The notes under the pieces were generated by a model that worked only from the letters and a program-made list of their open reading frames with translations, did not search any database and was not told the DNA's origin. Below are positions 1 to 64,000 of a stretch of DNA of 64,000 nucleotides, one piece after another (position 1 is the first letter of the stretch; every line of letters starts with the position of its first letter). The position numbers and the translations under genes are program-made. Origin of the DNA: Phoronis australis (taxonomy: Eukaryota > Animalia > Phoronida); contig NMRA01000002.1 in the NCBI GenBank assembly GCA_002633005.1, positions 1,953,023 to 2,017,022 on the forward strand. Reading direction: 5' to 3'.

Positions 1-3000
1 TCGGGTATACAAAACACTCTACGGAATATTTTATGGTAACCTTAGCTGCCCCAGTCTAGCACCAGTCTTTTGCTAGGTGACAGTTGCTAAGCAGATTAAA
101 AGCAACATGCACCTGATGGCCTCAAAATATTCCAGTAACTGTCAATTTGCAAATTTTGTCTTAATCTTATAAATTTCTATACACAACTTTCATTCCTCTG
201 TGTCCCCAAAGGTCTCAGTCATACCAGTCCACGGTACAAGATAGTGGTGAAACTCAGTTGGTAGTCAATCCACTAGAAGACTGCAAGTAAAACTAGTGTG
301 ATTATACCTGTTTTGCTTGTATTGTGTGGAAATATCTCGCCAAAATTATGCCTTATCTTGCATTTTCGTGAATATAACGTGTCTACCGAACAAGCACCAG
401 GTCTAAAAGTTTGAACACACTGAGTCGGTTGGTTGAGGTTTCATGAATATGCCCAGTGTAAATCCAGCCTGCAATACATTAATAGCACCTTAAGTCTTCA
501 GCTATTTAGCACATGGCCGGCCGACAAGCGAGAATCTATTTAGTTAAAATTCCCCAAAAAGTAAAATCAAGAATCCATTACAAGCATGGGTGGAAGTGTG
601 CACATGTCACAAAATAACATTTACCTCAAGCTCTCGTTATTTGCAAAAAGATAATCAGCCTTTGAAAAAATGGGAAAATGCACATTTTGGCGATTACTTT
701 TTGTGTTAAATATAGAATAATAGTAAAACACTGTTATACTCAAAGACCCCAGGTGCACTGCTGGATCTAGGATCTAGGGTCAGGAGGGAGGTGTGAGTCT
801 GACTACAAAGATGAGTGTGAAACTTTGAAAACAGTGCGGTTAGCTTCTTCCTAAATATACCCATGAGCTGCACCCTGCAGACAGCTAAATCAATGACCAG
901 TAACCTTGCCCCAGTAATTAGTAGGTTGACCACTGCTCAATCAAGCCACACAGCCAAAGACATTAAAATGAACCCATCAACCGTCTGACTTAGTTTAACC
1001 TTGGTGCAAAGTGGAAAACAACCAACTACACGAAAGTGGTGTGGTATTCTCATCAAACATCGTTATTAGGCTATTATCGGGTATCTCACATGCACCATGA
1101 CTGAACCATGGGCATGGTGGCAGAGAAAAAAGAGGCAGTGAGTAGGTCTATAATTGACCAAGGCACTCGCCCCACCCACAGGTCTCTAAATAGATGACAA
1201 CAATCACTAATGGCAAATTAACAGGTTATTTTCTTATCAAATTTCACTATTTTTAAACTTGTTTTAAAAACTGGTGACTGGGGCACATACAAATCAATGG
1301 CACGAGGCGATACTTCTCAGAAATATCCTAACTTGGCACCGGTGAGCACACTAACAGAAAATGGTGCAACACTTTCAAAACAAAAATCTTTGCTCATGAA
1401 CAGTCATTCATGACACATTTATTTTACACAAATCAGGAAACTGTCTAATTTGTCATATCTAAGTATCCCACATTTAGTAAACAGGAAATTGGCACATGAA
1501 TCAAAATTACTAATCGTGAACAAAATGACCTACTTTTTAGTTAACAACAATGACAATGCGATTCCGTGTCATATTTGTTCCTTACGTTACAAGTAAACAC
1601 ACAAAGAAATTGTTCAATTGGTAATGTCTATAACTTGATTCTGAGATATCTTTATGTAATGCTGAACATACCACCGACTCCTCTTCTTGAGTTAAACAAT
1701 AGGGAATGTTATTGTATTATTGCGCCTGTCTATAATTTGACAGACAGTGGAATCAATAAACAATTAAAAATAAAAACTGTTTGGTCATGACAAATTTTCA
1801 ATGAACAATAATTTAGACCTTGCCTTTTTATAAGAGAACTTACTCAGACACAGGGCACAATTTATAATGTGGTTATTTTTAAGCAAACAAATCAATGCCT
1901 ACTGATGCCCGAGGAATGTGAATTGATTGTTTCAAAACACCAAGCCATGTAGATATTGATCGAGTCGGTACCTCAGATCCTTCCTAAGCACACTCAGTTT
2001 GCTATTGACCCACTACTAAACACCATTACACTACAAATGCTATATTTTTGGCACTGTAGGTTTCCCACCACTTGGACCTCAGTGCAACAGCCAGCAAGTC
2101 TATTGGTCTAGTATCAGTCAATGGTTCCAAAAATATCTTGAAAGAGTTAGCCACTTAACAAACAAAAGTTCACAGAAGAATAAAAGCATTAGGAGATCAA
2201 TTGACATCAACTAAAGGATGATAAGAATACTTTATGCGCTCTACCATCCAACATATCCTGACTCATAGATGCGCTATGGAACTAAGAAAAACAAGAAATA
2301 ATATAAGGAAATACAATTTATTCAAAATCAAATACAGAAACCAGTTCGAGGCAAGGAACTTCACAAATATTGCTCTGAAAATGTTCATAATTTAAGTGAA
2401 TAAAATATGAAACTCTGCCTAACTTATTTTATGATTAATAGAGATTAATTATCGATTTTTGAAATTGGGTAATGTTTTAAAATCACTATCAATTTCATTT
2501 CACATCAATTAATACATTAGCTAACAAGTGAAAAATGAAAATACAAAAGGTGTCTACAATTTATTGTACACAATAAATTTTCACCCATGAAATGAATTAA
2601 GATTTAATATGCCATAACAGCAAAAGCTTGAAATCCGAAAACACAAAGCCCACCAAAACAAAATTAGTAGGCCTACAGTGTATGTTAGACTAAGGCTTGA
2701 CAAAAGATTTCAATGTTCATCTGCACTTTTGGCGGGAATAACTGGTTTAGATGTGAAATCATTTGCCCAGGCAATGAATTAGTTCCACCTGTGTAAAAAA
2801 GGTAATAACCTAGAAACACAACATGTTCTGGGTTTGTCAAAGAAGGACAGGCAATATTGAACCTTTAACTTGACAGACAAAGAATGCACACCTGGACTTT
2901 ATCACACCTTTTCTTCATTAAGGTCTGATTAACTCTCACCGATTCAGGACCTAAGTAATCATTTTTTTTCAAAATTAATGTTTCCCATTTCCAAAACAAT

Positions 3001-4500
3001 GTTGGCAGGCCTAGAAAATGGACAATTTTGGAAATGTCATCTCAATGAAATTGACTAAGCTTAAGTCTACAAGCAGATCTCCCAATCTGCCCTTGACCAG
3101 ACTCCAGAGCAGAGGCGACCAGTGGTTGAATGGTGAGAAAGTTTACTTAGCAGCTAATGTATGACCAGAATAATTATGGGGAAACTACAACCAGACATCT
3201 GCTGGGATGAAGCAGGTTGCCTGGACAACCACATGAGGCAGACTGCCTGGGCAACTTGGCAGCCTGGACAACAGTTGCCGCCCTGACCCAGGAACAAATC
3301 TGTGCTTGACAAACCCAGTTCACAGCCATGGCCTAGTGCAGAAGACAGGGGCAAGACAGGAACAGCAAGATTAATGGGCAAGACACAGCAAGGGTATTTC
3401 CCAGATAAAGCCTATCTTAAATAATGAGATTGGCACTTTCCCCTAGAGCAACATGATGAGAGGTAGAGTCTGGGTCTGGCTCAGAAATGGAGTTCACACA
3501 CATCACAGGGCACTTTATGAGTGAAACGCCCCCAGCTACAATACATTTAAGGACAAAGCTAGTACTCTGATAGTCTATCAAAATGTGTAACAAAAATTGT
3601 CCCAAGTTGAATTCCTACAAATCAATAATAAAATATTTATTGAAGATGGTACACCCCCAAATTTACTCCCTGAATGAGTACAAAAATTCCCCATTAGCCA
3701 AGTCTGCTTTACCCAAAAATTCATAAACTGTAGTAGAATAGTGGAATAACTCGACTTAGTAGCAGCGTTTTGACTTACGTGAATATTCAATCAAAACCTT
3801 TCAGTTCACGCATGGATTAATAACCCTGAATCTCATCTTTATGACAAATTTACTACGCAATTAAGACACTGTTGATGAAAAACAATAGAAATCACACCAT
3901 GGCTGAACATAGACTTCACGTCATACAGTAGCAATAACACTAAGTTGGATTATTATATACATAACTGACACTGATAACAAAATTGCTGAATAATCCTTCA
4001 TTGATTATTACATCAGACAGCAAAGTGGCTGCCCTCAAAATCAATCCTCACAGATGAGAGAAGCCACAAGACGTTTTTCTTTCTTTAAGGGGCCTGCTGT
4101 GTCATACCAGCAGTCATTGGGTAGTGAAAAAATGAACAACTATACACTGAACTGCCCCGGTTTAACGCACACAATGGCCATTTACTTGGCTTTTGAGGGC
4201 TTCATCCATGTTGCGACTTGTGCATCATGAAGAATTCAAACTAATAACACTACCACGCAACATCTTTGACTGGTTTCAGTCATTCACCAGTCCTTGCCAG
4301 TTCAAATGTAAATATGACCTGCCCCCTAAATAGACGGGTCATGCGAGAGAACCAATAGGAAACATGAATCTATCTCAATTCAGGTGCAAATATAAGCCAT
4401 GTCGTGAATATCATACCTGTCCGGTGACGTGTTCTGGGTGTAAATAAGAAGCACGAGAACTATTCAGACATGTGACATGTTGTTATATAAAGGTACTTAC

Positions 4501-4936
4501 CACATTTTTTTTTACAAAGAATTCTTTTAATGTTCTTGATGTTTTTCCCGGAGGATTTACTTGGCAGTCTAGCTAACCTAAATACTCCGCTTGAATCAAG
4601 CGGATCAGATGTTAAAAAGAGTATGTACGATTTCCCAGTGTCTACAGGCGCTGTGCACAGCTCGGCACTTAATCTGGAGCTGAATCCGGCGACTGTAATC
4701 GTTCGCTTCTTCGGCAGCTCACTGGCTTTTTTAAAAACCTTAACGAGTCTTATCGTAGCATTATAAAAACCGTTCACCGGTCGCTTGAGCGACTGCACTT
4801 TCCCTACCAACACGAAGTCCGATGCGAGTGCTCGCGATCTGATATCGTCGAATTGCGACACACAAGTCCTGGATTTCACCATCTCTACAACACACAGTAG
4901 TCCAAAGATGACCAACTTCATATCAACTGCAACCAT
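4501..4936 (-). CDS. NRG2: First coding exon of a neuregulin-2/vein-like secreted growth factor (signal peptide plus NtA-like N-terminal domain); the gene continues off the left edge
   Basis: ATG at 4936 (alternative ATG 4921) and a hydrophobic signal peptide (KLVIFGLLCVVEMVKS). Motifs VLVGKVQSL, YILFL, VFRLARLP and GKNIKNIKRILCKKKC resemble the recalled NRG2 N-terminus (VVVEGKVQGL, YIFFL, VFKTAFAP, GKNLKKEVGKILCTDC). Strong phase-1 donor TGTG|gtaagt at 4501/4500. An agrin NtA assignment is less likely but not excluded; the Ig/EGF exons are not in the window. Confidence 0.75.
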
Positions 4937-5043
4937 GGCTAGCTATTTTAGCCCCTTCCTCTCAAAATTTATCCAAATGATAGAGACCGGCCTGAGCATG
5001 GCTTTTCTACCGTGAGTCTAACCACAAAATGACTTGGTTGTCG

Positions 5044-5146
5044 AGTGTGGGGGGAACACTTAGTGATTGGTCAGAGATAAATGACGTTGACAGTCCCCAG
5101 TGTTTAATCCCTGCCCTCTTTTACCATATTTGGAAGAGACCGCCCC
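5044..5146 (-). promoter_or_regulatory. Proximal promoter of the NRG/vein-like gene
   Basis: CCAAT on minus (5066-5070), TGACGT CRE-like site (5082-5087), perfect CArG box CCATATTTGG (5124-5133) and GC box CCGCCCC (5140-5146), all 130-210 nt upstream of the ATG. Confidence 0.55.
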
Positions 5147-6261
5147 AAATGACCCATTGCTTTACCTGTGAGGTTGTACTATGGTTGTAGATTTTGAAAT
5201 CGAAATCGAGCTCAGTACAAACACAATCTAGGCATTTTGTGCCCCTATTTGTGTAACATGACATCAAATATTTGTTTGGAATGGAACTTTCTGATGTTTA
5301 CTGGTCAGGGTGATTCATATGTGGGCAAAAGAGAATAATTGGTGATTCACACTGTACAAAATATGTAATTGTATGAATTAAACTATTGGAGAATTACGAT
5401 CGGAAACAATGGTTTCCATGATGCGTGCAAGAATAGCATCGCCTCTTATCAGTTTTATATGTATAACCGGAAACCATCCGAGTGTTTATAGATCGTGTTG
5501 TGGGTGGATTTAATCAAACATATACACCCTAGACAGAAACAATGTAGCAATAATACGTATTAATCGTCAAGGTAACAAACATTTGCAAACGTTTATACTA
5601 ATGCCGTTGGCTATTACAGTCAAGAGCTAAGGAGATTATCTGCTAAGAATTTTTCGTTTAGTAGGAAATGTTTTATCTTGCTCCATAAAGCATATAACCG
5701 CGTCTTTCTCATGATAACTTTTGCGTGCAGAAAGAAATAAAACGAGACAAGAATCAAATCCTAATTTGAGGTTACTCTACCTTTACCAAGAAATAGGTAA
5801 GAATTTGTACCTTGAAATTCGGGCGTAAGGTTAACACTCCCACTTCGCCGTAAGGGCTTGGCACGCGGGAACGCGACCTAAAGAAAACGCCCAAATTCTT
5901 TCAAAAGAAGCGAATAATTAAAAGCCGTCTATGATACAGTAACTGTGACATATTAAAAATAGTTGGGGAGAGTTTTACCTTTTATGTTAGTGCAATTTGT
6001 TACGCTTGACCGCCACAAGAAGTCGGCGCGAAGGGCGCACTTGAGTCTGTGCCGGGAAATGATAGTAATTAGAATCCTTCTTGGCGGATGTAAAACCTGA
6101 AACAAAAAATAACTAGATCTTCATTTACAATTGCAAACGTCTGATTATTTATTTTTGACAGTCAGTGTTTTAAATGAGTTCAACTCGTTCCGCGGTTGAA
6201 AGCTCACCGTCTGCATGACATCCTAGCGTGAACGTACACAGCGACGGATCTAAGGTGAGCT

Positions 6262-6447
6262 CAGTGCTGTATTGGTAAAATTAGAGTTAAGTAGGTGCCC
6301 AATGCCCACCGTATCACCTTGACCACTGAATTTTAAAAGTGCGTTGATTTCGCACCATAACGTAACTTACTGTGCGTAGGCGCTACCTTTATATGCCAAA
6401 AGGTGATTGGCTGCGCCTACGTGTACCTACGCCCCACTACAGCACTG
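6262..6447. mobile_element. hAT-type MITE (186 bp)
   Basis: TIRs CAGTGCTGTATTGG and CAGTGCTGTAGTGG (13/14 match). Perfect 8-bp target-site duplication GGTGAGCT at 6254-6261 and 6448-6455. Confidence 0.85.
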
Positions 6448-9400
6448 GGTGAGCTTCAAAAATGCCTTTTCTGTCTTTATAGTGTGAGACTGAAAGGGTT
6501 AACCCTAACCGGCTGGAGGCGTTTGAACGTTTTTCTACTCACGTAAAAATAAGTACCTAGCTTTGATATGAGGAATGCCGTATAACTGATCAACTCTATG
6601 ATTCGCTTACACAGGCTATATAGAGAGAGTAACACAATGTTCACGTGCATACCAGAACGCTCGCCAGTCGTCTGATCCGCCTTCGTAGCGTCTTGGCGAC
6701 CGCCTGGCATATTCCAATGGCGTGATTTGTGGTTAGGCTCTTTTAGCCCATGGTAATTGATCAGGAAATTAGCATTTTTGCACATATTTATGCTATTTCT
6801 TCGCAAAACGGCAGACAGGACGACTTTGTGAACGCTTGTTATAAATGTCTCTTTTGCCATCTTATCAGACGTCGCTAGTAGCTTCCTTCTGACAAAAGTT
6901 CCACACATGAACGTGATATAAGTCTTGAAAAACTGCCTGAGATAGAAAACTGCTTCATATAAAAGGCACGTGCAGGTCCATTGAGCAGGTAATGCTGCTG
7001 TGACCTGCTTTGTAAAAGTGCAGTATATAACCAGATTTAGTCTATGATATGACACTTCAAATAAGAATATGTCGTTGTGTCATTTACCATTATTTTTTGA
7101 AGACTTTTCGTTAATCACTAAACGTAACTTGCACCTCTTTCTTACACGAGTTTCATAGATCTGTGTCTGTGCTTTGTCTGTCGTGAGACAATCTTCATTA
7201 ATATCATTTGCAGAAATGAAATTTGAATTATATTCATTTAGCCAAGAACCGATTAGCTTTTTTGATAGTATTTTGTTTGGTATCTGATTTTGGAACAAAT
7301 ATGTATTCACCACCATCCGTACCTTGATTGGTTGATTGATTGATAAACTAAATTTCATTTTGCGCGATATGCGAGAACATCTTATTTAGGCTAAGATTGC
7401 CCACCGTTTAACTCGTTGTCCAAGCACCGTATTTTCTAATCCATCATCACGTGATAGTTGACAGGAGTCCCCTCAGTCACGGCTTATTTGCTGTCTTCTC
7501 ACGACCCCTTGTGGTTTAATCCGGCCAGTGTTCGCGTTATATCTGGCACTGGGCAATAACTGGATTACCGTTTTGTCTGTGTCTGCAGTCTTGAAGGACT
7601 TGTTTGTCCCAACGGAACATAAACAAATCCTGATAGACCCATGCTACTGTACATATACGAATGTTTTCAGGATGTGCCAGGCTAAAATCCGAAGGAAATT
7701 TTGGTGAATTAAGTTTAAAGAAATATCTTTGTAGCTGTTCTGTTCGGTGTTATGATATGTATTTCTTGCTACATAAATTTTCCAGAACGCCAACAAAAAA
7801 CGAAAACACATGATGACTTGAGTAACATCCCGGAATTTTCCTCCATTGAACAACATTTTATGAGCAACATTTCTTTTCTACTGAAAAAATAGCATTGACT
7901 AATTTTTCTGTTGCAATTGATGATTGATTTACGCAGACATATCGACTTTTCTTACTATCAACTTCCGCGTCGCCAAGACGACAAAACAAACTCGTCCTTA
8001 ACTACTCATACGGATATAATTTAAATTCCCCTGAGACAAAATCAACCATTCCTGACCCTACATGAGCAACGAAAACAATAAGTGTAGCAATAATGCCGCT
8101 TTCGCTATTTCCGCTATGTAACTTCTCACCTGGCAGTTGAAGATTGAAAGCAATATTATTAGCAACAAAACAAACACCATTAAATCATTCAATTTGAAAA
8201 TTCAATCTATACTGTTTGCGCATGTGCGCATATTTCATCCTCTAAAAGTTTTCTTCAGTCGCATTTTTCAAAAGACGCCAAAATAGCATCCTTCATATAG
8301 GAGGCCCAGAGGGTCTGCCCCATGCCCGACTTGCCGATTTTACGCCTACGCCCCGATCACCCTCACAACACCTAAATCCGACAGTGTTTCAACTTCTATA
8401 GGGTGCAGCGTGCACTTTTCACCTGACCAGACAGACGGGATCGATTGACGGAGCGAAGAAGTGCACTGAATGATGTCATAAATTTTTGTAATAAAACAGA
8501 CCTCTGCATCCCCGACAGCAGCAAGTGGAAAAACTGATCTTATGGTAGACTGTAACTGCCGAGGGAAAAAGTTCTGTAGTCTGGGAGATTGGTTTGAACT
8601 TGTCAAGATGAAAATCTCAGGGTTCTCTTATAACATAGTAGGGATTGCATTCAACGAAAATTTATAATTATTGGTATTGTCTGGGGAATTCGTCGACCTA
8701 CTTTGTATGCATGCTGGCTAACGAAGAAAACGTCCCTCTTATACAATAAAGGTTCTGTTAAATCCGCAATTAAAGCATATTCACAAGTTCAGAGCTCCTA
8801 ACTGCCCTCAAATCCTCACAGGAGCACTTGCAAAACAATGTCATCGAGTTCTGATCCTTTGGTTGAATTGATATTAGATGCGCGTAGAATTCTTGTGGCG
8901 GACATTCTGTGTTGCTGAAAGAACCCAACAAGCAACTCTCTTCTCAATTTTTAATTTGAGTAAACCTTTGAGCAAAATGTTTGATTATGATCATCTATCA
9001 GTAATCAAGGAAAATCGAATCTTCTACAATGTGCAAACAATTTTCTCGCCTCCTCATCATTAAGCAAAATTCTCGTCTGCTCAGCCGGCAGAAGTGATGT
9101 GGTGGCTTCATTTTCTCACCGGTCCTCATTTCCACTATGACGTCACATTGTTTTGCATCAAAACTTTCTCCTATGAGCTTGGCAGTGGAAAATAAACTTG
9201 CTTTAAAATTCAATTTACGACTTCAGTGTCTATTAGCTAAACTGCGAGTGCGAACCCTCCCACGGATGACTAACCGATTTATTGAGGACTGGGAAAATTT
9301 CGCGGTATTCAAGAAAATTTTCAGCACACATGAATGATACACTGGTCTTAAAAAGTTGTAAATACTATCAGGGTGATGTTAATGTCTCTCTGGCTTGAGT

Positions 9401-10660
9401 AATTCCATTAAATTGGAAACGAGTACGCTTCGCATAACGAATGTAGGTAGCGTGAAGTCCAGTATCCCTATCAAATAGGCTGGTCTGTACCGGTAAGAAT
9501 GTGCTGGCACTGGTCTAGAAGATGGTCCAAGAATCCGGATCACACTGTTTTAGCGAAGAAATACGAAATGCCCATATACCTGTCCATTGTCAGCCATGAT
9601 CCTGGGTATGAGGCCTAAGTGTCACCTGGTTGACAAGTATATCAGTCACCAAGACGGTTAATCTCCGAAAAAGTTTTTTTTTTGCTTTTCAAATCTCCAA
9701 GTTGAGGCCCACGTCAGCTAGTGATGCAATCAAAACTGCAGCACGTGGTGGATCTCTACAGGGGGTACACCGGCTTTAAGCCCCACCCTCACTAATTGGG
9801 TTCTGCTGTAGACTTATGTTACGAGCGGGACCAATCAAGAATTTCTAAATAAAGACAAACGGTCGCAGTAGCGTCAAAAACGTATGCTGTCTGCTCATCA
9901 TGCCGGGATGGAGACCCTTGAGAAATGAGTAAAAACCCCTCCGATAAAATTGTAGAAAAAATGAAAATAAGCAGAACCATGACAAAACTAAAAGGTTTTC
10001 ACGAGTGTAAGATACCAGACTTTCCACCTTCACTGTTGTATTGTTGCAGTCGTGATTGCATAACAACTGGTACCAGTGTCCCCAAGATAGGTTACGTTTT
10101 GATTCATAGACTTTCCACAGACCAGGTCTCGGCTAAGTCGTTTTATCAGTTGTTAGATCACTTTGTTACGTTGGGTGGTTAGAAAAACAGCCCAAGGTGA
10201 AATTAGACGTGTGAAACTTGAGCTTGACCTATTTAACAACCATCTGTTCGTTAGTATTGGAAACACGTTTTGATTTTTTCAGCACCTTGCGCGATGCTTG
10301 TGATTCAGTCGTTTAACCACAACACAATGAAATGAGAACTGCGCGATCTCTCAGAACCGTTTAATTCGTAACTACATTTTTATTGAACACAGATATGCCG
10401 ACATGTTAATAACAATAGGGATTTTTATTTCTCACCGAAAGGTCTGAGTCATAGGCAAATCAGTGTCCAAACCAATAGATTTGTAACTGACGTTAAAGGG
10501 GCGTAATCGTTTTCACGGCCGAAAATGCAGTTTTGAATGTAATAGACTTTTTGAAGTGATTATGACCAAAGATATGAAACAATAAAATCTTTTGTTGTTT
10601 TTGTGATTTTATTTTCCACAATTCACGCGGTTGTCTGCCAGACATTCGGTGACATCAAGT

Positions 10661-10819
10661 CCTGGCGAGCGTTCAGTAAACGCTAGGACCTACGCTAGGA
10701 CCTAGCTAAAACCTAGTCGAAGTCACGTGTTCTAGTTTAAAAGGCATGGCAATATCTCACGTAATCTCGCGAAGTCTTGCTTTTTAGCGAGGTCCTAGCG
10801 TTACTGAACGGGAGGCAGG
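10661..10819. mobile_element. Palindromic MITE-like element
   Basis: Arm CGTTCAGTAAACGCTAGGACCT (from 10670) is inverted relative to AGGTCCTAGCGTTACTGAACG (to 10810), with internal GCTAGGACCT subrepeats. No clear TSD. Confidence 0.6.
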
Positions 10820-13800
10820 TGCATCTAAAACACATTCTGCGTTGTATCAGGATTTAGCTCAACCACTGGAGTGTTTGATTGCGACGGGAGAATTTCAGTT
10901 TCAGTTTCGATTCTGCGCTGGTGGCTGATCTCAGACTAAGATTTTGACTGCTTGAAGACGGAATTTTCATGTTCTTGGTCGCTATTATATATGTTACCTC
11001 CTTCTGGCATTTATGCTCAAGGCAAATTGCTATGTTAAACGGGACCGGGACCGAAAAGCGGGTGTCTCGGGCACCGAGCACAGACTGGACCAAAGCGACT
11101 GATAGAACACAGTTTATTCAGACAGAGGGCGCGTTCCGTGGACCCACGAAATTCCAGAAAAAGTAAGATCACGAAAGTCCACGTAAAATTACGTGAGTGC
11201 ATGGCGAGTGTTTCGCGAGTATGTTTCGGAAGCACTGAGCAATTTTCACTGGTTTTTGCCTGGCAGTCAGGGTACACACGTCAATGGACTTGCCGTCTTT
11301 TCTTCCACTCTCGGACGAAAACTGAATGAACAATATGAACAGCTTTGAGTCATTGCACTCCAAAAGCGCTAAGGGAACCCCGAAACATTATTCTTGTCCC
11401 ATATTTTGACCCCTATTTGGCGAAGTGGGAACAAACGTCTGCCTCAGAGAAACCAAAACTCCGAAAAATGTAGAAAACGGGACAAAAGGTCACTAATAAG
11501 GCAGGAACTACCTTAATTCAGCGAATGCAAAATTCATAGCTGTGAACGTAACCCGTTTTTTTTTAGTAAAAGGTCCACATCCTCAAAAGTTCGAGCACCT
11601 AATTTAGGCTGGGTGCGCGATTTTCTTGCAATTCTGGGTTGTTTGAGAGCTACCTGAAATCGCAGCACATTTCTCAGTCATTACACTGCAATGAAACTCT
11701 GCAACAGGGATCCACCAGTTTGCAGAAAACGAAACCTAGTGGACTTTTCTGATCCACAACATATTTGCGAATACCAGATTCATTGAACTAACTTGCAATA
11801 CATACCGCAAAACTGCCGCCGAGCCCGAAGAATTTAATTGCAAGGTAGTGCAATTGTCTGTGGCTACAGTCTAACTGTACAGTGCCAAAGATTTTACTAG
11901 CTAACGTACTCAGTACCCTCTCAAAATGGCAGCCACAGTGAACTCTATCCCGGCATAATTCAACGTCTCAACCTCGTCCATTTTGCTGGGGAACACCTAT
12001 AAAATCCCACACATACTCGCGAAACACTCACCTTTCACTCGCGTGAGTTTGAAGGGTCTTGCGTGATTTTGCTTTTTCGTGAGTTTTTGCCTAAGCTGAA
12101 CCCATCCCCGGTTGACGTTTTCAGAACTTCATCACTGCACCACACTTCCGGCTGGAGGCACTGCTATTTTTAATAATTTTATTTTGCTAGAATACGCTAA
12201 ATTAACTAAACATCCTTAGAAAAGGTAAAACCTCCTTTAACTGTTGGCCGAAAATTTTGTTAATTAGCTTCAGTACGAATCATTTTTAAACAAAGATCGA
12301 GAAGAAACATTTTCATAGCAGGATTATGCCAACACAAAATTATGTTTGGTTTTAAAAAATCCCCCATCATGCAGTGCATCTTTGATAGTCTTTATTTTGG
12401 TTCATGTTTTTGTGAAACCCATGGTTTTGATTTTTTTAGCACCTCGACTTAAATTTTCTAATTACAAATAATTCAACCGTGGACTGAATATGGAACTCAT
12501 TGATTGGTTTAACATGAAGATTCAGATTTGCAAATTTGATTTATTACCATTTGAAGACGACTTTAAGCTTGCCATATCGGATTGACCGAATTAGCTCTGC
12601 GTGGGATTTGAAAGACGCTAAGGCCAGATTTTGTTGTCAAAAGCGACATTCTGGTGTATTTGCTGTTCTAAAGCAACGCCATCGTTATACTTATCCGTTG
12701 CTTGAACTTAAATTGGTTGCTGCAGAAAAACGCCTGGAATTTCCCTGACGGCCATAATGCAATCGCCGGAAGAAAATAACCCGCCGTGACAAGCAATCTA
12801 CACGAGCCTCGGTTCAAAACAATAACAAACAGTCATTTTTGTTAATAAGCCTAGAAATGATTTCTAATCTGAGCAAAGGAACCGGATCCGACTGAATTTC
12901 ATAACGTTGATTGGTCTAAATCTTTAATCAAGTGACTCCGTTTTTCTGTACAATCCTTCCATAAAGATCGACTAAAATTCCAGACATATGCTTTTTTCGC
13001 ACGAAATTTGCAAGCTCTGTTTCATGATTCTATTAGATACAAAAACGTATTAGCCCAAGGACTTCGATGCAAAAAGACAACATTCATTGCAAATAACGGA
13101 AGTCTTGATGTTTAACAGGCGAGCTCCGGGGCTAAAAGGTCTTTATAGAAAATCTCAGTCATGCTTTTGTATCTATAGAACGTTTAACGTCTACAGAGAA
13201 ATGCAATTTGCAAGTTTCGGAAAAATTCGTGTTTGTGGAAATTACGGCGATATCCCTGAAAAATCCCGATTTTTGAAAATCCTTCACGTAATTACCAATT
13301 TCTGAGCAGGATTTTCACCATAAGATTTGTGATGGTCACATTTCCAGAAAAAATATAGTTTCGTGGGCTTACAATTAATGTTTTAAAGGATGTGAAAGAA
13401 ATTTGAGCTTCCGTAACGAAGGTTATCAGTTACCATAACCTATTCACACAATACACTATAGTCCAGCTGCCATTGAACCAACGTTTATAATGCCTCACAC
13501 AGAAGCGACCCAAATGCACGAACATGGTTATCATTTGGAACACTTCGGGTACATTTCATATCAATCTGACAAAGACCCGCGGTAATAAATGATGCAGCCT
13601 ACAGGCTGCGGAGATGGTGTATTAAGTAAAAAACGCAACTGTTCTTTATTTTCTCAAATGCCTTAAACAAAGCCAATTACTTTCCCACTAGTGCCCCATT
13701 TACAAAACAAAAACACGCGTTCGCTAAAGCTAATTTTCTTGTTATATCATCGACTGTACCTGGACGTTTCTAAGAAGTACTTAGTTCTAAGAAACCTTAA

Positions 13801-16800
13801 CCGCCGGCGTTTGCATAGTTGAACTCAACTTGTGATGCAATGGAACCCGAACAGGTTATTAATTGCGGTACGATCAGCCAGCAATTTATTTTTCTGTCCA
13901 ATTGTCTGTTTGTCTTTATTTGCTGTCTCTAGACATGGCAGACGACAATCCGGTTGCAAAGTTAAACTCTGCTTTTAAAATCTCGTCATCGCGATAGTTT
14001 AAAGACAGTCACAAAACAAGTGGACTTTCATCTGCGCCTGTATGTTGAAAGATCTTACACATGATGTCCGCTTCTCACATTGACTCACTGGATTCGACTC
14101 ACTGAGGAGACTGGGAAAGCCCTATCACGTAGTACTTAGTCTCCACACGGTGACCGCAAATGTAATCTATTAGGTGTAACATGCAAACAAAAACACAAGA
14201 AATTACTCGACTTGTGACTTGTGTACTCTGATTATCAGCAGACCATGAGAGACTACAGTTCGGAGGAAGAATGTCACCGAGCAATTTACATTTGACGCGA
14301 AGGTGATATTTTGGGAAATTGCACAGTCTCATTTTCACGCACTCGTTTCTAAACTATTGTGTATATCGTACACGTATAAATAACAATAATAAAACGCTAT
14401 GAGTCGTGTAAGGAAGATGTTAGTAGTTATATGGGCGGCGACAGCGTCGGAGGCTGCGGCGATGACGCCGACGATGACGACAATACTTTTCAAGAATTTC
14501 CATTTCCAACGTGTTAATTTACAAAAAAAAAAATGAATAATAAGATTGGTGTCGTTGGTGTGAAATCATCAATGTAATAAATCGCCTCTAATTATTGTCA
14601 GCTTTGTGCATTGTCCGCTTTGAAGAGTGTTTCATGCTGTTCACTTTATTTCGTTTCACCAGTGCAATCACAAATCAAATTAAATAAAATATACTGCAGA
14701 TAAACGGAATGCACAGAAGATAAATAGGTATCTAATATAAAGTTTGATTTTGAATTAAAATTGATCGGCAAAATCATACGCATGCATAACAGTTCTTTTG
14801 AAAATCAATATAGTGTTGAGAGTAACTGCAATGGGTTTAAAACAACTAATTTTCGGGTCAAGATCCTCATTTGACATAACGAGTAAAATGAACGCAGAAA
14901 GGTGCATTAAGCACCCCTTTGCAGTTTCCTAAGAGACCTGGTTAAATGGAAACGTCTTGACAGTAATTTATAAATGTATCTCTTGCCTTTTCAGACTAAA
15001 TAACATTATCAGTGTTAAAGTGTGTGGGTTTTGTATATCATATTGGTTAACCTCTTGACGAGGAAATGGTAGATAATGTTCCTGGTTCGTAACCACTGTC
15101 TAATCTTCTCTGTCGGTTATAGTTATAAAGGTCTATCTTCCCCTAACAGAGAATTCGTTGCCATTATAGCATCGCAAGGTGATAACGCGCGTTTTTTCTC
15201 AGTGGGATGACAACTGATAAATTCATTTTCAACATCATCCATCCACGCAGCTGCGGCTGCACTGTACATACAGGGTGTCCCAAAATTATTAACGAAATTA
15301 CGCGAAAATATGAGTACCAGCATATGTTTTTTGCTGGAAACTAATGGTGTTTTTCTTAATCAGAGAGTACAAAAATGTATTTTGCATTGAGTAGAAGTTG
15401 AGATATTGTGACTCCTATTGCAGTGAGTACATTTTTTCAATTTTGGCACGAAATCCAACCAGTTGGTCAGTTCCAGGACGAAGATGGGGAAAGTTTCAGG
15501 AAAAGTTGATGCAGGGTGGAGAACAATTAAAAATACTGTTTCTGGTGTGTCGACCACACACCCATAAAGCCATTTGTCTTGGATCGAGTGTAGTGAAGGA
15601 CTCCATAGGGTGTAAACCTATTTGCTAGTATTCCAGTATTATATGTAAGTTCTGTTCCTTCAGTAAGCCATATAAGCGTTAGACCATATCGCTGTCTTAT
15701 TACGTACAGTAAACAACAGTGTCTATGTTTTTTGCAGTGAATATTGGTTTCGAATTGAACATTGAACGCAATAGTCGGATGGGAAGTGCTTATTCTGTGG
15801 ACCATACAAAGAATACAAGAGAGTCTGAACCTATGCAAAGTATAAAAAACCCACCCCTTGTTTTCCTGCAGTTAGGGTAAACTGTGGCATTTTCCTTAAT
15901 TTTTGTGCTTTGGAAAAATTTTTTCAAGTTCCTGGACTGTGAAAACACGATTAATTCCCAGTAACACCGTTTTCTAAAGCATCCATCGACGCAAGGCCCA
16001 CCATTATAAACCAATTTTTTCCAAAATGACTTCACTTGTCTGAAAAGACAAGTGAAGTCATTTTAGACCTGGCAATTACTGTTTTCAATGGAAATTCACA
16101 CCTTGTTGAATCAATTTTCTGCTACTACCGAATGTTCATTTATCATTGTGAACCGCAAACGAGACTCTACACTTTAACTCTGAACAAATATTGTTATGCT
16201 GTGCTAAATTGATCGTAGTCAAAATCTGTCATCGCTGAAAAGTGTTACATTTTCTAGTAACTTTTGATTTAGACTGAGTGACAACTCAGTCATTGGTTTA
16301 TAGATTTCTAGCCGCGAGAAATGTCCTGAATTCTTAAACATGACCGCAAAAACATCAACAAATCCTTGTTGAGCAATTCGTAAATGATCACGGACTGTTA
16401 AAAGCTGTCCATTTACAAAGCGATCAAGTTTGGCGCCAATTGCGACCGCTTCTGGTAAACTATCAGCGGAGGTTTGTGTTTTCGGTGTTTTACTTCGCAT
16501 GATATTTTTGTGTTGAATGCAGACACATCTTTCAGTCAGGTACATACAAAAGTCATTCTCAATATGTAAACGTACGCGTTCTATAGGACACCAATCACCA
16601 AAAACGGAGGAATTTGTGTTTGAAAAAGCAACACTTTCCTGTAACCTGAATTCGTTATATTTGAATCTCTCGTGATTTTACGTTCCACACGCTGGTGAAG
16701 TAAATCAGGTATTCTATAAAGTTAAATATTTGACTAAGTGAGACCAGTCTCGTACAAGACGACGTTTTATACTTTTCCACACGGCAAACAAATATGGCGA

Positions 16801-18339
16801 CCAGATTTAAGATGCTTTGAACCCGAAATAACCGACAGGTCGCTGTTTGATAACAGACTCGTCACGATGGCTTGTCACGGCGTGTCTTCTTATGGACCCA
16901 TAATGGTCTCAAGACATAACGAATTGTCATTTTTTCCTACTCCAGAAAGAAACCACTTTCCGTTTGAGAGGTGGTGCTGGTTTTATACCAGTAGTTTCTT
17001 TTGTTTGTCGATACGCGGGTTCATGGTAGCTTTAATGAAGCGCGTGTTTGATTGAGATCCCACTAATAAGCTTAACTAACAGTTATTGTAGAAACTGGAA
17101 CAATAATTGGAATACGATATGACGCCGGGCAGAAATAAAAAGAAAATCGTCCCGAAATTGACGTTTACTCAAATCTCGTTCGCAATTTTTCTTTAAAAAA
17201 TTTTGGTCGTCGTTTGATATTCAAATACAAAGTGACTATTTTTCAATGAGATGGAGATAGCTGAGATATTCGTCGACTTACGTAAAGTCTTTAACATCTA
17301 AATTAAAACGTGTTCAGTGTGTGTCTAAGGCAGAGAATTCATTTTGACTTTCACAGCCAGTTCTAATAGTTCCGGAAAAGACGGAAATGAAATGGCGCAT
17401 TTACCTACTGGTGCCCAAAGTGTAATTTGAGAATTTTGTCTTGTCTACGTGGTGTGCTCTATCAGTAAAACTCATGGAAAATTACATTATTAATATACGA
17501 AACTCCGTGCAGTGGGGGGTGCCAATATTGCTTGCAAAGAATTGCAACTAAAAGTCTTCAAACAATGTTATCAGCCAATCTGCTCTCCGACCAAGTTTCT
17601 ATCACCACATGCACGTGGGGGTATGATACCCTAATCAAAGATACTCCTACAAGCTTGTACAAATATCGTTGGCTGCACTAAATCACTGGGCCGGAATTTG
17701 CGCGAAACGTATAGAAATTCGCGTTTGACCTCGTCTAATCATTTCACACACCGAACTTGGTAAACAAGGAAGTTGGCAATTTCATTTTATTGATGACATA
17801 ACATGAACATTCATAGCTAAACCATAATATTGACAGCTTCACACTCGATTGTCTCTGCGTACTACAGAAAATCCTGTTTACTTTTGATGTTTTCCACTCG
17901 CGGTTTCAATAATTCAATCATATTTACGTGATTCTTTGCATAATATTAATTTTGATCCTTCAAGTATTTTGGGATCCACCCCTATGGTCTCAGCGCCCAG
18001 CTCAAAATAAGTCATTATAAGTCATTGCGGTGGTGTAAGATTCACGAACAAAACAACCACAATAGGGCTGTTCCGGATTACACGCTGAGTTCGTCTTTGT
18101 CCCGGAGGTAAGAAAGCGCGTGCCTTTAAAGCGTAATCGCGCGATAATTAAACCTGTAATATCCACTCAGAAATAATTAAATATTTATGAAACAAATGTT
18201 CAATAAACCGCTTCCCTCGTTTTCCGAGATATGCGGACTAATTTGTAGGTAAGGGACACGTTATAAGAAACCAACTAAAGTTCAATTTTGAATTAAGATT
18301 TGTTTCAACCTCCAAACTTTAAAACTTCCACATCTGGCA

Positions 18340-18500
18340 AGTTAAGTCAAATTTAAGACATAACTTAAGTCAAAAACTTAAGTCGAACTTAAGACCATTT
18401 ACATGGAACGGATTTCAGACAAATTTAAGTTTTCTCTTAACTAAAGTGACTTAAGTTTAACATTTTTTCGTAGCTAAGTCAGTTTTCTTGGAACGGGTCC
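18340..18500. repeat. Degenerate MITE-like fragment with ACTTAAG subrepeats
   Basis: Several (AC)TTAAG(T/A)C units in both orientations, ending in GGAACGGGTCC. Confidence 0.4.
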
Positions 18501-21500
18501 AAGAACTCCGATACCGATATTCCACCGCCTGAAACCCGCCCCCGCACACTATCATTCACGTACGAATATAAACATAACGGGGTTATTATCGATTCCAGTG
18601 TGCCTTACACACTTTTGCTATGTACTGCTTATTGACTTACATTAAACAAAATCATTAAAAAGCGAGTAAACATGTCGAAAACGATTTTTACGTTATGACG
18701 GCGCAATGCTCCTGTATAGACATTGACTCATTTTTATTTTCACTTGTGTTTAGCATGAGAATAGTTTTATAAAAAGTGTCGTTTTATTGATCTTTCTACT
18801 TTTGTGAATATGTAAAATTAATTTAGTCTTTTAAAAACTGTTGAGGATTATTTGTTATCTGTCTGATGAACTTTTCAGCAGAGAATTAACAAAAGTCACA
18901 AAACACCTATAACCGCAAAACTGGACGCTTTCAAATTTATGCACTCAACGTTATCGCCGTTAGTTTTTTAAGCCTGCCAGTCACTGTATTTTTGATCGCT
19001 TTTCATTAATTAACTAATTAGTTCCATGTGTTTGTGTCAACGCAGTTCTTCGAAATTTGTCCGGCCATGTCAGGCCAATTGGTGCCAAACTAACGTGCCA
19101 GTAAAACTATGAAAATTACTGTAATTACTGATGACACAAAGAATGATAATTTGAGGTATCATTTAGGCAACTGTTTATTATAGTTAAACAAAGACTTGGA
19201 AAATGTACGAGTAATAATAAGATGATTGTGTGTGCTTGTTTCGTTGATGCTGCTTGTGTCGTACACTTTTATGTAAACACTATCTCAGAATAATGTCAGT
19301 TCTATGCCTGATGATGATACTCAGAAACTTCGAAACGTCGATATGAAGCACGGAGTCTTGTTTTTGCTATTTGACGTTTTATTGATACAAAATTATAACT
19401 GAAATACGACAATCTTTGGTGTTTTCAAACTTCAGCTACAGAGCTTGGTCAACAAAATCATTCATGTTTCATGTAACAATACAATTAAAAACTGTTTTCT
19501 TCTTTGTGAACACTGTTCAAGAATGCGGATTATTTTGTACTTTTCCAAGAACGGAAATTCCGTTCGTAAATGGATGAGACAAGTTATGAACGCACGTGTA
19601 AGGTGACCCAGCCGTTGGACACTTCGGAACCGAAGTCGCCAGAAAAGCAAACCGTCTGAGTTCTGATGAACTAAATCAACAAATAGAAATGACACAAAGT
19701 CTAACGAAACTGTTCAAAATGCGTTAAATTCACATCTATGCTTGGACATAGCAGCTAGACGGCGACTCTGCTTGGAAAAGAAAACAGGAATTTCGGTGAC
19801 TAAGCGACGTCCGAGCGGGTCGCGGACAAAACAATTAGTAATCCGAATAACGAGAACTTAAGGACACTCTTTCATGTGAAGTTGTAAACAATTGACACAC
19901 ATGAGATCTAATAGGTTGATAAAGGGAATTTATATTTGGAGAGAAGAAATAACCCAGGGCACCAGACGGAAGCGAGTGTCCCATCTGCAACACATTTTAC
20001 AAGTAGCGAATGAATCACATACAGGGTGTACCTGAACTGTAGGGCAATGTACCCCTTAGTTTTAGAACGGTTTCTCACCTCTAACTACATTACAATTATT
20101 AATTTTAATTTCTAAATTCATTAACTGTATCCAGTGATTGTTATGATACCGTTATTATATTATTGTGTTTCATTACTGTTTTTATTTTGATACTGACAAC
20201 ATTTTACTGTAGTTTTGATGAATTGTTCTTTGATTTGCGAAAGCAAACGTTTGTTGATGAAAACTGTGTTCAGTTGAGTTATACGTGTTTCGGGCAGGAT
20301 AGGCTGAAATTTGTGTAGTTTCTGTGAAGCCTGGGTCGTTAAAAATTAAGAGTTTATGTGTCTCTGTTTAACGGACCAAGTCGACCTTGAAATCCTTGGT
20401 TAAGACGGGATGTCAAAACAGTAAACTAACATTAACTGATGTGCTAACATAGGGAAATCCTGACATCATGTTTTATTTCAGAGGCGCTCAAATGTGACCA
20501 CGGGCCGTCAACAGTTTCTAAACATCATGAGCAACTCTCTCAACATCAAACACTTCCAAACACTCATTATCACTTTGTTAACTAAGCGTGTCCACTCCAG
20601 TGATATGATAGAGACGTCGGCATGCTCCGACTTTACACTATTTCTAATTGCAAGGTTCAAGAAATCTTCACGTGCTTCACGTGCACATGCAGGTTGTCTG
20701 ACAAGATATTTTTGGCGGGAGATTGTTTAAGGGGGCGAGGCTTTCCGTTCCAGAATCCTCTGCAAACGTTGGTTGGCACGGCGCCCATGAAATCAAGTGA
20801 TTTTGACTCCCTTCAACCAGACTTGCAAATATAACAGTTTATTTTTGACACGCCCCAGGGCACAGGAATCAATGCTACGATTCATAAACTTAGAAGGTTT
20901 GTTGTGAATACCGTCAGCAGAGGAACATCACCTGCACAGAACCTTATAACAATTGTGGCTGGAAATTATATTTTTCGGTTCATTCAAAACATCTTTTCTG
21001 TCAGACGAGAAGATTAAATTCGTGTGTTAGTGTTTACCTTCTACTTCACGTAATAGATAGAATATTTTTACAGGGCACTTGTTTTAACAATCGCCAAAAT
21101 AACAATCAGGTTAGTTTACAAGAAGAAGCAATAATTTCTCGGAAGATGCAATATTAGAAACACCCTGAGTGGCTCCATTATCCTGCAGGCCAATTTAGCA
21201 TGCGAAGAAGGCGTAAAAATGTTTGCATTCGCCGCAAGACTACATGTTGTTGTCATTTCCCAAAGGTAGGTCGTAAGTTGTAAAAACATATCTCGTTGTT
21301 CAGACTATTTCTTTGAAATAACAGAAACGTTTTAAAGCGGGTATATAGCCACCTTCTGTCACAAAAAAAACTTTTTAACGTAGGCTACTTATTGCTATGA
21401 AATTGGTTTCGAATTGTTCCATAGTCAAAACAGGTTTGGATTTCTGGCTCGAAAAGGGTTCGCCATTGCTCTAAACCAGGCACTACAATTTGATTTATCA

Positions 21501-24500
21501 CGGCGGGTCATTTTATACGTCGAGCATGATCTCAAGGATTGGCTTATTAACACAACTCTGCAAGAGTAAAAGTCACTTCTCGTCTGACTTAATGAACAAG
21601 TTGAGGGCGCGTTTATTCGGGTGCTTGGTAATGACGTATTTGTCACTGTTATGACAGGGAATTTGAACCCACAAATAGGAATAAAAACGCACAGCCATTC
21701 CACGTTTTCAAAAGTTTAGTAGGTTGCGGATTTTTTCCGATTCAGGCGGGTAACCAGGGAAATAATTTAGCACTGAAATATTTTTACAAAATTACGTGTT
21801 TGGATTCAGCGGTGGGATCCGACAACGGTTGAACCTATTGTATGGTTTCGGGGAGTTGAGAAGGATTAGCAAGATTGATCGAGTCTATAGCAAGGTAATA
21901 ATTTTTGAAAGCTTAGTAATTTACATCCCTTAGTAAACCTGGGTTTATTATTATTACTATTCTTGTTAATTTTGATGTTTTAGTTTTATTTGGTTGGGTT
22001 CAAAACGTCAAAATGACGTCCAACTAAACGAATAGCGATAAGTAGTCTAAGTAAACGTTTATTAATCTTTTCCTCCGAACGGGAGCTAACGCGCTTAAAA
22101 TATCAAATTCCAAGTAGTCATAACGACACTGGCCATGCATTATATAACATAATATATAACAGTTATTCATTATCAAAAAAAACTATGGCAACGTAGTGAA
22201 TAATGTGGCAGCAAGGGTAGTCCGTCAATTTCAGGACCTTGGAATTCTGATATATTGAAACCCCAAAAAATTCCTTAAGCGAGCAGTGCAATATAGATCG
22301 AGAAAGTTACAGTTCACATTTCTTTATAGATTTGGCAAAATATAAAGTTTTGTCCCATGAAATCACGTATTTCCCATTTTGCGAGAAACACAAGCATGGC
22401 AGCAGGGGTATGTTGCCTGTGCGTATTTAGACCCTGTTCTTCCACGTGCGTTGTTCTAGTTTGGAAAGATTATGAAAGTCTGGACCAACTTGATATATTT
22501 TGCCTGACACTGCCGCACACATAGTCACACGAGTTTGCCTCGGTAATGGAGTGGTGAACTGCAGTGATGGCCATTTTGCGAAGGTCCTGTTCTGCAACAC
22601 GGAGTTTCAAAAGCTCAGCTGAGCTATCATCGGCCAAAAGTGAATAGCAGGCAAAATGTCTATTCATGCACCTAAATAAAGCATCCAGATTATTCTGGTG
22701 TCGATTCAAGCACAAGGATCCGGACGGGACTTTAAGTTTGTTCATTCTGTTTATGTTTCGTACGGTAATGAATAATACCAAGAACCAATTTCTTAACTAA
22801 CATTACAGTGAGTTGCACAGGATTTCGTTCGTGTAGGCACTTGTGTTTGGGAAATAGTGCGGTTTCTTGCACTGGATATTTGCTAATAAAATTGCCGGAA
22901 TATAATGCGGGTATTCACTTTTCAATGGGTAGTCGTAAATTTGTAATGCATTCTTGCGGACTCTGTTTTGCGTCATTGTTCGTCCAAGCGAAAGTTTTCG
23001 TTGTGAGTAAGAAGAAACGGAACTTCCTGGTTTCGAAGATAGTAACTTGTTTCGGTTTGAAAGGAATCAACCACACGTGTTTATGTTTGTATTTGACACT
23101 TAAAGTGCCCATGTCAATATGTGCAGTGAAATAAGTGAACTACAGTAATATTTCGCATGTCATTCTTTTTAAGAGCAATAGCGGGACAAGACGATAGTGC
23201 AAAGAAAAATTTCGTTACGTTCCTTCCTTTCAAATTTCAGTTAATCCTTCATAAGATCGGGGAGTTCTTACAGGCGCTGGTCAAACTTGAACTCGATAAT
23301 TATGACAAGTTTAAAACTTTGGATTTAAACTCAAAAGCTGACAAGACAGATAATAAATTGAAAATCTCAGTGCTCATAAGCAATCGCCTGCACGTGCGCA
23401 GTGGAATGGTGAAACAGCTTCCCAAGCCCGATGATTTTGCACTCAGTGTTACGCAATTTGCTGACGTCATTGTTCTAGCACGAATCGCAGTAAACGAGCG
23501 TGCTTCAAAGAGTGTTAATTTGACAATTATCTCAACTTCAGGTGAAAAGCTGATTAAAGCGCGTCTAAATCACCTGGCTGATTTTACATTCCTTAGACAA
23601 CTATTGCAAACTCGCGACTGACCTGATTAGGAAAATAGATGTAAGAGCGTGGTTAAGCGGATTGCAACTTATTCGCCAAAATAGAATCCGTTATTGTTTT
23701 AATTGGATGGGCTTTCAACGGTAATGGACTTTGGGTGAAGAGGAATTATCAAAATAATCAGAACATTAGCGCAATTGCACAATTTCTACTCCGATTTGCC
23801 GAGAGCCGATTTCGGATACAAATGCGGTCATCGTAGACACGCCGTATTAATTAAACGCGACTCGTTAATTAGGACTGGCTTTGTGTACATGTATTTTCAC
23901 ATCGTACTTTTCGTGTTCGTGTGTCAATCCAACAGTGATTAGTGCCTAACCAAACTAATCGACCTCGGCGAATGCGCGCCGACGACTCGTGGTCGGCGCG
24001 CTTCGGTCTGACACCTCGTTATAACGTCACACGGCGGTGATCTTTCAACTTACAGAAACTGCACTAAAATAATCCTATTGCGCAATGACTGGTTAAAGAG
24101 AATTTCTATTTTGAGACTACGGTTTGAGGTGATTTTTCGGGTACGAGCCCGGAGATAGTGGGTAGACACCTAATATTGTTGCGTAAATGTCTGCGAGTTC
24201 CTTGGGCTTCATTTGCAAATTGCATGACTTCGTCTGGAAACTCCCCGAAAATATAAAGCGTACACGTACTTGATCTTGTAAAACGCAGTTTGTTGCAGTA
24301 CAACGTCAATTTTGCAGTTGGGCAAAATCAGACATTAATTCAAGATTGCACAAGCTGCGAGCAGGCTCTCAAGCCAGGACCGGTTTCCGTTTCCTACGGT
24401 GCAAAGTCCAAAATAATCGAAAATCTGCAAATTTGAGACAAGTGCAACCAAACAAAAAGACAAGTAATAAATGAACGTAAACGATACGTCAATTAGCACA

Positions 24501-26209
24501 CGACATGTCTTTGATCTTGTTCAACTCCGCGGGACTTAACTGATTTTTGGGTTAAAGCAATTCGTTTCACTCCAGCAACTATGTAGGGCACTGAAGCAGC
24601 GACTGACGGAGAGCGGTGGTACCGAGCATAGGTGTTGAAATGTGTATAAATATAAGCGTATCTACACGAGACAACGACAGACTGGGTAGCGTGGAGATGT
24701 CCCGACCTTGTACCGACCACGTTAGTGAAAATCATTTTCCAAACACGACTTGGGTAATTTTCTCCACAGGTATCATGTCCTGAGCTCAGAACAAGTAGCA
24801 GACAATACTGCTCTTATGTTCTATAAAAAAGCAAAAATATTATTCTTATGACTGAATTTAATGCAAACCTGAATGAGCGTCTGCCTAGAACAGCATTCGC
24901 ACTACAAGGAAGGCGCTCATCAAGAGAATACGCGATGTGTTTATTTCGGTTCACGTCTGGTCTTAATTAGCAGCGGGCTGACGCCTGTAATGGATTTCAC
25001 CTGTAGTATTACACGTTTGAAAACTATCAATGTTTGCCCTAGACAAGATTGCAGGCGCTAGCTACATAATAATATGTAATTCTAAGGGCACTAACCGCGC
25101 CGCGCCTGTAAAAAGCGACAGGGAAAGACGGGAACACGCAAGAGTCCCGAGTTGTAAAGTACTAGTTCATTCTAGGCAACGAAGGTAATTTTATCACAAG
25201 TTACGAGAACCCTTTTGTGCGTAAGGTTGTCCAACGCAGCCTGCACATCAAATCAAGAATCCAGAGTCAACATGCAAAATACAGAGATCTATCAGAGGCG
25301 GCTTTCTGCAATATTGACCACCGTCTTCCAAACGACCATGTTTGCCCGCTACAACAAAATAACGGTCAGTTCAAGAGATTTCTACTCCCTTCAGCCGAGT
25401 TGGAATAATCTCCGGGGAAAAGGCATCATTTTCTCACTACACCATCAAAAACAAAATAACATCTCTAAGCTACAAGTTTGAGGCTGTCGGTATATTACTT
25501 TTTCATTTTAGTTCTTCGCCTTTTCACTTAAATGTCCACTTTCACGCGAAAAGATGAAATATTCGATTAATTGAGTTTGACTGTAAAGTTGGTGAAGGTA
25601 TTTGGCAAAATAATAAAAACTATTTTTTTAAGTATACCAAGTTACAGTTTGAAGTGCAAAACTGTTCAGAAAACCTGTCGATTAAAAAATATCAGAATAA
25701 AACGTAGGATCCAAAATATCCTTTTTTAAACCCCAAACAAATCCTGTCCGATGTTGAAAGTGAACTTACGACCCAGCAAATTAAAACCCGCTTCCAACAA
25801 ATGAGTTAAGAAAACACAGAAACCTACATTAATTTGATGCGAATGTCCCAAGTGAGGATAGACTAATAGACATAATAGCTTTATTCTAACGATTATCCCC
25901 TAACAATAATAAGTTAATTAGTCCAGCGTGTAACAACAAGCTCACAAACTAAAGGCTTTGTATTGCCAGTGTATTTTTAGATGTCCCCAGCAATTGTACA
26001 AATCGCCAGGGCGTGGTAACGAATCAGTTGTCAAAATGCTTTCAGGGATTGAATTTCTTCTCCCTGTCACACACGGCATTGTGCTTTAGTCCCAACGTTT
26101 TAGCCGAGAAGCACCAGGAGGTCTCTCCAAGTCATAAAAGTCAGGATGCTACTTTCCACTCACAATTTTAACAAATATACAGTGGACAAACAAAAAAACA
26201 ACACTCATG

Positions 26210-29046
26210 TATGCTAGAGAACATATTTTATTAAATGTTTCAAACGAAACAACAGGTGGTACAATAAAATAAGTGTTCTTTCTAATCTCTGAGAGATATA
26301 ATGGCAAGTTGATTTGAAAAGGTGGGATTTTATGAACACCAAAACAATAACTTCACTCAACAATTACAGGTCTACTAGAGGGTGAAATATTTTGCATAGA
26401 GGAAAAGATTTTACCAACACCTGTAATTAAGTATTTCTTAAACAATTCACAGAAAATAGACATTTAAAACTGAATCAAAATCAAATTGAAACCAAAAATC
26501 CTGAAATACTAAACTTGCCACAACAATTGAACAACAATAAAACTGGTAGAATTAAAATTCAAAAGTTGACAAAACTGATAACACATCACAGTCAAATTAG
26601 TCCAATTGCAAAGTCAGCATCGCAGCCTATTGATTGTGATGTGTCAGTCTCATACACCAGGTGTCGCCACAAAACAGTCTCCCACAATGCCCAGCTCACT
26701 TGCCATGTGAGTCCCAGACAGGCAGGCGACAGAGACAGATTAACACAATATCTCGTTGGTGTCTCTCCTCTATAGTTGGTCAGTCCTTCTCCAAACAAAC
26801 CCCTACACCAGCTAAGACAATAATAAAACACATGTGTTTCCCTGTCTGACCCCAGTGAAAGATATGTTGACCTCCAAATGCCACAAAAGCCCCATGGTAA
26901 GTAGCTGACTAACCCCAGCTTATAGCTTTTCTTTTTTCTTCTTTGTTTTTCATGTAAATAATTAGCTCAAACCAGAAGCACATATTGTATCCCAGAGACA
27001 CGTCTAACACACAATGAATAAAAAGTTAAATCTTGGAACTGGTCTACAGCTAAACTGAAAACTAGCCCAAGCCATATCCTAGAACACACACGCCTGGCAC
27101 GCAAAGAAATATATAGCCATACATGCACTTTCACAATAAACCTTATCCAACTTATGTACAAAAATAATGACCCAAAATTACATTTCATACCGAGCTTACA
27201 ACCACTAAAACAGAAAGTGATAACATTTAGCCAATTATTCTGCCAACTGTCAAAAGGAAATCAATTAATTCAAATATGCATCAGTAGCAACGAAAATAAG
27301 GAACAAAGCTATTACATGGGGACAGCAACACCGTGCCCTTTACCCAACCACGTTCTTGAAACATGACCAGACAGGATCACATATAAAGACAACACAGCAC
27401 ACGCCAAGAGTAAACAGACAAAATACCGTTTCTGCGTCATGGTGATCCTTTCCGCCTTCAGATTTTTTCAAGATTATTCCAGCAGAAAATGACGGGTAAC
27501 GACACGTCACTCCAGCTATGATACCATCCGAGGCTGCCACAACAATCCATTACGTGACAATTCATCAGGAAATATCTTGTCAATGATGCTGCACATTGTA
27601 CTGTCCTTACGTTGGGGATCTTTTTGCCATGGTGAAAACAGTGAAAGGTTTACAATGCTTGATCAGTCAAACTTTTGTTTTTCTGTTAGCACATGTCAAG
27701 TGCACATTGTTTTAACCCCAGGTTTTAAAACAGTGAAAAACAGCGCCTACGTGCCATACATACAATGCAGTTGCAAAATTATCATAATAAAGAATAAGCT
27801 CATTTTCAAAATATACATGCGTGCACAGAATCGTTGTTTGTCTGAAGGTAAGAAGAATGTCCTCTTGAATCTATCTGATAGCAATGCCCATGTAGTTCTG
27901 TCGTTACGGGTGACCTAATTAGGCATGCACGGAGGTCATTCCCTTCGAAAGAGCCGAGTTGTGACCCAATTTTCAAACAGTAAGTGGTCTAAATCAGAAG
28001 TTTAATTTTTTGGACATAATGTGTGTTTAAAGCCACTTTAACTTTCATGTAAACTCGCTATCCTTCCCCGCCACCATGTACAGCTACTTTTGTTTGCTCA
28101 GGGAACAACGGGTCATTTTGTCTGATTACTTTTGGCCTGTACTGTATCATAAGATTACACCACAACCAGTACTTCTGTACCTTGATTGGCTAAAACAGTA
28201 CCGATGACATCTATTATGAGGTGAAGACAATTGACTAGCCATGCAATGTCACTCTTCATGTTGCCCAGACATCAGATGTTGCTATCCAAGATCTGACCAA
28301 TTACAGGCTGTAGTATCGATAAACCCCTGACCAAGTAAACAAAGTCAGCAGACCATATCAGAACACCAAAGCAGGTAAAACATGACAAGAAGCATCAATG
28401 ATCCTATAATAATATAGTTCAATCCCACGGGAGAACTCTTCCTTTATCAAAAAGTCAAACTCTCAGGATTGGTTCATATTTGTTAAATAATTCACTAGGG
28501 TACTTCTCCTCAAGGGGCAATGTTTCACACACAAAAATAGGACTTCTTTCATGTCTCACACTAAGGGAATGAGCAAATTTCACCCCAACATGGCACAGAA
28601 TTTCCAAGACAGACATCAGCTATATGCACTAACCAAAGACAGCAACACCTCAACCCCCGAGATAAAAGTACTACGATACACCAGTACTGAATGGCCCTAC
28701 AGACCAGATAATGGACACATTATTGGTGGTGGACCTCAGTTTACTACCACCAACATTCCAGTTGGAAACCACTTTAGCCAGTGTGTACACTGGTAGACAG
28801 CTAGCCTACTCCAGTAGCTGGTGAATAACAGGCGAAAAATGCAAGCAATCTGCACAAAGTGGCACTGCCATATGGCGTCTCTACAGGTTGCCCGCCGTTA
28901 CACTAACTCAACAGGCCAATAAAACTTTTACCACCCTTCAACTGGATGTCTCATCTACTTCACTATAAACAGATATAAACAAATAAAACCATGTTTTTGC
29001 ACAAAAACAGGGTCACAGTAAGAACCTGGGTGAGGTGAATGACTGT
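26210..29046 (-). other. Long 3' UTR (about 2.8 kb) and poly(A) site of the SRSF7-like gene
   Basis: AATAAA on minus at 26227-26232, followed by a GU/U-rich element (26188-26204). CpG depletion ends at about this point. Confidence 0.5.
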
Positions 29047-29134
29047 CTAGTCACCGTTGTCGTCATCACTGCCCTTGTCTTTCCTCGACGATTTCTTCTC
29101 CGGCTTTTCAGCAGATACTGGAGACTTGTTTGTG
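29047..29134 (-). CDS. SRSF7: SRSF7-like terminal coding exon
   Basis: tttccag|...TNKSPVSAEKPEKKSSRKDKGSDDDNGD* (TAG at 29049-29047). Confidence 0.82.
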
Positions 29135-32100
29135 CTGGAAAGTTGACGAGTTGTTTAAAGAGGGAAACATGACGCGAAAAGTGTGCTTTCTACCAACACA
29201 GATGTTAATTCCAAAGTAAAATTCCCACAGCACAAAGCATACACTGAACCATTCAAATTAATTCATTTCAAACTGTTAAGCAAATGCAGAGTTTACTACA
29301 GACAAAAACATTCTCATCACATACGAGAAAAAAAATTAACATTACTTTAGGAACTGTCTTGTTTATAGTGGTGCATACAGCGACACCTATATTTTACCAC
29401 AAGAAGTACAACAAGATTTGGACTACTTCAGTGCTGAAGTCACAAACAGGGTAAAAGATAAATTTTAAAGTTTTGCTTCCATTAAGATTTTGTAGAAACT
29501 TTATCAACAAGTTTTTGAAATATTACTAACTAAAGTATTTAACTCGGCAAAATTAAAAAAATTTTCGAGAGCAGAAATTCCATAGAATTTGATTGTTGAT
29601 ATTATACAAATCTGCCATTCACAAATTCACGTGACTTTTTTCAGTAAAATTTAGCAAAAAAGAAAGGTACATTCATAGCAAAACAACAGGATCAGTTACA
29701 TGACCAAATATCCTATAGTGTAAATGTTCAAACGCTGGCAGTTTTCCAGATTTTTTATTTGTTTCGTTTTCGTCTTATGCAACTTTAAAAAAATTTTTTC
29801 ACTAAATCCCATTTTTGATAGTACCTCTTGCAAAAACAATTTCAAAAACAATTCCTGAAGGAATTTTGGAGAATGATACATAAAGTATAATATCTGAGTT
29901 TCACGTGAATCTGTTCAGCAACTTCTGAGATATCATGATGAGAAGTTGGCCCAAACAGAACATTTTTCTATGGTCCGACAAAACCTTAAAATAATTTACA
30001 TGTCCTGAAACTTGATGCATTAACACTGATACAAATAGGTACACTGCATATATAATTTCATAACTTTTTATTATCAGTAGATATTATAAATGGATAAATC
30101 AATCACTTAGTACGATTTCCTTTCAAGAACTTTGCTACACAGAATGACAAGTACCTGTCTTCATTGTTTGGTTCAGGAGTGCGACTCTTAGAACGGGAAA
30201 CGCTTCTGGAACAGTACAACGAAACAAAATGCAAGCAAAACACAACAAGCAGCAGTTAGAACAACAGCTTAGGCGCTACAACAACTAAAGGCGTGGTCAC
30301 ATGGATACTTTAACAGGTCTGTTGACAGAACAGTTTTAACAGTCCTGTGTTGCCATGCACCAATGGGAGTGCACTGAATTATTTATGTAAATCAAGTAAA
30401 GAACCGGAATATTGATGAGGTGATGAACAGGAAGGTTGAACTGTTCACCAGCATGGAGTCAATCGTAGGATATGGGTTTGATGTGACAACACGAACTCAC
30501 GAATGCTAAAGGTAGTATCAAAGCAGTATTAGAAGTCAACTTTCATTGGCACAGGTAATGTTTTGCTTCTAACTTGAAACGTGAAGCAAGACTGAGAGGT
30601 TAAAAGTTCTTTTAAAGGTTGAAAACAATCCTCAAATCAATAATGCAATGCTAATTGTGCACAACAGGACTCTGTACCATTTCCTATTCTCACTATTAGT
30701 TTCATGGTCAATGTTACTGAAATACTTTGGACAAAAACAGTCAAGAGAATACTATAATTGCGTCAACCTAGTGTGATTTTGGAGAAAAAAAAACAAGTGG
30801 AGTGCTGACCAGTAAGTAGAGTGGATGCAACAACATGGATTTATGCACTTGTCTAGTTTGGCCAAAATACCAATATTAATGGATAACACTTTTTTGCCAA
30901 GAAATTTTGTACAGAGAAGACTAATACGCCGCTCGTAAGTTAAGCAAGGCCATTCAACTACATTTTCTGTTTACTGGCAAAACACTCTACATAGCAAGAT
31001 TTTTGCAGCTACTAAATGGAACTTGCCAAATGGCAAACCATTGCTAGAGTCACCTGGTGTACACTACTGTCTTCATGGAAGATGTTTTTGGCACAATGGA
31101 GAGCAGTTAGGGTGCTGTGCAAGAATGTGACATGACTACAATTTGTAAGCCAGTGGAAAACAGAGGTCGTCAGTCTCACGTGGCAACAAAAACCGTATTT
31201 TCTAAGTCAGCAGAGTAAGAACGGAAAGCTTGATAAATTACAAACAAGAGAAAACCACACCTCTTGATTTCCCTTTTCTCCTTTTCTGGAGATCTGGACA
31301 CAGAACGATCGTCGGATCTGGAATGAGATAAGTGATGTGTGCTCTCACTAAAAGCCTAAGCATGCGTTCTCAGGTTTTCCTAGGGTAGGCTAGATGAAAC
31401 GGCGAGTTCAGCGCAACACTTCATTGCCATCTACGTACATCTAGTAGACAACACCTAAGGATGAAGTGTGTTATTGCTTCTTAAACCATTTCAGGCACGG
31501 TTACAGAAGACAGCATCACAACGACTACAAAACTAGAGTTGAAGCCTCCAGCTCTACATATGAACCTACCTATTAGAAAATACGCTTCAATTAGTATGAG
31601 CAGCTGGCGGAGCAACAACTGACGTACACATTAAATATTCCACTGATATTGTAGGTGTCAGAACACAAGCAACGAAGCCTAAGTCATGCGGGTGGAAAAC
31701 AACAATTTACCTGGCAATGTAACTATTATGGAACAGGAAGAGCTGTGGTTAGCCTACCGTTTGGTATCTTTCTTGTGTCTTGGTGATTTAGAGTCAGAGT
31801 GACTACGAGAACGAGACTTGCTCCTGAAGAAAGCAACACAGAATGTCAGTGAAACCCTTCACAAGTCCAGCTAACAATACATCAAGAATGAATCTTTGAA
31901 CCACCAACTGTGATCAGGAGGAAGAATTGTGAATGACAGGAATTAGCTGAAAATTTGGCTCCACAATTTTGTCCTTTTTGTGATAAAATGGTTGTCAAAC
32001 TTTTTGATAACTAATATACTAGAGTGCCAATTAATATGAAAAAACTAGAAACTCTGGGCAATTTATATTTATTATTAAAAATTGAAATCACATGTCTTCC

Positions 32101-35100
32101 AAACACATCTAGAGTGGAGTTTAATAATTCAGAACTCAGCGATTCAGATTCTCAACTTTCAGTATTCACTAAGCAAACTACTCATTTCAAAAAATAGATT
32201 CAGGGACTCAAACAGCTTGCCACTCAGTTCAAAAAGATGATGAGCACATTGACATGAAGAAAATTGTCCAAACTAAGTCTAAAAGACCAAAATATATGAA
32301 CAATCCAATCTTTGTTGTACCAAAGTATCCATATCATGCATAAAAAGAAGCTAAATTGACTAACCTTTTCTTGGGAGAACGGGACCTGCTTTTGGACTTT
32401 GACCTATAAAAACATTACAAGCAGTCAGGAGCCTTACCAATGATCATACCATGGTCAATAAAACAGTAACAGTGAATTTTAAAATCTGTAATTTTGACGC
32501 TCATTGAAAGTTTAAATGCTGACTTAAACTTACCGCTTTTTCTTTTTATCCTTGTCCTCACGTTTCGTTGAACGGCTTCTTGACCTGATGATTAGGAAAA
32601 CAAAAAACAACGTTGAAAACTAAACCATATCAAAAACGGCAACTTGTTAATTCTTTCTCAAAAATTAAAAACACAGTATGAATTATGATTAACAAAGTGA
32701 AAGTCTTGGCTAATGCATAAACCTGGATAGATAGACACTTAGCAAAAAATTAAACGAAAACAATGAAGTCATCAGCAAAAATGATGGCAAATTTAGACTT
32801 AAAAACCTTGCTGAGCAAGATATTACTGTAACCAAAAGCGAACAAGCTCAACAAATAACCTTCATAAATAAAAGCAGAGCAATTTCTTAAGATCACACTA
32901 TTTACCTTATTTTTTCCAACACAGGCTTCTTAAAGTAACTACAACACCATGTTCCATAGAAAAAACTTGCTTCTTACTCAGATGTGAAGTGATTTATGGA
33001 TTTGTAAAGAATTGACAGTTTGTTACTGTTGAAGACTGTGTCCGGCGCATGAAATACCACACCACAACAAATCAATTCGTAAAGCTTGGGCTCAAGCAAT
33101 AGTCTGCCAGCTTAGAAGCAATGAAATGCGATCCAGTTTTATTCACAGGCATCCTCAGCTTCTGATCGTCCCCAATACACTACATATCATACTACAAGGT
33201 ATGACACTCGGGACTAGAAATTCCATGGGTGCTTTGATTCAGTCGTCCATATCAAACACATAACTCAATAAATTTACACAAAACGGGGTTCAACAAACCA
33301 TGAGCTATTGTTATTTCTTATAATACCAGTCACAGTGTCCTGCTCCAGCGAGTTCGCAAGAAATTCGCAGTCAAAGCCCAAAAATGTTCCCAAAAAGCCC
33401 CCACATACCTCACACTTGGACGATTCGAGGTCAAGGACGGTACAGAAATTGCCGGTTTGTTACGTAAAGTCATGATGTCGATAACTCTACACTTAGCCGT
33501 CCATTCGTAACTCATCCGTAATTTCCGTACTGGCTGAATCGAAGCACCCGTGGAATTTCTAGTCCTGAGTGTCATAACTTGTAGTATTATATGTAGTGTA
33601 TTGGGGATGATCAAAAGCTGAGGACGCCTGTGGTTTGATTAAAGAACATTTGAGACCCATTTCATAACAGCATGGTCTAAATGAAAAGTAGATTTTTGTG
33701 ATAAAAGGTGCTTTATAACCACTTTAAATAAGTTTGCCTTTTCAAGTCGTAGTTTATTGCATCATCGGTAAGAATACAGGCAATATGTCTTCATCTCACC
33801 TAGACTCGGAACGCTTCTTTGACTTTGATCGACTTCTGGACTTAGAGCGCGACCTGGAGGAAGACATTTAGACCTCAAACAGAACAAACTAATCAATCAA
33901 ATGCTAATACATTTTGCTTAGTTTTTGTTCGAAAACTGAAATACTGCACGTACTTGCACTCATTTTGTTTTGTATAAAAACCTAGTAATACAGAAATTTA
34001 AACAAGAGCATACACAATTCTAATCAAGCACAAAACACACTAAGTGAAGTGTCCTCGAAATGCAGATAATCGAGTTTGATACTTCAGTCAATGATTCAGA
34101 TTCTCAACTTCACGAAGCAAATTTCTCATTTGGAAAAATAGAAGAAAAAGCTGATGATCACACTTGACTCTGAGAAAACTATCCAAACTAAGCCTACAAG
34201 ACCAAAATGTATGAACAATACGATTTTCGTTGCTCCTAAGTATCCATATCGTGTACATGAAGAAGATAAATTCACTTACCTTTTCTTGGGAGAGCGGGAC
34301 CTGCTTTTGGACTTTGACCTATAAAAATATTACAAGCATTCAGGAGCCTTACCAATGATCATGTAAAGGGCAATAAAATAATAACAGTAACTTTTAAAAT
34401 TATAATTTTTATGCTAATTAAAAGTTTGAATGACCACAACTTACTTCTTTTTCTTTTTATCCTTGTCCTCACGTTTCGCTGAACGACTTCTTGACCTGGT
34501 GATTAGGAAAACAAAAAACAATGTTAAAAACGAAATCATCTCAAAGTAGAGTTCAAGCAAATGGCGAATCACAGTAAATGATAGTTTTTTCAAAAAATTA
34601 AAAACAGCATGAATCATCATTAGCAAAGTATAAGTCTTGGCTAATGCTTAAACTAGGAGAGATAGACACTTTATAATAGCAAAATTAAATGAAAATGACA
34701 TTCACAACAAAACTAACAAATTTAGACACTAAAACGTTGCTGAGCAAGTTGACAAAGTTGATATTTACCAAAAGTGAACAAGCTCAACAAATATGAGCAG
34801 AGTAACTTCTTAAGATCAAAGTATTTACACTATTTTTTTTCCAAAACAGGCTTCTTAAAGTGACTATAACACTATGTTCCGTAGAAAAATCAACTTTTAA
34901 TTTAGACCACTCAATGCAACTTCAACGGTCTAAACTTGCTTCTTACTTAGATAGTTGTGATTTATGGATTTGCAAAGAATTGACATTTTGTTACTGTTGA
35001 AGACCATGACTGGCGCATGAAATACCACACTATGACAAATCAGTTTGTAATGCCTAGACTCAACCAGAAGTCTGCCAGATCTTTGGAAGACCTGAAATGC

Positions 35101-38100
35101 CCTCCAGTTTGACTAAGGAACACTTTGAGACACATTTTATAACAGCAAGTGGCCTATTAAATGAAAAGTGGATTTTTGTGATAAAAGGTGGTTTATAGCC
35201 ACTTCAAATAAGATTGCATTCTCAAGTTGAAGTTTACAGGCAATATGTCCTCATCTCACCTAGACTCCGAACGCTTCTTCGACTTCGATCGACTTCTGGA
35301 CTTAGAGCGCGACCTGTAACCAGACACTTAAGACTTCAAACAAAAGCAGAATAAGCAAGCAAATACAGAATCTGGGTTAGTTTTTTCCCCAAATTGAAAA
35401 GTTATATACTGCATAAGCTTGTACTTTTTTGTTTTGTGTGTAAACCTAGTAAGGAACATTTGAGACCCATTTCATAACAGCATGGTCTACATGAAAAGTG
35501 AATTTTTGTGATAATTCTAATCAAGCACACAACAGGAAAGAACCACCAGAAAAAAACAGCTATGAAGAAATAAAGAAATGATCCACAAAGCAAGAATGTA
35601 ACTTAAAAAAATCTTCAAATGTGATTCACGTAATATGGCCGAAACAAATAACTTAAGGGTATTCACATTCAATAGTTAGTCAACACATTTTCCAGCGCAC
35701 CAAGAATTTGCAGTATCTCATATCGCATATTACCTGTTCTTCTCCTTCCTTGGAGATTTGGAGCCTGACTTGCTCCTAGAACGGGATTCGTCCCTGAAAT
35801 ATCATAAACATGACAGTCAACACGCATAATCTACTTAGGCAAAAAACCAGTGAGTATTATGCTGTCTGGCAGTAACTTTTACAGAATCCAATTATCGTAT
35901 TCAGAAACCTGGCCAGGGTCTTTTCCCAAGAAACAAACTGCACACTCAACTAAAAATGTTTTTGGAGGTGAACCTTTAGGTTTTCCACTAAAACAAACAA
36001 CTAATTTTATTCAGACCATTGTTTTATGCTACATAATCAGTCGATGAATTAAAAAACTAAACAAATGTTTGCTCATTCCCTCTGAAGATGGCACTATTCC
36101 TTTTCTGGCTTTGATAAAAATTGCGACTAGGATGTATAGAAGTAGTCAGATCAGTACGAAAGTCCTCGTCTTCCATTGTATGTTTTTGTGGGTGCATAAA
36201 ATATATAATGTAGGAAATTTTATGCCATTTGTTACAAAACCTAGGAAGCACTGTTTAATTAGAATGCTTTACTTTTTTTGAGAAGCTTTGTTGAAAACAC
36301 GACTAAACTTTGTTCGAAAGCTTGAAACCGAGTTGGTCGTAGTGTCGAAACAATCTTGAGCGACTTGGTATCAACATTTTCCAAAAAAAGTTTAGTCGTG
36401 TTTTCAACAAAGTTTGTGTTGACGAAGGGCTGCAACCGAACTATACTGATTTTTTAAGATGCTAAAAACACACGTGACCCAATAACCCACTACAGATCTT
36501 GCATGCTTAAAAAATAATGAATATGTTAAATTTCATTCAAGACTGAACAATCACACACCTCTTGCTTTTCTTAGATGGTCTCGGTGATTTAGACCCAGAG
36601 TGGCTTCGGGATTCTCTGAAAGAAAAATAACAATGAAACGACCTCAGAAAAACTCCAAATAATCAATATGACTTCAGCAGGCTGCATAATGCAGTGGAGA
36701 TTTCAGTCATTCAGTCAAGCCATTAAATGCAAAAATTGAATCAAGCACTGGACTCAGTTCATGAACAGGCTACCCAAACAACTCGGCTCACACACTCAAG
36801 AAGACAGCTCACTGACTCATAAGCATTGCTTGGCACGTACAAAACACTGCATGCACACCCAAAAATATGGTTCACTGACTTGCGTCATTAAGACTCCAAC
36901 GTATAACTCGGCAACATGTGTGACGTGTTTGCAGGTGCAGAAGCCAAGTACGCAGTGCAGGAGCTGAGCTGTTTGGGTGGCTAAGCCACGCTTTATAAGG
37001 TCGTGAGTGCACGAGTCGTGTTGTGCGGGAAACCCGGATAAGTTGACAATAGCAGCGCTAACACATCTCAATAACTCCTATAAATAACCGAGTTGAAAAG
37101 AAGGAAATGGCAACACGACATCGACAAAATGGCAATACGAGGACTACCAAAGCTGGAATGGTTAATACAAAGGACAAGCTTGGCCAAATCACACAAGACG
37201 TGTGGTGGTAAGGCAACAATACAAAGTACTTTGCACAACACTTATATACGCATCAGGTTAGTGAGACAGCATGCAGCAAATTCTTCATGTTCCACAGACT
37301 GCAGTACGTGACAAAAATAATCAGACAAAATATCATCATGACGGCTAGTTCTGTTGACAATAAATACGACTGATAATAACTATTAGGGTGACAAAATTCT
37401 AATTACAGAACAGCTTAGCCACCTCAGTATTACGCCTGTTAATTCCCCTTCATTCTTGATCACGAGGGAAGACTGCTCTGGCGATGAATTTGGCTTCTGC
37501 CCAGCCATCACGATGGGGAATTCTGGGTAATTTTGTCTGAGTACTTTTGGTTTGTACTGTGTATGAAGTTTTGAAGCCTACACTGGCAAATTAATTACCG
37601 TGAGAAGATACTGCATGCAAACATAAGCGTGCAGCAGATTACTGAACGGAGATACAAGTTTTGTGGTTTGACTGCCAATTTGTCCAAATATCCAAAATAA
37701 AGCTGCGAGTTGCAAGGCAGTCCCTGCAAAGCAAACACTGTGTTTTTTCAGGACTTTACATCAAGTCTGAAAATTATTTTGACTAAAACTCTGAAGACTA
37801 ACGCAAATTACTTAAATAGACATTGTGATGTATAGTGAAAGAGATGTTCATAGCATTTTTAACATAAGTACCTCTTTTTGGTCGGTGTGCGAGAACGGGA
37901 GCGACTCTTCGAGTCTGACCTTGACCTGCGAGCGACAAACAAAGCTGGTGAGTGCAACTAAGTCCAGCTGCTATATCAGCATTACAAAGCCAATCATCTG
38001 TTACACACAAGTGGTTAGTCAAAACACCTGTTTAGTTACTGGTACTTCATCTACTATAACAAATATATTCTCCGAGGCTATGTCTGGATTCCTTCCTTTT

Positions 38101-41100
38101 GAAATAATACTGGACATAATTGTGTTATTATAAAACTCAAACTGCATTAGTGATTTGCACAATCCAGTTCTCATTCCAGCACTATTGACACGCCATCAGT
38201 AACCATATGAATAAGACTGACATAGAGATCCTGATTTTGTACTTTAATTAAAAAAGATACATAAAAATAATTTCCTCCAGCGCTTTTGAATGTGGTGCAT
38301 ATTAATACATATTTTAACAGTAAATTACAAAACATGTAACAGAGAAGCAAAGTACTGTACATGCGTGCTGGCACTAATTTTCGTAGCATTGGAACCAGAT
38401 AAATGACAAGGATATGGCCCATTAAACAAAAGCTCTTCTAAAACTAATTTGGCACTGGAAAGCATTGTTGTAAAACTCAACAAGAGCTCTGGGATGCACA
38501 ATAGGATGATGATAAATGATCACCAGTCTCATCATCATTCATACCATCACTCACGGGAAACCTCTTCTCATCATTTATCGTTGCTCAGAGATAAGAAATC
38601 ATAAAACTAATCAAGCGTGACGATAAACTTTACACAATAAAATTTATATAAATCATTAATATGAATTACTATCGAGTATTAATGTCATACTATGCCACTC
38701 ATACAAATTCACAAAAACAGTCATAAAAAATCTTTTTCTGATTAATTATGATAAACCAAAATTGTCTCTGTACCGCTTGGTCTTTTTAGCCTTGTCGTCA
38801 GAATGCCGTGGACTTCGACTTCTGGACCTGAAAGTCAGAAGATAACAGCTCAGACAACAGATAATGCCAAAGGCCAAATTACTGACACTAAGATTTGACT
38901 CTAGCTTATTTAAACACACGTTACATCAGTACACTGGAGCACTTAATAAGTTGGGAAAACAAGAAAATAACTTCCATATTTTGTGACACAGTTAGGCATA
39001 CAGACTGGTGTAGACTGTGTATACTATCCATAATTGATCTTGCCAATATTGTCCCTATCCATTGTGATTTGATAAACTGAATAAGGGAAACTTGGAGCAT
39101 AGACAGAAATGCTTAAGATATGTTTATCTAAGATTATGTGATATTAATAACGCTCATTATACCTCAACCTTCAAAAGTTATGAATTATCAGTTTGGACAT
39201 TGACAGCCTGTGGCGTGCTGCAGTACTTTTCCTTTTTCAACTCATTAAAATATCATGAAAGGTGCATCTCAGAAATTAGGAATTCTCGACTCTTTTTGAC
39301 ACAATGACGCAGGTTGGAAAAAAGTAGCTCCGATAGAATTGAAATTTCCACAAAGGAAAATGCCCGAGGAGTAAACTGAGTTTTCAACAATGTGAACAAA
39401 GGCTATCTATGAGGTCAATCACTGGCCAGCAGGGAAATGTTCAAATGGGAGTGACATTTCAGTGAAATTCACTGACCTGATTTCATTATCTTAAGATCTG
39501 GCCGTAAGTTATTCCTCTGGAAGTACTCAGGCAGGAATACGCCGGTAACATTTAAAAAACTACCACATACACATTGTAGGACATTAATACCTAAAACTGA
39601 AACTTTACTGCAATGCACTTGTTCACAGACAATTACTGTGAGTTAATTCTACCAAACCGTGTGTTCTTCGAAAATTCCACCACAAGATTTTGTCCGAAAA
39701 TTTTAGTCCAGTAAAAATGTTTGTCCCTAGTAGATTTCAGTGGTATACACTGGCATATCAAAGTAAACCAAGTGACTGACAGCACCCCCTGTGATCCTCC
39801 CATGTCATTATGTACCGTGAGTTGGATCGTCTATGTGACCTTGACCGGCTCCTTGACCTAGATTGTGACCTGAAATGAAGGCAATTAAGTTGACGAACCA
39901 ACAAACAAACACGCTCATGTACAATATGTTCACTTCCAAAGAATCTTTGTAATATTTCTCAAAACTGATTGCCTTCACCATAGTAGAAACCCGCAAATTC
40001 TCGTTGGCTTTGTTCGACGTCATGAACATTTTGCACACATAATGAGTAAAAACGTCCAACGAAACGCAACATCTCAGCAATGCTTTACCTTCCTAGTTCC
40101 CACGTGTGCCTCCAAACTATTACGCGTTCATCATTTAACATTTAACTAAAAATCCCCATAACTAATCCCTCAAGTGTTCCCTACTGTCTCTGCATCATTT
40201 GTAAGGGAGGAAACATGCAGATGCATGTCTCTTGAAAATAGAACGTGTTCGGAGACATGTTGCATTGAAGCCGACTCAAATCCACTTCAGCAGGGCAACT
40301 GCCACAATCTGCAAATAAAAGTCAGCAACAACAACCGCAATGATCAGCAACTTTGCTATCAGGACGACCACTTCTTTCTGACCTAGTAGAGCAGCGAATC
40401 ATATACAGCAGCCGAAGACCATGTGGTTCCAATGCCATGCGAGCCTGCAAACCATCTGCTTTCCAGTGTAGTCAATATCATGTCTTTCTAGAGAGCACAA
40501 CGACACCTAGCCACAAGAGGAGAAATCACCGTATGTCGTCGGTTACTTGCTTATGCACTGAATGTGGTATCACAATAACAACATGTCTCCAGAACAGGTT
40601 ATCGTTCCAAAACCACTTTAAATAATAATCCATAATTCAGTAAAAAGTGTACGCTCCTAATTTTGGAAATCAAATTAGTTTACTTTTTTCAAAAAATGAC
40701 AATATTACATACCAGTAGGGAACACTTAAAATGTACTTACTGTGTCTGACAGCATCTATTCATAAAAATCAATTACCTCGGACAATCAAACTCTGATTAG
40801 AATTTGTGTGTGTGCGTGGCCACCTTACAGACGGCACTAGCTGCCCCACGACGCACTCGCAGTAAATGACAAGTCTCGTACAATCGTACAGCGTGCAGTG
40901 TTTGTAGGCTGCCGTATCTATGGACTCGCTCGCCGGGGATTAAAGATGGCGTTAGAAGCGCTTAAGAGTGGCCGAGAGTGACCAGACAGTGGTGTCGGCC
41001 TTGCCTCAGAGCTCCCTCTGCTGGAGTTCACGTGCAAGTGAGTACGCGGGCGACCAAACGCGACCAAGCTCTCGACTAGGACTTAACATTTGAGTAGGGC

Positions 41101-44100
41101 TGATCAGAGTAGGTTTATTGGTGAGTACTCGCCTAAACAAACAGTGGGTAGAATGTGTCAGCCAGTCGCCAACAAAGCAATGACGTTCAAATGCATTATC
41201 ACTGAGAAGAAGTGGTTGACAGCCAAGACCACATAGCTGAAGCCATAAAAGAACAGGTAGTTGCCATGACGACTAATCAGTTACAGTTATGAAAGGGAAT
41301 ATTTGGTTAAGCAGTTCTGACTACTAATGACAGTAGTCAGTCAGCTGTGGCCCAGCACAATCACTGAAGGTGTGTCTGAGAGTTTCACAGGAGAACAATA
41401 TGCAGTTATGCATGTATTAATACTTACAACACAGTTGAAGCTGAGGGATTGAAAAACGGCACCAGAGGAAATCATAACAAAATCCAACCAGGAAAATGAA
41501 TGAATACGAAACTCATAATGAACATTTTGAATAACGTGACTAAGAGCAGACAGACTGACAAGGTGACGACTGGCTATTGTAGCACTTACCGATACCGGCG
41601 ACTTCTGCGGCGTGTGCACTCCCGGGCGAAGTGGCCCACGCGGTCACACTCGTAACACCTCATGGTGCCCCGGGGTGGGGGTCGCCTCCCATACGAAGGT
41701 GGCCTCCGGTCCCTGCGCCCGCTGCCAAATGGTCTGGCATGCTCCACCCTCACTTGACGTCCACAGACCGACCTGTGCATTGAAGAAGCAAGATACCAGT
41801 GAAGCAACTTCTGATGGAAACATGTCTCCTTTGAACGACTGACATTCAGTCTTAAAGGGTAAGAGTTGAGGTTATCTTTCTATCTAATGAACTATCTGTT
41901 CCTGGTGCCAATTGTAGAAATTTAACTTCTTTAAAAGGCAATATACAGTGAGTATGCAATCATCAAAAATTTCAGTACATGATGTGATACATCCATCTTC
42001 AGTAAAATGGTTAAGACTAAGTTTTTTTTTGAAAAAGCAAAACAAAGGATGCATCCTGTAAAAGATCTAGACCAGGAATTTGTTACCTGAATGTCACTTC
42101 AACTTACTATACGGTACTTGCTAAAACCTCCAACAGTCTCAGCATTTCCCTCGATTAAATGGTAAACAGTACACAGACAATCATTTAGAATAAGATTGAC
42201 AAAATATGGAACTAGATGAAACACAATACTGAACAAATTACAACAAATACAAAGTGTCAAGCGTTATCTTCTTATTTTAGGACCTGTTTCACTAAAACAT
42301 CGTAACTTTACAACATTTTCAAGCAGCTGTCTAACAGGAGACTTTGCAACTGGTCATAACTCACTGTTTAGACTCTATGTAAAAAGCATTGTAAATTTAC
42401 AATTTAACAAGGCAGGCCTCTGCAGCGAATAATAAAGCTAGCAGAACACTACAGAACTAGCCACAGCAAAGCTGATCCAAATTTTGACACTTTACTTAAT
42501 GTTTAGGATTTCGTTTCTACACACCAAAAACGTCAAGGACTCATCTTCTTTGTAAACTTTTGACACAGCAAAGCAACTTATATCTTGTTGAGGTGTAATT
42601 TTGAGAAACAACACCATTTGCAGCGCCACGAATCAGCCCGCTAGACGGCGTTAGAGAGCGCTAATCTTACCGCCCATCCACATCATGCACGGCCTTTTCA
42701 GCATCTTCCCCATACTTGTAGGTAAGGAAGGCAAAACCAGCAGGGTGTCTAAAAGGTAACAACAGGCTGATCACATGACTACTAGTTTTACTCACCGTCC
42801 ATTCATTTTCTGAACTACTTTCTCCGCGTCATCCTCATATCTATAAGTAACATAAGCAAACCCGGGAGGGTTTCTGAAAAGAAGACAAAATGCTGTCGTG
42901 TGAAGGGAAGCATGCATCAGACAGATAGCAAAGGGTAACACCTCACAATGTGCACCATCTAAATCCCCACGGTACACTGTTACACCCCCCCCCCCNAATT
43001 TCCAACAAACATTAAGTAAAAATGACCGTTTAGTTTCGTACTTTTTGCAGGCTTCTAAGATCATAATGAATACATATCATATAGCTATTCACAAATGTTG
43101 TGTGACCACTGGCTTTGTAACACAACTCAAAATGGTAAAAGTTTCATAAGGCACAATTAATTCTATGAAAATGCATACGAAGAGGAAAGCGCAACTTAAC
43201 CGACACATCACGACGATCATGTCCTGAAAATGGTAAGAGTTTTAACGTACACACACGGAGTACAATGCCAGTGGTAACAAAGTCATGGGCTTGGCACGAC
43301 GCGTTATGAAAGTGTTTTGCTGAAATGTTTCCTAATGGAAGACTGGATCAAAGTGAAAAAACAAGGAAGCAAACAAAACAAAAAGGGAGTGTGACAAGTC
43401 TTAGGGTGACCATGAAGAGACAAAATAAGTGGAAGTTTAAAAATTGCCTGTACGATATCCAATATATATGAAAGTCTAAAGCTCAATCAAAAGACGGTAC
43501 GAGTTCTTTCTCTCATTTTCTACACGCAGTCCATTTCTTTGAAATATTTGTCTCCAGATCAGCAGCGTGCAAAATGATGCTCATTTTAGAAGAGCTTTCG
43601 TTGTGTCTCAATCACCTCAATTACTGACATCGAATGTGTATAGTAAGCAAATGTGCTCAAACATACATGCTCGTCGAGAGGCGTTGCCAATTTTGCAACT
43701 AAAGTGAAGGTCGTTTGGTTCATTTTATCAGTTATCTCAGGCGGAGCAAAAGCCTACCAGTTGGAACTCAACATATGGATGAAATCCATCGTTTCTAACG
43801 TGGTTCTTTAACAAGAANGTAAGAGTTTTAACGTCCACACACAGAGTACAATGCCAGTGGTAACAAAGTCATGAGCTTGGCACGACGCATTATGAAAGTG
43901 TTTTGCTGAAATGTTTCCTAATGGAAGACTGGATCAAAGTGAAAAAAACAAGGAAGCAAACAAAACAAAAAGGGAGTGTGACAAGTCTTAGGGTGACCAT
44001 GAAGAGACAAAATAAGTGGAAGTTTAAAAATTGCCTGTACGATATCCAATATATGGAAGTCTAAAGCTCAATCAAAAGACGGTACGAGTTCTTTCTCTCA

Positions 44101-46040
44101 TTTTCTACACGCAGTCCATTTCTTTGAAATATTTGTCTCCAGATCAGCAGCGTGCAAAATGATGCTCATTTTAGAAGAGCTTTCGTTGTGTCTCAATCAC
44201 CTCAATTACTGACATCGAATGTGTATAGTAAGCAAATGTGCTCAAACATACATGCTCGTCGAGAGGCGTTGCCAATTTTGCAACTAAAGTGAAGGTCGTT
44301 TGGTTCATTTTATCAGTTATCTAAGGCGGAGCAAAAGCATACCAGTTGGAACTCAACATATGGATGAAATCCATCGTTTCTAACGTGGTTCTTTAACAAG
44401 AACATTTCGGCACTTTGCAGTGTCTGACATGCACACTGAGAAATTCTGATCTCTGAAAAATACTTTAACACTTCCCAGGAATGGGGAGGTTGGGAAAAGT
44501 GTCCATTTTGTATAATGGAGATCACTGTGATTGGACCATGGATATGATACATGAGAACCTATGTGCAACCCCTAAAACCAAGGCATGCCCCCATCCGGGC
44601 CGTAAACTTGGGGCACCTGCTAACTAGAAAATAATCGGATGATATTGGTCCCTGACAGTGACTACTACAGAACATTTCAATTGCTAAACATATATAACTT
44701 GTTGAAAATTAATTCTCTAATTGGTGGTTAGCAATAAGCTCAATGGGCTTGTGTTTCTCTATGCTGTGTGTAACAGTTTCGTTCTTCAAATTGGACACTC
44801 CTCTAAAAGATAGAATGATTGTAAAAAATTCTCTCTTACATTGCCAAAACCATTAATTGGCATTAATTTTCAACCCATTTCGTAAACATTTATGCTGTTT
44901 ATCTTGGTCACTTAATTAAGTCACTCAGGTCTACAGAAACACCACCAAAATGAGTTAGACCGTGATTTGATGATTCAAATACTAGGAAGCCACTCAACAG
45001 TTTTCAAAAAGCCTAATGATAAGCCAAATACAACATCCTGCAAATGAGAAGTATGCTAATCTATTTCAAAGTTCTTCCATTGTAAAATTCTCTGAAGACA
45101 TTTAGCAACAGGATCAGGATGTTCAACGGGTCTAGACAGATCACCCGCCTGTGCTGCCACCTCTCAGCATGGGTGCCATATGGTAGACATTACCACCATC
45201 AGAACTGGACCAGCACAGCCAACACAGATGGTCATCAACCCCTAGGGTTGCCATACACAGGAAGCTTTTCGCCAAATTATGCTTCACACTGACTGATTGT
45301 GAGAATATTTGTTAGACTTTGAAGGCTTTGTGGTAGACAAGCATCCCATGAATCATAGGAGCCTCAGTTAGCCACACACTGAGGGACATTGCCTGTTAGA
45401 TGAATGGTTAACAGTAACACACTCAATGGTTTTATCTGGGTCGCTGGTTAGATTCCCAAGTCGGTTAATCTCCGCTATTACTGTGCAGATTCTAACTGAC
45501 TCCAAGTGCTTATATCTACATTCAAACAGTACACATAATAACGTGACTGTTATAGTTTAGCCAGGGTTAAGTGCAATAACAAAAATATGCAGAAACTTTT
45601 CCAGCGTAGGGTATACAGGACACAGCAAGGATTCGAGTAAAAATCGATCGGAATAAACAAAAGGTTAATGTGGAGGAAACTTTGCTTTCAGATATATTGC
45701 TTAGATTAAAAGAACCATACTTCAAAACTCTTCAAGAGCGGTAGCAAACACTTTTGCAAATAAAAAGGAAGTAAGTAATTAAGTAATGTAGTCACAAACA
45801 GCTCAGTTTGCCTGTTGTTAGTTAGGTCACTTGGATTGACTTGGAAAGATAAAGAAGGAAACAATCGGTTCAATTTTCAGCTGACTGAAACGCATTGTAA
45901 TGGCCTTACCGTGCTACCCAAACATCTACAAGTGGTCCGTAATATTCAAACTCTTTCTGTAAATCATTTTTACCAATTCTGTTTCCAATATCGCCAACAA
46001 AAACCCGATAACCACCGAGTGCCCGATCCTTTACGGCCAT
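29047..46040 (-). CDS. SRSF7: SRSF7/9G8-like serine/arginine-rich splicing factor (RRM, CCHC zinc knuckle, long RS/K-rich tail); 18 coding exon positions, about 406 aa
   Basis: Join 46040-45910, [42873-42796 or 42748-42671], 41772-41590, 39869-39816, 38827-38774, 37925-37872, 36615-36559, 35793-35734, 35313-35260, 34495-34445, 34318-34280, 33853-33800, 32584-32534, 32403-32365, 31823-31758, 31317-31261, 30205-30155, 29134-29047. Total 1221 nt, open throughout, every intron GT-AG and phase 2. Motifs RVFVGDI (RNP2), VWVARNPPGFA (SRSF3/7 signature) and CYECDRVGHFAREC. It may be a divergent paralog rather than the strict ortholog. Confidence 0.9.
30155..30205 (-). CDS. SRSF7: RS microexon 17 (51 nt)
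   Basis: SVSRSKSRTPEPNNEDS; ttccag| and |gtactt. Confidence 0.82.
31261..31317 (-). CDS. SRSF7: RS microexon 16 (57 nt)
   Basis: SDDRSVSRSPEKEKREIKR; ttccag| and |gtgtgg. Confidence 0.82.
31758..31823 (-). CDS. SRSF7: RS microexon 15 (66 nt)
   Basis: SKSRSRSHSDSKSPRHKKDTKR; cttcag| and |gtaggc. Confidence 0.85.
32365..32403 (-). CDS. SRSF7: RS microexon 14 (39 nt; copy 2 of exon 11)
   Basis: SKSKSRSRSPKKR; tttatag| and |gttagt. Confidence 0.83.
32534..32584 (-). CDS. SRSF7: RS microexon 13 (51 nt; copy 2 of exon 10)
   Basis: SRSRSTKREDKDKKKKR; atcag| and |gtaagt. Confidence 0.83.
33144..33632. mobile_element. MITE (489 bp) with about 100-bp TIRs and an 8-bp TSD (P- or hAT-like)
   Basis: Left end CACAGGCATCCTCAGCTTCTGATCGTCCCCAATACACTACATAT... 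matches the reverse complement of the right end with scattered mismatches. TSD GTTTTATT (33136-33143) and GTTTGATT (33633-33640). The paralogous empty site GTTTGACT is at 35107-35114. Confidence 0.88.
33800..33853 (-). CDS. SRSF7: RS microexon 12 (54 nt; copy 2 of exon 9)
   Basis: SRSKSRSRSKSKKRSESR; ctccag| and |gtgaga. Confidence 0.85.
34280..34318 (-). CDS. SRSF7: RS microexon 11 (39 nt; copy 1)
   Basis: SKSKSRSRSPKKR; tttatag| and |gtaagt. Confidence 0.85.
34445..34495 (-). CDS. SRSF7: RS microexon 10 (51 nt; copy 1)
   Basis: SRSRSAKREDKDKKKKK; ccag| and |gtaagt. Confidence 0.83.
35260..35313 (-). CDS. SRSF7: RS microexon 9 (54 nt; duplicated block, copy 1)
   Basis: SRSKSRSRSKSKKRSESR; ttacag| and |gtgaga. 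Confidence 0.85.
35734..35793 (-). CDS. SRSF7: RS microexon 8 (60 nt)
   Basis: DESRSRSKSGSKSPRKEKNR; tttcag| and |gtaata. Confidence 0.85.
36286..36412. repeat. Intronic palindrome (26-bp perfect outer arms, imperfect inner arms), probable MITE remnant
   Basis: CTTTGTTGAAAACACGACTAAACTTT ... AAAGTTTAGTCGTGTTTTCAACAAAG; inner arms TTGAAACCGAGTTG and CGACTTGGTATCAA. Confidence 0.8.
36559..36615 (-). CDS. SRSF7: RS microexon 7 (57 nt)
   Basis: ESRSHSGSKSPRPSKKSKR; tttcag| and |gtgtgt. Confidence 0.83.
37872..37925 (-). CDS. SRSF7: RS microexon 6 (54 nt)
   Basis: SRSDSKSRSRSRTPTKKR; cgcag| and |gtactt. Confidence 0.85.
38774..38827 (-). CDS. SRSF7: RS microexon 5 (54 nt)
   Basis: SRSRSPRHSDDKAKKTKR; tttcag| and |gtacag. 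Confidence 0.85.
39816..39869 (-). CDS. SRSF7: RS microexon 4 (54 nt)
   Basis: SQSRSRSRSRSHRRSNSR; tttcag| and |gtacat. Confidence 0.85.
40829..41132 (-). other. Candidate poison (PTC-containing) cassette exon in SRSF7-like intron 3
   Basis: Acceptor ctgtttgtttag| at 41132, in-frame TGA at 41008-41006, and donors after 40829 (gtaagg), 40777 (gtaatt) or 40741 (gtaagt). It forms a GC/CpG-rich island in an AT-rich intron, in the same intron as the known vertebrate SRSF7 poison exon. Confidence 0.55.
41590..41772 (-). CDS. SRSF7: SRSF7-like exon 3 (RRM end plus zinc knuckle)
   Basis: SVCGRQVRVEHARP...MRCYECDRVGHFARECTRRRSRRY(R); cag| and |gtaagt; 183 nt. Confidence 0.92.
42671..42748 (-). CDS. 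SRSF7: SRSF7-like exon 2b (78 nt, RNP1, variant B)
   Basis: cttttag|...HPAGFAFLTYKYGEDAEKAVHDVDG(R)|gtaaga; same length and phase as exon 2a. Confidence 0.88.
42796..42873 (-). CDS. SRSF7: SRSF7-like exon 2a (78 nt, RNP1, variant A)
   Basis: ttttcag|...NPPGFAYVTYRYEDDAEKVVQKMNG(R)|gtgagt. Confidence 0.88.
43233..44402. repeat. Near-identical direct duplication (about 585 bp) either side of an N at 43818; probable assembly artefact
   Basis: 43233-43817 and 43819-44402 differ by only a few SNPs and small indels; the junction is exactly the N. Confidence 0.85.
45910..46040 (-). CDS. SRSF7: SRSF7-like exon 1 (RRM N-terminal half)
   Basis: MAVKDRALGGYRVFVGDIGNRIGKNDLQKEFEYYGPLVDVWVA(R); donor CG|gtaagg. 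Confidence 0.92.
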
Positions 46041-46118
46041 CTTAGTTTTTACAGGTCAGCGTCTCTTCAGTCTCGCGTTCTCGTTGTTTATACGAGACTT
46101 TGCTGTTCCCTGGCGAGT

Positions 46119-46126
46119 TATTTATA
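46119..46126 (-). promoter_or_regulatory. TATA box of the SRSF7-like gene
   Basis: TATAAATA on minus about 80 nt upstream of the ATG, implying a TSS near 46095; TGACGT at 46142-46147; CpG-rich context. Confidence 0.55.
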
Positions 46127-48439
46127 GTCGGTTGTGGCGCTTGACGTTGGCTCTTACCTGTATAGGCAGTGGGTATTGTGATACAATCGGATATTGTTCC
46201 TAACAGTTGTCTTCAAGTATCCTAATTGATCAGATATTTATTATTCCTATTACAGTCAGTGCTATTGCTATGTTTCTCGTGTTTTCTCCATTGCTTGCCG
46301 CGGTCAGTGTCCGGGGTTTCTATCTTCTTTTACCCGAATTTTCTGTAATTCCAATTTGCCGAAATCTATGGATACGGTTGCCTCCCCCATCGTTTCCACG
46401 ATGAAAGCGCGATAATGTTTAATATGTTCATTTTGGCAACTGACAAAGAAAGGGAACAAAATGTGATTATAAATGTACATTTCGAAAATAAAAACGCATT
46501 TTCGCTATTTACTTTACTTCGGCTTACATACCATACCTAAACTGAAAGTGCCAGATCATATTTCCCTCGTTCCTGAAATAGGCTCGTGACACATTTGATT
46601 ATTTTTAAACCGAACTAATTTGTAAAATTTCATGTTAGTCAAACTTGTCTGTTCATTGTATGAAAATGGTGTCCGCCTGCATTCATTTAAATGGAGGTTA
46701 TGGGTTTTAAGGCCGAAAACGTAGTGATTTTTTTTTGGGGATTACTGTCAGATGGGGTAGATTTTTTGAAGTTATTAACTTTGACCAATGTTATAAAACA
46801 ACAAAATCCGTTGTGTTTTATGTAATTTCAAATTTTCATTATCAGACATTGGTTAAAATGGAGACCAATGATTTTACCAGTTAAATACGCTTAAAATACT
46901 TTATCATCTACGGAGTTGGACTTAGTGGCCATCAGGGTATTAAATTGTGAACTCAAGGGTTGCAGGTGCAATTCCACGTAGACGGAGATTCATCTCAGGA
47001 AATCATTTTTTTGCCGAGCATGGCACTTTAGGCACGAAAAGCAGGCTATGGACCATGACACAAGAGAAACATGCACTAAGTTGAGACGTAGTGGTCTGTA
47101 TCGATAGTCAGTGAAGCTTGAGGTCATGCTCCAATAAATGTGAGAACAGCACGCCCGTAAAAATTCAAACATCAAATTATATTGGATATGCGTGTACTAT
47201 GATACACTATTGTAGGAGACGCACGCTACTGTAGACTCAGACTTACTCAAATGGATGGGGTTTCAGGACTCAGATTCTAGCTCGAAAACTGATTTCATTC
47301 CCCAAAATGAGTACATTTCATTTTATAGCACCGACGTTGCGGCTTGCGTACGAACGACATGATGAGTCACAGAAAGAGATGGCGGCGACCAGGCTGATGG
47401 TGTTCGACCTGGACGTAAGAGGCAAGAAACAGGGACCAATCGAAGGCAAGACGGATAGGGGCAGTCTGAAATTGTGGCGACCGGGCGGCGGAGGGAGGGC
47501 CTGTTGCGAGACGGCATCTGTTGCGACTAGACACTAAAGTACCCAATAAAAGCCCACAACAAAAGTCTCGTCCAGTTTGCAAATGACTGCAAAGTGCACG
47601 GGAATTCAGGAGAGTTTTGGAATGTATGAATCAGTTTTTCAGTGCCGTATTCAAGTTGAAATTATATAGCTCAAGGAGCTATTCATTAAATTTCAATTAA
47701 ATAAATAAGCACAACCCCCAACAAATGGATGAAGTTGGACTAATCACCATCATCAAACAAAAATCATACAGGAAATTTAAAAAAATGACGTTCGTCCGAC
47801 CTGGCCAAATTCCTCCCGGCATAACAAGCGACACTTATATGAACTTGGTCATTTTTATTTTTAGAATTTGATGAAAAGATGATGAGATGAAAGCAGATGG
47901 CTTAAAAGTCCTTCGACAACAGAAAAATGTAAGGCAAGAGCAATCACATCAATTTTCGGCTGCCGGTTTAGCATTAAATTATGACCCCGTGAAAAAATGA
48001 CCCATGGCCCCAGCAATAAACCTAACCTGTTTTCCGGGCCTCACACGCTGACGTCAAGGATGGCTTATGGTCTGTGCAGGAGACTGCAATAAACCTGTCG
48101 TGACTAGTTTCCAAGTATATCAATAGATGTCACTGAAATATAAGAAAAATTTTCGATTGTTTCCCCTGCGAGAGAAAGCATTTTCGTTATTATCTCCCTT
48201 TTCGTTGAAACTTTCGTAGTAGACATTTGCCGGGAGAATTCCCTCCCCTTTAATGTGTCGAATTGTTTTCGATATCAAAAATAAACATAAAATATTTGCC
48301 CCACACACATCCTCTTTATATATTCAAAATTCTGCTCTAAATCTAAGAAATCTCCAAAAATGCAAAAAATATTTAAATAAAAACTGTTTGCGAAAACACA
48401 TAAGTTGTGGGAGGGTAAGAGAACGGCAGAACGCCAATT

Positions 48440-48454
48440 GTTGTCACTGGATAC
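48440..48454. promoter_or_regulatory. X-box (RFX)-like motif in the putative CDKL promoter
   Basis: GTTGTCACTGGATAC resembles GTTGCC-N(1-3)-GGHWAC and lies just upstream of the CpG-rich putative first exon. Confidence 0.35.
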
Positions 48455-48569
48455 AACTTTTGAAGAGTGTTAAATCACGTTTTTGGGACTTTTAAAAACG
48501 TGACAAGACAATGAACGAGAGTCTTTTGCTCATTTGGCCGAAGCTTGTGTTGATGGACATTGTCATAAG

Positions 48570-49040
48570 TTAGATTTCATTACTGTAAGTTGTGTGCTCA
48601 CTTCACACTTTTGCCGACTCGTTTGACTTGAGCGGCTGTGGTGCGTAAATCATCAGCTGGACTGCTGTGTAAATAACCGGGGTAAATAGCAGGTAATCAG
48701 CAGAATTCGTCGCTGGATTTATTTACCTGGAGGCACTGACTGGGCTTGTGTATCGAGGAGATACCTTATCAAAATTTCATGTGATTCTGCCGTCTGCACG
48801 TTTCGCAAAAAGAGAAGTGTGTGAAACAGTATCTCAGTGGTGCCAGGCGGCCAGATTCAGTGGCTCACCATTCGGCAGAAATTGATTCCTTTGAATTTCC
48901 AAGGTCAAGGAGTTGACTGAGCCAGCGGATTTCCAAGGAGTATTTGGGCTGGCAGAGTGGATTGTCCTAGAGTGGTGTGGTGGTCACGCCACCATTAACT
49001 TTATATGAATGCTTTGATCAGAAATGAAGGGCATCATAAG
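48570..49040 (+). other. Putative non-coding first exon(s) of the CDKL gene
   Basis: CpG-rich block ending at donor AAG|gtaaca (49040/49041; alternative CAG|gtaatc at 48692), after which CpG depletion begins. The CDKL ATG exon has an acceptor and so needs an upstream exon. The start coordinate is approximate. Confidence 0.35.
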
Positions 49041-52000
49041 GTAACAAACTGAAAATTTATAAATTTGTTTTGTCTATGGTGGAGCACGCCAAGATTAATT
49101 GTTGAGAATGTATCCTTGATATGAGCCTGGGGATTTTCGGTGTTTATTTCTCTGCTAAATCATTTATTGTGCCATCACATTTAAAAAAACATTTTATTTG
49201 AGTTAATTTTTTCTGCCACAACACTAAACTTATGTTGTAAGCAGTTAAGCATTTGTAGTTGCTAGAATAAAAACATTGGTGGCCTTTTTCTAGTGCATGC
49301 TCATTTAAGTTTTACTAAAAATACTGTTAATACCATGGATCAGCTGTCGTGTTATTTTTTTCAAGGAAAACACTGCTAGTTGAAGTTAGCCCCTGGATTG
49401 TGATTGTGAAGGTCTTGGAAAACAATTCACTAGTTTGAAGGTTCAAATTGTCTAAATTTTGAGAATTAAATAATGACGTCTAAATTGCAAGATCTATCAT
49501 CACTGTATTTTGTACGACAAACTTTTCCCATGGATTGTTAGCTAATTATGCTACAGTTTAGGATTGTTGTATTCACTGCAGATCCGCGTTGGCTTAGTTA
49601 CTGTAAAACCATTGGTACAATTGTCTTCCTGAGGATTCTGGTATGATACCTTTAAGCTTGAATCAATCATTCCTGTTGCTGCTAGTTTCTGTCAGATATT
49701 TAAAAAGCTTAAGCTGAAAAAATCGAAATTTTGTCCATGGCAGATCACAAACATAAATTCGAATTGCTTATTTTCAAATGATTGAAAACTCCATTACTTT
49801 GTATGTTCAGCCTTTGTCAGTGGGCAGAAGCTTTGAGTTTACTGAAATTCATGCTTTTCAAATTGCTAAATTTTGATCTTGTTTTAAATACAAGTATTTA
49901 AAAGATCACAAGAATATTTTGTAAGAGACAGTTTGACTAAATTACATGCTCATCTTCTAGAAAATTGTGAAAAAAACAAAAAACAATAAGAATTATTGCT
50001 TTGCTAGTGTTACCAAGTTTTCAGGCATTGTTTTAAGGCTACTGTGAATGTTAAAATGTGTAAATTTAGTTTGTAATTTATTAAGCATCGCTCAGACCAC
50101 TGAGAAGTCATAAGCTGCAAAATATTCCTTAATGAATGGTAAGAATCCTTGGTTAATTCAAACATCCACAAACAACACCCATATACATGGAAGTGTCCTA
50201 GTCAATGTACTCTGGTACCTGTGGCATATACATTCGTCCACTACAGGTGCCAACAAATGCGCAAAACTACTTTTATCTGCCAGTTTTTGTTTGCTGTTTT
50301 CTTACAATATCTCCATATTGTGCGAAAAGGCTATTCCGTACATTAGAGTTTTCTCGAGTTGCTGAAGCATAGATAGTACTTCTTAGATAGTCCAAGGAGT
50401 ATTTAGAATCTAACAAAAATCTGTTGGAGTAAGGGCTTTAGTGAAGTTAGAGGTTATAGTGTATTGATTCAACCTTATTGTCTAAAACAGAATCTATATT
50501 CTAATATCAAATAAGCTTCTAGAATTTCAAATCTTACAACTGTCTTGCAAAAGAACCTGCAAGATGTGAAAGTCTGGTGATAGGTGATATCTTTCAAGTC
50601 ACATTAAATATTCATAGCCTCCAATACACTATCTTATCGGCACTTTATTGTGGAAGATAAAACACCATTCAAGTGGATGTGTCAACAAGCCTGCATTTAG
50701 CTACCCAACCTACAAAATCCTCTCTTAGTTGGCTCCTTTTGACTGTATTGTGTAACAAGTCAATAACAGATCTAAGAGTATGCTATAACTCATTTTAGTT
50801 TTGTGCTCCTTAAGTACCACAGACCTGGTATAAAAAATAGCTACAACAAGCAAACAGACAGTGTATGTCATCTCTAGCCATTGTAAATTGAAACTTGTGG
50901 CATGTAATTAACTGTATCACCAATGATAAGAATGTAGATCTGTTGGTAAGCACTGGGGCGTTTCTCGCTATGGCTGAGATCGCATGTTTGTGCAAGGTAT
51001 TTTGTGAAGTCCTATGAGTGTGGTTTTCAACAATCTACTATTGGCACTCGCGTACGCTGGAAGTATTAAGCTGTGTTTTGGTGAGGATACAGTTTGGTTG
51101 CCAATCGCACCCGTCTATTCAGGTTTTGAACTGTAGAGGTTAGTTTTGAAAGGTTTAAATTGAGTGGTCTTTTGACAATGCTCTAATTTTTCACGTATTT
51201 CACCCAAGAAGAATAGCCGAAATGCCATTTTCATATTTTTCAAAAGCTGAATTACCTTTTTGCAAGTAATTTGGAAATTTTTCTGAATGTTGTTACTTGA
51301 TGTCTACACATTAAAATACACACTAGTAATAGACATAATTCTTCTCAGTTCTTTAAAAAATTGGCAATGTTAGGCATGTATTTGTGACTTGCCTGACAGG
51401 CCAGTGTTATGATGCCATCTTAAACAACTCTTGTTTTGAACTCTAGATGTTATATGGCAAGTCCAAATTGTTGCAGAATGTGTAATTGTATTTTTCCATC
51501 ATTTTGGTTTATTCATCGTGTGCCGAACCGCATTTTTCCCATAAATTTTACCTGGTTTTGAAACTTGAGCAGAATAGAATTTCACTGAAACAATCACTAA
51601 CTTGATTTACATAGATTTGCTTTATTCTAGTTGACAGTTCTGTCTGGACATGATGGTCATTAGGTGACTTCATTTTCATTTTTTTTTTCGTAATTAATGA
51701 CTCTTTGCTACGGTTGGTAAAGTGACTCAGAAAGCAACTGCTGTGTTATGCACTGTTAAGTTATAGGTTTTTAGGACTTCATCAACAAGTCGGTGTAAAA
51801 TATCTGCAAAGCTGACTTTAACTCTTTTGTTTTCTGAATGTAGAAGGCCTGTAGACTTAGCTACAAATGCCATTGCTTTTTCCAAGTTTTCCTGGACTGC
51901 ATTTAAATTGTATTATAACTTCCAATGCCAGCGAAGTTTTACGGCTGCGAGCTATAACTCCAAGGGTAGAAAGTTGGATAAACTTGAGAAGTATCTGTGT

Positions 52001-52933
52001 ACGATATTTTGCGACACGATTCCTAGAACCAACCCGTCATTGCTTAAATGAGACCAATGTAGTAACACGCTTTCTTACTACCAAGATTTCTGTCTCAGGT
52101 TGCAGTTTGAGAAAAAAATGTTTTTCATCACTGCAATTAAAAGACTTCTGTTTCAATTAGCCCATGTTCCCTTCAAGAACCAAATATTTGACTTGAAGGG
52201 CCTTTCCCACTAACATGGATGCTTCGGTGTTTAGGGTAGCATCAGTCAGTGGAAACGCTTAAATTCGGTCTTGGATAGAAGTTAACACCTCAAGTTTTCT
52301 TAGCAAGAAGTAGGTGGATTTAACTATGAACCGTTGACACATCCGTGGAAGTTATCAGCAAGGTTCACTGCTGTGACAATGGTAAAGTTGTGATGGTAGT
52401 GCCATTTAGTGATAACCAAATGTCTTTTAACTCCAGAAGATAATAGGAAAGCCGAAGTTCACTTCGAACTCGTGTTAGTAAGGGATTTGCCGGGAATTGT
52501 AAACTTCGCCTTAACTTGTTCCTTACTTTTGTAACAAGTGATTTCTGTTTTGGGAAAGAACTGTAAGTATTGAACGAGACCATTCTTGGTAGATAGGATG
52601 ACGAGCCATGACAAACTTGTAGCGCCTCCTCTTAAGCTCGATAATAAACTGTCCGTTCTTTCAAAGCCTTGAAATCACCTCCAATTTGTCAGGGGTACAA
52701 TTTGAGACCAAAATTTTCATAATGGAAAGAGCTGGAAGTCAAAAGTTGGTTTTCATGATAGTTGCTGTAAATTTCTTATAGTTCAAAGTGCAACTTGCAG
52801 GCTGATTCTTTATCTAGACATTATTGCTGGTTTAAATTCGTTAGAAACGCAACATGTAGCGAGGATGTGAATGTGAACTATGTTGAAAATTGCCGAATGT
52901 TTCTAAGAACAAGTTTTGTGTCGAAAATGATTC

Positions 52934-53108
52934 GCCGTAAATCATTCAACCGTGTCCAGTATTTAGTATCACGACGTAACGTGGTGTTGGGGAATAACAC
53001 TGCATGATGCGGGCTCATATTGACCTGCCGTAAATCATTCATCCGTGTCCACTATTTAATATCGCGACGCGATGTGGTGTTGGGGAATAACACTGCATGA
53101 TGTGGACT
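52934..53108. repeat. Two-copy tandem repeat, 93-bp period
   Basis: GCCGTAAATCATTCA...GTGGTGTTGGGGAATAACACTGCATGATG starting at 52934 and 53027. Confidence 0.85.
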
Positions 53109-55826
53109 GTATGATCCCTCAAGTAACGTCATTAGTGCAAAGGTCACCTATTTGCAGAATTTTTTGTTTTCACATTTACAAGTTGCCAATGAATACAACT
53201 GCACTTTGTTTAGCGTAGATGATGTTCAAATAGCGTTGTCATTTAATTCCTGTTATACATTTACATCTTAGTCAGGAGCATGGAAATGCATCTTCAAGGC
53301 CTCTCTTGTACATTCTTTAAAACTCTGAATAGTTGGTCTGAAGCAGGAAATTATATAACTCTGCATGAAGGTGTCTAGAAAATTGATGTTTAACCTGTAG
53401 TCATTGGTAGCTAAGTGGAGAGAGAGGGAACACTCATGGTTCCTATGACCCTTTACTGTGAATTGCTGGACTGCCCTTTACTGGGTTGTCTCAGATGTGG
53501 TTACTACCCATGTGGCCCTGTATAAAATGTGTTGTTTTGACATAATATAAATAAACCAGGTATTGACTTGATTGATTTAACCCTAATGATTCAGGCTCAG
53601 GTAGTGATTTTCTGAGCACTGAACAAAGTACTGGAGGGAGTCTGTTTTGGGTATTGTGGTTACCACAGGATGTTTTTAAGTGGCAGTTATTGTTTGGGTT
53701 CCAAATGGAATTATTGTGAGCTACATCTGTTTGTTAACTATTGAGATTGAGAATGATTTCTTGGTTTGAGATGAACTCACACTTTATACCATCACAGATC
53801 AGAGATTGCTAACAATTTTTACTTAAAAGTAAATGGTGGATTGTTTAGTGGCTTATTGGTTTGGTATTTGAATACCGGTAGATTGTTTATGAGACATTTT
53901 GAAAATTGAATTATTAGCCAGGGGATATATATGCCATGGCCAGTAACTGATGATCAATACAACATTTAACTGATTTCAGATTTGTGAAAATTGAACAAGT
54001 GGAGTTGACTGTGAAATTTTATGAACTGCAGTATAAAAAATGAGTTGTGTGCCCTTAATACAATAGTGTTACCTGTCTCTGGTAACTTGAAAAGCTGACC
54101 GCATTTTTAACTAAAAAGCTTTCACTGTGTTGTGCAGTACACTTATTTCTTGGTGATGGAAAATAGCTATTGGCTTTTGAATGGAATCAAACTGCTTCTT
54201 ACTAATACCCTTTAGCAGGCTACAATAGGGGCTCTATTCAAGAATTGGTTTTGGTTGCAGCCTGTATTTCACAACTTAAGCTAGGAAACAAAGCAAAGAA
54301 TAGGCACCCATGAAAGGCAACTAGTTTTCAGCTTAACAGCTAACAGAGACTGTTTTCTTTAGTGAAGTTGTGTATTTATGTTCACAAATAAACTGGGTTG
54401 GTGGATTGAGTTTATTCATGTTTGGCACTAGCCACCTACCTCCAGGCAGTTAAATCATAGTTTCTAATGTGTTAGGTTTTAGGGTAATCTCTCTTCAATT
54501 TCAAGATTAAATATTTGCCAAAATTGCTGTTTTCAAAGACTGATTACAATGTTAAAGTGCCCAAAATGTTTTGATGTCTGATGACGAATCATGTTAATAC
54601 ACGCCAAGTTTTTCTCAACTTCTACTTTTGTATGGAAATTCCACAAAATAACGTTTCATGTGATTGTCTACCATATTGTGTGGTTAGAAATTGAAGGCTG
54701 TTTTTCTGTAATTCAACATTATAGGTGTATTTTTATATTTTAAGGACTTATGTCACACGGGTCGAGACTGTTGCCCAGGACACTTAATTTGGGAAGCTCA
54801 AAAATGAAGGAGTGGGCAAGCATTAGCATTTCACCCAAACGGCAGATTGCTTGCACTAGTGGCTGCACCATTTTTTGTATGCAAATACAATATTATTAGG
54901 ATGCGGGTGAACCAAAAGAGCAATTTCACATCTCCTTCAGTAAAGAGTGGTTATTTTTGCACCCAAAAATTTTTTAAGATCAGGACTTGCTTAAACTGAC
55001 AGTTTGAAAACCATTTCTGTATGTTTTGGGAGTTTTAATTCTCACGAGAGTTTTGTACAAATACACTGGGACTTTTAAGAAAGTTTCAATCTGATAAATT
55101 GTGGGTGAGCGTTTAGCCTCACACAGATGTTTAATAGTGTAAACCAAACATGTTTTAACCCAGGTGAGTGTGGAATGTGAATAGTTTCAGTTATTTAAAG
55201 TTTCAATCTAGTACTCCTTATCTTACATAATTCAAAAAATGAGAAATGAAATTTTGTTTTTCGTCCATATTGTGTACAAATTGATGAGCGCTAGTATGCA
55301 ATTTTCAAGAAAATCGTTCATGCTCGTATTTGCCACAGAATGACGTGTTAACCTGTCAACAACTTGTAAATATATTCAAACCAAACAGTCAACTTAGATT
55401 TAGTTTGCTAGGTACCCACTGTCTATCTCTGACATTGGTATTCACTAATACCAGAAGACCTGATTGCAAATGGTGATTGAGTTACTTATAATATTAGCCT
55501 TCAGGGCTGTAAGCTTATCATTCCATTGTGTACCAGAAGTCAAGATTACATATCAATCTTCAAAAATCTCCTTACTACAGGATTTCAGCTTATTTTAAAC
55601 AATATGATTTAAAGAAATTCTTTGGAACAACTGTTTTCATTTCATTCTTAATTCGAGCGATTAATTTTCGGTATGGGAAGTTTGCCATATTGAAGTTCCA
55701 GACTTTTTTCAAGTTTCATGAATCCTATTAGTGTTACGGTATGATTTCATTTGGAAGTATGAAAATCGGATTAATTTTGTGTTTTCTAACTAAAAAAATT
55801 CATGAACTGTTTTTTTATAAACTTAG

Positions 55827-56510
<684 letters not shown>

Positions 56511-56570
56511 TGACACTGTAAACCAAGATGGTACCTTAATTTACAGTAATATCGTGCAAGTCACTGGTGA

Positions 56571-56690
56571 GTGCAACATTGCAACGTGCAAATACCCTAC
56601 ACATCACTGATTGGTGCAATATTGCAACTTGCAAATACCTTGCAAGTCTCTGCTGGGTGCAACATTGTAACGTGCAAATACCCCGCAACA
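56571..56690. repeat. Three-copy degenerate minisatellite (about 43-bp period)
   Basis: GTGCAA(C/T)ATTG(C/T)AAC(G/T)TGCAAATACC occurs three times. Confidence 0.7.
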
Positions 56691-58790
56691 GTGACAATGC
56701 TGTCCTTGTAGAGAAGAGCAAAGAAATCATCAGGGTCCTGCATTTTAGTCACAACTAGCTGCGTTTGTACCCGAGCATCCCACTTGAATGACCTTAACAC
56801 TTCATTTGGCAGTGTTGCACTCCAGTGAACAGCAAGACCAAATGAGAGGTTTTCAGGTGAAATGACAATAGAAGACCGATCAGATTGCATGCGAGCGAGC
56901 GATACAATTTATTCACATGGAATTGGAACACCTGAATTTTTTTGGTGTCCACACTGCACATGAATAACAGATGCGATAATGACATCGTATGACTGAAAAA
57001 TGAAAGGATTCATTCCTGCATTATCACACTCCTTGAATAAATAATGCCACAAAAATTTTGATCTGACTGAAAAAAAATATTTACTTCATTTTTTAAAGCA
57101 GCATTTGCGTCCCCAATCTTTAACATAACATTACAAGAACTACCGTATGCAGTCTTTCTGGATGGCATGCTTGGAATAGTTTAATTACACACTTGGTAGT
57201 TCACCACACGAAATATGAAATTCGCCATATTATTTATCGTAATCTATTTTGTCTGGGGTACACCACGAGCTATGTTGCAGAGTAAAACAAGAATAGGATT
57301 ATGAATAATGCCATTTATTATGACGTAAGTAAAGGAAATGAAGAAGACTGTGCAAGATGAGCATGGAAAAACGCCACCGGCGTGTACTATGAATTGCCCT
57401 TAATGATGGAGCCAAAACAAAAGACTTGAGAACTGCCTGAAGGGCCTAAAGAAAATGTACAAAGAAATGATTATAAACAAACAAACAAAAAACTTGAAAA
57501 AGGCCTAATAGGTAATGTATAATGAGAAAATTTTTTGAACGGACAATTTAATAAATCAAACGCAACAACAGTATAAATTCTTTGCCGGCTATTGTTTGCA
57601 TGCTAGAATTTTTGCACTCAATGTGATCGCCCATTGATGCGACATTGCACAGCAAATTCATGTGCTCGCGTGCAGTTTGGCCAGACCTTTAGATATGCAT
57701 CCCGTTTTAAATGTTTAATGATTCTTGTCTACACATAAACTCTGTTGGCTTTTAAATCGGTATCCTGTTCTAATTTGTAAACTCAGGGAAGGATAAAATT
57801 TTCACATTCATAATAAACTAGTAGATATTCTCATTGGACATTATACGCACTCAGCTTAGGGGGTATATTTCTCTGAAATTAAGGACTTTTTATCATAACA
57901 GTAGGCGCGTGGAAGATGAAACATGAAGTGTAAATTGGCATGGAAATTGATTTATTTCAATGCTTACAAAAACATTTTCGAAGAAATTAGCATTCATAAA
58001 CTAGCAATACTTAAACATCCACATTTTTGTCATCAACAGTTAAAGACATGTTCACTAAGTCACTTATAAGGATACTGAACCCGTTTTTGGCCTATTAACA
58101 GATATTAACTTTGACTTCCCCATCCAGCTGTCTAAAACAAAGTTGAATGATCGTTTGTTGTGATCGTGTTTCATGAATTAGGGGGGGGGGGGGGGGNGAC
58201 AAGCTCTGTCCTTGAACAAAATAATTTTTCACTGTCTCAAGCTACAGAATTTTCACAGTAATGCTTAACCCTCAGTTTGGAACAAATTTTGAAAACTCCT
58301 TACAAATTATGCTAACCCGTAAGCCTGACCTAGGCTTGAGGTGAATTACACAACTTGAGGGAAAGACCACCTAACAAAAACCATAATATTGGTCTGTGAC
58401 GTAGTTAGTGAGTACCTGTTAGGTGAATTCTGCTTTTATCATTCCATGGTGCATTAGCAAGGGACATAACTGGTTGAAATTACCAAAACGGAGTTTAGTA
58501 TCCTTTTAACTATGAGTGGTATATACACCTTTATAACTTTCCATTAAGAAAAAGGATTCAAGTATGATTACACATTTTCAGAGGCTCGAAAATCTGTACA
58601 ACAAAATAAAAAATGAGACAGTTTAATTAGACACAGGAAATAGAACACTAGAAACGTTTACTCTAATTATTTCATAATTTCATAACTTAAATTATTTCTT
58701 CTAACAAATAGAAAATCAAAAAACAAGACCCGTTGCCCAACACAGTACTCCTACTAGTTATGTACCGTTCTTGTGGACATACAGTTTAAC

Positions 58791-60329
58791 TTATGTGTTA
58801 AAAACCATTGTGAATTGCCAAATTTGGAAATATGTGTGCTGTGATTCCATTGGCAAGCATTGTTGAGCCATGACAATTTGCCTCTCAGCAGTGTCGGGGT
58901 ATGGGTCAGTTACATGCGTCATACACGACTCACTGTTTCTCAGCTGTCCGTGTTCATTGTACATCCATATCTGTTTTCTGTCTTCCGAACTGCAGTCAAT
59001 GAAACTAATGTACCAATTGTCACCATATGAAGCACAGAGGTTATTATGCATCAGTCTGCCCTCTTTTGTCAGTCGTATAATTTGATGCTGGTTCAATACT
59101 GAACATAATTTGCTGGCGACAAGAACACGTTCGGCGTTCAACTGGAAACATGTCCGACTTCCCTCAGTCCTCATCTGACCGTATGCTCTTAATCCTGGTG
59201 GAGGTACACCAAAGGGGTCATTTGCCACTTTGTTGATGTACCAATCAAAATCTTTGCATTGAAGTGCATTGTGGGTAATTTTGGCAAATTTTTGGTTGTC
59301 ATTTGACTCGAGTTGTTTACCTGAGGCTAGAAGTAAATGCTTGTACTTTCTGACAAGTCTCTGCTCAAGAACTGCTTCTGTTCTGGAGTCAACAGTTTCT
59401 GATGGAAACAACAGTGGAGCAGTCACTCTGGAACAGGATGTGGTAACAATACCCCCGCCACACCTCCAAATGGCTGTGCTGAACATCAGCACACTGGTGA
59501 AAGGTTGGCCGCTATTTAACTTAATCAATCGGGTGGCATACATTTTGTGAATGGCAAACACTCTGCTATCTATTGCTGACATTGAGATTGGCTGAGCTTC
59601 ACTGGTTAAGTGAATACGTTCATTGTAAGCTAGTTCATATGGCACAGGTTTCAATGTCCAACTGAACATCATTTTAATCATCTTTGGTGACTGCCACTGG
59701 TGGCTGATTTCGTAACTAAGTTGGTCCACCTGTGACACCGCTACTGTGTTTTCATGGTCCTTCATAGTCATCACCAGCGGTTCTAGCCAACCTCTATTGA
59801 CCACCATGGCAGCGTCGAGAAAAACCAAGATAGGTCCCTTTGCCTCAGGTACTGTGAGCAGTTTTTGTTGAAATGTATTCACTGTCAATTGGCTACTGAA
59901 AGGAAGAAAATGCATTTTGAGTGTCTTAAATTTTCGTTTAAGAATTTTGCCAATACCTCCATCAGCATGTGAGATAATTACCATGACTTCACTCATTAGT
60001 GCAGTAGGAGTGTTGGTGAAGATACTTTCCAAAGTTCGTGTGATGGAGTCAACAGTTTTGTTGAATGCCATGACGACAATTGTAGATTTGAGGAGCCCTT
60101 CTGAATAAATCTGTTGACACTCTTCTGGCCTTGTGTCCACTGGCCATCTCATAACTTGGAATTCCCTACTTTCTGCTACTGTTTGATCTTTTCCACTATT
60201 CTCCCCAGAGAATGCCTTTACTCCATGTCCATGTCCTTCTTGATTCAAGCAAATGAGAAAAATAATCCAAATGGACACAAAAAGTGCCATCCAAAGTCCC
60301 CTTCTTCTCCATACTCTTGTTTTCAACAT
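58791..60329 (-). CDS. Intronless polypeptide N-acetylgalactosaminyltransferase-like protein (GT27 fold plus ricin-B lectin), probably catalytically inactive; 512 aa
   Basis: First in-frame ATG at 60329 (the track start 60359 is a GTG; in-frame TAA at 60377-60375). Type II TM segment GLWMALFVSIWIIFLICL; motifs PVDTRPEEC, ITRTLESIF, GPILVFLDA, GWLEPL, IWRCGG..CSRV, CKDFDWYI; ricin QxW repeats (KQIW, FQIW). Confidence 0.88.
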   Translation of the reverse strand: MLKTRVWRRRGLWMALFVSIWIIFLICLNQEGHGHGVKAFSGENSGKDQTVAESREFQVMRWPVDTRPEECQQIYSEGLLKSTIVVMAFNKTVDSITRTLESIFTNTPTALMSEVMVIISHADGGIGKILKRKFKTLKMHFLPFSSQLTVNTFQQKLLTVPEAKGPILVFLDAAMVVNRGWLEPLVMTMKDHENTVAVSQVDQLSYEISHQWQSPKMIKMMFSWTLKPVPYELAYNERIHLTSEAQPISMSAIDSRVFAIHKMYATRLIKLNSGQPFTSVLMFSTAIWRCGGGIVTTSCSRVTAPLLFPSETVDSRTEAVLEQRLVRKYKHLLLASGKQLESNDNQKFAKITHNALQCKDFDWYINKVANDPFGVPPPGLRAYGQMRTEGSRTCFQLNAERVLVASKLCSVLNQHQIIRLTKEGRLMHNNLCASYGDNWYISFIDCSSEDRKQIWMYNEHGQLRNSESCMTHVTDPYPDTAERQIVMAQQCLPMESQHTYFQIWQFTMVFNT

Positions 60330-63326
60330 AGCTGCCCCCTTAGTGGTCTTTCTTGTCACTGTACTGGTCTCTTGTTAGTAGGTTGTTCCATCATTATGTA
60401 AACAGGCATGTGGTCTTTTGTTAGCTTGGCAGGATTATTGTTGTTTGGTTGTGCACTGGGAGAATAATTACTAGAAGCCTGTGTCAATGGAACTGAAAGC
60501 TTGCTAGCCTCCTATGGTCACTTTATTGTGGTTGACTTTTGTTTGAAAGCCTTGAATGGCATTGCTTTTGTGCAGAGGGCATCTAGTTCAGGAGTTTGAA
60601 CCCTATCTTGCCTCCAGCATACAGTAATAACTGGTGTTTTTTGGATATATCAATGACATAAAGAAATACACCTTGTTGCTAGATAGCGATAAAATAGCTG
60701 TAGACAGCAGTCTGCATTCTTATGGGGGGTTTGATGCACTGAGTTTTCCAAGCGTTTTGCTATTATTTGTTTGCAGACATCATGCTGTCGTATTGCTACT
60801 GCTGTGCGGTGGCATATCTAAACGGTTCACATGAAACTGTAGAACTTCTTAAATTGTAAATGACCAAAAGAAATTACACGGGCTTGCATGCCAGAGTTAA
60901 AAATTGTGCTCTCGCATTACTAAAGATTTGTTTATCGAATGGTTGTTTGTCATTACGTGGCACAAAATCGTTGAAAACTTTTGTATTTTTAAACGGTTGG
61001 CTGTCTTGTTACAAATTTTTGCTCTGGTTGTTTTAAAAAACATAGGATTGATGTTTAATAGTTTTTGTTGAAAAATCAACTGAATTAGATCTTTTATTTT
61101 CCATCATACAGTGAATTAAAAATATGCTTTCTTTCTGTATTTTATTATGCTACCACATGCATTTGTTCCTGTTTTGTTCTTATTCGCTTTTCAATTGACA
61201 TCAAATTTGTACCAAACGTACATTGCTCAATGACTTTGATCAAAATTATTTCTTGACTTATATCTGGTGGACTCTTTATGGGGTTTCATGGCATGGTAAT
61301 GATGACATGGTCCTACATTTCAACTCCAGTCAGCCAATACATTAATGTAAACACACTAAACTGTTGTCTACAAATAAACACCCAATGCAGAGTTTTTGTT
61401 GATGTCTTATTTTTCCATGAAATTTTATACTAACTTTTCACGAGGAATTCAGTTTCAGAAACCAAACGCATTTAAAAAAATTACCACTATTTTTATTGTC
61501 ACGAAGACATGGCTTGTGATAATTGCCTTGTACAACACAATAAGAGCTCAGATCAACTTTTGTGATTCCACTGCCTCCGAAGTTTCAGTATTACCGAAGC
61601 TTCGGTCAGTGGGAACACTTAACTTTGATCTTTTATTGAAGTTAACAGCTCAAGTTAACTCCAAAGTTTAGTGGGGGATTTATCAGCAAAGCGTCTATGC
61701 TTCTCTATGTTGAAAACACTTAACTTCGATGCCATCAGAATTATTGGCAGGTGTCACTGTGTTTGCCAACAGAGTAACTGGTTAATATTAGTAAATATTT
61801 TGTTCCAATATTTGTTACTTAGGCAGTATAAACATTCTGTTTCAATTTGTCCATGTGCTTGCTGGTTTCTTTCCTTAAAAAATAATAAAAATCACTGAAC
61901 AATTTGTGTACGCAAAATGAGTCCCTGCTGAATGTCATACCGTATTTACACGCATCAGCTGCAAGCCGCAAATCTCCAATTTTCTGTTAAATGTCTCAAC
62001 GTGACACCCTATTGGTTGCCTTCTGAAGTTGGCATCCTGGTGTCTATGTGACGAGAAGGGGAGGTCCTTGCCACTTTGGATGGCAAGGACAATAACAGTA
62101 AGGCTTACAAATGAACGTGTAAGGGCCGAATGAGATAAACTATTTATACCCGGTATATAGCTCATTGGTCAGGCCATGGTCATATTGGCGCTGCAGCGCA
62201 ATAGCTTTGCCGAACTATAACTCCTAAGTTGATGTGAACATTCGCACTCAACTTCGGGGTAAACCACAGCAAACATCGAAGCTTCCATTGTAGTGATGGT
62301 AACTGAATGGGAAAGAGCCTTTGCACTGATTCCCCCTGTATGATGTAGATAAACAACTACAAGATACCACTGAACGGCCTGGTTCTCTAGTGGTTTAGAA
62401 GTCTTTGAAAAATAAAAATTATGAATTCGGGTAATTATTTTTGGCCAAAAATTTCTGAGATTTTGCTGTTGTATGCAATGACCCTGATTCATTACAATCT
62501 TTTTATTCATGGTACCCCAGCCATTCCACGCCAGTCTGAGACTAAACACAACAGATGGCTGGCTAGTACCGATTTTTTGCTGGTATCAGGTAAATGTTTT
62601 TTTATCTTTTTTCTTTGTTGAAGTTTGTAAACCCTGCCAAATTAAAGGGTTTGGTTGCTAGCTACTAGTAAATCTTATCTTCATAAATCTTGTCTGGCAT
62701 TCGGGGGGGGGGGGGTTCAAGGCCATCGCTATGAAATATGAACTCGTCACTGATTTATATTAATGTGTTGACATGGTTTTGGAATGTGATGTCAACAACT
62801 TTTTGCTGATCCTAACTATTGCAGCACCTCCTGTGGGCTAGATCTTGCAACAGGCAAAACTTCATTGCCTTCGCGCTAGTATTTATTTTCAAGACTACAT
62901 TAATATTCTTATTTTTGTGAGTAGCGTGAGTAGAAGAACCGTAACGTAAATAAGTCGCTCGACTTATCTGCTCCATCCACGACTTGCACCATGTGCAATC
63001 TTTTAGTTACTTATCTATGTATTTTACTGCATGTTTTACATTTTACACGAACTTCGCCAAATAAATCTTTTCTATTTTTTATCTTAAATGATTGTCTCAC
63101 TAGTCCAACTGTATTACATGAAATCACCGACTTTCCTATTTCTACTGATCGCTATGCATCAACTTGGCTATGTGTAGGTTATTCCAGTAGTGTCAGAATA
63201 TTAATGGACATTATTATGCAATTTACCTTTATTACAAAGTACTTAAATAACCTAGCTGGTATGATATGTAGTGGGTGCTAGATAGGGAAATCAATCGGCC
63301 TATTGTTTTGGCACGCACTGCCTGCT

Positions 63327-63340
63327 GTAACCATGGCAAC
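63327..63340. promoter_or_regulatory. Consensus X-box (RFX site)
   Basis: GTAACCATGGCAAC matches GTNRCC-AT-RGYAAC exactly. Confidence 0.55.
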
Positions 63341-64000
63341 CAAGCCTGTGACAGTCAATACCTGTATATTGTTAACATTCACTTTAGATTTTCATTCATG
63401 AATCTTATCCAGTAGTTCATCTGTTTTACCGGAGGAGTTATTGCACGTCTTGGTATTTTACATTAGAATTAAGTTTTTACCATCTTGTCATATCAGAATC
63501 TTTCATGGTATTATTACGTAACTTGAATAGCACTGGAAGTTTTTATATCATTTCACTTTTATTTTCCCATTCAACAATTGCTTTATTTTGAATATGGTAC
63601 CTACGTTTTATGATGAAATTAATTTTGTCCCTAGAAAAATTCTGACAATTTTTGGTGAGTCAGAAGCTTTTTGTATAAATTTTGGAAAGATTAGAGGTTT
63701 AGAATTTTTGGTATTGACTAGTTATAGTATGCTGTAAGACCTTTAGCTAAAATTATATGTGACAGGTCAAGTCACACCTCACCTTGATTGCACTTATTGT
63801 ATTCTCACCTCATTGAGTGATAATGTTTTGGTTATTGGTTGACATTACACTCTGTTTGATATGACAACATCTACTGAAGACAGGATTATTTTCTTTTGTA
63901 TTCCCCTGCATTCCAGAATGTTTATTTCCAATATTGTCAAGTTGACTTTAAAGTTCATCTGGTTCAATAGAGTCACTGTATGTAGTACATAAAGAATTAG

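What the first reader, a model, noticed from the sequence alone, without database searches (positions are those of the whole stretch)
42671..42873. Tandem mutually exclusive exons swap the RNP1 half of an SR protein RRM
Seen: two homologous 78-nt phase-2/2 exons, NPPGFAYVTYRYEDDAEKVVQKMNGR and HPAGFAFLTYKYGEDAEKAVHDVDGR, both open and with good splice sites. They are separated by only 47 nt (42749-42795), whereas the next shortest introns in the gene are 126-130 nt. Known: RNP1 aromatics and the beta2-beta3 loop contact RNA, and vertebrate SRSF3/7 regulate themselves by poison exons; I do not know of RRM exchange in this family. Inference: joint inclusion would stay in frame, so NMD cannot enforce exclusivity and steric hindrance is the likely mechanism. 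One gene would then make two splicing factors with different RNA-binding surfaces (NPP/AYV versus HPA/AFL).
Basis: partly seen in the sequence, partly recalled or inferred. Interest (0 to 1): 0.85.

Follow-up and report, generated by a model that had tools for sequence, protein, structure and literature searches.

The report
Swappable RNA-binding exons in SR protein
An animal splicing-factor gene holds two old copies of the exon for part of its RNA-gripping surface, and RNA reads show each copy spliced in on its own with no double inclusion detected, so one gene is predicted to make two proteins that may bind RNA differently.

Summary
Confirmed. Exons A (42873-42796) and B (42748-42671) are 78-nt phase-2/2 homologues, 47 nt apart, in the RRM of an SR-protein gene. 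Three RNA-seq runs of one study show all four exclusive junctions (exon1>A 25 reads, A>exon3 20, exon1>B 59, B>exon3 56). No A>B or skip-both joint reached the listing threshold. Synonymous sites are saturated and amino-acid sites constrained (pS 0.80, pN 0.23). The gene sits in a separate SRSF3/7-like paralogue clade (spiralians, one hemichordate), not with canonical SRSF3/7. The exon is single in all 13 orthologous genomic loci found, so the duplication looks lineage-specific. The major exon B replaces the near-invariant loop residues Asn44 and Pro46; Asn44 contacts RNA in human SRSF3. Exon A changes RNP1 Phe50 to Tyr. All combinations keep the frame, so NMD cannot enforce exclusivity; a steric block is likely. 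New here: the 47-nt intron is predicted to pair either just downstream of B or near the start of intron 1, like a bidirectional switch (no covariation data). Different RNA specificity is untested. Closest precedent: U2AF1a/b.

The parts
45910..46040 (-). Coding exon 1: RRM beta1 (RNP2), alpha1, beta2
   Evidence: Best PDB hits SRSF7 and SRSF3; joined to A and to B in reads
45786..45820 (-). Predicted upstream docking arm in intron 1, complementary to the 47-nt intron (11 perfect pairs plus a second helix); pairing would loop out exon A
   Evidence: Prediction only:
42796..42873 (-). Alternative exon A (minor, 45 of 160 junction reads): beta2-beta3 loop NPP, RNP1 with Tyr at SRSF3 position 50, alpha2
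   Evidence: Junction reads 25 in and 20 out
42749..42795 (-). 47-nt intron between A and B: no listed splicing across it; predicted steric block and shared pairing arm
   Evidence: No A>B joint listed; plausible branch adenosines at intron positions 20-28; duplexes
42671..42748 (-). Alternative exon B (major, 115 of 160 junction reads): loop HPA, RNP1 with Phe, more acidic alpha2
   Evidence: Junction reads 59 in and 56 out; also in contig run X1
42620..42643 (-). Predicted downstream arm, 23 bp with the 47-nt intron; pairing would loop out exon B and cover its branch region
   Evidence: Prediction only:
41590..41772 (-). Exon 3: RRM beta4, linker and CCHC zinc knuckle
   Evidence: Pfam zf-CCHC E 5.3e-6; junction reads
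41006..41132 (-). Start of a stop-bearing (poison-type or alternative terminal) exon after exon 3; in-frame stop at 41008-41006; 3' end not determined
   Evidence: 5 reads of X2 join exon 3 to 41132 (loose ends); sense depth over 40156-41562; translation
29047..39869 (-). Fifteen short in-frame exons encoding the RS domain, stop at 29047; the full B isoform is 406 aa with 84 RS/SR dipeptides
   Evidence: Joints, boundaries, translation

Best explanation
An old tandem duplication of the 78-nt RNP1 exon of an SRSF3/7-like SR-protein gene gives two mRNA forms that each carry one copy; the 47-nt intron likely keeps the copies exclusive by steric block, and the two predicted proteins may differ modestly in RNA binding. 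Shown: both exons are spliced between the same flanking exons (about 28% A, 72% B), and no joint or skipped form is listed. Inferred: any plausible branch point in the 47-nt intron lies 20-28 nt from A's donor, too close for U1 and U2 to bind together. Predicted: the same intron pairs alternately with an arm downstream of B (favouring A) or an arm near the start of intron 1 (favouring B), which would help set the ratio. Inferred: B alters the beta2-beta3 loop (Asn44His, Pro46Ala), A alters the RNP1 aromatic (Phe50Tyr), and the exons differ in charge (-1 for A, -3 for B), so affinity or preference at the 3' end of the bound motif would shift.
For: Junction reads X2/X3/X4: exon1>A 16/7/2, exon1>B 33/23/3, A>exon3 11/4/5, B>exon3 39/12/5; no A>B or exon1>exon3 joint listed; flux in and out of each exon is balanced. 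All four combinations are in frame. pS 0.80 against pN 0.23, Fisher p 1.2e-5. Both copies share Thr52, seen in 0 of 32 subfamily sequences, so the duplication postdates the sampled relatives. His44 occurs in 1 of 78 and Ala46 in 0 of 78 distinct homologous exon sequences. Asn44 and Phe48 contact RNA in human SRSF3 (PMC11100773, section 12 read; numbering). A steric 5'ss-branch-point threshold of about 50 nt is cited in PMC7969005 (passages). The downstream duplex is -32.3 kcal/mol, reached by 4 of 1000 query shuffles and by 0 of 15 other exons of the gene; the upstream duplex is -32.6, reached by 3 of 1000 shuffles; 0 of 1182 GC-matched windows have both.
Against: The three raw-read runs come from one study, only 18-19% of each was read, and joints under 3 reads per run are not listed. 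No significant change in the A share among runs (27%, 24%, 47%; chi-square p 0.22), so regulation is not shown. No relative with the pair was found, so there is no conservation or covariation. The steric threshold comes from vertebrates, and the organism's minimum intron size is unknown (some invertebrates splice introns this short; recalled). The downstream helix has ensemble probability 0.03-0.84 depending on window and temperature and has 8 G-U pairs among 23. The upstream window was chosen after a first scan of 10 region pairs, 1 of 15 control exons gave a stronger upstream duplex, 6 of 2570 unmatched windows have both duplexes, and a third site (45168-45117, -36.0) pairs as well. His44 occurs in a single-exon orthologue (L012/L013), so it is tolerated. 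The constitutive exons differ from SRSF3 at positions 13 and 80-82, so SRSF3 contacts may not carry over.
Confidence: 0.65

Rival explanations
1. Competing RNA duplexes, not intron length, are the main switch: the 47-nt intron pairs either upstream (looping out A) or downstream (looping out B), as in Drosophila srp or human ATE1.
For: Two overlapping duplexes on the same intron nucleotides, each at shuffle p of 0.001-0.01; 7 of 1182 and 17 of 1182 GC-matched windows reach them singly and none both; the downstream helix appears in both the MFE and centroid folds of 42560-42960. The topology resembles srp (PMC4691838, passages).
Against: Post hoc, with no covariation. Probability is unstable and the overall fold is no better than shuffles (z -0.53). 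The upstream duplex would also cover part of B's own pyrimidine tract. A 47-nt intron may already suffice for exclusivity.
Confidence: 0.25
2. The pair is real and exclusive but functionally near-equivalent: a duplicate locked in by the short intron, with both copies kept because each is used and must fold.
For: Lineage-restricted. No ratio change among three samples. Most of the 12 differing positions fall at columns that vary in the subfamily. Purifying selection is expected even without different functions.
Against: The major exon carries changes at two loop positions that are conserved in 77 of 78 and 78 of 78 distinct homologues, one of them an RNA contact in SRSF3.
Confidence: 0.35
3. 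Assembly artefact or alleles: two versions of one exon placed in tandem.
For: The assembly has single Ns at 42996 and 43818 and a 585-nt near-identical tandem copy in intron 1.
Against: A and B differ at 27 of 78 nt with saturated synonymous sites. No N lies between them. All three samples express both, at 99% or higher identity for most reads.
Confidence: 0.02

Closest known systems
U2AF1 exons 3/Ab (U2AF35a/b)
   Same: Tandem-duplicated, mutually exclusive exons that swap part of an RRM-fold domain in a splicing factor (PMC5224494, passages); the isoforms differ in splice-site preference (PMC6821156, abstract).
   Different: In U2AF1 the domain is a protein-binding UHM, the changes lie at RNP2 and helix A, and NMD removes double or null forms. 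Here the swap covers the RNA-facing loop and RNP1 of the only RRM, all forms are in frame, and the intron is 47 nt.
Steric-hindrance MXE pairs (OGDH 4a/4b)
   Same: The branch region lies under about 50 nt from the upstream donor (PMC7969005, passages).
   Different: OGDH uses distant branch points in a longer intron; here the whole intron is 47 nt and the branch point is unmapped.
Bidirectional or competing RNA pairing (Drosophila srp exon 4; human ATE1 7a/7b)
   Same: Elements between the two exons pair with upstream or downstream partners (PMC4691838, passages; PMC7797038, passages and section 14).
   Different: Those cases are conserved and mutationally proven. srp uses two separate internal elements, and ATE1's partners are the two 3' splice-site regions. 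Here one internal arm is predicted to pair with a site near the start of intron 1 or just after B's donor, and it is unproven.
Vertebrate SRSF3 / SRSF7
   Same: Single RRM, CCHC knuckle as in SRSF7, RS tail, and a stop-bearing exon after the RRM and knuckle exons (poison exons in PMC8652244, passages).
   Different: The gene falls in a separate paralogue clade (100/100) with an intron inside the RRM that makes the 78-nt exon; the RS tail is far longer (406-aa protein).

Membership tests
Tandem-duplicated mutually exclusive exons | Adjacent homologous exons of equal length and phase | tested here: met
   78 and 78 nt, phase 2/2, 51 of 78 nt identical, homologous 3' splice regions
Tandem-duplicated mutually exclusive exons | Each exon included alone between the same flanking exons | tested here: met
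   All four junctions in 3 of 3 raw-read runs
Tandem-duplicated mutually exclusive exons | No double inclusion or double skipping | tested here: met
   No such joint listed, i.e. under 3 reads or under 2 start places per run, against 160 exclusive junction reads
Tandem-duplicated mutually exclusive exons | Both copies under coding constraint | tested here: met
   pS 0.80, pN 0.23, p 1.2e-5
SR protein (SRSF3/7-like) | N-terminal RRM followed by an RS domain | tested here: met
   Pfam RRM_1; 84 RS/SR dipeptides in 406 aa
Canonical SRSF3/SRSF7 orthologues | Groups with vertebrate SRSF7 and arthropod and cnidarian homologues | tested here: not met
   Separate 21-row clade at 100/100 with spiralian and hemichordate proteins (41 rows, midpoint root, bootstrap not fully settled, long branches present)
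SR protein (SRSF3/7-like) | Splicing activity and sequence-specific RNA binding | not testable with these tools
   No assay; inferred from family
Steric-hindrance MXE | Branch point under about 50 nt from the upstream donor | tested here: met
   Met by geometry alone: the intron is 47 nt and plausible adenosines lie at 20-28; branch point not mapped
Steric-hindrance MXE | Intervening intron below the organism's spliceable minimum | tested here: inconclusive
   Only this gene's 17 other introns were measured, shortest 126 nt; no genome is held
Bidirectional / competing RNA-pairing MXE | Overlapping upstream and downstream complementarity | tested here: met
   Predicted duplexes above shuffle and positional background
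Bidirectional / competing RNA-pairing MXE | Conservation and compensatory changes of the arms | tested here: inconclusive
   No relative with the exon pair was found, so there was nothing to compare
Bidirectional / competing RNA-pairing MXE | Disruptive and compensatory mutations change and restore splicing | not testable with these tools
   Needs minigenes

The most novel reading that the evidence does not exclude
One 47-nt intron serves both as a steric lock and as the shared arm of a two-way RNA switch that toggles the only RRM of an SR protein between two RNA specificities, giving a splicing regulator whose target set, not only its amount, is switched by its own splicing.
Probability: 0.17. 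Interest if true: 0.78.

Novelty: new variant of a known kind. Interest (0 to 1): 0.55.

Why it matters
SR proteins are known to tune their amount through poison exons. Exchanging the RNA-contacting loop and RNP1 strand of the single RRM would let one gene change which RNAs it binds. The pair is a natural two-variant test of how the near-invariant NPP loop sets specificity in the SRSF3/7 family. It is also a compact model (about 300 nt plus one distant arm) for separating steric hindrance from competing RNA structure. Weight is limited because it appears lineage-specific in a non-model animal and no regulation has been shown.

Tried and rejected
NMD as enforcer: rejected, since double inclusion and double skipping are in frame. 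Alleles or mis-assembly: rejected as above. No whole genome is held. The run search listed no indexed RNA holder; the raw-read runs came by species label. Single-exon protein searches found nothing; an alignment query worked. The search of 50%-identity representatives never ran because the queue was full, so closer relatives with a B-like exon may have been missed. The Atlas gave only generic RRM clusters, and the neighbour-gene query did not complete. Selector-type pairing for the region upstream of A was no better than shuffles. Earlier scan findings: none. Two proteins flagged with two RNP1 motifs are ordinary two-RRM proteins. No structure or complex was predicted, because the spliced isoforms are not contiguous in the window. 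The original SRSF3-RNA NMR paper and the Dscam exon 17 paper are not held. No supplements were read; MXE catalogues in supplements could list RRM cases that the searches did not show.

Full report
Observation. On the minus strand, exon 1 (46040-45910) is followed by exon A (42873-42796), a 47-nt intron, exon B (42748-42671) and exon 3 (41772-41590). A and B are both 78 nt, phase 2/2, with AG/GT ends, and share 51 of 78 nt. Exon 1-A-3, 1-B-3, 1-A-B-3 and 1-3 all read in frame; retaining the 47-nt intron gives a stop. Both peptides match Pfam RRM_1 positions 38-61 and exon 3 holds a CCHC knuckle. Exon 1's best solved relatives are SRSF7 and SRSF3. The B path gives a 406-aa protein with 84 RS/SR dipeptides; its 17 introns run from 126 to 3161 nt.

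Expression. The run search gave three raw-read RNA-seq runs of one study (by species label) and one contig run of another. Laid on 41300-46500 at 90% likeness, with 18-19% of each raw run read, 242, 120 and 53 reads aligned. Joints for X2/X3/X4 were exon1>A 16/7/2, exon1>B 33/23/3, A>exon3 11/4/5 and B>exon3 39/12/5; contig run X1 shows B>exon3. The joint table has only these four rows, so A>B and exon1>exon3 each fell under 3 reads or 2 start places per run. Flux in and out balances for each exon (25 vs 20, 59 vs 56). A makes up 45 of 160 junction reads; the shares of 27%, 24% and 47% do not differ significantly (p 0.22; one read can cross both junctions, so counts are not independent). One search confirmed most downstream joints but left 27 unshown.

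Family. An alignment of A and B found 286 related stretches in metagenome contigs, of which the best 80 loci were kept. Thirteen (L001-L008, L010-L013, L021; some near-duplicates) have the same 78-nt AG/GT exon. L009 is contiguous there and L019 has a shorter exon. A sensitive profile scan found a second full copy in none of the 80 loci, only in the window. For four distinct genes (L008, L011, L012=L013, L021) both flanking exons lie in the locus, so the exon is certainly single there; for the others the flanks are incomplete. A profile search returned 178 proteins, 120 listed. The top ones come from cephalopods, bivalves, bryozoans, rotifers, an annelid, flatworms and the hemichordate Glandiceps, whose protein also keeps the knuckle. 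A tree of 41 RRM rows (39 chosen from the 120 plus the two isoforms) puts the window gene in this clade at 100/100, apart from amphibian SRSF7, arthropod, sea-star and cnidarian homologues (midpoint root, rough bootstrap). Its place within the clade is unresolved. None of 151 proteins held carries B's loop sequence, and the Octopus and Schistosoma cluster members in which the motif was found each show one version of the exon (7 of 31 members lacked the motif). So the duplication looks lineage-specific, with the caveat that no close relative was sampled.

Evolution and residues. Between A and B, pS is 0.80 (saturated) and pN 0.23 (p 1.2e-5): old and constrained. Both carry Thr52, absent from 32 distinct subfamily sequences, which points to duplication after the split from those relatives. 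In SRSF3 numbering, A keeps Asn44 and Pro46 and has Tyr50 (4 of 78 distinct homologues). B keeps Phe50 and has His44 (1 of 78) and Ala46 (0 of 78). In human SRSF3, Asn44 binds the sugars of motif positions 3 and 4, and Trp40, Asn44 and Phe48 form the pocket for the fourth base (PMC11100773, section 12). The major exon therefore changes a documented RNA contact. That the two RRMs bind differently is inference; Phe48 is shared, and the constitutive exons already differ from SRSF3 at other contacts.

Mechanism of exclusivity. NMD is excluded by frame. Plausible branch adenosines in the 47-nt intron are 20-28 nt from A's donor, under the threshold of about 50 nt cited for vertebrate pairs (PMC7969005); a too-short intron is a recognised mechanism for two-exon clusters (PMC6071210, passages). 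I rate this the likely enforcer (about 0.7), without knowing this animal's minimum intron size. A scan of 10 region pairs also showed that the intron pairs with 42643-42620, just after B's donor (23 bp, 8 of them G-U). The energy of -32.3 kcal/mol was reached by 4 of 1000 query shuffles, 10 of 1000 target shuffles and 0 of 15 other exons of the gene. The same nucleotides pair with 45820-45786 near the start of intron 1 (-32.6; 3 of 1000 and 1 of 1000 shuffles within the first 300 nt, a window chosen afterwards; 1 of 15 control exons was stronger). In same-geometry windows across the 64 kb, 44 and 75 of 2570 reach these values and 6 reach both; among 1182 GC-matched windows the counts are 7, 17 and 0. 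The first duplex would loop out B and cover its branch region; the second would loop out A. This resembles srp and ATE1. Against it, the downstream helix has probability 0.03-0.84 depending on folding window, a third site pairs as well, and there is no covariation. I put about 0.4 on the pairing having a role.

Novelty. Tandem MXEs in a splicing factor's RRM-fold domain are known from U2AF1. I found no report of an RRM exon swap in an SR protein in searches. These were seen as listings, with passages read in PMC9741552, PMC9013439, PMC8373072, PMC8652244 and PMC4379411; the library lacks most subscription papers and no supplements were read. Verdict: a real, expressed, old but apparently lineage-specific MXE pair on the RNA-binding face of an SR protein. 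It is a new variant of a known kind, with a testable predicted RNA switch and untested functional divergence.

Noticed in passing
window 41132-41006 (-), depth over 40156-41562: Exon 3 is also spliced to an acceptor at 41132 that leads to an early stop, with sense coverage of the surrounding intron: resembles the poison exon and retained introns of SRSF3/7. Candidate donor near 40740.
   Followed up: partly
window 39869-39816 and 30205-30155 (-): Two in-frame RS-domain cassette exons. The first is mostly skipped in X2 and X3 and included in X4 and X1 (loose ends). The second is skipped in 39, 40 and 0 reads of X2, X3 and X4. X4 differs from the other two runs.
   Followed up: partly
window 43233-44404: 585-nt tandem copy (576 of 588 columns identical) with an N at the join; reads on copy 1 show copy-2 letters at 3 of 4 sites checked. 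Probably two alleles joined by the assembly, so intron 1 may be shorter than shown.
   Followed up: partly
window 35313-34280 and 33853-32365 (-): A three-exon block of the RS domain (54, 51, 39 nt) is tandemly duplicated with its introns; joints run through both copies.
   Followed up: partly
proteins, tree: A second SRSF3/7-like paralogue clade in spiralians and a hemichordate, not seen among the vertebrate, arthropod or cnidarian rows; most members lack the zinc knuckle. One search found no paper on it.
   Followed up: partly
L012/L013 4003-4080: A single-exon orthologue has His at position 44, as exon B does, probably independently.
   Followed up: no
window 45828-45818 (-): Two overlapping branch-point-like CUAAC motifs sit at the edge of the predicted upstream arm; they could be a STAR-protein or SF1 site (motif recalled, untested).
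   Followed up: no
window 4463-4942 (-), about 55960-56230 (+), 58794-60374 (-): Neighbouring coding stretches that look like an agrin N-terminal domain exon, a CDKL-type kinase first exon and a single-exon polypeptide GalNAc-transferase-like ORF of about 510 aa (names recalled from the translations, not tested).
   Followed up: no
window about 29640-29690, 33140-33620, 37380-37510, 45180-45290: Short intronic segments with reads on both strands and many loose ends: dispersed repeats.
   Followed up: no
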